From Macrostomum lignano (Eukaryota), in contig NIVC01004190.1 in assembly GCA_002269645.1 (NCBI GenBank), forward strand, positions 1-55,961: a stretch of DNA of 55,961 bases. Reading direction: 5' to 3'. Shown here one piece after another: positions 1 to 55,961 of this stretch. Position 1 is the stretch's first letter. Each line of letters opens with the position of its first letter. The position numbers were made by a program, and so were the translations under genes. The notes below the pieces were generated by a model that saw only the letters and a program-made list of their open reading frames with translations, was not told where the DNA came from and searched no databases.

Positions 1-595
1 TCCTTCCTCTCACTCTCTCCCTTCCTCTCACTCTCTCCCCTTCCTCTCACTCTCTCCCCTTCCTCTCACTCTCTCCCCTTCCTCTCACTCTCGTCCTTCC
101 TCTCACTCTCTCCCCTTCCTCTCACTCTCCCCCTTCCTCTCACTCTCTCCCCTTCCTCTCACTCTCCCCTTCCTCTCACTCTCCCTTCCTCTCACTCTCT
201 CCCCTTCCTCTCACTCTCCCCTTCCTCTCACTCTCTCCCCTTCCTATCACTCTCCCCCTTCCTCTCACTCTCTCCCTTCCTCTCACTCTCTCGCCTTCCT
301 CTCACTCTCTCGCCTTCCTCTCACTCCTCCCTCTTCTCACTCTCTTCCCTTCCTCTCACTCTCTCCCCTTCTCTCACTCTCTCCCCTTCCTCTCACTCTC
401 TCCCCTCTTCTCACTCTCTTCCCTTCCTCTCACTCTCCCCCTTCCTCTCACTCTCTCCCCTTCCTCTCACTCTCTCCCCTTCCTCTCACTCTCCCCCCTC
501 CTCTCACTCTCCCCCCTCCTCTGATTCTCTCCCTTCTCTCACTCTCCCCTTCCTCTCACTCTCTCCCCTCCTCTGATTCTCTCCCCTTCTGTCTG
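1..595. repeat. Pyrimidine-rich (CT) degenerate minisatellite, ~17-20 bp unit like TTCCTCTCACTCTCTCCCC
   Basis: Visible tandem repetition; probably inside an intron of the channel gene. Confidence 0.9.
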
Positions 596-914
596 ACTCG
601 GGGACTCTGCAGATCTCCTTGCAATTTATTTTGATCTCACTGAGAAATCTGTAAGCGATTCCCATCAGCTGTGACCTGCAGGTTTTGCATAAAAAATTAA
701 CATTTTCACACCCTCACCCCATATGTACCAGCCTTCTGTCTTTGAGATCCGTTGCCGTTTATTTAAAAAAACAAGAAATTGGAACAATTTTCGAAGCAAC
801 GAGGAATCAGTCAGATAAAATCTCCCTATCACCGGTTAAAAAGATGAAATTACACTGCCTCTGCTCACCAATAGTTTTACTAGATACCAGTGTAATAAAG
901 AAATTGCATTTCAG

Positions 915-1058
915 ACGGGTACACCACCCATGAGCTGGTGTTCGCGTGGTGTGACCGACCCCAACAAGCGAGTGCAATTCAGCAGCGACCTGCAGCTTCC
1001 GGAGTTCGTCACCCGCCCAACATCACAACCGAGACACGCGTGATTCACTACCTGACAG
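915..1058 (+). CDS. Cys-loop ligand-gated anion channel (GlyR/GluCl-like), extracellular-domain exon
   Basis: Acceptor TTTCAG at 909-914, donor CAG|GTCTGA at 1059. Reads GYTTHELVFAWCDRPNKRVQFSSDLQLPEF, then after a 1-bp shift near 1015 NITTETRVIHYLTG, matching the post-Cys-loop region of GlyR-type subunits. Confidence 0.85.
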
Positions 1059-1077
1059 GTCTGACTGGCCCGTCTGA

Positions 1078-1806
1078 TGTTGGAGCTGACATCTGAGCTG
1101 GCATTAGTGTCTGACATCTGAGCTGGCATTAGTGTCTGACATCTGAGCTGGCATTAGTGTCTGACATCTGAGCTGGTATCAGTGTCTGACATCTGAGCTG
1201 GCATTAGTGTCTGACATCTGAGCTGGTATTAGTGTCTGACATCTGAGCTGGCATTAGTGCCTGACATCTGAGCTGGCATTAGTGTCTGACATCTGAGCTG
1301 GCATTAGTGTCTGACACCTGAGCTGGCATTAGTGTCTGACATCTGAGCTGGCATTAGTGTCTGACATCTGAGCTGGCATTAGTGTCTGACATCTGAGCTG
1401 GCATTAGTGTCTGACATCTGAGCTGGCATTAGTGCCTGACATCTGAGCTGGCATTAGTGTCTGACATCTGAGCTGGCATTAGTGCCTGACATCTGAGCTG
1501 GCATTAGTGTCTGACATCTGAGCTGGCATTAGTGTCTGACATCTGAGCTGGCATTAGTGTCTGACATCTGAGCTGGCATTAGTGTCTGACATCTGAGCTG
1601 GCATTAGTGTCTGACATCTGAGCTGGCATTAGTGTCTGACATCTGAGCTGGCATAAGTGTCTGATATCTGAGCTGGCATTAGTGTCTGACATCTGAGCTG
1701 GCATTAGTGTCTGACATCTGAGCTGGCATTAGTGTCTGACATCTGAGCTGGCATTTGTGCCTGACATCTGAGCTGGCATTAGTGCCTGACATCTGAGCTG
1801 GCATTA
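1078..1806. repeat. Intronic 25-bp minisatellite (CTGAGCTGGCATTAGTGTCTGACAT)n, ~29 copies
   Basis: Period 25 checked (ATCTGAGCTG at 1141 and 1191). Confidence 0.95.
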
Positions 1807-1885
1807 TCTAACATTCTGAAACTGACCTGACTGCCTGACATTCGAGCTGCCAGTCCAGAACCCCTACTCGCCCCTGAACCCGCAG

Positions 1886-2116
1886 GCACCTACTCCTACC
1901 TAGTCGCCACATTTCACCTGAACCGGAAGTCCGGTCGTTCTACCTCATCCAGACCTACATCCCCAGCTTCCTGATCGTCATCCTCAGCTGGGTATCCTTC
2001 TGGATCGACGTACGCGCCGTGCCGGCCCGGATCAGCCTGGGGCTGCTCACGGTGCTCAGCATGACCACTCAGAGCTCCGGGGCGCTGGGCCAGCTGCCAG
2101 GGTGTCCTACATCAAG
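1886..2116 (+). CDS. Cys-loop anion channel exon: loop C, TM1, TM2
   Basis: Acceptor CGCAG 1881-1885. Reads [14 protein letters not shown] / [54 protein letters not shown] / RVSYIK. PAR motif indicates anion selectivity. Frameshifts near 1935 and 2098; donor reads AAG|GCGAGC. Confidence 0.92.
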
Positions 2117-2139
2117 GCGAGCAATTTGAGCAAACTCTT

Positions 2140-2520
2140 ACAGTCCCACTATGAGACTCTCACAGTCTCAATCTAAAACTCTCATAGTCTTAATCTAAGA
2201 CTCTCATAGTCTCAATCTAAGATTTTTACAGTCTCACTATAAGACTCTCACAGTCTCCATCTAAGACTCTCGTAATCTCAATCTAAGACTCATAGTCTCG
2301 ATTTAAGACTCTCACAGTCTCACTCTAAAACTCTCATAGTCTCAATCTAAGACTCTCATAGTCTCACTATAAGACTCTCACAGTCTCAATCTAAAACTCT
2401 CATAGTCTCAATCTAAGACTCTCATAGTCTCACTCTAAAACTCTCATAGTCTCAATCTAAGACTCATAGTCTCGATTTAAGACTCTCACAGTCTCACTCT
2501 AAGACTCTGATAGTCTCCTA
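2140..2520. repeat. Intronic ~22-bp minisatellite (AAGACTCTCATAGTCTCAATCT)n
   Basis: Visible tandem units; each contains the inverted pair AGACT...AGTCT. Confidence 0.9.
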
Positions 2521-2977
2521 GCGATGAGAAAGGCGAGACCACTGTACACCTGTGTGAGCGCATGCGTGCCTAGGGGCCAGCGGAATGGCCCCTGGTCTGC
2601 GGCAGAGCTCAGGGCCTGGCTGACTCACTCGGTCTCTCCATCCAGCCTCACCAAATCAATGAGCCGCGTTTCTCCTTGCAGCCGGGGCTTCAGCACGCCC
2701 TGTGCATGCGGCCTGGCAAATCGATGCGGGCTGTCCAGCCTCTGCAAAGTTGCCGCCGCCAAGCTTGTCAGATCCGCCGCGTCTTTTCAAAGCGTCAAAA
2801 TTTCCCTCATAAAAATTCAATTAGCACCGCAGCCAGTGTTGAAAATTGAGTTGGCTTGGAGCAGAGCTGGGCGGGGAATCGCTGCTTTAATGGCTATGAA
2901 ATATGCATCGCTTGTGAGTCTGGCTGCGCAAATATTCACCTTATTTGCATTGATGTGCTCCGTGGCCCCAGCTGCTC

Positions 2978-3670
2978 CACCTGACTCTCTGCTTATCTCT
3001 CCCTGTCTCCCTGACTCTCTGCTTATCTCTCCCTGACTCTCTGCTTATCTCTCCCTGACTCTGCTTATCTCTCCCTGACTCTGCTTATCTCTCCCTGACT
3101 CTCTGGTTATCTCTACCTGACTCTCTGCTTATCTCTCTCTGACTCTCTGCTTATCTCTCCCTGACTCTCTGGTTATCTCTCTCTGACTCTCTGCTTATCT
3201 CTCCCTGACTCTCTGATTATCTCTCCCTGTCTCTCTGCATATCTCTACCTGACTCTCTGCTTATCTCTCCCTGACTCTCTGGTTATCTCTCCCTGACTCT
3301 CTGGTTATCTCTCCCTGACTCTCTGGTTATCTCTCTCTGACTCTCTGCTTATCTCTCCCTGACTCTCTGATTATCTCTCCCTGTCTCTCTGCATATCTCT
3401 CCCTGACTCTCTGCTTATCTCTCCCCCTGACTCTCTGATTATCTCTCTCTGACTCTCTGCTTATCTCTCCCTGACTCTCCGCTTATCTCTCCCTGACTCT
3501 CTGCATATCTCTCCCTGACTATCTGCTTATCTCTCCCTGATTCTCTGGTTATCTTTACCTGACTATCTGCTTATCTCTCCCTGACTTTGCCTGTCTCACC
3601 CTGACTGCTTATCTCACCCTGACTGCTTATCTCACCCTGACTGCTTATCTCATCCTGACTGCTTATCTCG
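2978..3670. repeat. Intronic ~23-bp minisatellite (CTGACTCTCTGCTTATCTCTCC-type)
   Basis: Visible tandem units, shortening to a ~19-bp variant near 3600. Confidence 0.9.
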
Positions 3671-3863
3671 CCCTGGACTCCGCCTGTTCCACTTGGACTC
3701 ACCTTTTCTTTTCTTTAACTCTCCCTCATGCTTTCATAATTTTACCTTGGCACTCCCATGCCACTGCCTCGCCTTGTCAAACAGGTAATCTTTCTACCCA
3801 CTTGTGTCTCTCAAACCATACCGATCACTGAACCTCTCTCGGCGCTGCCCCCCCCCCATCCAG

Positions 3864-4039
3864 GCCATCGACGTGTGGATGTCCACCTGCCTGGTGTTCG
3901 TGTTCGGCGCCCTGATCGAGTACGCCATCGCCAATGTGCTGGCCCGCAGCCAGAGCCCCTGGAGCGCTGGGAGAGCCTGCAGAGGGCGCTGGACCTGGCC
4001 GGCGAGGCGCGGCCGAACGGGGAAGCCTTGGCTGAACAG
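3864..4039 (+). CDS. Cys-loop anion channel exon: TM3 and start of intracellular loop
   Basis: CAG|GCC ATC GAC gives [28 protein letters not shown], then after a 1-bp shift near 3946 [31 protein letters not shown]; donor CAG|GTGGGG at 4040. Confidence 0.9.
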
Positions 4040-4057
4040 GTGGGGAATCTGATTTCC

Positions 4058-4450
4058 TGATGTCCTTGAATGTGTCCTGATGTCCTTGAATGTTTCTAGG
4101 TGTCCTTGAATGTGTCCTGATGTCCTTGAATGTGTCCTGGTATCCTTGAAGGTGTCCTGGTATCCTTGAAGGTGTCCTGGTATCCTTGAATGTGTCCTGG
4201 TATCCTTGAATGTGTCCTGGTATCCTCGAATGTGTCCTGGTGTCCTTGAATGTGTCCTGGTATCCTTGAAGGTGTCCTGGTATCCTTAAAGGTGTCCTGG
4301 TGTCCCACAGTGGGTCTTGAAGTCACTGAGGGTGTTCTGTCCCCCGGGACAGCCCTGCAGCTAAGAGGGTGTTCTGTTTGTGCCCTGAGTGTGTCTGGAT
4401 GTCGTTGAATGTGTCCTGGTGTCCCTGAGTGGGTCTTTATGTCACCGAGT
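4058..4450. repeat. Intronic 20-bp minisatellite (GTGTCCTGRTGTCCTTGAAT)n
   Basis: Same family and orientation as the array at 5768-7365. Confidence 0.9.
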
Positions 4451-4503
4451 GTGTCCTAATATCTCTGAAGATATTGAGATATTGAGTCTTCTTCCCAACT
4501 CAG

Positions 4504-4809
4504 CCGCCAGACTCGATCCCGTTGACCTTCGTGAATCGCCGAGCGGCCGCCTCGAGATCTGAGGGGCCGATCGGCCAGCCGCCGGGCAGCCCCAGCACCC
4601 GGCATCGCCTGCTCACTACGAGTCCTTCAAACCGGCCGTCGCAGCGGCATTTTCAAAGAATCTCGCCTGCAATCGACGGAGAGGAGGATCAGGAGATGAC
4701 TTCGAGCAGGGCGGAGATGATCGACAAGGTGTCCAGGACAGCCTTCCCCGTGTCATTTGCACTGTTTAACCTGGGCTACTGGGTTTATTACGTGTACATT
4801 GCCGAGTAG
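4504..4809 (+). CDS. Cys-loop anion channel terminal exon with TM4
   Basis: Acceptor CAG 4501-4503 in frame with ORF 4522-4809; ends IDKVSRTAFPVSFALFNLGYWVYYVYIAE*, a typical GlyR/GABA-R TM4. Confidence 0.92.
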   Translation, partial: PPDSIPLTFVNRRAAASRSEGPIGQPPGSPSTRHRLLTTSPSNRPSQRHFQRISPAIDGEEDQEMTSSRAEMIDKVSRTAFPVSFALFNLGYWVYYVYIAE

Positions 4810-4981
4810 GAAAGTCCGGAGCAAGTCAACTACTTCAATAAACGAAACTGCAATTTTCCTACTGTTAGTAGTAGCGTTCTGCTGAAGCCATAGATAAAAA
4901 ACTCTAATAATTTCTGGTATATGTGGCTGAAGCTGAAAATTAGTTCCGTCAAAACTATTTACATGTAAAATCATAGCCTCC

Positions 4982-5428
4982 AACAGCTGACACAGTCCCA
5001 TCTCCCAACAGGTGACACAGTCCCATCTACAACAGGTGACACAGTCCCATCTCCCAACAGGTGACACAGTCCCATCTCCCAACAGGTGACACAGTCCCAT
5101 CTACAACAGGTGACACAGTCCCATCTCCCAACAGGTGACACGAATCTATCCAACAGGTGACACAAACCTATCCAACAGGTGACACAAACCTATCCAACAG
5201 GGGACACAAATCTATCCAACAGGTGACACAAACCTATCCAGCAGGTGACACAAACCTATCCAACAGGTGACACAAACCTATCCAACAGGTGACACAAACC
5301 TATCCAGCAGGTGACACAAACCTATCCAACAGGTGACACAAACCTATCCAACAGGTGACACGAATCTATCCAACAGGTGACACAAACTTATCCAACAGGT
5401 GACACAAACTTTTCCAACAGGTGACACG
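4982..5428. repeat. 22-25 bp minisatellite with a CAACAGGTGACAC core
   Basis: First half uses ...AGTCCCATCT..., second half ...AAACCTATC... Confidence 0.9.
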
Positions 5429-5767
5429 CGTTTAAGAAGTAATGTAAATTGTATCTATTCCAATTATAGTAACTCCCCCAAGATTCCCCCAAGTTTTTAA
5501 TTGTTTAGAATGATACTGTGTAATCTTGATTAAACTGCTCTCGCCCTTTGGCTTCAGCATTCATCATCTCTTACTCAACTGCTGTTGCTTATTGACTAAG
5601 AAATATACTCGATAAGCTGCTGCTGCGTCTGTAAATCCAACAGGTAGGTTATGGGCTCAGCATGATTCCATTGTGCATAAGCGGTAGCTGATTCAGAAGC
5701 CTTGCTCCGACGGAGAATAAGCTTGTTCTCGACACAAACTGTCCGAGGAAATGGCGGATGGTGTCTG

Positions 5768-7365
5768 AATGTGTCCTGGTGTCCTTGAATATGTCCTGAT
5801 GTCCTTGAATATGTCCTGATGTCCTTGAATATGTCCTGGTGTCCTTGAATATGTCCTGATGTCCTTGAATATGTCCTGATGTCCTTGAATATGTCCTGGT
5901 GTCCTTGAATATGTCCTGATGTCCTTGAATGTGTCCTGATGTCCACGAATGTGTCCTGGTGTCTTTGAATGTGTCCTGGTGTCCTTGAATGTGTCCTGGT
6001 GTCCTTGAATATGTCCTGATGTCCTTGAATGTGTCCTGATGTCCACGAATGTGTCCTGGTGTCTTTGAATGTGTCCTGGTGTCCTTGAATGTGTCCTGAT
6101 GTCCTTGAATGTGTCCTGATGTCTTTGAATATGTCCTGATGTCCTTGAATGTGTCCTGGTGTCCTTGAATGTGTCCTGGTGTCCTTGAATGTGTCCTGGT
6201 ATCCTTGAATATGTCCTGGTGTCCACGAATGTGTCCTGGTGTCTTTGAATGTGTCCTGATGTCCTTGAACATGTCCTGATGTCTTTGAATGTGTCCTGAT
6301 TTCCTTGAATGTGTCCTGGTGTCCTTGAATGTGTCCTGGTGTCCTTGAATGTGTCCTGGTGTCTTTGAATGTGTCCTGGTGTCCTTGACTATGTCCTGAT
6401 GTCCTTGAATGTGTCCTGATGTCCTTGAATGTGTCCTGATGTCCTTGAATATGTCCTGATGTCCTTGAATGTGTCCTGGTGTCCTTGAATGTGTCCTGGT
6501 GTCCTTGAATGTGCCCTGGTGTCCTTGAATATGTCCTGGTGTCTTTGAATGTGTCCTGGTGTCCTTGAATGTGTGCTGATGTCCTTGAATGTGTCCTGAT
6601 GTCCTTGAATATGTCCTGATGTCCTTGAATGTGTCCTGGTGTCCTTGAATGTGTCCTGGTGTCCTTGAATGTGTCCTGATGTCCTTGAATGTGTCCTGGT
6701 GTCCTTGAATATGTCCTGATGTCCTTGAATATGTCCTGATGTCCTTGAATATGTCCTGGTGTCCTTGAATATGTCCTGATGTCCTTGAATGTGTCCTGAT
6801 GTCCACGAATGTGTCCTGGTGTCTTTGAATGTGTCCTGGTGTCCTTGAATGTGTCCTGGTGTCCTTGAATATGTCCTGGTGTCGACGAATGTGTCCTGGT
6901 GTCTTTGAATGTGTCCTGGTGTCTTTGAATGTGTCCTGGTGTCTTTGAATGTGTCCTGGTGTCCTTGAATGTGTCCTGGTGTCCTTGAATGTGTCCTGGT
7001 GTCCTTGAATATGTCCTGGTGTCGACGAATGTGTCCTGGTGTCTTTGAATGTGTCCTGATGTCCTTGAATATGTCCTGATGTCCTTGAATGTGTCCTGAT
7101 GTCCTTGAATGTGTCCTGGTGTCCTTGAATATGTCCTGATGTCCTTGAATGTGTCCTGATGTCCTTGAATGTGTCCTGATTTCCTTGAATATGTCCTGAT
7201 GTCCTTGAATATGTCCTGATGTCCTTGAATATGTCCTGGTGTCCTTGAATATGTCCTGGTGTCCTTGAACATGTCCTGATGTCCTTGAATATGTCCTGAT
7301 GTCCTTGAATATGTCCTGGTGTCCTTGAATATGTCCTGATGTCCTTGAATGTGTCCTGGTGTCCT
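5768..7365. repeat. 20-bp minisatellite (GTGTCCTGRTGTCCTTGAAT)n, ~80 copies
   Basis: Visible tandem array; explains the 558/385/177-aa minus-strand pseudo-ORFs. Confidence 0.97.
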
Positions 7366-7389
7366 TTGGTGGGAAGCGGAAGTGGAGTG

Positions 7390-8735
7390 ACTATACCTGG
7401 AAGATTCAGGGTTTTGGGGGAGTCATCGACGGTTGATCATAGCTCGTATCCGCTATATGAAGGAGCTGACCGACAAACTGGTCTCTATCAACGGACCTGA
7501 CAGTGAAGAGGACCAAGTGGTCATGCTGCTCAGCAGTCTGCCCGAGAACTACTCTACCTTGGTTACTAGGCTACAGGTGATTCACCAAGCACGCATCAAC
7601 GAGGAGCAAAAGCGGAGTCAATTAGATGAGCGAGGGTTTGGAGGTGGAGAATCTGCACTGAAGGTCCAAAAAGGCCAAGGGCTGCCACGTCGTGCAGTCA
7701 AATGTTTTGCTTGAGGAAAAATTGGTCACGTGGCCCATCGAGCTGTCAAGACAAGTCATTCAGGAGGATTTAAAAAGACCTTCAAGGACCAGCTGCCAAA
7801 ACAGCCGAAACCTCACTTGATGATGACGCATCTAAAAGCTGCAACGAGACATTCTTTGTGTCTCCCATCAAGACCAGATCTGACATATCCAACTGGATAA
7901 TTTGACTCGGATCGTCCTGCCACACTACATACTCTAGAGAGCTACTAGTCAACTACAACCTGTTTGCGCGACCTGAACGGGTCAGCCTAGGTGATGGTTG
8001 AACAGTCGCAGCGGCCTGCGGCAGCGGTCAAGTAAAACTCAGTATGCTCCTGCCACATGACAAACAAGCGTTTCAAGACTGCTGCGACGGATGTACTTCT
8101 AGTGCCTCGGCTGTCGTGCACGTGTTTAGTGTACGAGCTAGCAAAGGATAAAGGCGACATATTGCTGTCGATTCACCACAAGGTGCCACAAGTGCAACTT
8201 TATGGCACCAGCGTCTTGGTCCTGTCAGCGAGCACCAACAAAATAAAATGAGCAAAAGCCAACTAGTGAGTAGCATCTGCAAGTTGCAGACTGCATAAGT
8301 AGACAGCTTGGAACTTGAGCTCAAGATAACAGAACCGACACCACGTCAACAAGAACAGGAACAGTTAGTGTCGACAGAAACTGATCAGAAGCGATATCCT
8401 CAATGTGGGAGATCTCCCGACCGTCCCAGATATGAAGGCGCAAAAGTGGCACCTGAGACCGAACACTGCGTTCAGAATGACCGAAATTATCGAACCAACA
8501 GAGATCGACGAAGCCCTGAAAGCTGACTACGCGAAGCAATGGAAAACTGCCGCTGAATCAGAATTCAGTTAATTCCCTGATGGAGAATGAAACCGGGATC
8601 AAATGGATCTCAAAGGTCAAGCATCACGGCGATGACAAGGTGGATCGCTTTAAGGGACGACTTGTAGCCGAGGGCTACTTACAGAAGTTCAGCGTAGATT
8701 ATGAGAAGACCTTCGCACCAGTTGTAAGAGCATTG
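7390..8735 (+). mobile_element. Degenerate, internally deleted Ty1/copia LTR retrotransposon (gag-protease-RT fragments)
   Basis: Gag-like EEDQVVMLLSSLPENYSTLVT; broken zinc knuckle KCFA*GKIGH (~7700-7740); protease-like WII/DSG..SCH (~7895-7925); RT N-terminus KWISKVKHHGDDKVDRFKGRLVAEGYLQKFSVDYEKTFAPVVR (~8600-8730). Stops and frameshifts; no integrase core or LTRs recognised. Confidence 0.88.
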
Positions 8736-9869
8736 CTATCTTCGAGTTCCATCTTTTAATCAAAGTTCTGACAGGTCTTTTTGAAAAAATCTACTCGAAA
8801 AATTGCAGGCCAAAAAAACTTTGAAATTAGAATGGCACAAATTTAAAATTGCTCTTCTTAGAATTAACAAGCTTTATTTATAATCAATTGAACTCGTTTT
8901 TAACGAATCAACAGTGAAAGCGGACAAGTACAAGAAGCACTTTTTTGACACTCCCAGACCCGATAAAGTTCTGATAAAAGAGCTCGCGCGCTAGTATAGA
9001 TTTGCAACATGCACAAAATACTTTTGCTCAATTGAGAACATCTACAACGAAAGGCTGGATACAGGTTGTTGCTAAAAAAACAGTTCTTTGGTAGCTCGAT
9101 GAGGTTCGCAAAAATGAATGCGCAAAATATTCTGCTCTGAGAGACCGCCCGGGAGCGATGAGAAAGATTTGCTTGCGGCAGCGCTGGCGAGGCCGGGCAT
9201 GAGAAAGACTGGAGAAGAGCTGGAGATGAGCCGCGAAATTGATTATGAGTGAGAAAGATCAGGTTGAGAGCGTGAGAAAGATGAGATTACGGAGGTGAGA
9301 AAGATGAGATCAAGGACGTGAGAAAGAGACAGGTGCGGGAAGACGAGCACGAGAATAATTACTTAAGAGATTACAAAGCGAAGCGGCTACCAGCCAGATA
9401 AAATAACAAGAAAGATTCAGGTACACAGCAGGACAAAAATATAACACAGACTTCGGCAATTAAAAAATAATTTACCAATAATAAATAGATGAACCGCAGG
9501 AGCGCAATTATTAACACAGAACACTTTTTGGCGCGCAGGTCACACAAAATAATATTAAAATGATTTTTAATCTTTAAACAACCAACTCCAAAATTACCCA
9601 GCAAGCAGCTTTAATTTATCTCGCAATTGGAGAGGCCAATAGAGATTGCGACGAAGCACTGAGAGACACAAGCGAGACAGAGAGGCGTCTGCCATAATCA
9701 TAGTGTGTTGCCACAATCGCAATTTATTATTGGCCTGCATGAACGCCATCTTAGCTGAATAAATAGAGGTAGCCATCAGAAAGACAATCATACTCATGAT
9801 GGAATCCGACGGTTCATGATTGAGCACTCGAAAAACCCACATTGGTCAGCTCATTTTTTGTACACTGGG

Positions 9870-10545
9870 CACTATATACATCCTACATTGAGCACTCCAT
9901 GTATCGCAGATTGAGCACTCCATGTATCCCAGATTGAGCACTCCATATATCCCAAATTGAGCACTCAATATATTCCAGATTGAGCACTCCATATATCCCA
10001 GATTGAGCACTCCATATATCCCAGATTGAGCACTCCATATATCCCAGATTGAGCACTCCATATGTCCCAGATTGAGCACTCAATATATTCCAGATTGAGC
10101 ACTCAATATATCCCAGATTGTGGCACTCAATATATTCCAGATTGAGCACTCCATATGTCCCAGATTGGGCACTCCATATATCCCAGATTGAGCACTCAAT
10201 ATATCCCAGATTGAGCAGTCAATATATCCCAGATTGTGGCACTCAATATATCCCAGATTGAGCACTCCATATATCCCAGATTGAGCACTCCATATATCCC
10301 AGATTGAGCACTCCATATATCCCAGATTGAGCACTCCATATATCCCAAATTGAGCACTCCATATATCCCAGATTGAGCACTCCATATATCCCAGATTGAG
10401 CACTCCATATATCCCAAATTGAGCACTCCATATATCCCAGATTGAGCACTCCATATATCCCAGATTGAGCACTCCATATATCCCAGAGTAATCACTCCAT
10501 ATATCCCATATTGGGCACTCCATACATCCCATATTGGGCACTGCA
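9870..10545. repeat. 23-bp minisatellite (CCCAGATTGAGCACTCCATATAT)n
   Basis: Period 23 checked (10261/10284). Confidence 0.95.
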
Positions 10546-11119
10546 AACCTGGGCACTCACTCTGGCTCCTGTTCAAGCTGAATAAACTTACAAAAACAGT
10601 CCAATGTGTCAGCAATTTACAACAATATACAATACAAACTGTAGCAATAAAATTAAACACAAAAAAGCAATAAACACAATTTATAAACAGGCGCATGGGG
10701 TTACAATGAGCAGAATTTTGCACACTGTGATTTCCCAAACAGAAGCCGCTTCAACAAAAGATACCTGGTACAATTAAATATATGAAAAACAGACTATGGA
10801 AGGCTTGCAGCCAATATCCATTCTTTCATGATTTTCTGCACAGCACGAAAAGCAAGCGCTTTAATAAACAACGAAAACTACAAAAAATACCAGAAATCGC
10901 TTGAGTAAAGATAACAAATGGTTGAATTTTATTGGCTAATAATACTTGGGATTTGCTAAAATACAGATCGACAATGACAGAACTGATTTCCCTGAATGAC
11001 AAAGCGACTAAGCAGAGAATTTGCCCGCTTAACAAAAATATGCGTCCTCAATACACGGTGCTTACGAACTTTAAATGATACGAGTACTTTACAGCTGGGG
11101 AATTTGTCTCTGTATAAAC

Positions 11120-11600
11120 ATCGTTCCTCAGCCAATCAGCGACTGTCTTCTATCCCACCCACTCCTTGAACCTGTCCTCAGCCAATCAGCAACCGTCTCC
11201 TATTCCACACACTCCTTGAACCTGTCCTCAGCCAATCAGCGACCGTCTCCTATTCCACACACTCCTTGAACCTGTCCTCAGCCAATCAGCGACCGTCTTC
11301 TGTCCCACACACTCCTTGAACCTATCCTCAGCCAATCAGCAACCGTCTCCTATTCCACACACTCCTTGAACCTGTCCTCAGCCAATCAGCGACCGTCTTC
11401 TATCCCACCCACTCCTTGAACCTGTCCTCAGCCAATCATCTAATCGTCTCCTATCCCACACACTCCTTGAACCTGTCCTCAGCCAATCAGCGACCGTCTC
11501 CTATTCCACCCACTCCTTGAACCTGTCCTCAGCCAATCAGCGACCGTCTTCTGTCCCACACACTCTTTGAACCCGTCCTCAGCCAATCATCCAATCGTCT
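11120..11600. repeat. 50-bp minisatellite, ~10 copies, each with an AGCCAATCA(G) CCAAT box
   Basis: Unit CTCCTTGAACCTGTCCTCAGCCAATCAGCGACCGTCTCCTATTCCACACA. Confidence 0.93.
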
Positions 11601-11801
11601 TCTACCCCGAACGTGTTGCTAACCACACGAAATTATCGAATTTTAAAACTCGTTAAAGAGATAAGAACTCTGATAAAATACTGCAGCTAACAGCAAGCAA
11701 AATTGAGACTTACAAGGCGAAAACGAAACAATGTATAAAATAAACTCAGTGAATTTGTAACACACTAAACCAGCATCTTCACCAGAGGATCCAAAAGTTG
11801 C

Positions 11802-11831
11802 TCAGGGAGTCGACTTGCCGGGGTCCGCAAC
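11802..11831 (-). CDS. cic: Capicua, predicted terminal coding exon (VADPGKSTP*)
   Basis: Minus-strand acceptor TTCTGCAG then GTT GCG GAC CCC GGC AAG TCG ACT CCC TGA; phase 0 matches the preceding donor. Supported by splice logic only. Confidence 0.55.
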   Translation of the reverse strand, partial: VADPGKSTP

Positions 11832-11929
11832 CTGCAGAAGTTTAATAATATTCAAAATTTTTGCTGCTTTAAAAAGCGCACTGGCTTGTATGCAGGCTGG
11901 CTCAGTATACGGGGTATATGGGTAGGGTC

Positions 11930-13660
11930 AGCTACCCTCATAAACCCAGTCACAATCTCACTAGCTACCCTCATAAACCCAGTCACAATCTCACTAGCTA
12001 CCCTCATAAACCCAGTCACAATCTCACTAGCTACCCTCATAAACCCAGTCACAATCTCACTAGCTACCCCCTTAAACCCAGTCACAATCTCACTAGCTAC
12101 CCTCATAAACCCAGTCACAATCTCACTAGCTACCCCCATAAACCCAGTCACAATCTCACTAGCTACCCCCATAAACCCAGTCACAATCTCACTAGCTACC
12201 CTCATAAACCCAGTCACAATCTCACTAGCTACCCGCATAAACCCAGTCACAATCTCACTAGCTAACCCCATAAACCCAGTCACAATCTCACTAGCTACCC
12301 CCATAAACCCAGTCACAATCTCACTAGCTACCCCCATAAACCCAGTCACAATCTCACTAGCTACCCGCATAAACCCAGTCACAATCTCACTAGCTAACCC
12401 CATAAACCCAGTCACAATCTCACTAGCTACCCCATAAACCCAGTCACAATCTCACTAGCTACCCGCATAAACCCAGTCACAATCTCACTAGCTACCCCAT
12501 AAACCCAGTCACAATCTCACTAGCTACCCCATAAACCCAGTCACAATCTCACTAGCTACCCGCATAAACCCAGTCACAATCTCACTAGCTAACCCCATAA
12601 ACCCAGTCACAATCTCACTAGCTAACCCCATAAACCCAGTCACAATCTCACTAGCTACCCGCATAAACCCAGTCACAATCTCACTAGCTAACCCCATAAA
12701 CCCAGTCACAATCTCACTAGCTTACCCGCATAAACCCAGTCACAATCTCACTAGCTACCCCATAAACCCAGTCACAATCTCACTAGCTACCCGCATAAAC
12801 CCAGTCACAATCTCACTAGCTAACCCCATAAACCCAGTCACAATCTCACTAGCTAACCCCATAAACCCAGTCACAATCTCACTAGCTACCCGCATAAACC
12901 CAGTCACAATCTCACTAGCTAACCCCATAAACCCAGTCACAATCTCACTAGCTTACCCGCATAAACCCAGTCACAATCTCACTAGCTACCCGCATAAACC
13001 CAGTCACAATCTCACTAGCTAACCCCATAAACCCAGTCACAATCTCACTAGCTTACCCGCATAAACCCAGTCACAATCTCACTAGCTACCCGCATACACC
13101 CAGTCACAATCTCACTAGCTACCCGCATAAACCCAGTCACAATCTCACTAGCTAACCCCATAAACCCAGTCACAATCTCACTAGCTTACCCGCATAAACC
13201 CAGTCACAATCTCACTAGCTACCCCATAAACCCAGTCACAATCTCACTAGCTACCCGCATAAACCCAGTCACAATCTCACTAGCTACCCGCATAAACCCA
13301 GTCACAATCTCACTAGCTAACCCCATAAACCCAGTCACAATCCCACTAGCTACCCCATAAACCCAGTCACAATCTCACTAGCTACCCTCATAAACTCAGT
13401 CACAATCTCACTAGCTACCCTCATAAACCCAGTCACAATCTCACCGGCTACCCGCACAAACCCAGTCACAATCTCACCGGCTACCCGCACAAACCCAGTC
13501 ACAATCTCACTAGCTACCCGCATAAACCCAGTCACAATCTCACTAGCTACCCGCACAAACCCAGTCACAATCTCACCAGCTACCCCCATAAACCCAGTCA
13601 CAATCTCACTAGCTACCCGCACAAACCCAGTCACAATCTCACTAGCTACCCGCACAAACC
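11930..13660. repeat. 33-bp minisatellite (CTAGCTACCCKCATAAACCCAGTCACAATCTCA)n in a cic intron, ~52 copies
   Basis: 11-aa periodicity of the pseudo-ORFs. Confidence 0.97.
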
Positions 13661-13694
13661 CGGTTGACTCCGAAACTTCCAGAAGCCGACTTAC

Positions 13695-13855
13695 CCGATG
13701 ATCCTTGGAGGCGGTCACGGTTGCGGGGCTGCTCGGCAGGGCCTGGCTGGCCGTCTGTCGCAGCTTCTGCCGCACCTCCCGGACTTTGAGTATCAGAGTG
13801 CCCTTGCTCGGGAACACGTCCGAATGTTCGCGCTGGAAATTCTCCAGCTGCTCGT
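13695..13855 (-). CDS. cic: Capicua exon 4, second half of C1 domain
   Basis: (N)EQLENFQREHSDVFPSKGTLILKVREVRQKL matches CIC C1; flanked by CGCAG| and |GTAAGT; 76-bp intron upstream. Confidence 0.93.
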
Positions 13856-13931
13856 CTGCGGGAGTTTGGGATTTGGGATTTAAGATCCGCCATCAGCGGG
13901 GCACACAGCTATGAAAAAGGCAGAAACTCAC

Positions 13932-14705
13932 TAGTCGGAAAGAAGTTGTCGCACTGCTGGAACAGCGTCATGACGAGGCCTCGTCGCTGCTCCAGCATTC
14001 GCCTGGCGCTGCCGCCGGGACTCCGCGGTGTGCCGGGGCCGCCGCCGCCGCTGTTGCTGCCGCCCGGCGTCACGGCAACGAAATCGTCGCCGGCCATCTG
14101 CAGAGTGGACCTGGCCAGCTCTTCGGCCTCCTCAGCGGAGAAATTCTGCCCAAAGAACACGTGCCGGTCCTGCTGGGAGCCGGCGGCAGCCGCGGCCGCG
14201 ACGGCAGCGTACAGCGATTCGGCGGCCGTCGGCGGGGCGCTGCGGCAGTGCTGCTGGAAGAAGTTGCGCGGGCTGATGGCGGAGACCGGTGCGGCGCCGG
14301 GCTGGAACTCGGGCAGGTGGCTGAACTTGCGGCCGAAGTCCACCTCGGTCAGCACGGACTTGGTGGTCACGTCCAGCTGGCGCTTGAAGATGCCGTCCGG
14401 GGTGCTCTTGGCCTCCTCGGGTGGCGCCGACGCCGGCACCGCGGACGGAGAATCGTTGGTCGCAGGGGCTCCGACGCCGGCGCTGTTGTTGCCGCTGACG
14501 ATTGTCGGGGACAGCTGCAGCGGGGCTGGCCGCTCGCCCCGCCGCCGACTGCCGCCGCTGCCGGCTGCCTTGCCAGACAAGTCATCGCTGCTAGCACCGC
14601 CGCCGCCAGACGAGCTGACTGTGGAACCGTCCGAGTGGTGATGCTGCACTGGCGGCGGCGGATTGCGGCGCAGCACAAAATGAGTGAAAGCTGACGGGGA
14701 GTCCA

Positions 14706-14736
<31 letters not shown>

Positions 14737-15814
14737 ACTCTGGTGCTGGCTGTGCTGGTCGCTGATGCTGAGCAGGCTGGGCTGCACAGTGGTTGGAACC
14801 AGAACTGCGCCTCCGCTGCTGCTTGTTGAGTAGCGCTGAAATCCTTGCTGCTGATGTTGCTGCTGCAGATGCTCCGATAGTCGACGAAACTTCGACATAG
14901 TCGGCTGCAGCGGAGGCGGACGCGGCGGCAGCTGTTGCTGCTGTCGCTGCAAAGTCGGCGGCAACCCCGGCGACGCCTGAGCGGCCTGATGAGCCACCGC
15001 GGCGTCCGCCAGCAGACGGAGGTTGCTGTCGCTGCCGTTGCTGCCTGCAGCGCCGCCGATCTGATGATGAAGCGGCTGAGCGACAGCGGCGGAGGCTGAG
15101 TCGGACCGTCGGCGCTCCTTAGCGGACGACCAGCGGAAGTTGGGATTCTGGCGGAAGTGCTCGGACTTGACCTGGCTGGCCAGGCTGTTGTACTGCTCCC
15201 TGTCCGCCTTGGACAGGTTGTACCACAACTCGCCGAGGATCTTGCTGACGGCGCGGTTGTCCAGGCCGGGATTCTCCTCCTGGACGCGAGCTCGATTCCG
15301 CTTGCTGAACAGGATGAAGGCGTTCATGGGGCGGCGAATGTGCTCCGGTTGCTGCTGCTGCTGGGACTTGTCCGCCTGAGGAGCATCTCGCTGCGGCCTC
15401 TCCGGCAGCTGGAACACGTCGTCTTCATCTTCCATAGTAGCAGAGCCAACAGTTGGCGGGGCAGCCTTAGCCGCGGTGTCCGACTCGCTGGCAGCCGCTG
15501 GCCGAGCTGCCTGTCCATCAAGTGCGCCGGCGGTGGCTACGGCTGGCAGCTGGTCATGATGAAGCACCGATTGGCTGGGATCGCGCTTGAGCTCAGACTC
15601 CAGAATGGGCAGCAAGCTGGTGCAGGACGGATGCGGCTGCTGCTGCTGGTGATGCAGTTGCAGACTAAAAGCAGAAGACAACGGTGTAACAACGGAGGCT
15701 GGAGCAAAAGTGGAGTAGCCGGTAGCAATAAAGGGTGGAGGTGCAACCGGTGCGGCTGGCACAGTGGCAGCAGGAGGCACGCCAGGCGCCCAGGGCTCCA
15801 GAGGGCGCTGGTAT
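13932..15814 (-). CDS. cic: Capicua exon 3: HMG box, C2-like motif, first half of C1
   Basis: HIRRPMNAFILFSKRNRAR...W (CIC-type HMG box); VDFGRKFSHLPEF (C2-like); RRMLEQRRGLVMTLFQQCDNFFPT (C1); canonical TTCCAG| and |GTGAGT with consistent phases. Confidence 0.96.
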
Positions 15815-15898
15815 CTGGAAAATTTTATACAGGTTTGCTAAAAATCCAGCTTAGGTAGCGCTGCAAAAGCCAAGAAGGGCTCCGCTGCGGTAGGGATC

Positions 15899-16300
15899 GG
15901 GATTTGGGATCAGTAGCCTAATGTGATTTGGGATCAGTAGCCTAATGGGATTTGGGATCAGTAGCCTGATGGGATTTGGGATCAGTAGCCTAATGGGATT
16001 TGGGATCAGTAGCCTAATAGGATTGGGGATCAGTAGCCTAATGGGATTTGGGATCAGTAGCCTGATGGCATTTGGGATCAGTAGCCTGATGGCATTTGGG
16101 ATCAGTAGCCTAATGAGATTTGGGATCAGTAGCCTGATGGCATTTGGGATCACTAGCCTAGTGTGATTTGGGATCAGTAGCCTAATGGGATTTGGGATCA
16201 GTAGCCTGACGGCATTTGGGATCAGTAGCTTAATGAGATTTGGTATCAGTAGCCTAATGGGATTGGGATTAGTAGCCTCATGGAATTTGGGATCAGGAGC
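15899..16300. repeat. 24-bp minisatellite (GGGATTTGGGATCAGTAGCCTAAT)n in cic intron 2
   Basis: Reverse complement of the array at 16625-17780. Confidence 0.95.
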
Positions 16301-16362
16301 CCAATAAAATTGGGATTTTCTTCCCAGAGTGATTGTCATCCCCGGTCCCCGGCCGCACTCAC

Positions 16363-16549
16363 TTGGACGCCTTGCCCTTCTGGCTGAGATGCCTGGAACA
16401 GAAGCCCCTTCGCTGGCTCTCCTTTGAGCAGCCGTCGGCGCTGCACAGCCGGCGCCACTGCTTGCCGTTGAATTTCTTCTTCACCCCGCCCGGAGTCCGG
16501 ACGACGTCGCCTTTGCTGAACCGGCCTGAGGCCAGCTGCGGGTCGCAGT
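16363..16549 (-). CDS. cic: Capicua exon 2, conserved CIC-L N-terminal Cys/His motif
   Basis: [43 protein letters not shown], the hallmark of long Capicua isoforms; CGCAG| and AA|GTGAGT; phase 1 in, phase 2 out. Confidence 0.95.
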
Positions 16550-16624
16550 CTGCGGGCGGGTGGCGCAAATTAAATAATATTGCTTAGATGGGGATTTTCT
16601 TCCCCTCAAGGACTTTAAAAAAGC

Positions 16625-17780
16625 CAATCCCATTAGGCTTCTGATCCCTAATCTCATTAGGCTACTGATCACAAATCCCATTTGGGATTACGGATCCCAA
16701 ATCCCATTAGGCTACTGATCCCACATCCCATTAGGCTACTGATCCCAAATCCCATTAGGCTACTGATCCCAAATCCCATTAGGCTACTGATTCCAAATCC
16801 CATTAGGCTACTGATTCCAAATCCCATTAGGCTACTAATTCTGAATCTTATTAAGCTACTGATCCCAAATCCCATTAGGCTACTGATCCCAAATCCCATT
16901 AGGCTACTGATCCCAAATCCCATTAGGCTACTGATTCCAAATCCCATTAGGCTACTGATTCCAAATCCCATTAGGCTACTAATTCTGAATCTTATTAAGC
17001 TACTGATCCCAAATCCCATTAGGCTACTGATTCCAAATCCCATTAGGCTACTAATTCTGAATCTTATTAAGCTACTGATCCCAAATCCCATTAGGCTACT
17101 GATTCCAAATCCCATTAGGCTACTGATTCCAAATCCCATTAGGCTACTAATTCTGAATCTTATTAAGCTACTGATTCCAAATCACATTAGGCTACTGATC
17201 CCAAATCCCATCAGGCTACTGATCCCAAATCCCATCAGGCTACTGATTCCAAATCCCATCAGGCTACTGATCCCAAATCCCATCAGGCTACTGATCCCAA
17301 GTGCCATCAGGCTACTGATCCCAAATGCCATCAGGCTACTGATCCCAAATCCCATCAGGCTACTGATCCCAAATCCCATCAGGCTACTGATTTCAAATCC
17401 CATCAGGCTACTGATCCCAAATCCCATCAGGCTACTGATCCCAAGTGCCATCAGGCTACTGATCCCAAATGCCATCAGGCTACTGATCCCAAATCCCATC
17501 AGGCTACTGATTCCAAATCCCATCAGGCTACTGATTCCAAATCCCATCAGGCTACTGATCCCAAATCCCACCAGGCTACTGATCCCAAGTGCCATCAGGC
17601 TACTGATCCCAAATGCCATCAGGCTACTGATCCAAATCCCATCAGGCTACTGATTCCAAATCACATTAGGCTACTGATCCCAAATCCCATTAGGCTGCTA
17701 ATTCCAAATCACATTAGGCTACTTATCCCGAAAGCCATTAGGCTACTGATCCCGAAAGCCATTAGGCTACTGATAGTAAA
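16625..17780. repeat. 24-bp minisatellite (CCAAATCCCATTAGGCTACTGATC)n in cic intron 1, inverted relative to 15899-16300
   Basis: Direct reverse-complement comparison of units. Confidence 0.95.
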
Positions 17781-18644
17781 TCCAAACCCACCTAGAAAGT
17801 CCTGATCTGTGAATACTGATTCAGCACACCAAAGCAATTCTTCAGAAATGAATCACCGGACACTTAGCACCGAAAGTCTGGTTGTTTATCCCGAATTTCT
17901 ATTTATAGGCAACAGGCCTGGAGCTCAGCAGCTTGTCTATTAATTTAATTACCCTCCCGCTACTCCCAAGCAGGTGAAGAATATGAAAGAAAGGCCTGAG
18001 TCCTGCTCAAACTAGGCAGTCATTTCCGCCCGCTTAAGCAACCAGTGGAATCACGTCCATCTTCCCACCGACTGTCAACTGCACGCCCTGAGCGAAGCTG
18101 AACCTGAGCGAGCATCGCAGCAAAACTAGTGGGACAGGGAAAAGGCGGGGGAACCCCCACTGTGCTCAAATGCCAGCGCAGGGCCTGGCTGAGACACACT
18201 GGGGCAATTTTCGGCTGATTTCGCCCCATTCATGAAAAGAAGCAGAATGGAATCCGGCAGCAGAAATCCCGGCGGCTCAAAGAAGCGGCCCCAGCTGCAA
18301 CAGATTTCCCCCCCCCCTCCAAAAGCCAGCGATTGAAAATTGCTGCTATTGCTCCGAAAGAAGATAAAAGAGACTGTAAAGAGAAGCAGGGCTCATCTGT
18401 GGAGCAAATATCGATAATTGTCGCAGCCAAATTGGCAGATTCGCAGGCCAGCAATGTGTAAACCGACACCGCCCTGACTGACTGCAAGCCCAGTGCCCGG
18501 CAGGGCTGCATCTCGAAAACAAGTCTTTGTCAGAGACGATGAGGCAGCCTGTTATAGTGAGGATGAAAGTGACTGCAGCACCGCTCTCGTGACTTTGTCG
18601 GAATTGTTTCGATTGGTTTAAGAAGTAGCAGAGAGGGGGATCCG

Positions 18645-18910
18645 AAGGTGCAGATGATTGAGTGGAAGCTGCAGATGAGAGAGTGGAAGCTGCAGATGAG
18701 AGAGCGGAAGCTGCAGATGAGAGAGCGGAAGCTGCAGATGAGAGAGTGGAAGCTACAGCTGAGAGAGTGGAAGCTGCAGCTGAGAGAGTGGAAGCTGCAG
18801 CTGAGAGAGTGGAAGCTGCAGATGAGAGAGCGGAAGCTGCAGATGGGAGAGCGGAAGCTGCAGATGAGAGAGTGGAAGCTGCAGATGGGAGAGCGGAAGC
18901 TGCAGGTGGA
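18645..18910. repeat. 21-bp minisatellite (GCTGCAGATGAGAGAGYGGAA)n in cic intron 1
   Basis: ~12 visible units. Confidence 0.92.
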
Positions 18911-18961
18911 AGAGCTATAAGAGAAAGATTACGGCCGAAAGAATTTCAGTAGCAGACTCAC

Positions 18962-19622
18962 CAGACTCATCTTCATCTTCCAGTCCCGGCGGCGGCGAGG
19001 ACAAATCGTCAACGGTGTCAGAGGCGGACGCTGTGGTGGCAGTCGACTCGGTGGTCGCGGCGGCAGGAGCGGCAGCGGCGACTTCAGCAGCAGCGGCGGC
19101 AGCGGCGTCCAGCTCGTCCTGCCAGGGCGGGCGCAGCAGCCGGAGCTGGGAGCGGTGCACCGACGCCAGCTGGCCGGAGCTCAGCCGCACGGTCACAGCG
19201 GGCTGGGCGGCCGCGGACAGGCCGTCAACGGTGACTGGGCGGTACACACCGTCGGCCAGCTGGTCCTGCGGCAGCTGGGCGCAGGCGAGTTGGCCCTCGA
19301 CCAGCTGGCTGAGCTGCGGCGCGGCGTCGCTCACGACCTCCTCGATGGGGACGCGGAACTGCCGGCTGGAGAGGCCGGAACCGGCGTCGCCAGCGGCCAA
19401 GCTGGGACTCTTCAGCTTGAGCTTCACCGAGCGATAGTCGGTGACCACCAGGCCGAGGCTGCTGGCCAGGCGCTCTTCGACTTCAACAACGGCTCGCTGG
19501 TTGCCGGGCGTGAAGGCCACCAGCTGGCCGGGCATGTAGGCGGCCAGGGGCTCGTGGTAGAACAGCACCCGGGCGCCGCGCCAGGCCGTCACGTCAATGG
19601 CGGCGGGGAGTTCAGCGCTCAT
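18962..19622 (-). CDS. cic: Capicua exon 1 (CIC-L N-terminal, Tudor-like/DUF4819-type region)
   Basis: ATG at 19622; WRGARVL...YMPG and EEVVSDAAPQLSQLVEGQLACA resemble the CIC-L N-terminus; donor TCT G|GTGAGT joins exon 2 in frame. Confidence 0.85.
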
Positions 19623-19776
19623 TGCTTCGCTGTGTCAACTGTGCAGCTGCGGTGCGCCGAATGCTTCAAGCTCGGAGGCCCTGGGGATCTTTCTATCTCT
19701 AATCCTCTCCTGTAGCTCGGTTCAAATCCGCTCCAGGCCCTGGAAATGAGTGCAGAGAGAGTGCGTAAACGGGCTT

Positions 19777-19789
19777 TGATTGGCTGAGG
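19777..19789 (-). promoter_or_regulatory. CCAAT box (CCTCAGCCAATCA) ~155 bp upstream of the cic ATG
   Basis: Matches NF-Y consensus at a promoter-proximal distance; no TSS data. Confidence 0.45.
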
Positions 19790-20079
19790 GGCTGGTAGCT
19801 GGGATGGAAACAGAGTTTTCGTTGATAATTACTGAAAGTAGAGGCTTACAGATATTTTGCTCTGTGAAATGACTCCTCTAGAGATAATTTAAGCACTCTG
19901 TTTGCTATGTCTAGTCATTATTCATTATTAATAGTTATTATATTAATAATAATAATAATAAATGATTTCACCTACCACAATAGGGCGAAATATGCAATGC
20001 AACCAATAGATCAGCTGTAGCTATTGTGTAGCACATCTGAAGGCTGCATATGGCTATTCAGCCTAAGGACTGTGGGGTC

Positions 20080-20252
20080 ACCAAACACACCCTCAATAAC
20101 CCCAGCTAATGCTGGTACCCATTTTATAGTTGGGTAAACTGAAGCAATGCAGAGAAAGTATCTTGCTAAAGGACACAAATTGTTCAAATGGGATTAGGAA
20201 TCAAACCCCCAAACCTTCAAGTCATAAGTTGATACTCTTAGCCACTGGGCTC
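20080..20252 (+). mobile_element. SINE-like dispersed repeat (central and 3' part)
   Basis: GCTGGTACCCATTTT...TCTTGCTAAAGGACACAA...GGAATCAAACCC resembles widespread invertebrate SINE central domains (from memory, needs Dfam); partial second copy at 24834-24885. Confidence 0.6.
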
Positions 20253-23200
20253 TACCCAATAAATTGATACAATAAGAAGCCACTTTGCCCTATTCTATAT
20301 GGCTCATTGGGAAAATAAATAATTGTCTTAAGAAAATACCCCAGCTTTACAAAAAGGTATTTTGATAATAATTTTGCTTTGACAGTGATCAAAGCAGTTC
20401 AAATTCTTTTATGCTTTAAATTTTATGATAGAGAATATCAAATTTATGATAGAGACAAGATACATAAACTTTAGTTCTTAGCTATAGAAGTTAATTTCAT
20501 TAAAGGGTGTTTATTGATTATTGTTTATTATAAACCAACTTATATTAGCTTTCCATGTAACTATTAGGCTCCATATCCTAAATAATAGAAAGGTGATTTG
20601 CTTAAGTGCATGCTTCATTATGTTCATTCTTTGTAGCTTTTGGATACTATTTGGTTCTAAATTAACAGCTCTAAACCAACTATTTCACAGTTAATCAAAA
20701 ATCAATATATAAGCAGATTTAATTTTTTTACTTTTATCTCTATTATAATAATATAATATGACTATCAATCATGATAGAATACTCTAGAGATTTGGAAATC
20801 ATAAAAATGTTGCATTATACCTATTATATAAAATAAATTTTAGCAAATGTTACTAGATAAAAGAATTTAAGAAGTAAAATAGTATAGTTTATTAAAAGCT
20901 TTTGTTTTATCTTTGGTATTTTTACTTCATTTTTATTCTGATTTCATGTTTCTATAATTTGCATATCTATCAGTTTTCCAAATGTATTTGAACAGGGTTT
21001 TATACTATCTTATATAAACATGTTTTTTATGACTTTTCTATTTTTATTAGAGTATTTCTTGGATAAAAAAGAAAAACAAAAAGATTTACATCCAACAGCC
21101 AAAGAACAATGGCTAAAAACTTTACTAATAATGGCTACTTACTTGGCTATAAAGATTCTTAAGACTAGTTGGTTTTATTACTCAACTAGGGTCCCTACAA
21201 TTTTGATTTCAAGTTTGGTATCCTAGAGATTATATATATTAAAAAACTTAGACCTATTTTTAATAATGATAAATTCAACTTGAATAGGCCCTTTAATAAT
21301 ATAAAACATGTATTAAGGGTATTCTATTATCTAATTTTCCATTAATGCCATATTAGAAACTAATGTCTATGACCAAAAGAGATACGAAACAGTATTAATA
21401 AAACATGTTTAGCTTTTTAATTTTAAACTAAATGTTTGGCCATGGACAATACAGACAATAGTTTTGAATGCTTTGAATAAGGTATATCTATGGGTAAAAT
21501 CTTAGGGTAGAAGTCTAATAAAAAATATAAATAGCCTACTTAGCTTTTTATTTTTAGCTAATTAATCCTATATATTAAATCATTTTCTTATAGTTTTTTA
21601 TCCTTTTTGGCAAAACATTTTTTACAAAGCATATTATAACATTAATTTAAACTTAAAAACAATATTATTAAACAAACTAAAGATTGCTTTATTTTCATTT
21701 GTTTTTATAATATATAGCAGGCCTAATTTAAAACTTGAATAATATTACTAGTATTAGCATTTGAACTAAGCCTAGATTTAGGCCTATCTTTAAAAAAATT
21801 ATAAGCTTATCCTATTTATATAATTGATTACTATATATTGTATTAGGCCTTATATTACTAAAATATATTTTATAAATGAACTGTTTAAAATGGTCAAAGG
21901 TCAAGTTAGACAAAAATGCTTAATAAAAAATATATTGTTTGATTCTAATATTTTTATAATTAGGCCTTTAAGCAATCTTCTTGAATCATTCGTTTAATTA
22001 TTTCCAGAATTATTTTGCCCTCTATTCAAGGGTGATGGGGGGTGGGGGTTGGAATTAAACAAACAATTCGAGAAGATAGCCGGCCTTTGATCAAGCATTA
22101 AAGACTAAAGTTAATATTAGGCCTAAGTTTATAAATATTTATTTTATTTTTATTGATTTTTATTTTATTCATAAGAATAGGCCTAGGCATAGGCCCCCTA
22201 CTCATATGTAGGCCCTAGCCATAAGCAAAAGGATAGGGCCTAGTCTTAGGCCTACTCCTAGGTAGGTCCAAGTCTGATATAGCCATGGTCATAATTTCTA
22301 AGTCTAAAAGTAAGACTAGGCCTAAAAAATATAATATAATATAATAATATAATATAGATGGCCAATGTAAAATTAATATTTATTTAAGGCTTAGGCTTAT
22401 ATAAAAATATCAATTAGGGCTTATTGGCTTTTAAGACTAGGTCTATAATATAATCCCAAGTAAATCTTAACTCTTAAGGACTTAGCCTAGCCTATGCAAT
22501 ATTACTAATGTCAATGAACCAGGCCCAACAAACTAGTAACTAGGGCCTAGCTTATTCTAGCATTAAACTTAAACTAGGCCTAATTCACTCAGCTACACTA
22601 AATCTCTAAAATCTTAAATAATAGGCCTAGTAAAAACTAAATTAGTAAGATCTACTAGGTCTATCTAGGCTAATGATGATAGGCGAGGGCCTAATGATAT
22701 CTTTTACTAGGCCATAAATAACTTCTATAAGCTAGTTATTATTATTAATTAATATTACACATGAATTCGTGATGAAAGAGAACTTTGTGCTGGCCTACAG
22801 ATACAGTTCAAGTTAATCAATATACCCTGCGTATCAATGAATACCTACACTTTACACCTATACGGTAGTATAATGGCGATGCTGATAGTTTTTATCCGTC
22901 TGTTACGCCAAGTTCATAAATGGAAAGTAAACAACTCTGCGTACTTTTATCTCTTCAGTTCGTGTGTAAATTAATAGTAACTTTTCTTCAGATGATGTTC
23001 AAGGTTACGCAAGAGATAGAACAAATTTTTAGAATTTTATACGATGAATTACTCAACTAAAATAGCACCATGCGAAGTTTATATCGTACCTTTAAATTTT
23101 ATTTATGCAAAAATAGAATAAATTAGCAAAAATCTTGCAAAGAATACTTTCCGGTGACAAAAGCTGTCGCCCATATTGAATCTTCTGTCCAGAAAGCGCC

Positions 23201-23349
23201 GAACGTTTTGACTTTTAGCCAGCTTACTAGGCACTGGTGAAATCTGATTGCATGCTTGTATGCTACTGATAGAGTTTTAATTCTTATCTAAGTTTCATTG
23301 GACCATTTTCTGGTTAAAAAATATTGTACATGTACAATGTATATAAATG

Positions 23350-23860
23350 CGATGTTGCCGTGGACTTGTCAGGGCTGCCTTCCGTTCCATGATGGCTGTC
23401 CTACAGTCTGAGGCCCTGCCTGACCGCCAGAGGGTGGTGTTGTTCCAGGCGGTGATCGAGACCGTCCTGTTGTATAACGCCAAGATCGGGACGCTGACGG
23501 ATTCGCTCGAACAGCAGGCACGCTGGCCTGCTGCGCGCCGCCTTCAAGATCGCTTACTAGCGAGTCACCAACGCGATACTTACGGCCTGTTCCATCCCAG
23601 CGAACTGTTGCGCCTAGGATATAATCCGAGCTGATCGAGTCGTACTGCCCAACTGCCTGCCACAACGGGCGCGGGTGCAGGAGGTGCGCTGCTGCTGATC
23701 GCTGCAGGCGCCCTACCGCGGCGAGGCAGGCACGCACTCGGCATTTCGTCGACTGCCTGTTGGCTGATGCCAGCGCCCCGGACACTGCTGGCGGTGCGGC
23801 CTACGTTCACGCCCAGGCCCTGTAACGCGCCCTGTGACATTTGTCCCACGCTTGACTGCT
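23350..23860 (+). mobile_element. RTE-type non-LTR retrotransposon 3' fragment
   Basis: AAFRSM..LQSEALPDRQRVVLFQAVIETVLLYNA..TLT resembles the RT C-terminal VLLYxxETWTLT motif; related copy at 42400-42800. Confidence 0.75.
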
Positions 23861-24274
23861 GGCTGACAATGTACATGCATTTTGTTGTGTTGTTGTGCTG
23901 CATGTACGAGTATTGTACATGTACATGTACATATACGTGTAACATAAATTTACAGCAAGGTAGGTACTCAAAGTACATGCAATCAATTGTTCAATTTACG
24001 TAATGTAGTTTTGTTGATTCAGTTGTGATAAACTACATGTAGCTCCCTAAAGAAATATCCTGCAGCAGAATATTTGTAAAGAATATAAAAAATTAGGGCC
24101 TAAATATTTTGGTTCGAATGAGCCGTATAAGCACAGCTGGAGTATTTAGTACATGTACAATATATATTTGGTTGAAGCTGGCGTTGCAAGGGGGACATGA
24201 CCAGCTTCAGTTTTGATAAAAAATGCCACTGCTAAAACAATAAATATCCTTATCAAATGTCCTAATTGGGAGTA

Positions 24275-24695
24275 CGACGTTTGCTTGCGGGAAGTTTGCT
24301 TGCCGAACTTTGCTTGCAGGAATTTTGCTTGCCGAACTTTGCTTGCCGAGCTTTGCTTGCGGAATTTTGCTTGCCGAACTTTGCTTGCCGAACTTTGCTT
24401 GCCGAACTTTGCTTGCCGAACTTTGCTTGCCGAACTTTGCTTGCCGAAGTTTGCTTGCGGAATTTTGCCTGCCGAACTTTGCTTGCCGAACTTTGCTTGC
24501 GGAATTTTGCCTGCCGAACTTTGCTTGCCGAACTTTGCTTGCGGAATTTTGCTTGCTGAAGTTTGCTTGCCGAACTTTGCTTGCCGAACTTTGCTTGCAG
24601 GAAATTTGCTTGCAGGAACTTTGCCTGCCGAAGTTTGCTTGCCGAGCTTTGCTTGCAGGAATTTTGCTTGCCGAACTTTGCTTGCGAAATTTTGA
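24275..24695. repeat. 14-15 bp tandem array (TTTGCTTGCCGAAC / TTTGCTTGCGGAAT)
   Basis: Visible units; explains overlapping pseudo-ORFs on both strands. Confidence 0.92.
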
Positions 24696-24833
24696 TGTCT
24701 GCTTTCTAGAAATTTGCAATCACACAATCGTAAGGTTTTAACTTGCAGAATTATTTTCTTGTTTGCTTGCTTGTTTTGATTGCTTGTAAAGTTGGTCAGT
24801 CAATTGTTACTTACTTCAGATGCTTTGAGACGC

Positions 24834-24885
24834 CACACACCCTCAATTACCCCAGCTAATCTTGGCACCCATTTTACCACTGGGC
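24834..24885 (+). mobile_element. Partial second copy of the SINE-like repeat
   Basis: CACACACCCTCAATTACCCCAGCTAATCTTGGCACCCATTTTA nearly matches 20085-20125. Confidence 0.55.
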
Positions 24886-25084
24886 CCTGCGCACTCGGGG
24901 CTGCTCCGTGCATGAAAATATTAATTTTTGATGAAAATATGACAAAGGAATAAGGTATGCCTTCTGAATGTTATCCAGTGGCCATGTGTTATATTTTGCT
25001 GAATAAAATCCGCTTTGAAATCATCAAGTTGTCGTCAATGCGAGCGTACATGATAATTACCATTGTTTATTTCAGTACGCCAAA

Positions 25085-25497
25085 CTACCCAGCATACAGT
25101 GCAAATTCAGCTAAGCTGACTTCTCTTCTGTTCCTTTCGTCATAACTATGGTTGATCTTCATATATTTCACATTCGAAGCAGCGCACTCGTGCATTGAGT
25201 ACGGATGCACAAAGTCTGTGTGGATGTAACATCGAGTAAGCTCTTGTTTATAGGAATCATATAGAGTGATTTGCAGATTTCTGGAAGACGAAACATCGTA
25301 ATATTTTCTGGGCCAGACGATGAAGCCTTTTACTTTATTCGCCACTTGGTCGAGTGTGTACTGCCAGTGACTGCGGTACTCTTGAGTGCCAGCCGGTGCG
25401 TGGAGTATGTGAATTGTTACTCCGTATGTGTTCACATCGTTATCGATAGTTTTCTCACACTCGTCAAAGCTCGGATCGCATTTCATACGTATCTTGC
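25085..25497 (-). CDS. MACPF protein, terminal exon (globular C-terminal domain)
   Basis: 100-bp intron with donor C|GTAAGT (25597), branch TACTAAC and TTTCAG acceptor joins ORF 25590-28850 in frame to ...REVSLAEFALYAG*. Confidence 0.88.
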
Positions 25498-25597
25498 CTG
25501 AAAGCATGTTAGTATGAGTATTCGTATGGGTCAAACTGTACTTTAGTAAAAGCAGTAAACACTAGCTTTTAGCTATATACAGCTCCAGTTTACTTAC

Positions 25598-28500
25598 GGT
25601 AACATTTATCGGTGCCAAAGGTAGACCCAGAGTCGGGGCACAGGTCACAATGCGCCATTCCAATGCGGCGTTTCAGAGCGAAGTTCAAATCACAATTGTG
25701 GCATCCTTTGGCACCGGATTCGCTAACGTAGGTGCCAGCGGGACATTTGGAGCACTCACCGCTGCCTGAGCTGCCAGAGAAAGTGCCTGCTGGGCACAGA
25801 GAGCAGCTGGCAGCGTTTCCAACTGAGAATGAGCCTGCTTCGCAAAGCTGGCAAGGTGCGGAGCCTGCTTTACTCCAGCTTCCAGCAGGGCACTGGCTGC
25901 AGTTTGTTGAGCCCATTTGGTCAGCAAAGGTCCCAGAAGGACAAACGGTGCATTCCGATGCAGCAAGACCGGAATACTTCCCCAGCGGACACATTCTCTG
26001 TTCCGAACGGCCTTCCGTATCGACGTACCACCCTGGCTTGGAGCTCTTACAGTGCGTCTGGTTTGCCTGTGGCTGGTAGAATCCCCGGGGACACGGGGTG
26101 CAAGAAGCTGATCCGACTCGACTGGAATAGCTGCCTTTGGCACAAAAAATGCAATTTGCCGATCCCGGGCTGGGACTGAACGAGCCTGCAGGGCACTGGC
26201 TGCAGTTTGTTGAGGATATTAGGTCAGCAAAGCTTCCAGCAGGGCACGGGGTGCAAGACGCTGACCCAGAACGACTGGAATAGCTGCCTTCGGCACACGA
26301 AGTGCAATTTACTGATCCCGCGCTGGGAGTGAACGAGCCTGCAGGGCACTTGGCGCAAGGGATGCCCTCGACTGGACTGAACTCGCCCCTCTTGCAGTTG
26401 TTGGCGCAGCTCACTGAGCCCTCAGCACTCGACGTTCCAGCAGGGCAAGCAGTGCAGGATTTCTGACCTGGCTTGTCGGCGAAGAACCCCGCAGAGCACA
26501 ACTGGCACTGCGTCTGTCTCTCTGCTTTATTGAACTGTCCCACTGGACAGGGAGTGCACTCCGTTTGACCTCGCTGAGCTGCGAACAAGCCGGCACTGCA
26601 GGCCCCGCACGAAGCAGATCCGTTAAACCTGCTCGCTGTTCCAACATGGCACTGCTGGCACTGTACCGATCCTGGCTTGGAAGCAAAATTTCCTGGACTG
26701 CAGAGCATGCAACTCACAGTCGCTTGTGATACAGAAAAACTTCCAGGAGCGCATGGCAAGCAGTTATGATTTCCCGTTGTGTTCTTGAAAGTACCTGGTT
26801 GGCAGGGCACGCACAGATTTTCCTTGCTGTCACTCAGTTGGTAGCCAACTGGACACTCTGGCAAGCACTGCACTGTCCTGACTCTCCTGCCCCCAATAGA
26901 ATTCCACAATTCAACGCGCACATTGCGACACTGGAAGCAGCTCGTGTCATCTTTTGCTAGATTGCAGTCGATGCACTCTTTGTGACAATCCAGGATGCAG
27001 TGACCATCAACCAGCTTGTAGTTATTGTTCAAACACTCCACCTGCGGCATGTCCTTGGTGAGGTGAATGTCCATCAGCGACACAGACTTCGAGCCCGCTC
27101 CGAACGTGTAGAAAGACAGGCGGCTGTACTGGCTGTCCGGTCGGAACTTGTACCCAGAGTAGACAGTGCCGATCTCGCTGTTCGAGCCCGCCTTACCGAA
27201 CTGCATTAGAACTGATCCATTGGCCTGATTCACACACAAGAAGTAGGACTGGTACAGGTTCTTGTCTCCAAGTGTCCCCATTCCCTTCTGATAGTCTCTC
27301 TTCTGCGGTTTCATTGCTTTGTAGAATGTCACTCCATCCATATTTATCTGCAGGTAGTACCATGTTGTGTGGTCTCTTGGTATGGACGCGAATATAACAA
27401 AGATGTCTCCAGCAGTCGCAGCCGTAAAGTAAAGGCAGTTTTCTTCCCTATCAGGGTCCAGTCTGTGAGAGTTCAACCACCGAACGTTGCACGGAATTGA
27501 CGCCGCATCAGTCGAGTCTGTGCCTTTTTGCCCTTCTATCCGAGAAGCCCTAGCAACCGTGGTACCCTCTATCCAGTCTGGAAGGTTTGGGTTGCGTCGC
27601 TTTGATGCAATAAAGTCCAGCGGATCGATATGGAAGAAGCCTGTCTCCTCCTCATAGATACAGATTTTAGTCTCAGCTGGCTTGAAGCCTTCCAGCTGAC
27701 AGCCTTCGTACAGGTGTGCATGATGGTGCCCTGGCTCGGTCGCAAACCACCTGTCTTTTAGATACGTCATCACATACTTGGCTTGCGATTTCAACAAGTT
27801 CGGAATATCCTGGGGCAGATCAAAAGAGATTAAAAACGGGGACTTCTTGAGCTGCAGAAACGTCAGTGTGTTGTTATTTGAGTTAAACACGTCGATCTTG
27901 GCCAGTGTAGAGCTCTCACAACCGGGTTGCCCTGCTTTCAACTCGTGTGAGGAGGTTGGGAAAGGACCTTCCGTCATGTACGCAGCTACGGCTTTCTCCA
28001 GTGAGAGTCTTCGTCTCTTTAGAGCGTTCTTAAAGTCTTGTTGGTTCTTGTATTTGCAGTAGATTTTAACCAATTTAGTTTTTGTCTTATTGTTAGCAAA
28101 GTAAGTCTCCTCATCGAGGTAGTAGTGACGACGAGTTTTGGGCTCCGTCAAAATATTCACTTTGCTTCCCGCACTTCCAATACAGCCAAAGTCGCGGTTT
28201 CCAGCCGGAAACAGGTCGTCCATGTTCATGTCGAACAGCTGATCGATGGGCTTCAGCTTGAACTCGAACGGCTTCACATAGTCATTGATGGAGGCGATCC
28301 ACCTGTGGTACAGCTCCTTGAATGCCGGAGTGTAAAAGTCAACGAGGGCTTCTGCGATCTCCGGAGTTCCTCCCTGAGCCTCGACGGTGGTCTGGGTAAA
28401 CTCGGGCCCGCTAAAACTGTGGGACTCTTGATTACGTTCATTTCTTGTGCTTCTGTACTGGCTCTCCGACCTTTCACTGCTCGATTTTGTTGTAGTCGTT

Positions 28501-29942
28501 TTCTTTCCGCCAAAACCCAAAAAGCCTGTCCAAGTGGTTTCCTGAGAATACTTTGACTGCAGCAATGAAAAAATTGACTGGAACTCGGTCTCAGCCAGAC
28601 TGGCAAACTCTTCCGACGACGCAAACTTGTTTGTCTTTGCTCTCATTGTGATTTTTAGCTGACCGCCGAACTTTCCAGACCGGATAAAATGCGTGCCCCA
28701 GCGTAGCAGAAAGTCTTGAAATTTGCTGGCAGCGCCAACTGAAGAGTAGGACTCTGGAAGACTCATGTAGTCTCTGAGCGCAGCGAAGTTGATGTCATTG
28801 GGCTTTACATCATCCAGTGAAATTTTGTACATGATTACACTCACATACATGATGGCAAAGAAATCGTCAGTAGAACCTTGTTTTCTTGCAGCCTGGGAAT
28901 ACTGTGAATTTTTTTAGGCCGATTGACTGCTAGTGGTTGATGACGAGCTGCCAGAGCTTTCTCCTGACCCAGATGAAAGCGAGCCACCCACCGCGCCACC
29001 GAGCGCCGCTCCCAAGGCCGCTCCCGCAGGCCCACCCGCTATGGCTCCAATAGCACCACCGACGATTCCACCTATCGCACCGAGATTGAACCCAGACGCC
29101 TCAGAAGTGCTGTGCTGGCGAGCCTCGCTCAAGAACAAATTTCGCTGCTCTGACAGACCGGCTTTGTCCCTGATGTAGCTCATGTACTCGTCCGCAGACC
29201 GGAACGACTTGGTCTCAGCTGTGGTCTCGAAGATGCCAAACACGTTCATCGTGTCGGGCACGTCCTTGTCCAGGAAGGTGGCCATGCTGGAGCAGTAGCG
29301 CTGCACCAGACTGGCTTTGCGGCTCTCGATCTTGTAGAATCCTCGTCCGTCGAAGCCGACGCCGATGTACGCGGCAGCGTCCAGGAGGTTCATGCAGATT
29401 GTATTGCCCTTGCCAGGCACCTTGCTGGAGTAGCATTTGCTAGTCTTGGGATATGATGCACCTGTGCACCCATTCATCAACACCGGACCAACCCCCATTG
29501 GATAGACATAGACGGGCATCTTGTCTTTTGCCTCTTCCTTCTTTTTGTCAGGCTCACCCACGGTCTCCGTCATCACCCAACCCGTAGGCTGATAGTTGGA
29601 GAATCCGTTGAAGCCCTGCTCGGCCTGCAGACTGATGGATCTCGTGCCTGCTTTCTGCGTCTTTGCCGAACGCTCGTTCAGCATGTTCTTTAGAATTTCC
29701 TTGGTGATGAGTGGGGTGGCTTGACCGTCAGTTGATTGCGTGAGATCATCCAGCAAGTCCTTGGTCTTCTTGTCTGAGTTGCTGATTGCGTTTGCAGTCG
29801 CGTCTACAGCCGGACTGTACTGCTCCAGGGCGTTGGCATCGACAGTCTTGCTGGTGTCTTTTTCTGCAGCTTCAACTTGAAATCCAAGCAATGCAATTGC
29901 GATCACTGCAGCCAGACAGGTGTGCATTTTCGAAGCCAGCAA
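25598..29942 (-). CDS. Secreted MACPF (perforin-like) protein with tandem Cys-rich CxxC repeats, exon 1; one in-frame TAA at 28916-28914
   Basis: Signal peptide MHTCLAAVIAIALLGFQVEA; YIGVGFDG; MACPF signature FLLRWGTHFIRSGKFGG; furin-like Cys segment; many CxxCPAG(S/T)F repeats (ephrin-receptor-like/GCC type). ORFs 28914-29942 and 25590-28850 share one frame. Confidence 0.9.
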
Positions 29943-30991
29943 GTTGCTTCAGATGGGAGTAAAACTCGATTCGTTTTGACGCTTCTTGAATCAGTTCGAG
30001 TCTGGTCTGGAGGGGTTTTGATAGCAAATATGAAAGTGAGCATTGTCCAATGTACTGAAATTTTGATGTATCTAGATACTAAAATCATTTGAACAGATGG
30101 GGCCCGCTCCAGATTGTTCTTTTGTCCACTCACCCACGCTCGCGCTACCCGTGTTCAATTGGCGATCCTCAGCTACCCCTTCTACGATAGCGTTTAACCT
30201 GCACTGGTAGTCCGCGCCTTCTCGGATCTACCAAGAGTATACGCCTGTATACGAGTGAGAGTTCTAAGCTGCTATACAAATCCACGTAAGCTGTTGGTCT
30301 TTTTTGTCCGTTTTTTGAGCTTGTGTGGCTTAGAAATTAAGCCGGAAAAAGGAGCGTCAACTGGCACAGTGATCAATGTTTGTTCACTGTTGATAAGTGC
30401 CCGAATTGGGGTATCAAACCTCTGAGGAGTAGTAACCCCCACTCCAGAGGAGTAATACCCTTACTCTAGGGGATTAATAGCTCGTACCCCGTGGAATTCC
30501 AAATACGAGCGTACTTGAATTCTTATAAAATCGTGATTCTGGCGTTAAGATCAAATAAAAATTAATAAAAGTTTAGATTCTGCTGCTAATGTTTGACTGC
30601 ATTTCTTATTTTTCCGTTTGCTGAACAAGATATATATTGAAACTTTGCGTTGCTAAGTCGGGTACCTATCGTTTCGCCGATTATCGTTTAGCCGAATCTC
30701 ACTTTGCCGATTCTCGGTTCGCCGATTCTCGTTTCGCCGAAAGTGATAATGTTTCACCTTTTGAAGGCAGGTGAAAACGACCCCTCTCTCTCATTCTTCG
30801 TCTGACCATAAAGATCTAGAACTAGAAGCTAGAAGCTACTTAAAGCTACTAGATCTAGATTTCCTTGGTCTTACTCACCCCACGAGTGGATGTACAAAGA
30901 CCCACCCTTCCCCTCCCCTCTCGGCAAGTTTGCTTGGCCAGTCTGGCTCCAACATGCCCCCAAGGCCCACATCCACACCAACTCCGGTCTA

Positions 30992-31120
30992 CTGTCCCCT
31001 GGCTAACTTCAAAACTGAAGTCAAGACACTCTCTGCTGTCCCCTGGCTAACTTCAAAACTGAAGTCAAGACACTCTCTGCTGTCCCCTGGCTAACTTCAA
31101 AACTGAATTCAGTGCACTCG
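30992..31120. repeat. 44-bp tandem repeat, ~3 copies
   Basis: CTGTCCCCTGGCTAACTTCAAAACTGAAGTCAAGACACTCTCTG at 30992, 31036, 31080. Confidence 0.9.
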
Positions 31121-31444
31121 CTGCTGTCGGTATGCATTTTTAATCAGAAAACAATAGCATTAAATAAAATGCTAATTTTAAAAATAGAAAAAGTTTAACT
31201 TGTTTGAACTCGAAAAAATTATACCCTATTTTGGGGTATCAATGGGCAAAATAGTGCCCCAAATCATTGACTATTAACCCTTGGGGTTACTAATTGGGGA
31301 AAAAGAACCCTGCCACAGAGTCGTACGGAATTACTCGAGCAGTCTGGTCCCAGTGACTGTAAGTGGCCGTGGCAACCTGGTCTGCACACGAGCTTGGGTT
31401 GGCGGGGATTTTCTCTGGCTCTCCGCCCCAAACACGACAAGAGG

Positions 31445-32335
31445 AATGGGGAAGGAGAGGGATGGGGAAGGAGAGGGATGGGGAAGGAGAGGGATGGGGA
31501 AGGAGAGGGATGGGGAAGGAGAGGGATGGGGAAGGAGAGGGATGGGGAAGGAGAGGGATGGGGAAGGAGAGGGATGGGAAGGAGAGAGATGGGGAAGGAG
31601 AGAGATGGGGAAGGAGAGAGATGGGGAAGGAGAGAGATGGGAAGGAGAGAGAGATGGGAAGGAGAGAGATGAGGAAGGAGAGAGATGGAGAAGGAGAGAG
31701 ATGGGAAGGAGAGAGATGGGAAGGAGAGAGATGGGGAAGGAGAGAGATGGAGAAATAGAGAGATGGAAAGGAGAGAGATGGGGAAGGAGAGAGATGGGGA
31801 AGGAGAGAGATGGGGAAGGAGAGAGAAGGGGAAGGAGAGGGATGGGGAAATAGAGAGATGGGAAGGAGAGAGATGGGGAAGGAGAGAGATGGGAAGGAGA
31901 GAGATGGAGAAGGAGAGAGATGGGGAAGGAGAGAGATGGGGAAGGAGTGGGATGGGGAAGAAGAGGGATAAGGAAGGAGAGGGATGGGGAAATAGAGAGA
32001 TGGGAAGGAGAGAGATGGGAAGGAGAGAGATGGGAAGGAGAGAGAGATGGGAAGGAGAGAGATGAGGAAGGAGAGAGATGGAGAAGGAGAGAGATGGGGA
32101 AATAGAGAGATGGGAAGGAGAGAGATGGGGAAGGAGAGAGATGGGGAAATAGAGAGATGGAAAGGAGAGAGATGGGGAAGGAGAGAGATGGGGAAGGAGA
32201 GAGATGGGGAAGGAGAGAGATGGGGAAGGAGAGGGATGGGGAAGGAGAGAGATGGGGAAGGAGAGAGATGGGGGAGGAGAGGGATGGGGGAAAAGATGGA
32301 TGGAGAAGGAGAGAGATGGGGAAGGAGAGAGATGG
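31445..32335. repeat. Purine-rich (GA) degenerate minisatellite, GGGGAAGGAGAGRGAT-type
   Basis: Visible; explains the SPSLSFP/GEGERW pseudo-ORFs. Confidence 0.93.
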
Positions 32336-32507
32336 CAAAACTGCCTACTACATTGACTCGTGTCTGCGAAACAACCAAAACCGACCTCAATGTGAATTGA
32401 AGAATATGAAAAAATTCCAATGTGCCCAATTTTATGCAACGAAAACCCCGTGCAGGGATAGCAAAATATTTCTTAAATAATCTACACTTACTGATTGGAA
32501 TATCAAC

Positions 32508-32635
32508 AGCCTGAGAAGGGAAAGGCAGACACGAGAGCAGATGAAGAGCGGCTCAGTGACGGCAGACAGCCTGAGAAGGGAAAGGCAGACACGAGAGCAG
32601 ATGAAGAGCGGCTCAGTGACGGCAGACAGCCTGAA
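32508..32635. repeat. 60-bp tandem duplication (2 copies plus partial)
   Basis: CAGCCTGAGAAGGGAAAGG... at 32508 and 32568. Confidence 0.9.
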
Positions 32636-34216
32636 AAAATGACTCACCAGACGTGAATGCCGAGCTGGTCTCCTGACGAGATTTCTTCGCCTCGCTTCGC
32701 TGTCGAAGAGTTCGAAGCCGCATTTATGGAGGCTGCTGCCGAGCCAGAAAGTTTCGAGCCGCACGGAATCCCAGCAACGGAATTTTATGAAGAGATCGAA
32801 CGAAGACAGGCCGAACATCATGTTATTTCAGTTTTAAGTTTGAATTTCTTTCTAACTTCTTTTCAAAACTTTATCAACTAGAATAAGTTTCAGAAACTTT
32901 AACTAAAATAATGTGAACGCATTTCAAGTCGCGTAGCTAATCGAACTAAAGTTTTTAATCAATTTTAATAGTTGCACTAAATTTCTGAAGTGAATTTTCT
33001 CCATGGGTGCAAAGTTCTGGTTGGTTAAACTGATTGATTTCTTTGCTGTATGAAATTATACAAAAAATGCGGGATTTTTGTGCCCAAATTTTTATTTGAG
33101 GAATGCAAGGTTCGGTCGTCATGGCTGCAAGCTGCTAGTGAGTGTTGTGTCTTTAGCCAACAAATAAAAGGCGGAGGTTTGATAGAAAATAAATGCAGCC
33201 GTTTTGGTCTGCTTGTAGCCTTAGTTCTGGCTATTTCTTATTCCTTTTATTTCCTATGGGCTGTTTGCCTCAGATCACATCCGAGGGCCTGTACCCCAGG
33301 CGCCGTCAGCACCATAGACAGCTTCCCAGCTGCATACAAGCGTAGCATAAGCACATGTGAATTCGCACTTGTACAAAGCGTATAAATAGCAGAACTTGTC
33401 CACAACAGTGAGACCAGATAATATTGAGTACATGCTATCGATAAAAAACAGTTTTTAATATCTGCGGTATCTACCGGCAATCAGCGCCCCCTCCCGTCTG
33501 GGTGGGGGGCAACAAAGAAAGGAGTAATTGTTTTTAATAAAATAAATATGTGTTTTGACCTTGCATCGTTATTAATCTAAGAAAAATAACGTTTAAAGCA
33601 AATAAGCATCAGACCTGAAAGCCAGCTGCCTAGTCTAAGACATCAGCATCCCCTGTGAGCTCCGGCATCAAAGTCTCTCTTTCAGCCATGGCTCAACCCT
33701 AACTCTCCTTTTGAATTTTCAACTGGCCCTCGGCACCTCAGCAACCCCCCCCCAATATGAGTAACAGCAATTCAGCATTCCCTCATGAGCATTTACAGCT
33801 CAGCTATCCCCGGTAAGCCTTGAAATCTCAGCGATTCTCGCCAAGAGTCACCGCATTATAGCATCGCATAGCACGAGAAATGCCCGCCGAGATTTGCCCG
33901 CAGGAGATTTGCCCGCCGAGATTTGCCCGTCGAGGTTTGCCCGCAAAGCTTTTTTCCTGCAGCGCATTTGGCCACGCGGCAGATTTTGTCTTCATTGCCT
34001 CCCCAATGCTCAGTAAGTCTTAATACAAAGATTTACACGATCAAAACGTTTCGATAGTAACTGCATCAAATGGTATATTTTTGGGGGGGGGGGGTGATGC
34101 AGACAGAATCTAGCTGCCAAAAACCAGGTTTAAGTAGCCGTTTTTAAGAAACCTGGTTTTTTAAACTCTTGGCCTGTACTTTCATTTTATTACCTTCGAA
34201 TTATTACAAAATATTG

Positions 34217-34257
34217 TCACCTGACGATGCTGAAAGTTACAGCGAAACATGTTGTGA
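34217..34257 (+). ncRNA. Minimal type I hammerhead ribozyme (Penelope-like element type)
   Basis: TCAC-CTGACGA-T-GCTG aaagtta CAGC-GAAA-C AT G-T-T-GTGA: both catalytic boxes, 4-bp stem II, palindromic AACATGTT stem III, TCAC/GTGA stem I, followed by AATAAA. Confidence 0.75.
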
Positions 34258-35027
34258 ATAAAATAAAATATTTTTCGTCATAGTATTCGTCAACAATATC
34301 CATTGTAAGGAATGCCAATGTTTGCAATTATATTCTTGTTTTTTTGCATTTCTTAAGCGAAGTAGCATTCCTAAAATTTAATTCTAATAAAAAACCTTTA
34401 CACCTAGTAAAAACTTCAATTCGACTTAGGTTATGACCTAATTTATTTCTCAGTCGGTCAGTATCAGTCTCCATTAAGGCTAGCAATATGGTTTCGCAAT
34501 CTAAATCAAGCCAAAGCTGAGATGCAGATTTCACACTGTGACGAATTCAACTGGAACTCACACTTCAGCCAGTATGACGATAAATATATAAAAGCCTGTT
34601 GTGATGCAGAGTCAGAGTTCAGTCAGTCATTTTTTCTACAATTTTTTCATTGAAAAGCCAGCTTAACCTTTGCAAAAAGCATGTTTTTCGAAAATTTACT
34701 TCCTTTTTCTAAGAGAAATTCACTCACTTGCTCACTTGAAGCATCAAGTCGAACATAATAGAGGCACCATGTAAAACATAAGCGAAGCGTCATGTCAAAC
34801 ATAATAAAAGCGTCATGTTACACTTAAAAGAAGCATTATGTCAGAAAGTATATATAAAAGAAGCATAATTTAAAAAATTAAAGAAGCGTCATCTCGAACA
34901 TAAAAGATTCTTTGAGGAAAGCTAGGATGTCAAGGCTCGTGGAAAATATATCTGAGATCAAAGCTGGTATAATATTCTTGGTATAATTCTTGTGACTGTT
35001 AGGGAGAATTGATCAGATGTCAAGGTT

Positions 35028-35380
35028 TACTGGGGGAGTTTCTGCGATGTCAAGGCTTACTGGGGGATTTGCTGCGATGTCCATGCTTACTGGGGGATTT
35101 GCTGCGATGTCAAGGCTTACTGGGGGATTTGCTGCGATGTCAAGGCTTACTGGGGGATTTGCTGCAGTGTCAAGGCTTACTGGGGGATTTGCTGCAGTGT
35201 CAAGGCTTACTGGGGGATTTGCTGCGATGTCAAGGCTTACTGGGGGATTTGCTGCGATGTCAAGGCTTACTGGGGGATTTGCTGCGATGTCAAGGCTTAC
35301 TGGGGGATTTGCTGCGATGTCAAGGCTTACTGGGGGATTTGCTGCGATGTCAAGGCTTACTGGGGGATTTGCTGCGATGC
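35028..35380. repeat. 30-bp minisatellite (GATTTGCTGCGATGTCAAGGCTTACTGGGG)n, ~11-12 copies
   Basis: Visible units; 10-aa periodic pseudo-ORFs. Confidence 0.95.
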
Positions 35381-36878
35381 ACTTGCACTGCAAAAGTGCG
35401 CGACACAACATGTGCGTTAAATAGATCACAGACTCTGAAGATTACCTTTGATCTACCGAAATGCGTTGGTTCACCAATTTAAAGCAACCCACATTGATTT
35501 CCAAGGGCGCATGCGGGAGGGGGCGGGATCCAGGCGGATAAGTGTTTTAGTGTGGGCCAGGATGACCTGCCCTCCGGGATGCCACGAAGAGGCTGCACCT
35601 AAGTCCGAGATCGTGCGATCTCCTCGATCTGTTGACCATGCGGGCTGCTGCTGCCGTGTGTTTCTGTTAGTTCAAACTATTGATCCCATTATCTCCTGCG
35701 CCATGAGATTCTACGCTCGTAAGGAGTGCCGTATCTAGTTAAGGCAACTTAGCACCAGGACTATCTTCATCTATCGGAATAGCGCATAAAATCTATCGTA
35801 CAACGTACAGGAAAGTCGAATTCAGCACGCCAGTGAAGTACGAGACAGGCTAGGCTTATGGGCTAAGGTCTGCGATGCTTCACGCCTGCCCCTATCTTCA
35901 GCAGGTTAAGGCCGGTGGAAGGTCTGCATTCCCTGTTTGCCTCTGGCAGCCGCAGACTCTCCCACGCTTTCTCGCAAACCGACCCAGGGGTACCCGTCCC
36001 CGCGAGTGTTTAAGGCAGACCCTAGGGCTGCTGGACAGACTGTGCTCAGGTTCCGACGCTGGCCACCCATCCAGTGGCTTTTGCCGAACTTGGGTATGCT
36101 GGTCTGGCTCGCCAGTCCGCAGGTTGTGTTACTGCTTATCGTACCCTCTAATCCCTAAGGTGTTTGACCGTGCCAATGGGCTGGAAGGCCGGGGAGTAGT
36201 CCGGTCGCTAGCGGTATCAGCAAGGCAAATCAGGACCTGGAAGATCCAAGCGACCGAGAAATGCATTATCGCCATCTCACCGCTGACGAACAAACTCGCG
36301 ATTCTGCTTTTCTCTCGCATCGCCAGCTCCATCAGTCGAGTCAATTTAGCCTTCTTCGGAAAGTGATATCAGCTCTTAAAGCAGCAACTGCCACTTGCGT
36401 GTTACTCAAGCCCTCAGTCTGAGGACATTTTTTCCATCTGGCAGCCGGCTTTCACTCATTGGCATTCCTCCCCAATTATGGACACAGTCGCGAAATATGG
36501 AAGCAAGCAGAATTCTCTTTCTTGCCTGATCTTCGTTTTCGATCCGTGCAAAAATGACTGAAAGCCGCAACTGGCATCACCGCATGCGGGGGTGGGCGGA
36601 GCTTGGCTCTGTTTTAGTCGCAATTTTAGGCATTACACTGCGACGTTGCTATGGGACTGCAGATGCTAATGTGCTCAGCAGTTTGACTTCCTGGATAGAG
36701 AGGGAGATAGTTGGGGTTTGCTGGGCCAAAAACGGGAGCATCAATTTGGCCATGCGTCAATCAGTAGCCACGATAGCAGTCATCTAATTTAGCAGCACCC
36801 AGCTGAGCTACAAATGCAAGCGTGGGGGCCTGAGGCTTCGCCACCCACGCAGATTAAACAGCTCTCACTGTTCCGGCC

Positions 36879-37129
36879 ATGATCGAGTCTTCGAGAGCCA
36901 TTCTGCTGCTGTTGTGGCTGTTGACCGTCGCGATTCCGCAGTGTCGCAGCGCGGCCGTCCAGTCTTCGACCGACCCGGACAAGCCGCTCGACTGGTTCCG
37001 TAGACCCGGCCTGCAAGCTGCGGTCGCTGTGGCTGCGGCTGATAAGCGGCAGTTCGCCAACACGGAAGCTCTGCGCCAGGAGTTGCGCCGCATTCTGTAC
37101 AGAATCCAGCACGGCAGCGGGGATTTGAG
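36879..37129 (+). CDS. NPY/NPF-like neuropeptide precursor, exon 1
   Basis: Signal peptide MIESSRAILLLLWLLTVAIPQCRSA; dibasic KR; QFANTEALRQELRRILYRIQHGSGDLR; phase-2 donor AG|GTGAGC inside the Arg codon. Confidence 0.8.
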
Positions 37130-37518
37130 GTGAGCATCTGAGTGGCTCATCTACTCAGCTTAGAGCTGAGCAGTCCCAAAATTTTCTTCCAGTTAATTCC
37201 GTAGATGATCAGTTTGTATCCAATACAATCAGCAAACTTCAGTGCTCAGTGCACCGTAGACAGTTGCAGCTATGGTGAAGCGGTGGCATACAAAGAGGGA
37301 CTCGATTTAGTTCGAGTGCAGAGCGAAACTCCTCATCAGAAAAGTTCAGAAGGGAGAATATGTCCGACCTGAGCCTTGTAGCTTCGCTAGACGCAACTAG
37401 AAAACCGCGAGACATACCATCCCGACTCCGCTCTTTAAAACGCCTAGAAATACACGTACAGGCGAGATTGCATTGCATCATTTCTGAATAAAAAGAAATT
37501 GCAACACCTTTGTTGCAG

Positions 37519-37528
37519 GTACGGATAG
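37519..37528 (+). CDS. NPY/NPF-like precursor, exon 2 (R-Y-G-stop)
   Basis: TTTGTTGCAG|G TAC GGA TAG completes ...DLRY-G*, an amidation signal. Confidence 0.72.
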
Positions 37529-38057
37529 CCACGAAAGTGTGACCGTCATTTGGATCAAGCAGTGCTGCGGCGAGTTGAACTGCAAAACATTCTGGCAACC
37601 GATTGGGAAAACGAGAGATAATACATAAATGGGAAGTTAAAGTTTTTTATATAAATATACCGCTGCTGCAGACTTAACTGAATTTTATGCTGCCACTGTT
37701 TTAAAATTTAAATTTAGTATTTTATAATTAATAATCATGATAACTATACATATAATACTTGCAGTTTATTTTTTCCACATACATGTAATAGCTCGAATTG
37801 AACTAACTGATTGATTTAGAATGTTTCATTGCATAAAGCTTTTAAGATTACAACCGAAACAATTAACTACTCGTACCCAAAAAGTAGTATATTAGGATTT
37901 TTCAGACCCAAATTATATCTGAATTCAATTTTCGGAGGTGGATGTAGTATTTGTGCATAAGTTCTACGAGCATGGCCTTTTCTTCTAGGAGCCTACCGCA
38001 TCGATTTGGCAGCGGCTAACGAGAGCTGCGACAAAAAAGGAAAAAAATCCGAGCTCT

Positions 38058-39760
38058 GTGACGTCTCTTAGAGAGTCTTCAATCTATTTACTGGACATTG
38101 TGACGGCTCTTAGAGAGCCGAGTCTTCAATCTATTTACTGGACATTGTGACGGCTCTTAGAGAGCCGAGTCTTCAATCTATTTACTGGACATTGTGACGG
38201 CTCTTAGAGAGCCGAGTCTTCAATCTATTTACTGGACATTGTGACGGCTCTTAGAGAGCCGAGTCTTCAATCTATTTACTGGACATTGTGACGGCTCTTA
38301 GAGAGCCGAGTCTTCAATCTCATTACTGGACGTTGTGACGGCTCTTAGAGAGCCGAGTCTTCAATCTATTTACTGGACATTGTGACGGCTCTTAGAGAGC
38401 CAAGTCTTCAATCTATTTACTGGACATTGTGACGGCTCTTAGAGAGCCGAGTCTTCAATCTATTTACTGGACATTGTGACGGCTCTTAGAGAGCCGAGTC
38501 TTCAATCTCATTACTGGACGTTGTGACGGCTCTTAGAGAGCCGAGTCTTCAATCTATTTACTGGACATTGTGACGGCTCTTAGAGAGCCAAGTCTTCAAT
38601 CTATTTACTGGACATTGTGACGGCTCTTAGAGAGCCGAGTCTTCAATCTCATTACTGAACGTTGTGACGGCTCTTAGAGAGCCGAGTCTTCAATCTATTT
38701 ACTGGACATTGTGACGGCTCTTAAAGAGCCGAGTCTTCAATCTCATTACTGGACGTTGTGACGGCTCTTAGAGAGCCGAGTCTTCAATCTATTTACTGGA
38801 CATTGTGACGGCTCTTAGAGAGCCGAGTCTTCAATCTATTTACTGGACATTGTGACGGCTCTTAGAGAGCCGAGTCTTCAATCTATTTACTGGACATTGT
38901 GACGGCTCTTAGAGAGCCGAGTCTTCAATCTCATTACTGGACGTTGTGACGGCTCTTAGAGAGCCGAGTCTTCAATCTATTTACTGGACATTGTGACGGC
39001 TCTTAGAGAGCCAAGTCTTCAATCTATTTACTGGACATTGTGACGGCTCTTAGAGAGCCGAGTCTTCAATCTCATTACTGAACGTTGTGACGGCTCTTAG
39101 AGAGCCGAGTCTTCAATCTATTTACTGGACATTGTGACGGCTCTTAGAGAGCCGAGTCTTCAATCTCATTACTGGACGTTGTGACGGCTCTTAGAGAGCC
39201 GAGTCTTCAATCTATTTACTGGACATTGTGACGGCTCTTAGAGAGCCAAGTCTTCAATCTATTTACTGGACGTTGTGACGGCTCTTAGAGAGCCGAGTCT
39301 TCAATCTCATTACTGAACGTTGTGACGGCTCTTAGAGAGCCGAGTCTTCAATCTATTTACTGGACATTGTGACGGCTCTTAGAGAGCCGAGTCTTCAATC
39401 TCATTACTGGACGTTGTGACGGCTCTTAGAGAGCCGAGTCTTCAATCTATTTACTGGACATTGTGACGGCTCTTAAAGAGCCGAGTCTTCAATCTCATTA
39501 CTGGACGTTGTGACGGCTCTTAGAGAGCCGAGTCTTCAATCTATTTACTGGACATTGTGACGGCTCTTAGAGAGCCGAGCCTTAAATCTCTTTACTGGAA
39601 CTTGTGCCGGCTCTTAGAAAGCCGAGCCTTCAATCTCTTTACTGGACGTTGTGACGGCTCTTAGAGAGCCGAGTCTTCAATCTCATTACTGGACGTTGTG
39701 ACGGCTCTTAGAGAGCCGAGCCTTCAATCTCTTTACTGGACCTTGTGACAGCTTTTAGAG
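38058..39760. repeat. 47-bp minisatellite, ~36 copies, two interleaved variants
   Basis: Unit CTCTTAGAGAGCCGAGTCTTCAATCTATTTACTGGACATTGTGACGG; period checked at 38101/38148. Confidence 0.97.
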
Positions 39761-40498
39761 AACGAAATGAATCAGGTAGCTTCGCCTCGGCCTGAAACTT
39801 TTGTATTGGTTGCTCCAACGAGTTGAAAGAATCCTCATGAAAGAAGTCTGCTATCAACTGCTCTGGGACAACAAAATCGGCCTCGTGTCGACGCGATGCC
39901 GAGGCTTTGTCAGATCTCTCAGTTAGTGGAGGCTTTGTAAAGTAGTACGGCATACTGTAGTTGTGCTGCTGAATTGAGTGGCAACCGCCTCTGGCTTCAA
40001 TTTTCTCTGGGAGAGGAGAGAGCATCGGGATCATCACTAGGTTTTCCGTTTCTTTCTGTGCAGGTTTCTGACTCAGCTGTCCGACTCGACGAACTGCAAA
40101 GACAGATGCGAGTGTAATTGGTTGGTTGGAACGTTGCCTTTCTAGATAGATTTCGAAGACATTTTGCAAGGAGTTCTTTTTTCTTAGGAAACCGGTGAAA
40201 TGACACTTCATTCGCTATTGCCCAGAGTGTCGTTTTCGGATTTTCAGCCATATACAGGACACTTGTTGGGCATTCGGACAAATGCAAGTATTTCCCAAGG
40301 ACTACTCAAAAACTCAGGACGCAGAACTTAAACTTGGTAGGAATCAAATATCATTTATACATCTATAAGAATAAAAGATCTATGGTAGGAATTTTTTCCA
40401 AGGCCCGCTTGAAAACTTTCTCTATGGTAAAAAGACTCTACTAGATAGCGATATTATATATGAATTGCAAAGTTTGAAGTCGTGTTGCTAGTAGAATA

Positions 40499-41467
40499 CT
40501 GTATAGCATTTTGCGTTGCACTTAAGCTTACGGGCAAATCACTTGATCCTAAGTGGCAGGATTACACTGGCGAGGGCAGCTGCCGATCAAGTCTATGGCC
40601 CGAACCGTTGGCTGGCGGGCAAGTTACTTAAGCCTTGGGGCACTGACCCAATCCATTCATGCTCTATCAAAGCGAACTAGAAGCTAAGGCTCGCAGCAAC
40701 ATGAGCTCGGAAGATGAGGCCAGCAACGCTAGCTATGAAACTGCACCAGATGGAATTGGGGGATGACAACGTAGACCGTGGTCAAGGATGAGCGATGAAA
40801 AGCACAGCCTCGTCATCGACGCCCTAGACAGGGGTGAGCGGCCGGTCGACGTTGCGCGATGGTTCCAGGTCAACATTAAGACTGTTTTGTCAATCCGAAG
40901 GCGATACGAAGTTACTGGACGCCGTCATCGATTCCCCCAAGGCCAAGGCGTCGGCCGAGTACCAAAACTTGCAGTTGCCCATGTTGCAGCACCAAGGACT
41001 ACTTAAGTAGTCCTTGTGCAGCACCTCGTTGACAAAATCAACGCTAACCCGCTTCTAACCCTAGCTCAGATAAAAAACCTGCTGCAAAACTTTTTGCTCA
41101 TGTCCATGTTTTGCTCATTTTGGCTCATTGCCAGAACTGGGTTGCAGCTGCTGTTGTTTATTTTCCCACTTTGTTATGGCCAACCAACCACCTGCCTATG
41201 TTCCCTCATTTGCTCCTATGTTGCTCATATTGACCGGTTAAAATTATACCCTTGCCACAACACCACCCACTGGGCGGCCGATTCAAAGCTTTTCAAACTG
41301 CAATAGAGCATGAATGGATTAAGTCTGTGCCAAGGCTAAAGTAAATTGCCCACTAACCACCAGTTGAGACCATAGAATCTATCGGCAGCTGCCCTCGCCA
41401 GTGTAATTCTGCCACTTAGGATTAAGTGATTTGCCCGTAAGCTGAAGTGCAGCGCAAAATCCTATAG
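40499..41467 (+). mobile_element. Internally deleted Tc1/mariner DNA transposon with ~170-bp TIRs
   Basis: 40499-40667 and 41304-41467 are imperfect inverted repeats flanked by TA. Internal ORF 40788-41006 (VIDALDRGERPVDVARWFQVNIKTVLSIRRRYEVTG) is a paired-like HTH; no DDE domain. Confidence 0.9.
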
Positions 41468-42399
41468 TATATATATTTTTTTTTGTATGGATACGCATGT
41501 TTGTGAATATATCGAATGTATAGTGCCTATTAGAGTCCCTGCATTTGCTCCTGGAAATATTTAAACGGCATAAGTCAAATGAAACTGAAACAGAAACAAG
41601 AACTGACACCATATAAGCCAACACACAACAAGCAATAGTAGATGCACGGATAAGTGACGTTTATTTGGAAGAGGAAGAGGAGATTTTTTATCAGTAGAAA
41701 GTTGACAACAATGTACACGCCCCAGCAATATGCTCGTAAAATGTATCAAACAGTAGCTGTTTAAAGCTGAACTTTCTCGAGAGTTTTCTCAATTTGCAAA
41801 ACTTTCTTGTGAGATTTTTAAAAGCGAAACGCTGAATGATTCATGCAGGTCACGAGTGCTTAAATGACATCTAGAATCCAATAATTTGAAAAGCGAGCAA
41901 CTCTACCGGAATGACATCTCGTATTGACGCACGAGTCAGCGTAAATTTTACCAGACCGTAAATTTGGGTAAGCTTATGGTTCCTATCTTTTCAATTTCAC
42001 ATTCCGGGGTCAAGAGGGCGGCAAGCCTTATTGATTGATTTCTTATCTTCTCTCATCTCTCAAATCTCGCAATAGTCATCTAAATTAACCATGATTTTTT
42101 ATCAAAAACAAGCCTTGCACATCTAGAATAAAATAGCTCGTATTTTAGATATTTTTAAAGGTTTTAATTTAAACAAAATATTTAAATTATATATTTACAC
42201 AGGAAATTCACCTTTAATTGCCTCAACCTACCTTGATATGTCAATAAATGATGTACAGCAACGCTACCTGGCACTCGCAAACAAGCAAAATTCCAGAAAG
42301 TTCAGTTGCTGTTTTAGGTTTATTGTAATGTAGCGGAGTTTTCTACACTGAATTTTTTATAGTGTATGGCATCGTTCCGTGACATCAGTAGTTCGTTCG

Positions 42400-42800
42400 A
42401 CCGCAAGTATCTGCAGGGTCTCATTGGACTTGCCTGGGCTGCCTTTCGTTCCATGAGGGCAGACCTGGCGTTTGAGCCCCCTACCTGACCGCCAGAAGGC
42501 GGCGTTGTTCTGCGCTGGGACCATCCTGGTTTACGACACCGAGACTTGGACAGACTGACAGACCTGCTCGATCATCAAATTGACGCGGCGCACGCTGGCC
42601 TTCAAGATCGACGGCGACAGAGCTACCAACGCGGCACTGTATCGCCGCGCCGGCCTTGATCCGTCCGTCCAAGCGACTTGTTGCACCATCGGTGACTCCA
42701 GCTGGCAGCCATATCATACGTGCCGAGTTGCAATACCCACTGCCGGGTGTAGCCTGCTGACCGTTGAAAGTCACATTTGCATAACACCTTTGCATGGGTT
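42400..42800 (+). mobile_element. Degenerate RTE-type LINE 3' fragment, second copy
   Basis: GGACTTGCCTGGGCTGCCTTTCGTTCCATG...CCTGACCGCCAG...GCCTTCAAGATCG shared with 23350-23860. Confidence 0.72.
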
Positions 42801-43969
42801 CGTCGACTGCCTGCTGACTGGCGCCAGTGTCCGGATTTGGCCAGCGGGGTGGCCTTTGCTCCCGGCCTTGGGTGCTCAGAGGCGCACTATGTTTTTTATA
42901 AAACTTGACAGCGTTTTCTGTATATTTTGCATACGAAAAACCAATTTTTTCTAAATCCGTTTCGATAACAGAACTCTGCATGCGTTTGCGTTTTGCAAGT
43001 TTTCAACGATATTTTTCAAATAAAGACTTTAATTAACTCGCGAATCAACCTCAGGGAGAACTACCTGCTCTGCTTGAAGTTGATTCGGAAGTTCAGAGGG
43101 TGAGATATTGGCGATTTTAGTCCTATAAAGCTGAAAAATTCCAACCGGCCTCGGGTAAATTTTGTGAGCTCGGCGTCTTCTTTTTTAGATGTCGAGGAAC
43201 AGGTCTACATGCGAAAAGGGATGCACAGCACTGCCAGCATACAGGGCCATGGTCGCCCAGTAAGCGTCTTCAACTGGGCGCTTCATTAATCGCCTACGAA
43301 GATCGGTTTCGATCCAGCACTCATGACCATCCCTAATGGATTGGCTGCAGGCGAGTCAGCTCTAACTTAATTAGCGAAATCTCGAAGAGGAACCTCTTCA
43401 GAAGGCGCCCGCCCTCCGATGCGAACTCACGCCCTTCTGCCGCCCCTATGCGACAGAACTGGACAAGACAAGAAGCGGGCGCTGTGTAAGAAATCCGTTC
43501 AATTTCCAGCAGCCGGCATGCAGCAAGGCACCGGGCGGATGCCTGAATGATGCGCTAATTATATGCCACAAAAGGTGGGCCGAGATCGCGCCTCCGTCCG
43601 GCTGGGATAATTAAAGGAAAAATCCTTCGTCATCAATCAGCGGCCCCGTTGCCAAAAGATCTGGATTTCTCCGAATCCGCACAGCCTGCTCAGAAATGGA
43701 TCACATGCTCCGCGTCTCAACAACACCCTACTATCCTTGACTTGTTTTGGTTAACAAGCAAGGAAAAGTTTCCGGCCCGCTTGTTTTTCTGTCAATCCCG
43801 TCCATTACCTCATGTTTTCCGCATCACTTTTCTTTTTGTAGCGACCGCGCTGTTTTGGGAAACTGACTCTGTGTGTGACAGCATGCGGTGAGGAGTTAAA
43901 AGACAGCTAAAGCTTTAGGATTTCAGGATTAGGGCGGGGTTGGCAGTCAACTTGTGTTAGTAAATCGCT

Positions 43970-44500
43970 GTTAGTCAATTGTCACCGGCGGTCAGATTGC
44001 ATTCAGTCAATTGTCACCGGCAGTCAGATTGCAGTCAGTCAATTGTCACCGGCAGTCAGATTGCAGTCAGTCAATTGTCACCGGCAGTCAGATTGCAGTC
44101 AGTCAATTGTCACTGGCAGTCAGATTGCAGTCAGTCAATTGTCACCGGCAGTCAGATTGCTGTCAGTCAATTGTCACCGGCAGTCGGATTGCAGTCAGTC
44201 AATTGTCACCGGCAGTCGGATTGCAGTCAGTCAATTGTCACTGGCAGTCGGATTGCAGTCAGTCAATTGTCACTGGCAGTCGGATTGCAGTCAGTCAATT
44301 GTCACCGGCAGTCGGATTGCAGTCAGTCAATTGTCACCGGCAGTCGGATTGCAGTCAGTCAATTGTCACTGGCAGTCGGATTGCAGTCAGTCAATTGTCA
44401 TCGGCAGTCAGATTGCAGTCAGTCAATTGTCACCGGCAGTCGGATTGCAGTCAGTCAATTGTCATCGGCAGTCAGATTGCAGTCAGTCAATTGTCATTCA
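43970..44500. repeat. 32-bp minisatellite (CAGTCAGTCAATTGTCACCGGCAGTCRGATTG)n, ~16 copies
   Basis: Pseudo-ORFs start every 32 bp (43979, 44011, 44043). Confidence 0.95.
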
Positions 44501-46531
44501 GATGAGATCGCTTCACTACTAACAAAAACATTCAAAAGAGAATTTCTTTTTTAGCCATTCTAGCTAATTAACGTGAAAAGCAATTCCTTTCACCGGCAGG
44601 GGACTGATGAAATTACGGTAGTGGAGAACTGCTCATTTGCATCTCTTATTCCGGGGCTTTACATCCATAGCTTTAGGCACTTGTCTTTGCACCAGATTAG
44701 TGGCTTTAAGCTCGCTTTCTAGTAGTTTGACTACAAAGAGTGAAAGGGCAGACAGAGAACAATGAAGTTCCACTTCGAAGCACCCTAGTCGTAATGAGAG
44801 CCGGTTTGACGCTGCGGTGCAAATGCTGCGTATTTCTGTCTGGCCAAATCTACCTGTAATTTACACTATTCACGGCTGGAAGCAGCTTTTGAGCAACCCC
44901 TGTTAGCCAGTTGTTTCTTACGACGGGATCATTTTCAAAAACTCGAAATGAAAAATATCAAAGATAAACTTTGCCTGGCAAGTATGTAGTCATCTAATTT
45001 ACAGAAACGCAGAGATGGATAACAATGGCTTCTCAAACGAGAACTAAGATCAGGTTTTGAAAATGCTTTTAAAAACTGGCCGGACCCAGTGAGAAGCCCC
45101 GCACCCAGTGAGGAGGGTTTCCTGCTCAAAAGATTGACACTGACTAATTATTCATTAAATTCGACTCTCCGCTCGGTTCTCAATTTGATAAGATGTCTCA
45201 GAACACCTCAAGGACGTGAGATCGGTGCGAAATCGAACTGCAATGCATCGAATTGACTTTCTTGCGGCCTTTTCTGTGCGCCTGACATTTCATAATTTCG
45301 GTCTCGATGGCATGACTTCACCCACCTGGAACTCATTAGGCTCTTTAGTGGTGATAATAAATCAATATCAGGGACAACTAGAAAGCGATACTCAGCAAGG
45401 GGCTCGTGCGCGAGACTTGACCTGTGGCTTGCGCAATTACCACATTGCTCATTCAATTTTTAGCCACGCCAGCTTTTAACCTCGTGCAGCTGAAAAAGTT
45501 CTAAAGTTAAAATTAAAACCACGGTTGCAAAATTCATTATGAAACTTTACTAATGTTAGTAATTATAGCTATTTTGCAGTTCCTCCACCGTAGAGCAGAT
45601 GGCGACGCCCTGAATGCTGAGGCTGCTCTGCAAGGACTCAACGAACTACAGCAGGCTGGCTACATAGTTTGGCTTAATTAGGCCATCAATAAGAGCTCAA
45701 AGACTCACCTTTGTTGAATAAAATGCAGGTGCGCCTTCGAGATTGAAGGCTTGAGAGAAAAAGTTACGAAGATCGTGAGATTCTACATTTTATGAGCTAA
45801 AATTAAGGCAGCACTGATGAGAGAGGGGGCCGCAGCGACTGATCTGCGATGCGAGATAAGAAAGCGAGCAAATCTGAAAGAATGATTCTTAGGCTCGGCA
45901 CAGAGGATGAAGGGTAGGAGGCCGAAGAAACGTGCTTGTCTTTTTGCAGTTTGGGAAATGATTGCGTTTTGTCATCACTTAATCACAGTAGCCAGAACAA
46001 TCATTCCAAGATTAATAGGAATCAGCTGCCACTAGCATCCCATTAGCAGGCATAAAGCCTAATCTTTAACATAGGTGGCGAATCTCGCTACACCGGAACA
46101 AGAACGGTCGGAGTCAATGCACAGCGGGAGGCGGGGCTGCGTCAATTCCGGCCGCTGTGTAGCAGTTCCGCGGTCCCAAACTATCGTCTCTGCCAGAGAA
46201 AGTTGCAGAGTGCCGGGGAGGCAGGCCAGAGAAGAGAGATCGGCTCATCTGATTTGCTCTGGCAAATGTTCCCGGCCATGAAGCCTCACTCACTTCAGCC
46301 TCTCGCCTCCAATCTGAGAAATCAGAGGGTAGGAGAGAAATGGGGAAATGGGAATTGGAAGGAGAGGATGAGGATCCCTAACTGTTAGTATTTATACCAT
46401 CCTCTGACTCGTCTCTGCTCTTCACTTACAACACTCTCAGATATTAGAACGTCAGAGCCTGTCTTTGGCAGTCACTTCGACCTCTCAATTCAAATATCTA
46501 CTCAAAACATCAACTAGTTCAGTTGAGCAGG

Positions 46532-47884
46532 ATGTACGTCTTTCCCTATGAGCAGTTTATGTACGACAACTACCAAGCCTACCGGCTGAGCAAGCTGGTG
46601 AAGTGTGTGCTGCCGCCGATACTGCTGACTGTGGGCACCGCGGGCAACATCCTGGGCATGGTGGTCTTACATCGGCATTCGAAGTCGGTGCCACTGTACC
46701 TCTATCTAATACTTATCGCTTTGGCCGACCAGATGGTTCTCTCGACCGGCCTGTTTTCAAAATGGCTGAAAGAAGCATTCGGCTTCCGAATCGAGACGCT
46801 GAGCAGCCTCAGCTGTAAGATGACGTTCTTCGTGCAGTTCTCGTTCAGCTATGCCTCCGTGTGGCTTATCGTTGCCATGACAATCGAGCGCTTCTACGCC
46901 GTTATGTCACCGCTGCGGGCGAGCACCAACACGCATAGCCGACGCCGCATCCGCTGGACCGCGGCCCTAATCTACGCAGCCGACCTGCTGCTGTTCAATT
47001 CGCACTGGATGTACACCATGGATCTGCTGCCCATGGTTCGCAACCTCACCGAGTTTAACGCCGACATCAACGCCACTCTGACCACCGAGTTTACCTACCA
47101 CGACTGCGACCTGCGGCCGGCCTTGGGCATCGCCTACTTCATCTATTGGTTTGACACTGTCTGCTACCTGCTGATACCGTTCACGGTAATCTTCCTGCTC
47201 AACCTGGCCATCATCGTTCATCTAGTGCGACCGAAATGCACGAGGCGATCCACGCCAGGTAACCAGGGGCGGCCCCGGCATCAGCGGCAGCACCGCCAAC
47301 ATCCGTCTCTGGAGGGCAGCTTTGCTTCAGCTTCATCCTGCGGCAGTCGTCGAGGCCGTCAGAATCAGCACCAGCATCAGGATCAGCAGGCTGAACGGCT
47401 GCGCACTCTTACGGCGTCACCCAGAAGGAGTCGATCGGCCAGACAGGTCACAGTGATGCTGGTCACGATCTGCGCCTGCTACCTGCTCTGCACACTGCCC
47501 ATCGCGCTATTGAAACTCTCCATCTTCTTGTTCGATCTGACGCGCTCAAGCGACCTGGGCAGCATTGCCAACTTCTACCTGATCGAGGCCCTGGCCGAGA
47601 TGGTCATGTACCTGAGCAATGTTGGCAATTTCTACTTGTATGTGGCCTCGGCCGGCCGCTTTAGACGCGAGTTGAAGCAGACGTTCAGCTGCTTTCAGCG
47701 CCGCCAAATCAACGCCAGCCAGCGCAGCCGCAACAGTTTGCGCGGCGCTGACCGGCGGCCGAGCCAGTTTCACAAGTCTCAGCGGCAGCCGGCTTCACCG
47801 CAGCATCAGCAGGTGGAGATTCCGCTTCTAATGCCATCCGGAGTTACTGGCTGCCGCAGCGGTGCAACTGCCCTGTCAAGCTGA
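46532..47884 (+). CDS. Intronless rhodopsin-family peptide GPCR (FMRFamide/MIP/GPR139-like orphan group), ~450 aa
   Basis: Seven hydrophobic segments; GTAGN (TM1), LALAD-like IALAD (TM2), TIERFYAV (TM3), LIPF (TM5), LCTLP (TM6), NFYLY (TM7), FRRELKQTF (helix 8); ATG at 46532. Confidence 0.95.
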   Translation: MYVFPYEQFMYDNYQAYRLSKLVKCVLPPILLTVGTAGNILGMVVLHRHSKSVPLYLYLILIALADQMVLSTGLFSKWLKEAFGFRIETLSSLSCKMTFFVQFSFSYASVWLIVAMTIERFYAVMSPLRASTNTHSRRRIRWTAALIYAADLLLFNSHWMYTMDLLPMVRNLTEFNADINATLTTEFTYHDCDLRPALGIAYFIYWFDTVCYLLIPFTVIFLLNLAIIVHLVRPKCTRRSTPGNQGRPRHQRQHRQHPSLEGSFASASSCGSRRGRQNQHQHQDQQAERLRTLTASPRRSRSARQVTVMLVTICACYLLCTLPIALLKLSIFLFDLTRSSDLGSIANFYLIEALAEMVMYLSNVGNFYLYVASAGRFRRELKQTFSCFQRRQINASQRSRNSLRGADRRPSQFHKSQRQPASPQHQQVEIPLLMPSGVTGCRSGATALSS

Positions 47885-50231
47885 GCTCAGCTTCGCATTA
47901 AAAAAGGCCAGACATATGATGAAGAAAGGCTGCGGAAGCCACTCTGGACGATGGAGGAAGCCGCACAATGCGAGCCTGCCGAGCCACGCTTGACTGACCA
48001 ACTGAGAGGAATCTGCTTTAGTCTGCTTCGGTGTAACTCACTTGTCCCCCCGTCCCTAGAATTCTGACGCTGATGTCGCTTGCAATCATTTTTGCTGCCA
48101 TTGGAATTCGAGCTCGTGTTGATTTATTTCCATTTCCCTTTGCTTGTTAGAGTCTAGGCCGCCTGCTCCCTGCTTACAGACCAGTGTAGCTGTGTCTTCA
48201 AGCCTGATCTCGCCTGCGATTCTAAAATAGAATTTTGCTTTGCTTGCCTTGTCATGTTTTCAGAAAAAAACATTTTCTTCAGCTTTTTAACTCGTTTTGA
48301 TCCCCAACAACGCTATTTAAATTTTTATTCAACCCATTCCTGAAATCTGCATCTCTGCACAATGTTCTGTAGTCAGGGGCCCTGGTGTAGGTAGTTCAAC
48401 TAGAATTGAAAGAAAACAGTAAAAATACAAAAAACTCGCAATCGCAACATTCTTGGCTTTTGCCAGAAACACCGGCTTGAGTAGCTTGCAGTTGAGTACA
48501 ACTCAAAGAAAAAGAAAAAAATCACTGACTTGCTGCTTTTTGCCTTCGTTTAATCTACGGAGAAAGCTTTTCTAAACTCTCGCAAGCAATATTCAAATTG
48601 CTACATTCAATCAGGGATGGCTGCATCCCTGCCGAGGCCAAGTATAACTGATCATGGTTAGCTCTAGCAATTAGTGAATTTTATGGTACGAAAATTCTCC
48701 GCATGACAACTGCCTTGATTCTGCATAGAAATCGGGATTTTCACGGATGCGGAAGATTACTTGAATAGAATTCCCATTGATGGCATTGACTATCAGCTTT
48801 TATTGTTGCAAACCAGCCGCTTGACTGATTCATTTCCATGCAGAGATGGAATAATTAGTTCTAGTCTCAGTCAGCCTGGCAGCTGAAAAAAACATATTTT
48901 GAGCGTCATATTACTTTTTAGATGAAAGATGTCGTACACAGTACTGATCAAGTAGACTGTTTGAGGTGGTAAAGCAGAAACAAGTAACAAACTATTTTTT
49001 CGCTTCTACAATGCAATGCCTCTTGTTATTACGCATTTTTCTTAGATCTTTGATGCACACTTGTGTAAATTTCTACATGAAATCTGCAGGTTAGGCCGCG
49101 TGTCCAACCTTCTCTCTTTTTTACTATCGTGCGCACTTCGTCATCCTGCGGCCCCGGGTCAGCAGATTGTAGTGCTCACGCGAGCCCAATTTATATGTAC
49201 ATCGGCCTTGCGTACAATTCATGCACTTCAAGTGCGGCGATTCTTCACCCCCACTCTGGTGGCGTGATTTTATTCCATAGTCTGAAAATAAATAAGCATC
49301 GATCAGCCCACCTAGCAGGGCTCCACCTTTCGTCTCAGCAAACTCCGGCCTTCTTACTATAGCCATTACACAGATCAGTGAGAGCACTGCAGAAAGGGTT
49401 ATTACCTACAGAAATAGTCAACTGAGTCAAGTAACATGCTGATGACCAGTTTCTGACGACTTTCTCAACTACCAGCATCTGAACGCGTCAGTAGTACGTT
49501 AATTTTAAGCTTACGAGTTGAATTTATTGTGAAATTCAATTGGCCCCTTCAAAGCACGAGCTCGCCATGAGCAAATATATGCTCAACGGCACGCATTCAG
49601 TGATAGTTACCATACGTCTCAAGCGAATTTTCTTTACTCTTACACGAGATGCTCCCGTACTTGCAACCCCAGTTTCTTAGAATTAATTGCAAGTGCTACA
49701 TCGGGATTTCTTAGTGACTGATTATCCTGAACTATGAAAGATATGAGCGCACTGAATATGACAAGATGCATAGATCTCTGCCAAAAGGCAAGCTGGCTTA
49801 TGCATGGATAGCCATTATTTTTTTGCATTTCTGGCTGCACAGGCTTTTTTGGCCTCGTCCCGGATCTTATTAAGGCTTTTGTGAAGTGAATCTTTGAATT
49901 CTATCGTGATTTTAATCAATTGCTCTAACTATTCCTACACTGTTCGGTGCATTGAGCACTTGCTGTGCCGATGACATTCTTCATTTTTGTCGAAAGTAAA
50001 ACATTCAAAAGGGTGCCATGGACGAACGCAAAAGCAAAACACTCTTGCTTGGAGAGTGGGCGTTAAGGTTTTATTTTTAGTTCTTGGGAAACCGCAGAAA
50101 TTACATTGACGCATTCTTTTTACTTGCTTGCCAGCATTCTGTCGCGGAGTCACTTACTGACACAAAGTTTAAAACAAGCAGAGCTTTGATCATCCGTTAG
50201 AATAACCAACTTAGCAGCTTGATTTTCATGC

Positions 50232-51166
50232 CTACTCGTCTCCAGCCCTTTTGCCGAAACCGCTGGACCAGCGCTGACCAGCTCGTTTACCGAAGCCGTT
50301 CGACCAGCGCTGACCAGCTCGCTTACCGAAGCCGCTGGACCAACGTTGACCAGCTCGCTTACCGAAACCGCTCGACCAGCGCTGACCAGCTCGTTTACCG
50401 AAGCCGTTCGACCAGCGCTGACCAGCTCGCTTACCGAAGCCGCTGGACCAACGTTGACCAGCTCGCTTACCGAAACCGCTCGACCAGCGCTGACCAGCTC
50501 GTTTACCGAAGCCGTTCGACCAGCGCTGACCAGCTCGCTTACCGAAGCCGCTGGACCAACGTTGACCAGCTCGCTTACCGAAACCGCTCGACCAGCGCTG
50601 ACCAGCTCGCTTACCGAAGCCGCTGGACCAACGTTGACCAGCTCGCTTACCGAAACCGCTCGACCAGCGCTGACCAGCTCGTTTACCGAAGCCGTTCGAC
50701 CAGCGCTGACCAGCTCGCTTACCGAAGCCGCTGGACCAACGTTGACCAGCTCGCTTACCGAAACCGCTCGACCAGCGCTGACCAGCTCGCTTACCGAAGC
50801 CGCTGGACCAACGTTGATCCGGTCGCTTACCGAAGCCGCTGGACCAACGTTGACCAGCTCGCTTACCGAAGCCGTTCGACCAGCGCTGACCAGCTCGCTT
50901 ACCGAAGCCGCTGGACCAACGTTGACCAGCTCGCTTACCGAAGCCGCTGGACCAGCGCTGACCAGCTCGCTTACCGAAGCCGCTCGACCAACGTTGATCC
51001 GGTCGCTTACCGAAGCCGCTCGACCAGCGCTGACCAGCTCGCTTACCGAAGCCACTCGACCAGCGCTGTCCGTCTCGCTTTTTTAAACCCTCGTGCTGAG
51101 GCTGTTCGTTCGAGAGTTCGCGAGCAAGATGCGCGACTTCATCGTCCTGTTCAGCTTCGTTTAGTT
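50232..51166 (-). CDS. Multi-copy amidated neuropeptide precursor, exon 2: 23 copies of xxQRWS(S/N)GF-G-KR
   Basis: Acidic spacer, KKR, then 23 x 12-aa units each ending in Gly-Lys-Arg; acceptor GTTGCAG at 51169-51167. Confidence 0.95.
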
Positions 51167-51242
51167 CTGCAACAACCAATGCTGAGTCGGCTTATTTCGA
51201 GTGCTCAAGATTATTCTTGATGTGCAAGTCTCAGCAACTTAC

Positions 51243-51312
51243 CGTTTGTCTGGGCAGATACGACCACAGCGAATATTACAGCCAGACACACCAGCCGCCA
51301 AATGTATTGCAT
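51243..51312 (-). CDS. Neuropeptide precursor exon 1 (signal peptide MQYIWRLVCLAVIFAVVVSAQTN)
   Basis: ATG at 51312; donor G|GTAAGT; 76-bp intron joins exon 2 in frame; total ~334 aa. Confidence 0.9.
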
Positions 51313-51751
51313 ATTCAGTTCAATGCCTGTAGGGCTTTGCTGGAAACCAGACTACGTCTTTTTGATGCTAGGCCTGCTGTAACTTTGTTCCACCGTCCTA
51401 ACTAAAACAAGATTAGGCGGCTGAGGAAGAGAAAGATTCGCCTCTTCTTATACACGCGCGCCAAATCGAAGTGCTTCTCGGATTGGCTTAAAACAGGGCG
51501 CTTGTAGCAAGCAGGAAGTGTTTTGGCAGATTGAAGGGCCATTGTTTTGAAAAATCTACAGTGGCTATAGCTTGTGAAACGCCGGCGAAACAGACAGCTC
51601 AAAGAGTTTGTGAATAATGTCAACAAAACAGTCAGATTTTTGCCTAGAGACGAGTTTTAGGTTCATAGCTAATGAAGTATGCAGTCCGTCAATGCCGAGT
51701 AGGGGCTGATGAAAGGTAGATCATATCCATATCGGTGTATCCAATGTGTAA

Positions 51752-51760
51752 TCTTTTTAT
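51752..51760 (-). promoter_or_regulatory. Possible TATA box (TATAAAAAG) upstream of the neuropeptide gene
   Basis: Motif match ~440 bp upstream of the ATG; a possible 5'-UTR acceptor CCCTACAG lies just before the ATG. Confidence 0.3.
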
Positions 51761-52948
51761 AACCATTTTTTATCGCAAGCTCCTAAATAGGACTTTGTGA
51801 CCAGCAGCCGTTGCATTTATGGCATCCAGGTATAAAGCCCGAGCATCCTAGCATAACTTCGCTAGCTTGGAAAATTTTATATGAACTATGTGGGCTAGAC
51901 TAATAGAGTAGACTATGAGGCAATTTCGGCTGAATTGCATTATTAGCGTAATTAACCCCCAGTTTTAAGACTATCAGTCTACTAGCTAGACTGGCAGGCA
52001 TGGTCTGGCAAAATTTCCAAATGCGACCGAATTGTATCAATTTGGAAAATAGTCGCTCATCAGACCCGAGTTCTCAGCATGAATAGCAGTGCAGCTGGAT
52101 AAGGCAGGTGAGTTCCTGCTGTCATTCTTGATGCTCATTGAACTGGCAAGCAGAAGTGGGGAACTGCGCTGGTTGAATAGAAAAAATAGTTAACTGCAAG
52201 GGAGCTCAAGCTCAAGCCCGAAGCCTGCGCTGGTTAATGCGGATGCGGACTTCCCGACGGCGTCAACTTTCATTACTAAAAAAATTGCTGCCTGAGCTCG
52301 GGCTCCGGCCGGTCTGCCTGCCTACGCTACTTGTATGCAGATGACAAAGGCTGTTGAATAAAAGAAGAATGTCAAAAGGAGTTCGTCAGACATCTTTCGC
52401 AAGGCCAGCAGCTTGATCTGTTGGGTTGGGGCGCCGACTGAAATAGACGCGTCAGTCCCAATTCCGCTTGCCCGGATGGCATGAATTCAGTGTAGTGCTC
52501 AGTGGGAATCACGCAGGGCCTGTCACTAGGCTGAACATCACCCGCCTCTCTCACTGATTCTGCTCCCTGTCTAAGCGCCAAAGTTTATTTGCAATCACTT
52601 GCATCAATAGCTTTCATAGGCGATTGTCTTTCCATTTATGGCTGCCTTTTTTGTCAGCTCTCGCTGCCTCCGTTTTGGAGATTCTCGACGGTTGCTTAAA
52701 TTTCACATGGATGGAAAAGAAGCAACACGAATGCTTATAATGAAAACGCATCATGTAGTTATCAAGTTTTTGGTCGACTTCAACCACAAATTGACTGCAG
52801 CTCACAAAGATGCAACCATTCTATGGTCAAACTTTTTGAGTCTGTTCTTTTTCTAGAGCTATTAGATTTGAACCTAGAGCTTACAACATGCATCGAAAAA
52901 TTCACTGTTCCTGATTTAGGCTTGAAAGTTTAAAAAACTCCGTCACGT

Positions 52949-54041
52949 ATGAACGGTGAAAAAAGCTTACAAATGTCTCGCCGCTTCAGAGCCGAGCAAA
53001 TCACCCTAATAAACGATCTGTGCAAGCGCCTGGGCTTCGACATCAACAGCGATATTTTTGAAACTGACAGCGGCTTGCTGCAGCTTCTGCCTCTCATTCA
53101 AGCCCGACTCAATGAGCTTCAGGAGGAGGACACTTACCGCGATGTCGAAGAAATCACTACAGACAGTTGCCCAGTGCTGCATCCCAACCAGCTGCTTCAT
53201 ACAAATGCTTACAAACCATCAGCATCGAACCCGTCTTCGGATGTTAGTGCCGCCGTACACTCAATAATGAGAGCTATGGTTTTATCACAACTCCGACGCG
53301 CATTATCCGCCGTGGTGCTTGAATCATCCTCCGCATCTTCATCTTGCTTAATGCGCCGGGACATGAGCAGCACTGTCAGGGCCAACAGTCCTCAACCATT
53401 ATCGAGAAATCGCTGAGTCCCCTGATCACTGAGATCAGAAGTGACACGCTACTTAACGAGGTTGTTACGTCGGTTGTTCGAGCCGCCTCAGAGACGGTGC
53501 AAGATGCGGAATCAAATTTAAGCAGCAACGCGCACAGCAAACTGGACTATTCTGCATCCTGTTCCAGCGTTAAGACATCCAAAGTAAGAACCCAATGCTT
53601 CAATTTTTGTTCTGCTTCGAGTATAATGATTTGAACTGTTATTTTTCATCCCTACCCTAGCAAAAGAAGCATGAGAAATCGCAAACCTCAAGAACATCAA
53701 CGGCATCCTCCAGGTCGAGTACGAGTACCAGCAGTTTCAGCGGCTTCCCCTGTTTCCCCAGTCCACATTCGCGCGATGACAATCGAGGAACAGGAAGCTT
53801 AAAAGAGCAGAGCATAGTCGGAAGTACCACCAACTGCAGTCAGCGCTCGCGATCGAAGCGGCTGGATGCAGCTGACAAACGACGGGATGCGATGAGACAC
53901 GGCGTCAGAGTAGAAGAGGTCGCCGCCCGACTGTGGGAAGCGACTAGCGGACTTTCCTGCAGTCGCATTCAGTCAAGCAACTCCTCCGTATCAGATGCGC
54001 CTCGCTCCGAGACATTATGTCCAACTCAAACATGGAGGTAG
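52949..54041 (+). CDS. Unassigned spliced gene (Ser-rich, possibly coiled-coil)
   Basis: ORF 52949-53416 shifts frame into 53344-53583; donor AAA|GTAAGA; 77-bp intron; CCCTAG| then a 126-codon open frame to TAG 54041. No family recognised. Confidence 0.55.
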
Positions 54042-54638
54042 ATTCGTTCATGAGGTGGCCGAATTATTAATTTTGCTACAGTACTATACTACCCCACTAC
54101 AGTCTATTAGTGTAATGATTCGTTCAGATAATGTCTTTCTGTAGGACTTCAGACAGATAACTGCTAGGTGCAGAAGTACATGTCTCGAGTAAATGTTACA
54201 TCTGAATGAGCTAGCCAATTGATCTGCCTTTACTCAGCCAGCCTCGTATAAAATTTAATCACTTTGCATCTGGGTCGTATTTGATTAAACTTGAGACCAT
54301 CTCATTTTCGAATAAAAAATCAGGTTGAATTGAAAATGGCTGCTCTCTCAGCGGACACATAGGAACAATTTTTGCCAGGAGGGCAAAGAGTCCCGCTGAG
54401 CGTAATATTTTAGCGTTGATTTAGCGCAGAAGGTGAGGTTTTTTAGGAACGCAAGCCTTTTTCGCTAGGAGCAGCTGACTTCCTCGACCTCTCCTGTATG
54501 GCTCCCCATTGCAGTTCTAATCTCAAACGCCAAGAGCAGTGGTCCCCATCTCCATTGCACCCTCAAACCCCATCGCATGATCAAAATTGCATTCGTTTAT
54601 GCATGCCGGTCAGTTAAAGAAATTCCCGAATCGCGCAG

Positions 54639-55010
54639 GCACGGTGGGGAGGTCGCACGCTGCTCGAACGCAGGCGAGCGTTCTGCTGGCCGATCGTGGA
54701 CCACTATCGACACCCGTACCACAGCACAAACGCTGTTGCCCGCGACAACTGGCAGTTCGTCAACCTGCGCAACCCGCTGTGCCCGGCCGACGCCCAGCTC
54801 AACCGAACCCGGCGGGCTGACATTCTCGAGCATTGTCTGCAGCAGCGCCAGCTGGACGCAAAGAACCCGGAGCTGGACCGGGGTGCATTCAGTCCGTTCG
54901 AGCTCTACAACGGTGTAACTCATCCGCTGGGCCCGTCGGTAGCGCCCTGTAGGCCACATTTGTTGGCCAGTGAGCAATTCGCTGCTCCAACTGATCGGAA
55001 ATGGCTTTGA
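54639..55010 (+). CDS. Unassigned coding exon candidate
   Basis: GC-rich open frame after CGCGCAG: ARWGGRTLLERRRAFCWPIVDHYRHPYHSTN...RKWL*; no family recognised. Confidence 0.45.
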   Translation, partial: ARWGGRTLLERRRAFCWPIVDHYRHPYHSTNAVARDNWQFVNLRNPLCPADAQLNRTRRADILEHCLQQRQLDAKNPELDRGAFSPFELYNGVTHPLGPSVAPCRPHLLASEQFAAPTDRKWL

Positions 55011-55961
55011 AAGAGCCGATAAAAAGAAAAGTACATGTAGCTACAGGTACTCCATGTACCTTTCGATTGTACATGTAGCTATTGAGTACCGAGTCTCAAG
55101 TTGTTGTTTGCAGGATTAAAGGCAAGAAGATTGAGCTAGACTTTTCTCAAAGCTAAAGAACTGCATGTACATCAGTGTACATGCACGCAATGTGAATGTG
55201 CGCTGCCTGATCACTGTCCCAACTGGGTCTTGTTGGGATAATTAGTTCCAGTATTTCTACTCTGAGTTACCTCTGTATTTTAGTATATGAATGTATACAT
55301 ATTACGCTTAATAAGTTAATAATAGAACGAATATATTTCAGTTGCTTCTCGCGATATTTAACGAGTAAGTTTTTTATCACGCCGCCTCGTTTGCTCGTTT
55401 AGCAGATGGAAGGTCTTGCGCTCGCATTGGCTTCTAACCTCAGTATTATATTGCTTTTGGGTGCATTGAGTCGGGTAGATTTGTCAAATGGGCAACGTGT
55501 ATCCATAAAGTATAATTTAAAGCACAAATAATTTAGTTTGTGCTATCTTTCAGCTGCTGTATTATTGAAATAAATCTGTGAGTCCAAGTGCGTAAGCCTC
55601 GGTCACATTAGTTTCGGATTTGTGCACTAAAATGTCCATATAGATTAATAAAATAAAGTCCCAGCATCTCTACCCTACCCTAATTGCAAAGCCTCTCTAA
55701 TCTACACAAGCTGAAAGAAATCTGCAGACTTCACGTTTACCACGTTTACTCAAATTAGACAATCAATAGAAATATAGAAATTAAGCCCAATAATCCCAAT
55801 TAAAAATCATTAATGAGATGAGATGGATTGCTGAGATGATAAGGCGTATGTTGGAAATTGCTGAGAGATGTTAAGGCTGAGGTAAGATTCTAATGTAGTT
55901 TATTTAAAAATTTGTGTTCAATTTTTTGTTTGGCTCCCTAACGGAGGGCGCTGATTGCTAA

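What the first reader, a model, noticed from the sequence alone, without database searches (positions are those of the whole stretch)
36879..37528. Cryptic NPY/NPF-like gene whose amidated end (R|Y-G-stop) is on a separate exon
Seen: signal peptide, KR, then a predicted 28-mer QFANTEALRQELRRILYRIQHGSGDLRY-amide. The intron splits the penultimate Arg codon after two bases, and exon 2 supplies only Tyr-Gly-stop. Known: NPY/NPF genes have a conserved phase-2 intron in that Arg codon, and F-x5-LRQ-x-L echoes molluscan NPF. The ending DLRY-amide departs from RPRF/RQRY, and there is no C-terminal flanking peptide. Inference: a divergent NPY/NPF or sNPF/PrRP-related peptide likely missed by annotation.
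Basis: partly seen in the sequence, partly recalled or inferred. Interest (0 to 1): 0.75.

Follow-up and report, generated by a model that had tools for sequence, protein, structure and literature searches.

The report
Already-annotated divergent flatworm neuropeptide F gene
This is a real two-exon gene of the flatworm Macrostomum lignano for a small secreted, amidated neuropeptide with the hallmark gene structure of the NPY/NPF family, but public databases already hold exactly this gene model (UniProt calls it "Neuropeptide F"), so it is a divergent family member and not a hidden gene.

Summary
An 84-codon ORF (36879-37133) starts with a signal peptide, has Lys-Arg at residues 56-57, and ends in AG|GTGAGC at 37129/37130. 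A pyrimidine-rich acceptor at 37518/37519 completes the Arg codon and adds only Tyr-Gly-stop. The spliced 86-aa product is 100% identical over its full length to UniProt A0A1I8GD52, "Neuropeptide F", Macrostomum lignano. Two GenBank models built from RNA-seq transcripts (BOX15_Mlig003988g1/g2) have the same DLRYG end. The gene is therefore expressed and was not missed by annotation.

[quoted passage not shown] PrRP/sNPF genes carry a phase-1 intron elsewhere. Sequence similarity to NPFs is weak:
- Pfam Hormone_3 gives no hit.
- A planarian NPY profile does not beat shuffles.
- hhalign gives P about 1e-3, and global alignment gives p about 0.01-0.04.
- The best match is to slug NPFs, with an exact F-x5-LRQ-x-L.

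The family's RPR[FYL] core is replaced by D-L-R-Y. The missing C-terminal flanking peptide, the N-terminal spacer plus KR, and the roughly 28-29-aa length all have planarian precedents (NPY-7, -10, -3, -8).

Verdict: a real, already catalogued, sequence-divergent NPY/NPF-type prohormone gene. Interest is low to moderate.

The parts
36879..37129 (+). Exon 1 coding part: Met1 to the first two bases (AG) of the Arg84 codon
   Evidence: Identical to residues 1-84 of UniProt A0A1I8GD52. GenBank transcript-derived models start about 36858-36860.
36879..36950 (+). Signal peptide, residues 1-24 (MIESSRAILLLLWLLTVAIPQCRS). The cleavage site is inferred: after Ser24 or Ala26.
   Evidence: Hydrophobic core ILLLLWLLTVAI, Kyte-Doolittle mean 3.0. 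Small residues at -3/-1. A frameshifted copy is named 'Secreted protein' in UniProt. No SignalP run was available.
36951..37043 (+). N-terminal spacer propeptide, residues 25-55 (AAVQSSTDPDKPLDWFRRPGLQAAVAVAAAD). Contains an RR site at residues 41-42.
   Evidence: BLASTP against slug NPF aligns SSTDPDKP with the NPF N-terminus SPPERP and treats residues 37-56 as an insertion.
37044..37049 (+). Lys56-Arg57 dibasic convertase site (AAG CGG)
   Evidence: Conserved in both paralogous loci. M. lignano has a neuronal PC2 homologue (PMC4490696).
37050..37129 (+). Exon-1 part of the predicted mature peptide: Q58...L83 plus the AG of Arg84
   Evidence: AlphaFold2 predicts a helix at 59-78 followed by coil, at low confidence.
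37130..37518 (+). Intron, 389 nt, GTGAGC...TTGTTGCAG, phase 2 inside the Arg84 codon
   Evidence: The L002 paralogue has a 36-nt deletion just inside the intron but keeps GTGAGCA and the acceptor. The position matches the NPY/NPF hallmark (PMC7314547, PMC6585902, PMC2953531).
37519..37528 (+). Exon 2 coding part: third base of Arg84 (G), Tyr85 (TAC), Gly86 (GGA, amide donor), stop (TAG)
   Evidence: Invariant in all three loci.

Best explanation
This is an expressed two-exon prohormone gene of Macrostomum lignano that belongs, as a sequence-divergent member, to the NPY/NPF neuropeptide family. Shown: the gene is spliced at 37129|37519 to give an 86-residue prepropeptide ending ...DLRYG. Inferred from established prohormone processing: signal peptidase removes about 24-26 residues. 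A PC2-type convertase cuts after Lys56-Arg57. The N-terminal Gln58 can cyclise to pyroglutamate. Because Gly86 is the last residue, peptidylglycine alpha-amidating monooxygenase can amidate Tyr85 directly, without a carboxypeptidase step. The product would be pQFANTEALRQELRRILYRIQHGSGDLRY-NH2 (28 aa, monoisotopic 3384.79 Da). A shorter ILYRIQHGSGDLRY-NH2 is possible if R70-R71 is cut; a homologous RR is cut in planarian NPY-5. Inferred by family analogy: the peptide is released from neurons and acts on a rhodopsin-type NPY/NPF-like GPCR. Arg at -4 and Pro at -3 of the canonical RPR[FY]amide are replaced by Asp-Leu, so its receptor preference may differ from canonical NPFs.
For: Gene and splice:
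- The spliced product is an exact 86/86 match to UniProt A0A1I8GD52 'Neuropeptide F'.
- GenBank models PAA54632.1 and PAA64623.1 carry the same C-terminus. That annotation was built from RNA-seq and transcript assemblies (PMC5730564).
- ORF, KR, donor, acceptor and YG-stop are kept in a 97%-identical paralogous locus.
- The acceptor motif is rare: 2 in 111,922 positions.

Family:
- The intron lies between nucleotides 2 and 3 of the Arg codon of the C-terminal R-Y. [quoted passage not shown]
- hhalign of the M. lignano pair against 23 NPF/NPY precursors aligns KRQFANTEALRQELRR to the family's F....EL..YL.. segment, P = 9e-4.
- Semi-global alignment to 23 family cores beats shuffles: 24/3000 reach the observed score, and 98/3000 with RYG held fixed.
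- The top matches are slug NPFs, with F-x5-LRQ-x-L exact and G-x-x-R-[FY]-G in register after one indel.
- BLASTP against slug NPF gives E = 3e-4 pairwise.

Planarian precedents:
- No C-terminal peptide: NPY-7.
- Spacer plus KR before the peptide: NPY-10, -3, -4, -8.
- 29-aa peptides: NPY-3, -8.
- A Tyr ending: NPY-5, -7, -10.

Structure: a predicted helix at 59-78 followed by a flexible tail.
Against: - Sequence similarity is not statistically compelling. Pfam Hormone_3 gives no hit even at E <= 10, while control planarian NPY-5 scores 1.4e-11 and NPY-7 scores 0.012.
- An HMM of ten planarian NPY cores gives 0.6 bits, and 282/5000 shuffles do as well.
- The hhalign probability is only 22.6%.
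- An exhaustive phmmer search of 1.84 billion representatives finds only M. lignano's own copies, so no cross-species conservation could be shown.
- The invariant R-P-R of the 23 family members is D-L-R here.
- The family's Tyr in the ..YL.. motif is Glu, and the Tyr near -10 is offset.
- Divergence between paralogues is the same in the CDS (2.8%) and the intron (2.5%). dN/dS is 0.25 on only 7 substitutions, so purifying selection is not demonstrated.
- Helix amphipathicity is not above shuffles.
- The AlphaFold model has low confidence (pLDDT 59).
- The basis of the UniProt name is unknown. A sister entry with 97% identity is named 'DUF885 domain-containing protein', which shows that such automatic names are unreliable.
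Confidence: 0.72

Rival explanations
1. It is a lineage-specific (orphan) amidated RYamide neuropeptide of macrostomid flatworms that is not descended from NPY/NPF. On this reading the intron position and the short LRQ motif are coincidences.
For: No significant profile match to NPY/NPF. No relatives outside M. lignano. RPR is replaced by DLR. A 31-residue spacer lies between the signal peptide and the peptide. The planarian NPY profile search retrieved NPFs from planarians, molluscs, arthropods and a cestode, but nothing from M. lignano.
Against: With random placement, an intron would hit this exact nucleotide of a 258-nt CDS about 1 time in 258. The position and phase are the family hallmark. 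The F-x5-LRQ-x-L and G-x-x-R-[FY]-G motifs sit at nearly the same spacing as in slug NPF, 27 versus 26 residues. hhalign gives P about 1e-3 in the right register.
Confidence: 0.17
2. It is a member of another RF/RYamide family: sNPF/PrRP, or luqin/RYamide.
For: The -LRYamide ending resembles the -LRF/-RLRFamide endings of sNPFs. RYamide peptides are reported in flatworms (PMC3503879).
Against: PrRP/sNPF-type genes have a phase-1 intron in the N-terminal or central part of the peptide, not in the Arg codon (PMC7314547). Here the whole peptide up to Arg84 is on one exon. From my own knowledge, luqin/RYamide precursors carry a short peptide right after the signal peptide and a C-terminal region with two conserved Cys. 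This precursor ends at the Gly, and its only Cys is in the signal peptide.
Confidence: 0.05
3. It is a decaying or non-functional paralogue, or a transcribed ORF whose product is not processed into a bioactive peptide. This includes the unspliced reading that ends ...GDLR-stop.
For: One genomic copy (L001, NIVC01001733.1) has a 1-nt deletion that frameshifts after the signal peptide. CDS divergence is no lower than intron divergence. The receptor-binding RPR motif has been lost. The TGA inside the donor would end an unspliced ORF.
Against: The window copy and the L002 copy are intact. Both keep the ATG, signal peptide, KR, splice sites and YG-stop despite 2.5-4% divergence in the surrounding DNA. 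None of the three amino-acid differences touches KR or GSGDLRYG. Transcript-derived models use the splice. The single-base deletion lies in a GC run of a PacBio-based assembly and may be an error.
Confidence: 0.06

Closest known systems
Schmidtea mediterranea NPY-superfamily prohormones (Smed-npy-1 to -11; Collins et al. 2010, PMC2953531)
   Same: Flatworm origin. Small precursors of about 70-90 aa carrying one peptide. An intron in the Arg codon before the terminal aromatic residue. Some members end in Tyr (NPY-5, -7, -10). NPY-7 ends ...RPRYG-stop with no flanking peptide and has a long N-terminal spacer. NPY-10, -3, -4 and -8 have a spacer followed by KR or KKR. NPY-3 and NPY-8 peptides are 29 aa. 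NPY-5 shares the EALR motif and an RR site in the helix.
   Different: Nine of the ten planarian sequences retrieved have R-P-R-[FYL]; NPY-9 is printed ...RPYRG. Here the end is D-L-R-Y. The planarian Y-L-x-x-L-N-x-Y motif is replaced by E-L-R-R-I-L-Y. The planarian profile does not detect this peptide. A GSG stretch precedes the C-terminal pentapeptide.
Molluscan neuropeptide F (Deroceras reticulatum NPF1 A0A1X9WEG3; Arion vulgaris A0A0B6YRT3)
   Same: Best pairwise similarity. F-x5-L-R-Q-x-L is exact. There is a Gly six residues before the end and then R-[FY]-G. The distance from the Phe to the terminal aromatic residue is 26 versus 27 residues. BLASTP gives E = 3e-4.
   Different: In slug NPF the 39-aa peptide starts directly after the signal peptide, ends GRPRFamide, and is followed by GKR and a flanking peptide. 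The M. lignano precursor has an extra stretch of about 20 residues with dibasic sites between the Pro-rich start and the helix, and nothing after the Gly.
Divergent NPFs assigned by gene structure: C. elegans FLP-27 (PMC7314547) and curculionid beetle NPF ending Pro-Tyr-amide (PMC6585902)
   Same: These are precedents in which the C-terminal motif or the whole sequence has drifted, and the phase-2 intron in the penultimate codon was used to recognise NPF orthology.
   Different: In those cases, clearer sequence similarity to relatives (beetle NPFs) or candidate NPY/NPF-type receptors (C. elegans NPR-11/NPR-12) backed the assignment. No such support could be obtained here.
PrRP/sNPF-type peptides
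   Same: Amidated peptides of about 20-30 residues with an RF/RY-type end. Both -LRYamide and -LRFamide endings have a hydrophobic residue before the Arg.
   Different: The gene structure differs: those genes have a phase-1 intron in the N-terminal or central part of the peptide. That structure is not found here.

Membership tests
NPY/NPF family | [quoted passage not shown] 2000, as cited in PMC7314547; PMC6585902; PMC2953531) | tested here: met
   AG|GTGAGC...TTGCAG|G at 37129/37519. The splice is confirmed by an exact match of the spliced product to database models that derive from transcripts.
NPY/NPF family | Secreted precursor with one peptide copy ending Arg-[Phe/Tyr]-Gly (amidation signal) | tested here: met
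   Signal peptide, KR, a single peptide and ...LRYG-stop. Amidation itself is inferred.
NPY/NPF family | C-terminal R-x-R-[FY]amide (R-P-R invariant in the 23 aligned members) | tested here: not met
   Alignment A3 has R, P and R invariant. Here the sequence is D82-L83-R84. Only the Gly at -6, the Arg at -2 and the aromatic residue are kept.
NPY/NPF family | Match to the curated family profile (Pfam PF00159 Hormone_3) | tested here: not met
   No hit at E <= 10 for the 29-mer, the 62-aa propeptide or the full precursor. Controls: Smed-NPY-5 scores 1.4e-11 and Smed-NPY-7 scores 0.012. The precomputed Pfam field for P0001 is '-'.
NPY/NPF family | Sequence similarity of the helical mid-region (..F....EL..YL..LN.YY..) | tested here: inconclusive
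   hhalign gives P = 9e-4 but a probability of 22.6%. Global alignment gives p about 0.008, or 0.03-0.04 with the C-terminus held fixed. The planarian-only HMM is not above shuffles. Tyr in the YL motif is Glu here.
NPY/NPF family | Peptide of about 36-40 residues that starts right after the signal peptide, with a Pro-rich N-terminus and an amphipathic helix (PP-fold) | tested here: inconclusive
   The predicted peptide is 28 aa and lies after a 31-aa spacer. The Pro-rich DPDKP segment lies in the spacer. A helix is predicted at 59-78, at low confidence. The hydrophobic moment is 0.41, similar to the controls but not above shuffles. Planarian NPY-3 and NPY-8 are also 29 aa and follow a spacer.
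NPY/NPF family | Activates an NPY/NPF-type GPCR | not testable with these tools
   Needs a receptor assay. The GPCR ORF 9 kb downstream (46523-47884) shows no specific affinity to NPY receptors among solved structures.
PrRP/sNPF family | Phase-1 intron in the region encoding the N-terminal or central part of the peptide (PMC7314547) | tested here: not met
   The peptide from Gln58 to the AG of Arg84 is one uninterrupted exon. The only intron is phase 2, in Arg84.
Luqin/RYamide family | Short RF/RW/RYamide peptide directly after the signal peptide, and a C-terminal precursor region with two conserved Cys (from my own knowledge) | tested here: not met
   The precursor ends at the amidation Gly. 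Its only Cys is Cys22, in the signal peptide.

The most novel reading that the evidence does not exclude
M. lignano belongs to an early-branching lineage of rhabditophoran flatworms. Its NPF orthologue may have been remodelled in two ways. First, a roughly 20-residue insertion with dibasic sites may have split the ancestral Pro-rich N-terminus from the helix. Second, the receptor-contacting RPRF end may have changed to DLRY. If so, this would be an NPY/NPF-derived peptide with altered, possibly new, receptor specificity. It also lies within 15 kb of a peptide-type GPCR gene and an apparently undescribed 23-copy xxQRWS[S/N]GFamide precursor gene.
Probability: 0.15. Interest if true: 0.45.

Novelty: already known. 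Interest (0 to 1): 0.22.

Why it matters
The practical result is a correction. The gene is not cryptic. Anyone working with the M. lignano proteome already has this model, and UniProt already calls it Neuropeptide F.

What remains of interest is modest. The peptide is an unusually divergent NPY/NPF-type sequence, ending DLRYamide instead of RPRF/Yamide. Curated profiles do not recognise it, and only gene structure places it in the family. In planarians an NPY-family peptide (NPY-8) controls germline development (PMC2953531). M. lignano is a transgenic model, so a knock-down or receptor pairing would be feasible. Such a study could show how much of the C-terminal motif an NPF can lose and still signal.

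Tried and rejected
- Exhaustive phmmer of the 86-aa precursor against 1.84 billion representatives found only M. lignano copies, so no orthologues were available for a conservation test. The word-indexed search gave the same result.
- Pfam scans of the mature peptide and the propeptide gave no Hormone_3 hit. A sub-threshold ABATE hit (E = 0.006-0.013, 16.6-17.6 bits against a cutoff of 24.4) was dismissed as noise.
- An HMM of planarian NPY cores against shuffles and window ORFs was not significant.
- A planarian NPY profile search of 5.8 billion proteins, aimed at canonical M. lignano NPFs, returned none. It did yield a diverse NPF set that was used for alignment A3.
- dN/dS between paralogues had too few substitutions to be informative.
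- The hydrophobic moment of the helix was not above shuffles.
- Single-sequence AlphaFold2 gave low confidence. Only the helix/coil layout was used, and no fold search was run.
- The neighbouring GPCR was tested as a possible NPY receptor and showed no specific affinity.
- A second Y/F-G-stop acceptor motif at 30699 (minus strand) was read and dismissed.
- A search for a canonical ...R-P-AG|GTRAG exon end in the window found none.
- McVeigh et al. 2009 (PMC2749192) and Koziol et al. 2016 may list M. lignano neuropeptides, but neither is held in the paper library. I could not check whether this peptide is already described in print.
- The bacterial, viral and metagenome contig collections were not scanned, because they are irrelevant to an animal gene.

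Full report
**What is in the sequence**

The window is genomic DNA of the free-living flatworm Macrostomum lignano. The proteins it encodes match M. lignano database entries exactly, and two loci of assembly GCA_002269645.1 align to it at 97-100% identity.

At the reported coordinates, an ATG at 36879 opens an 84-codon ORF. Its translation is MIESSRAILLLLWLLTVAIPQCRSAAVQSSTDPDKPLDWFRRPGLQAAVAVAAADKRQFANTEALRQELRRILYRIQHGSGDLR. The features along it are:
- The first 24 residues have the layout of a signal peptide. The hydrophobic core is ILLLLWLLTVAI, with a Kyte-Doolittle mean of 3.0, and small residues sit at -3/-1.
- Lys56-Arg57 lie at 37044-37049.
- The ORF's own stop, TGA, lies inside a consensus splice donor: GAT TTG AG|GTGAGC, with exon 1 ending at 37129.
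- An acceptor 389 nt downstream (cacctttgttgcag|G, exon 2 starting at 37519) supplies the third base of the Arg codon, then TAC GGA TAG (Tyr-Gly-stop), ending at 37528.

**Is it more than chance?**

The motif 'AG, purine, Tyr/Phe codon, Gly codon, stop' occurs only twice in the 111,922 positions of both strands of the window. Only this copy is preceded by a pyrimidine-rich tract. The other copy lies in non-coding repeat-like DNA. The chance of such an acceptor within 400 nt downstream of a phase-2 AG|GT donor is therefore below 1%.

**The splice is already documented**

The 86-residue spliced product matches UniProt A0A1I8GD52 at 100% identity over 100% of its length. That entry is named 'Neuropeptide F', Macrostomum lignano. 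The same cluster holds two further sequences:
- A0A1I8G9N0, 86 aa, with three substitutions (S29P, A60D, Q77E).
- GenBank PAA54632.1 (BOX15_Mlig003988g2).

A second GenBank model, PAA64623.1 (g1), has the same C-terminal 63 residues. All of them end ...GSGDLRYG.

The GenBank annotation of that assembly was produced from RNA-seq with StringTie/TACO plus a de novo transcriptome, with ORFs called by TransDecoder (PMC5730564). These models are therefore spliced transcripts, not ab initio predictions. The title word 'cryptic' and the inference 'likely missed by annotation' are wrong.

**The paralogous loci**

L001 (NIVC01001733.1) is identical to the window across the gene except for two changes. 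One is an intron substitution. The other is a 1-nt deletion just after the signal peptide, which explains both the 'partial' GenBank model and the UniProt entry A0A1I8G9L3, 'Secreted protein', a frameshifted reading.

L002 (NIVC01002877.1) is 97% identical. It has a 36-nt deletion at the start of the intron that regenerates the same GTGAGCA donor. It keeps the ATG, KR, acceptor and YG-stop.

Divergence between the window and L002 is 2.8% in the CDS (4 synonymous and 3 non-synonymous changes, pN/pS 0.25), 2.5% in the intron and 4.2% in the 5' flank. That is too little to show selection either way.

**Family assignment: gene structure**

The literature is explicit. [quoted passage not shown] Ten of eleven planarian npy genes share it (PMC2953531). 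PrRP/sNPF-type genes instead have a phase-1 intron in the N-terminal or central part of the peptide. The M. lignano gene has exactly the NPY/NPF arrangement and not the PrRP/sNPF one. The same criterion has been used to recognise divergent members, namely C. elegans FLP-27 and weevil NPFs that end Pro-Tyr-amide.

**Family assignment: sequence**

Here the evidence is weak.
- Pfam Hormone_3 (PF00159) does not hit the peptide, the propeptide or the precursor, even at E <= 10. Planarian NPY-5 scores 1.4e-11 and NPY-7 scores 0.012.
- An HMM of ten planarian NPY cores gives 0.6 bits, and 282 of 5000 shuffles match or exceed that.
- An exhaustive phmmer search of 1.84 billion representatives finds only M. 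lignano's own copies.
- A planarian NPY profile retrieves NPFs of planarians, slugs, arthropods and a cestode, but no M. lignano protein.

There is nevertheless signal in the right register.
- hhalign of the two M. lignano sequences against 23 NPF/NPY precursors aligns KRQFANTEALRQELRR with the family's F....EL..YL.. segment (P = 9e-4, probability 22.6%).
- Semi-global BLOSUM62 alignment to the 23 family cores exceeds all but 24 of 3000 shuffles, or 98 of 3000 when the C-terminal RYG is held fixed.
- The best partners are slug NPFs (EFRNPNELRQYLKELNEYYAIMGRPRFG). With these, F-x5-L-R-Q-x-L is exact. The Phe lies 26 residues before the terminal aromatic residue, against 27 in M. lignano, and G-x-x-R-[FY]-G lines up.
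- BLASTP against a slug precursor gives E = 3e-4 for the pair. It also aligns SSTDPDKP, just after the signal peptide, with the slug NPF N-terminus SPPERP, and treats residues 37-56 as an insertion.

The departures from the family are three. The R-P-R that is invariant in all 23 aligned members is D-L-R here. The Tyr of the YL motif is Glu. A GSG stretch precedes the last five residues.

**Features that looked odd but have flatworm precedents**

The prohormone sequences in the supplement of PMC2953531 provide the precedents.
- NPY-7 ends ...RPRYG-stop with no flanking peptide and has a long spacer before the peptide.
- NPY-10 is signal peptide, spacer, KR, peptide, GKR, stop.
- NPY-3, -4 and -8 have spacers ending in KR or KKR.
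- The NPY-3 and NPY-8 peptides are 29 residues long.
- NPY-5, -7 and -10 end in Tyr.
- NPY-5 contains ...PEALRR|Y... and is found cleaved at that RR. This suggests that R70-R71 in the M. lignano helix could also be cut, giving ILYRIQHGSGDLRY-NH2.

**Structure**

Single-sequence AlphaFold2 has low confidence (mean pLDDT 59). It predicts a helix at residues 59-78 followed by an unstructured GSGDLRYG, which is the layout of NPY-type peptides. The hydrophobic moment is 0.41, similar to planarian NPY-8 (0.445) and slug NPF (0.359), but it is not above shuffles.

**Mechanism**

Shown: transcription, and splicing at 37129|37519 to an 86-aa prepropeptide.

Inferred from standard prohormone processing:
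- The signal peptide is removed.
- A PC2-type convertase cleaves after K56-R57. M. lignano has a neuronal PC2 homologue whose knock-down is lethal (PMC4490696).
- Gln58 can form pyroglutamate.
- Tyr85 is amidated directly from the terminal Gly86.

Inferred by analogy: the peptide signals through an NPY/NPF-like GPCR. Because the Arg at -4 and the Pro at -3 are lost, the cognate receptor may not be the canonical one.

I put about 0.9 on 'real, expressed, secreted amidated-peptide gene' and about 0.7 on 'NPY/NPF family by descent'.

**Rivals**

- A lineage-specific RYamide peptide with a coincidental intron position: about 0.17.
- sNPF/PrRP or luqin/RYamide: about 0.05. Gene structure and precursor layout argue against both.
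- A non-functional paralogue or an unspliced ORF: about 0.06. Two intact, expressed copies argue against it.

**Novelty and score**

The gene model, its splice and even the name 'Neuropeptide F' are already in public databases, so this is already known at the level claimed. I found no open-access paper that discusses this peptide. The two most likely sources, McVeigh et al. 2009 and Koziol et al. 2016, are not held in the library. The residual interest is that this is a strongly divergent NPF in a tractable model organism.

Noticed in passing
window 50232-51312, minus strand (exon 1 51312..51243, exon 2 51166..50232): A second neuropeptide-type gene lies 13 kb downstream of the NPF-like gene. 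Exon 1 encodes a signal peptide (MQYIWRLVCLAVIFAVVVSAQTN) and ends in G|GTAAGT. Exon 2 follows an acceptor (ttgttgcag) and encodes an acidic spacer, KKR, and then 23 tandem copies: AGQRWSSGF (x15), AGQRWSNGF (x5), PDQRWSSGF (x2) and DGQRWSSGF (x1). Each copy is followed by GKR, which predicts xxQRWS[S/N]GFamide peptides. No protein hit was found. The exact sequence is not in the collection. No paper mentions a WSSGF neuropeptide. It may be unannotated or undescribed.
   Followed up: partly
window 46523-47884, plus strand: A single-exon 453-aa ORF encodes a rhodopsin-family GPCR (Pfam 7tm_1, 1.1e-20). It lies between the two neuropeptide genes. The closest solved structures are only about 1e-10 (alpha-1A adrenergic, ghrelin and opioid receptors), with no specific affinity to NPY receptors. 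The exact sequence is not in the protein collection.
   Followed up: partly
L001 (NIVC01001733.1) about 10093-10099, equivalent to window about 36951-36956: This copy of the NPF-like gene is otherwise identical to the window. It has a 1-nt deletion (GCGGCC to GCGCC) that frameshifts after the signal peptide. The deletion explains the 'partial' GenBank model PAA64623.1 and the UniProt 'Secreted protein' A0A1I8G9L3. It could be a real pseudogenised duplicate or a long-read assembly error.
   Followed up: partly
window 25590-28850 and 28914-29942, minus strand: One uninterrupted 1086-aa ORF carries a MACPF domain followed by about 15 Ephrin_rec_like / TNFR-type Cys-rich repeats. A 342-aa ORF with a signal-peptide-like start and a Gly-rich tail lies just upstream on the same strand. 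It may be an earlier exon of the same gene.
   Followed up: no
window 13909-15780 and 18915-19622, minus strand: One ORF has an HMG box (1.5e-19) and another ORF upstream has DUF4819 (5.4e-12). From my own knowledge, this domain pair is that of the transcriptional repressor Capicua. They are probably two exons of a capicua orthologue.
   Followed up: no
window, many sites (for example 2-589, 1086-1806, 5766-7366, 11930-13661, 16626-17774, 31446-32335, 38073-39761, 43973-44496): The window is full of long minisatellite arrays, with periods of 14-50 nt and up to 80 copies. These arrays generate most of the long spurious ORFs in the six-frame list. One 47-nt array (38073-39761) starts 550 nt downstream of the NPF-like gene.
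   Followed up: no
UniProt names of P0001 and P0005: Two 97%-identical 86-aa entries of the same gene family carry unrelated automatic names: 'Neuropeptide F' and 'DUF885 domain-containing protein'. The database name alone is therefore weak evidence for family membership.
   Followed up: no
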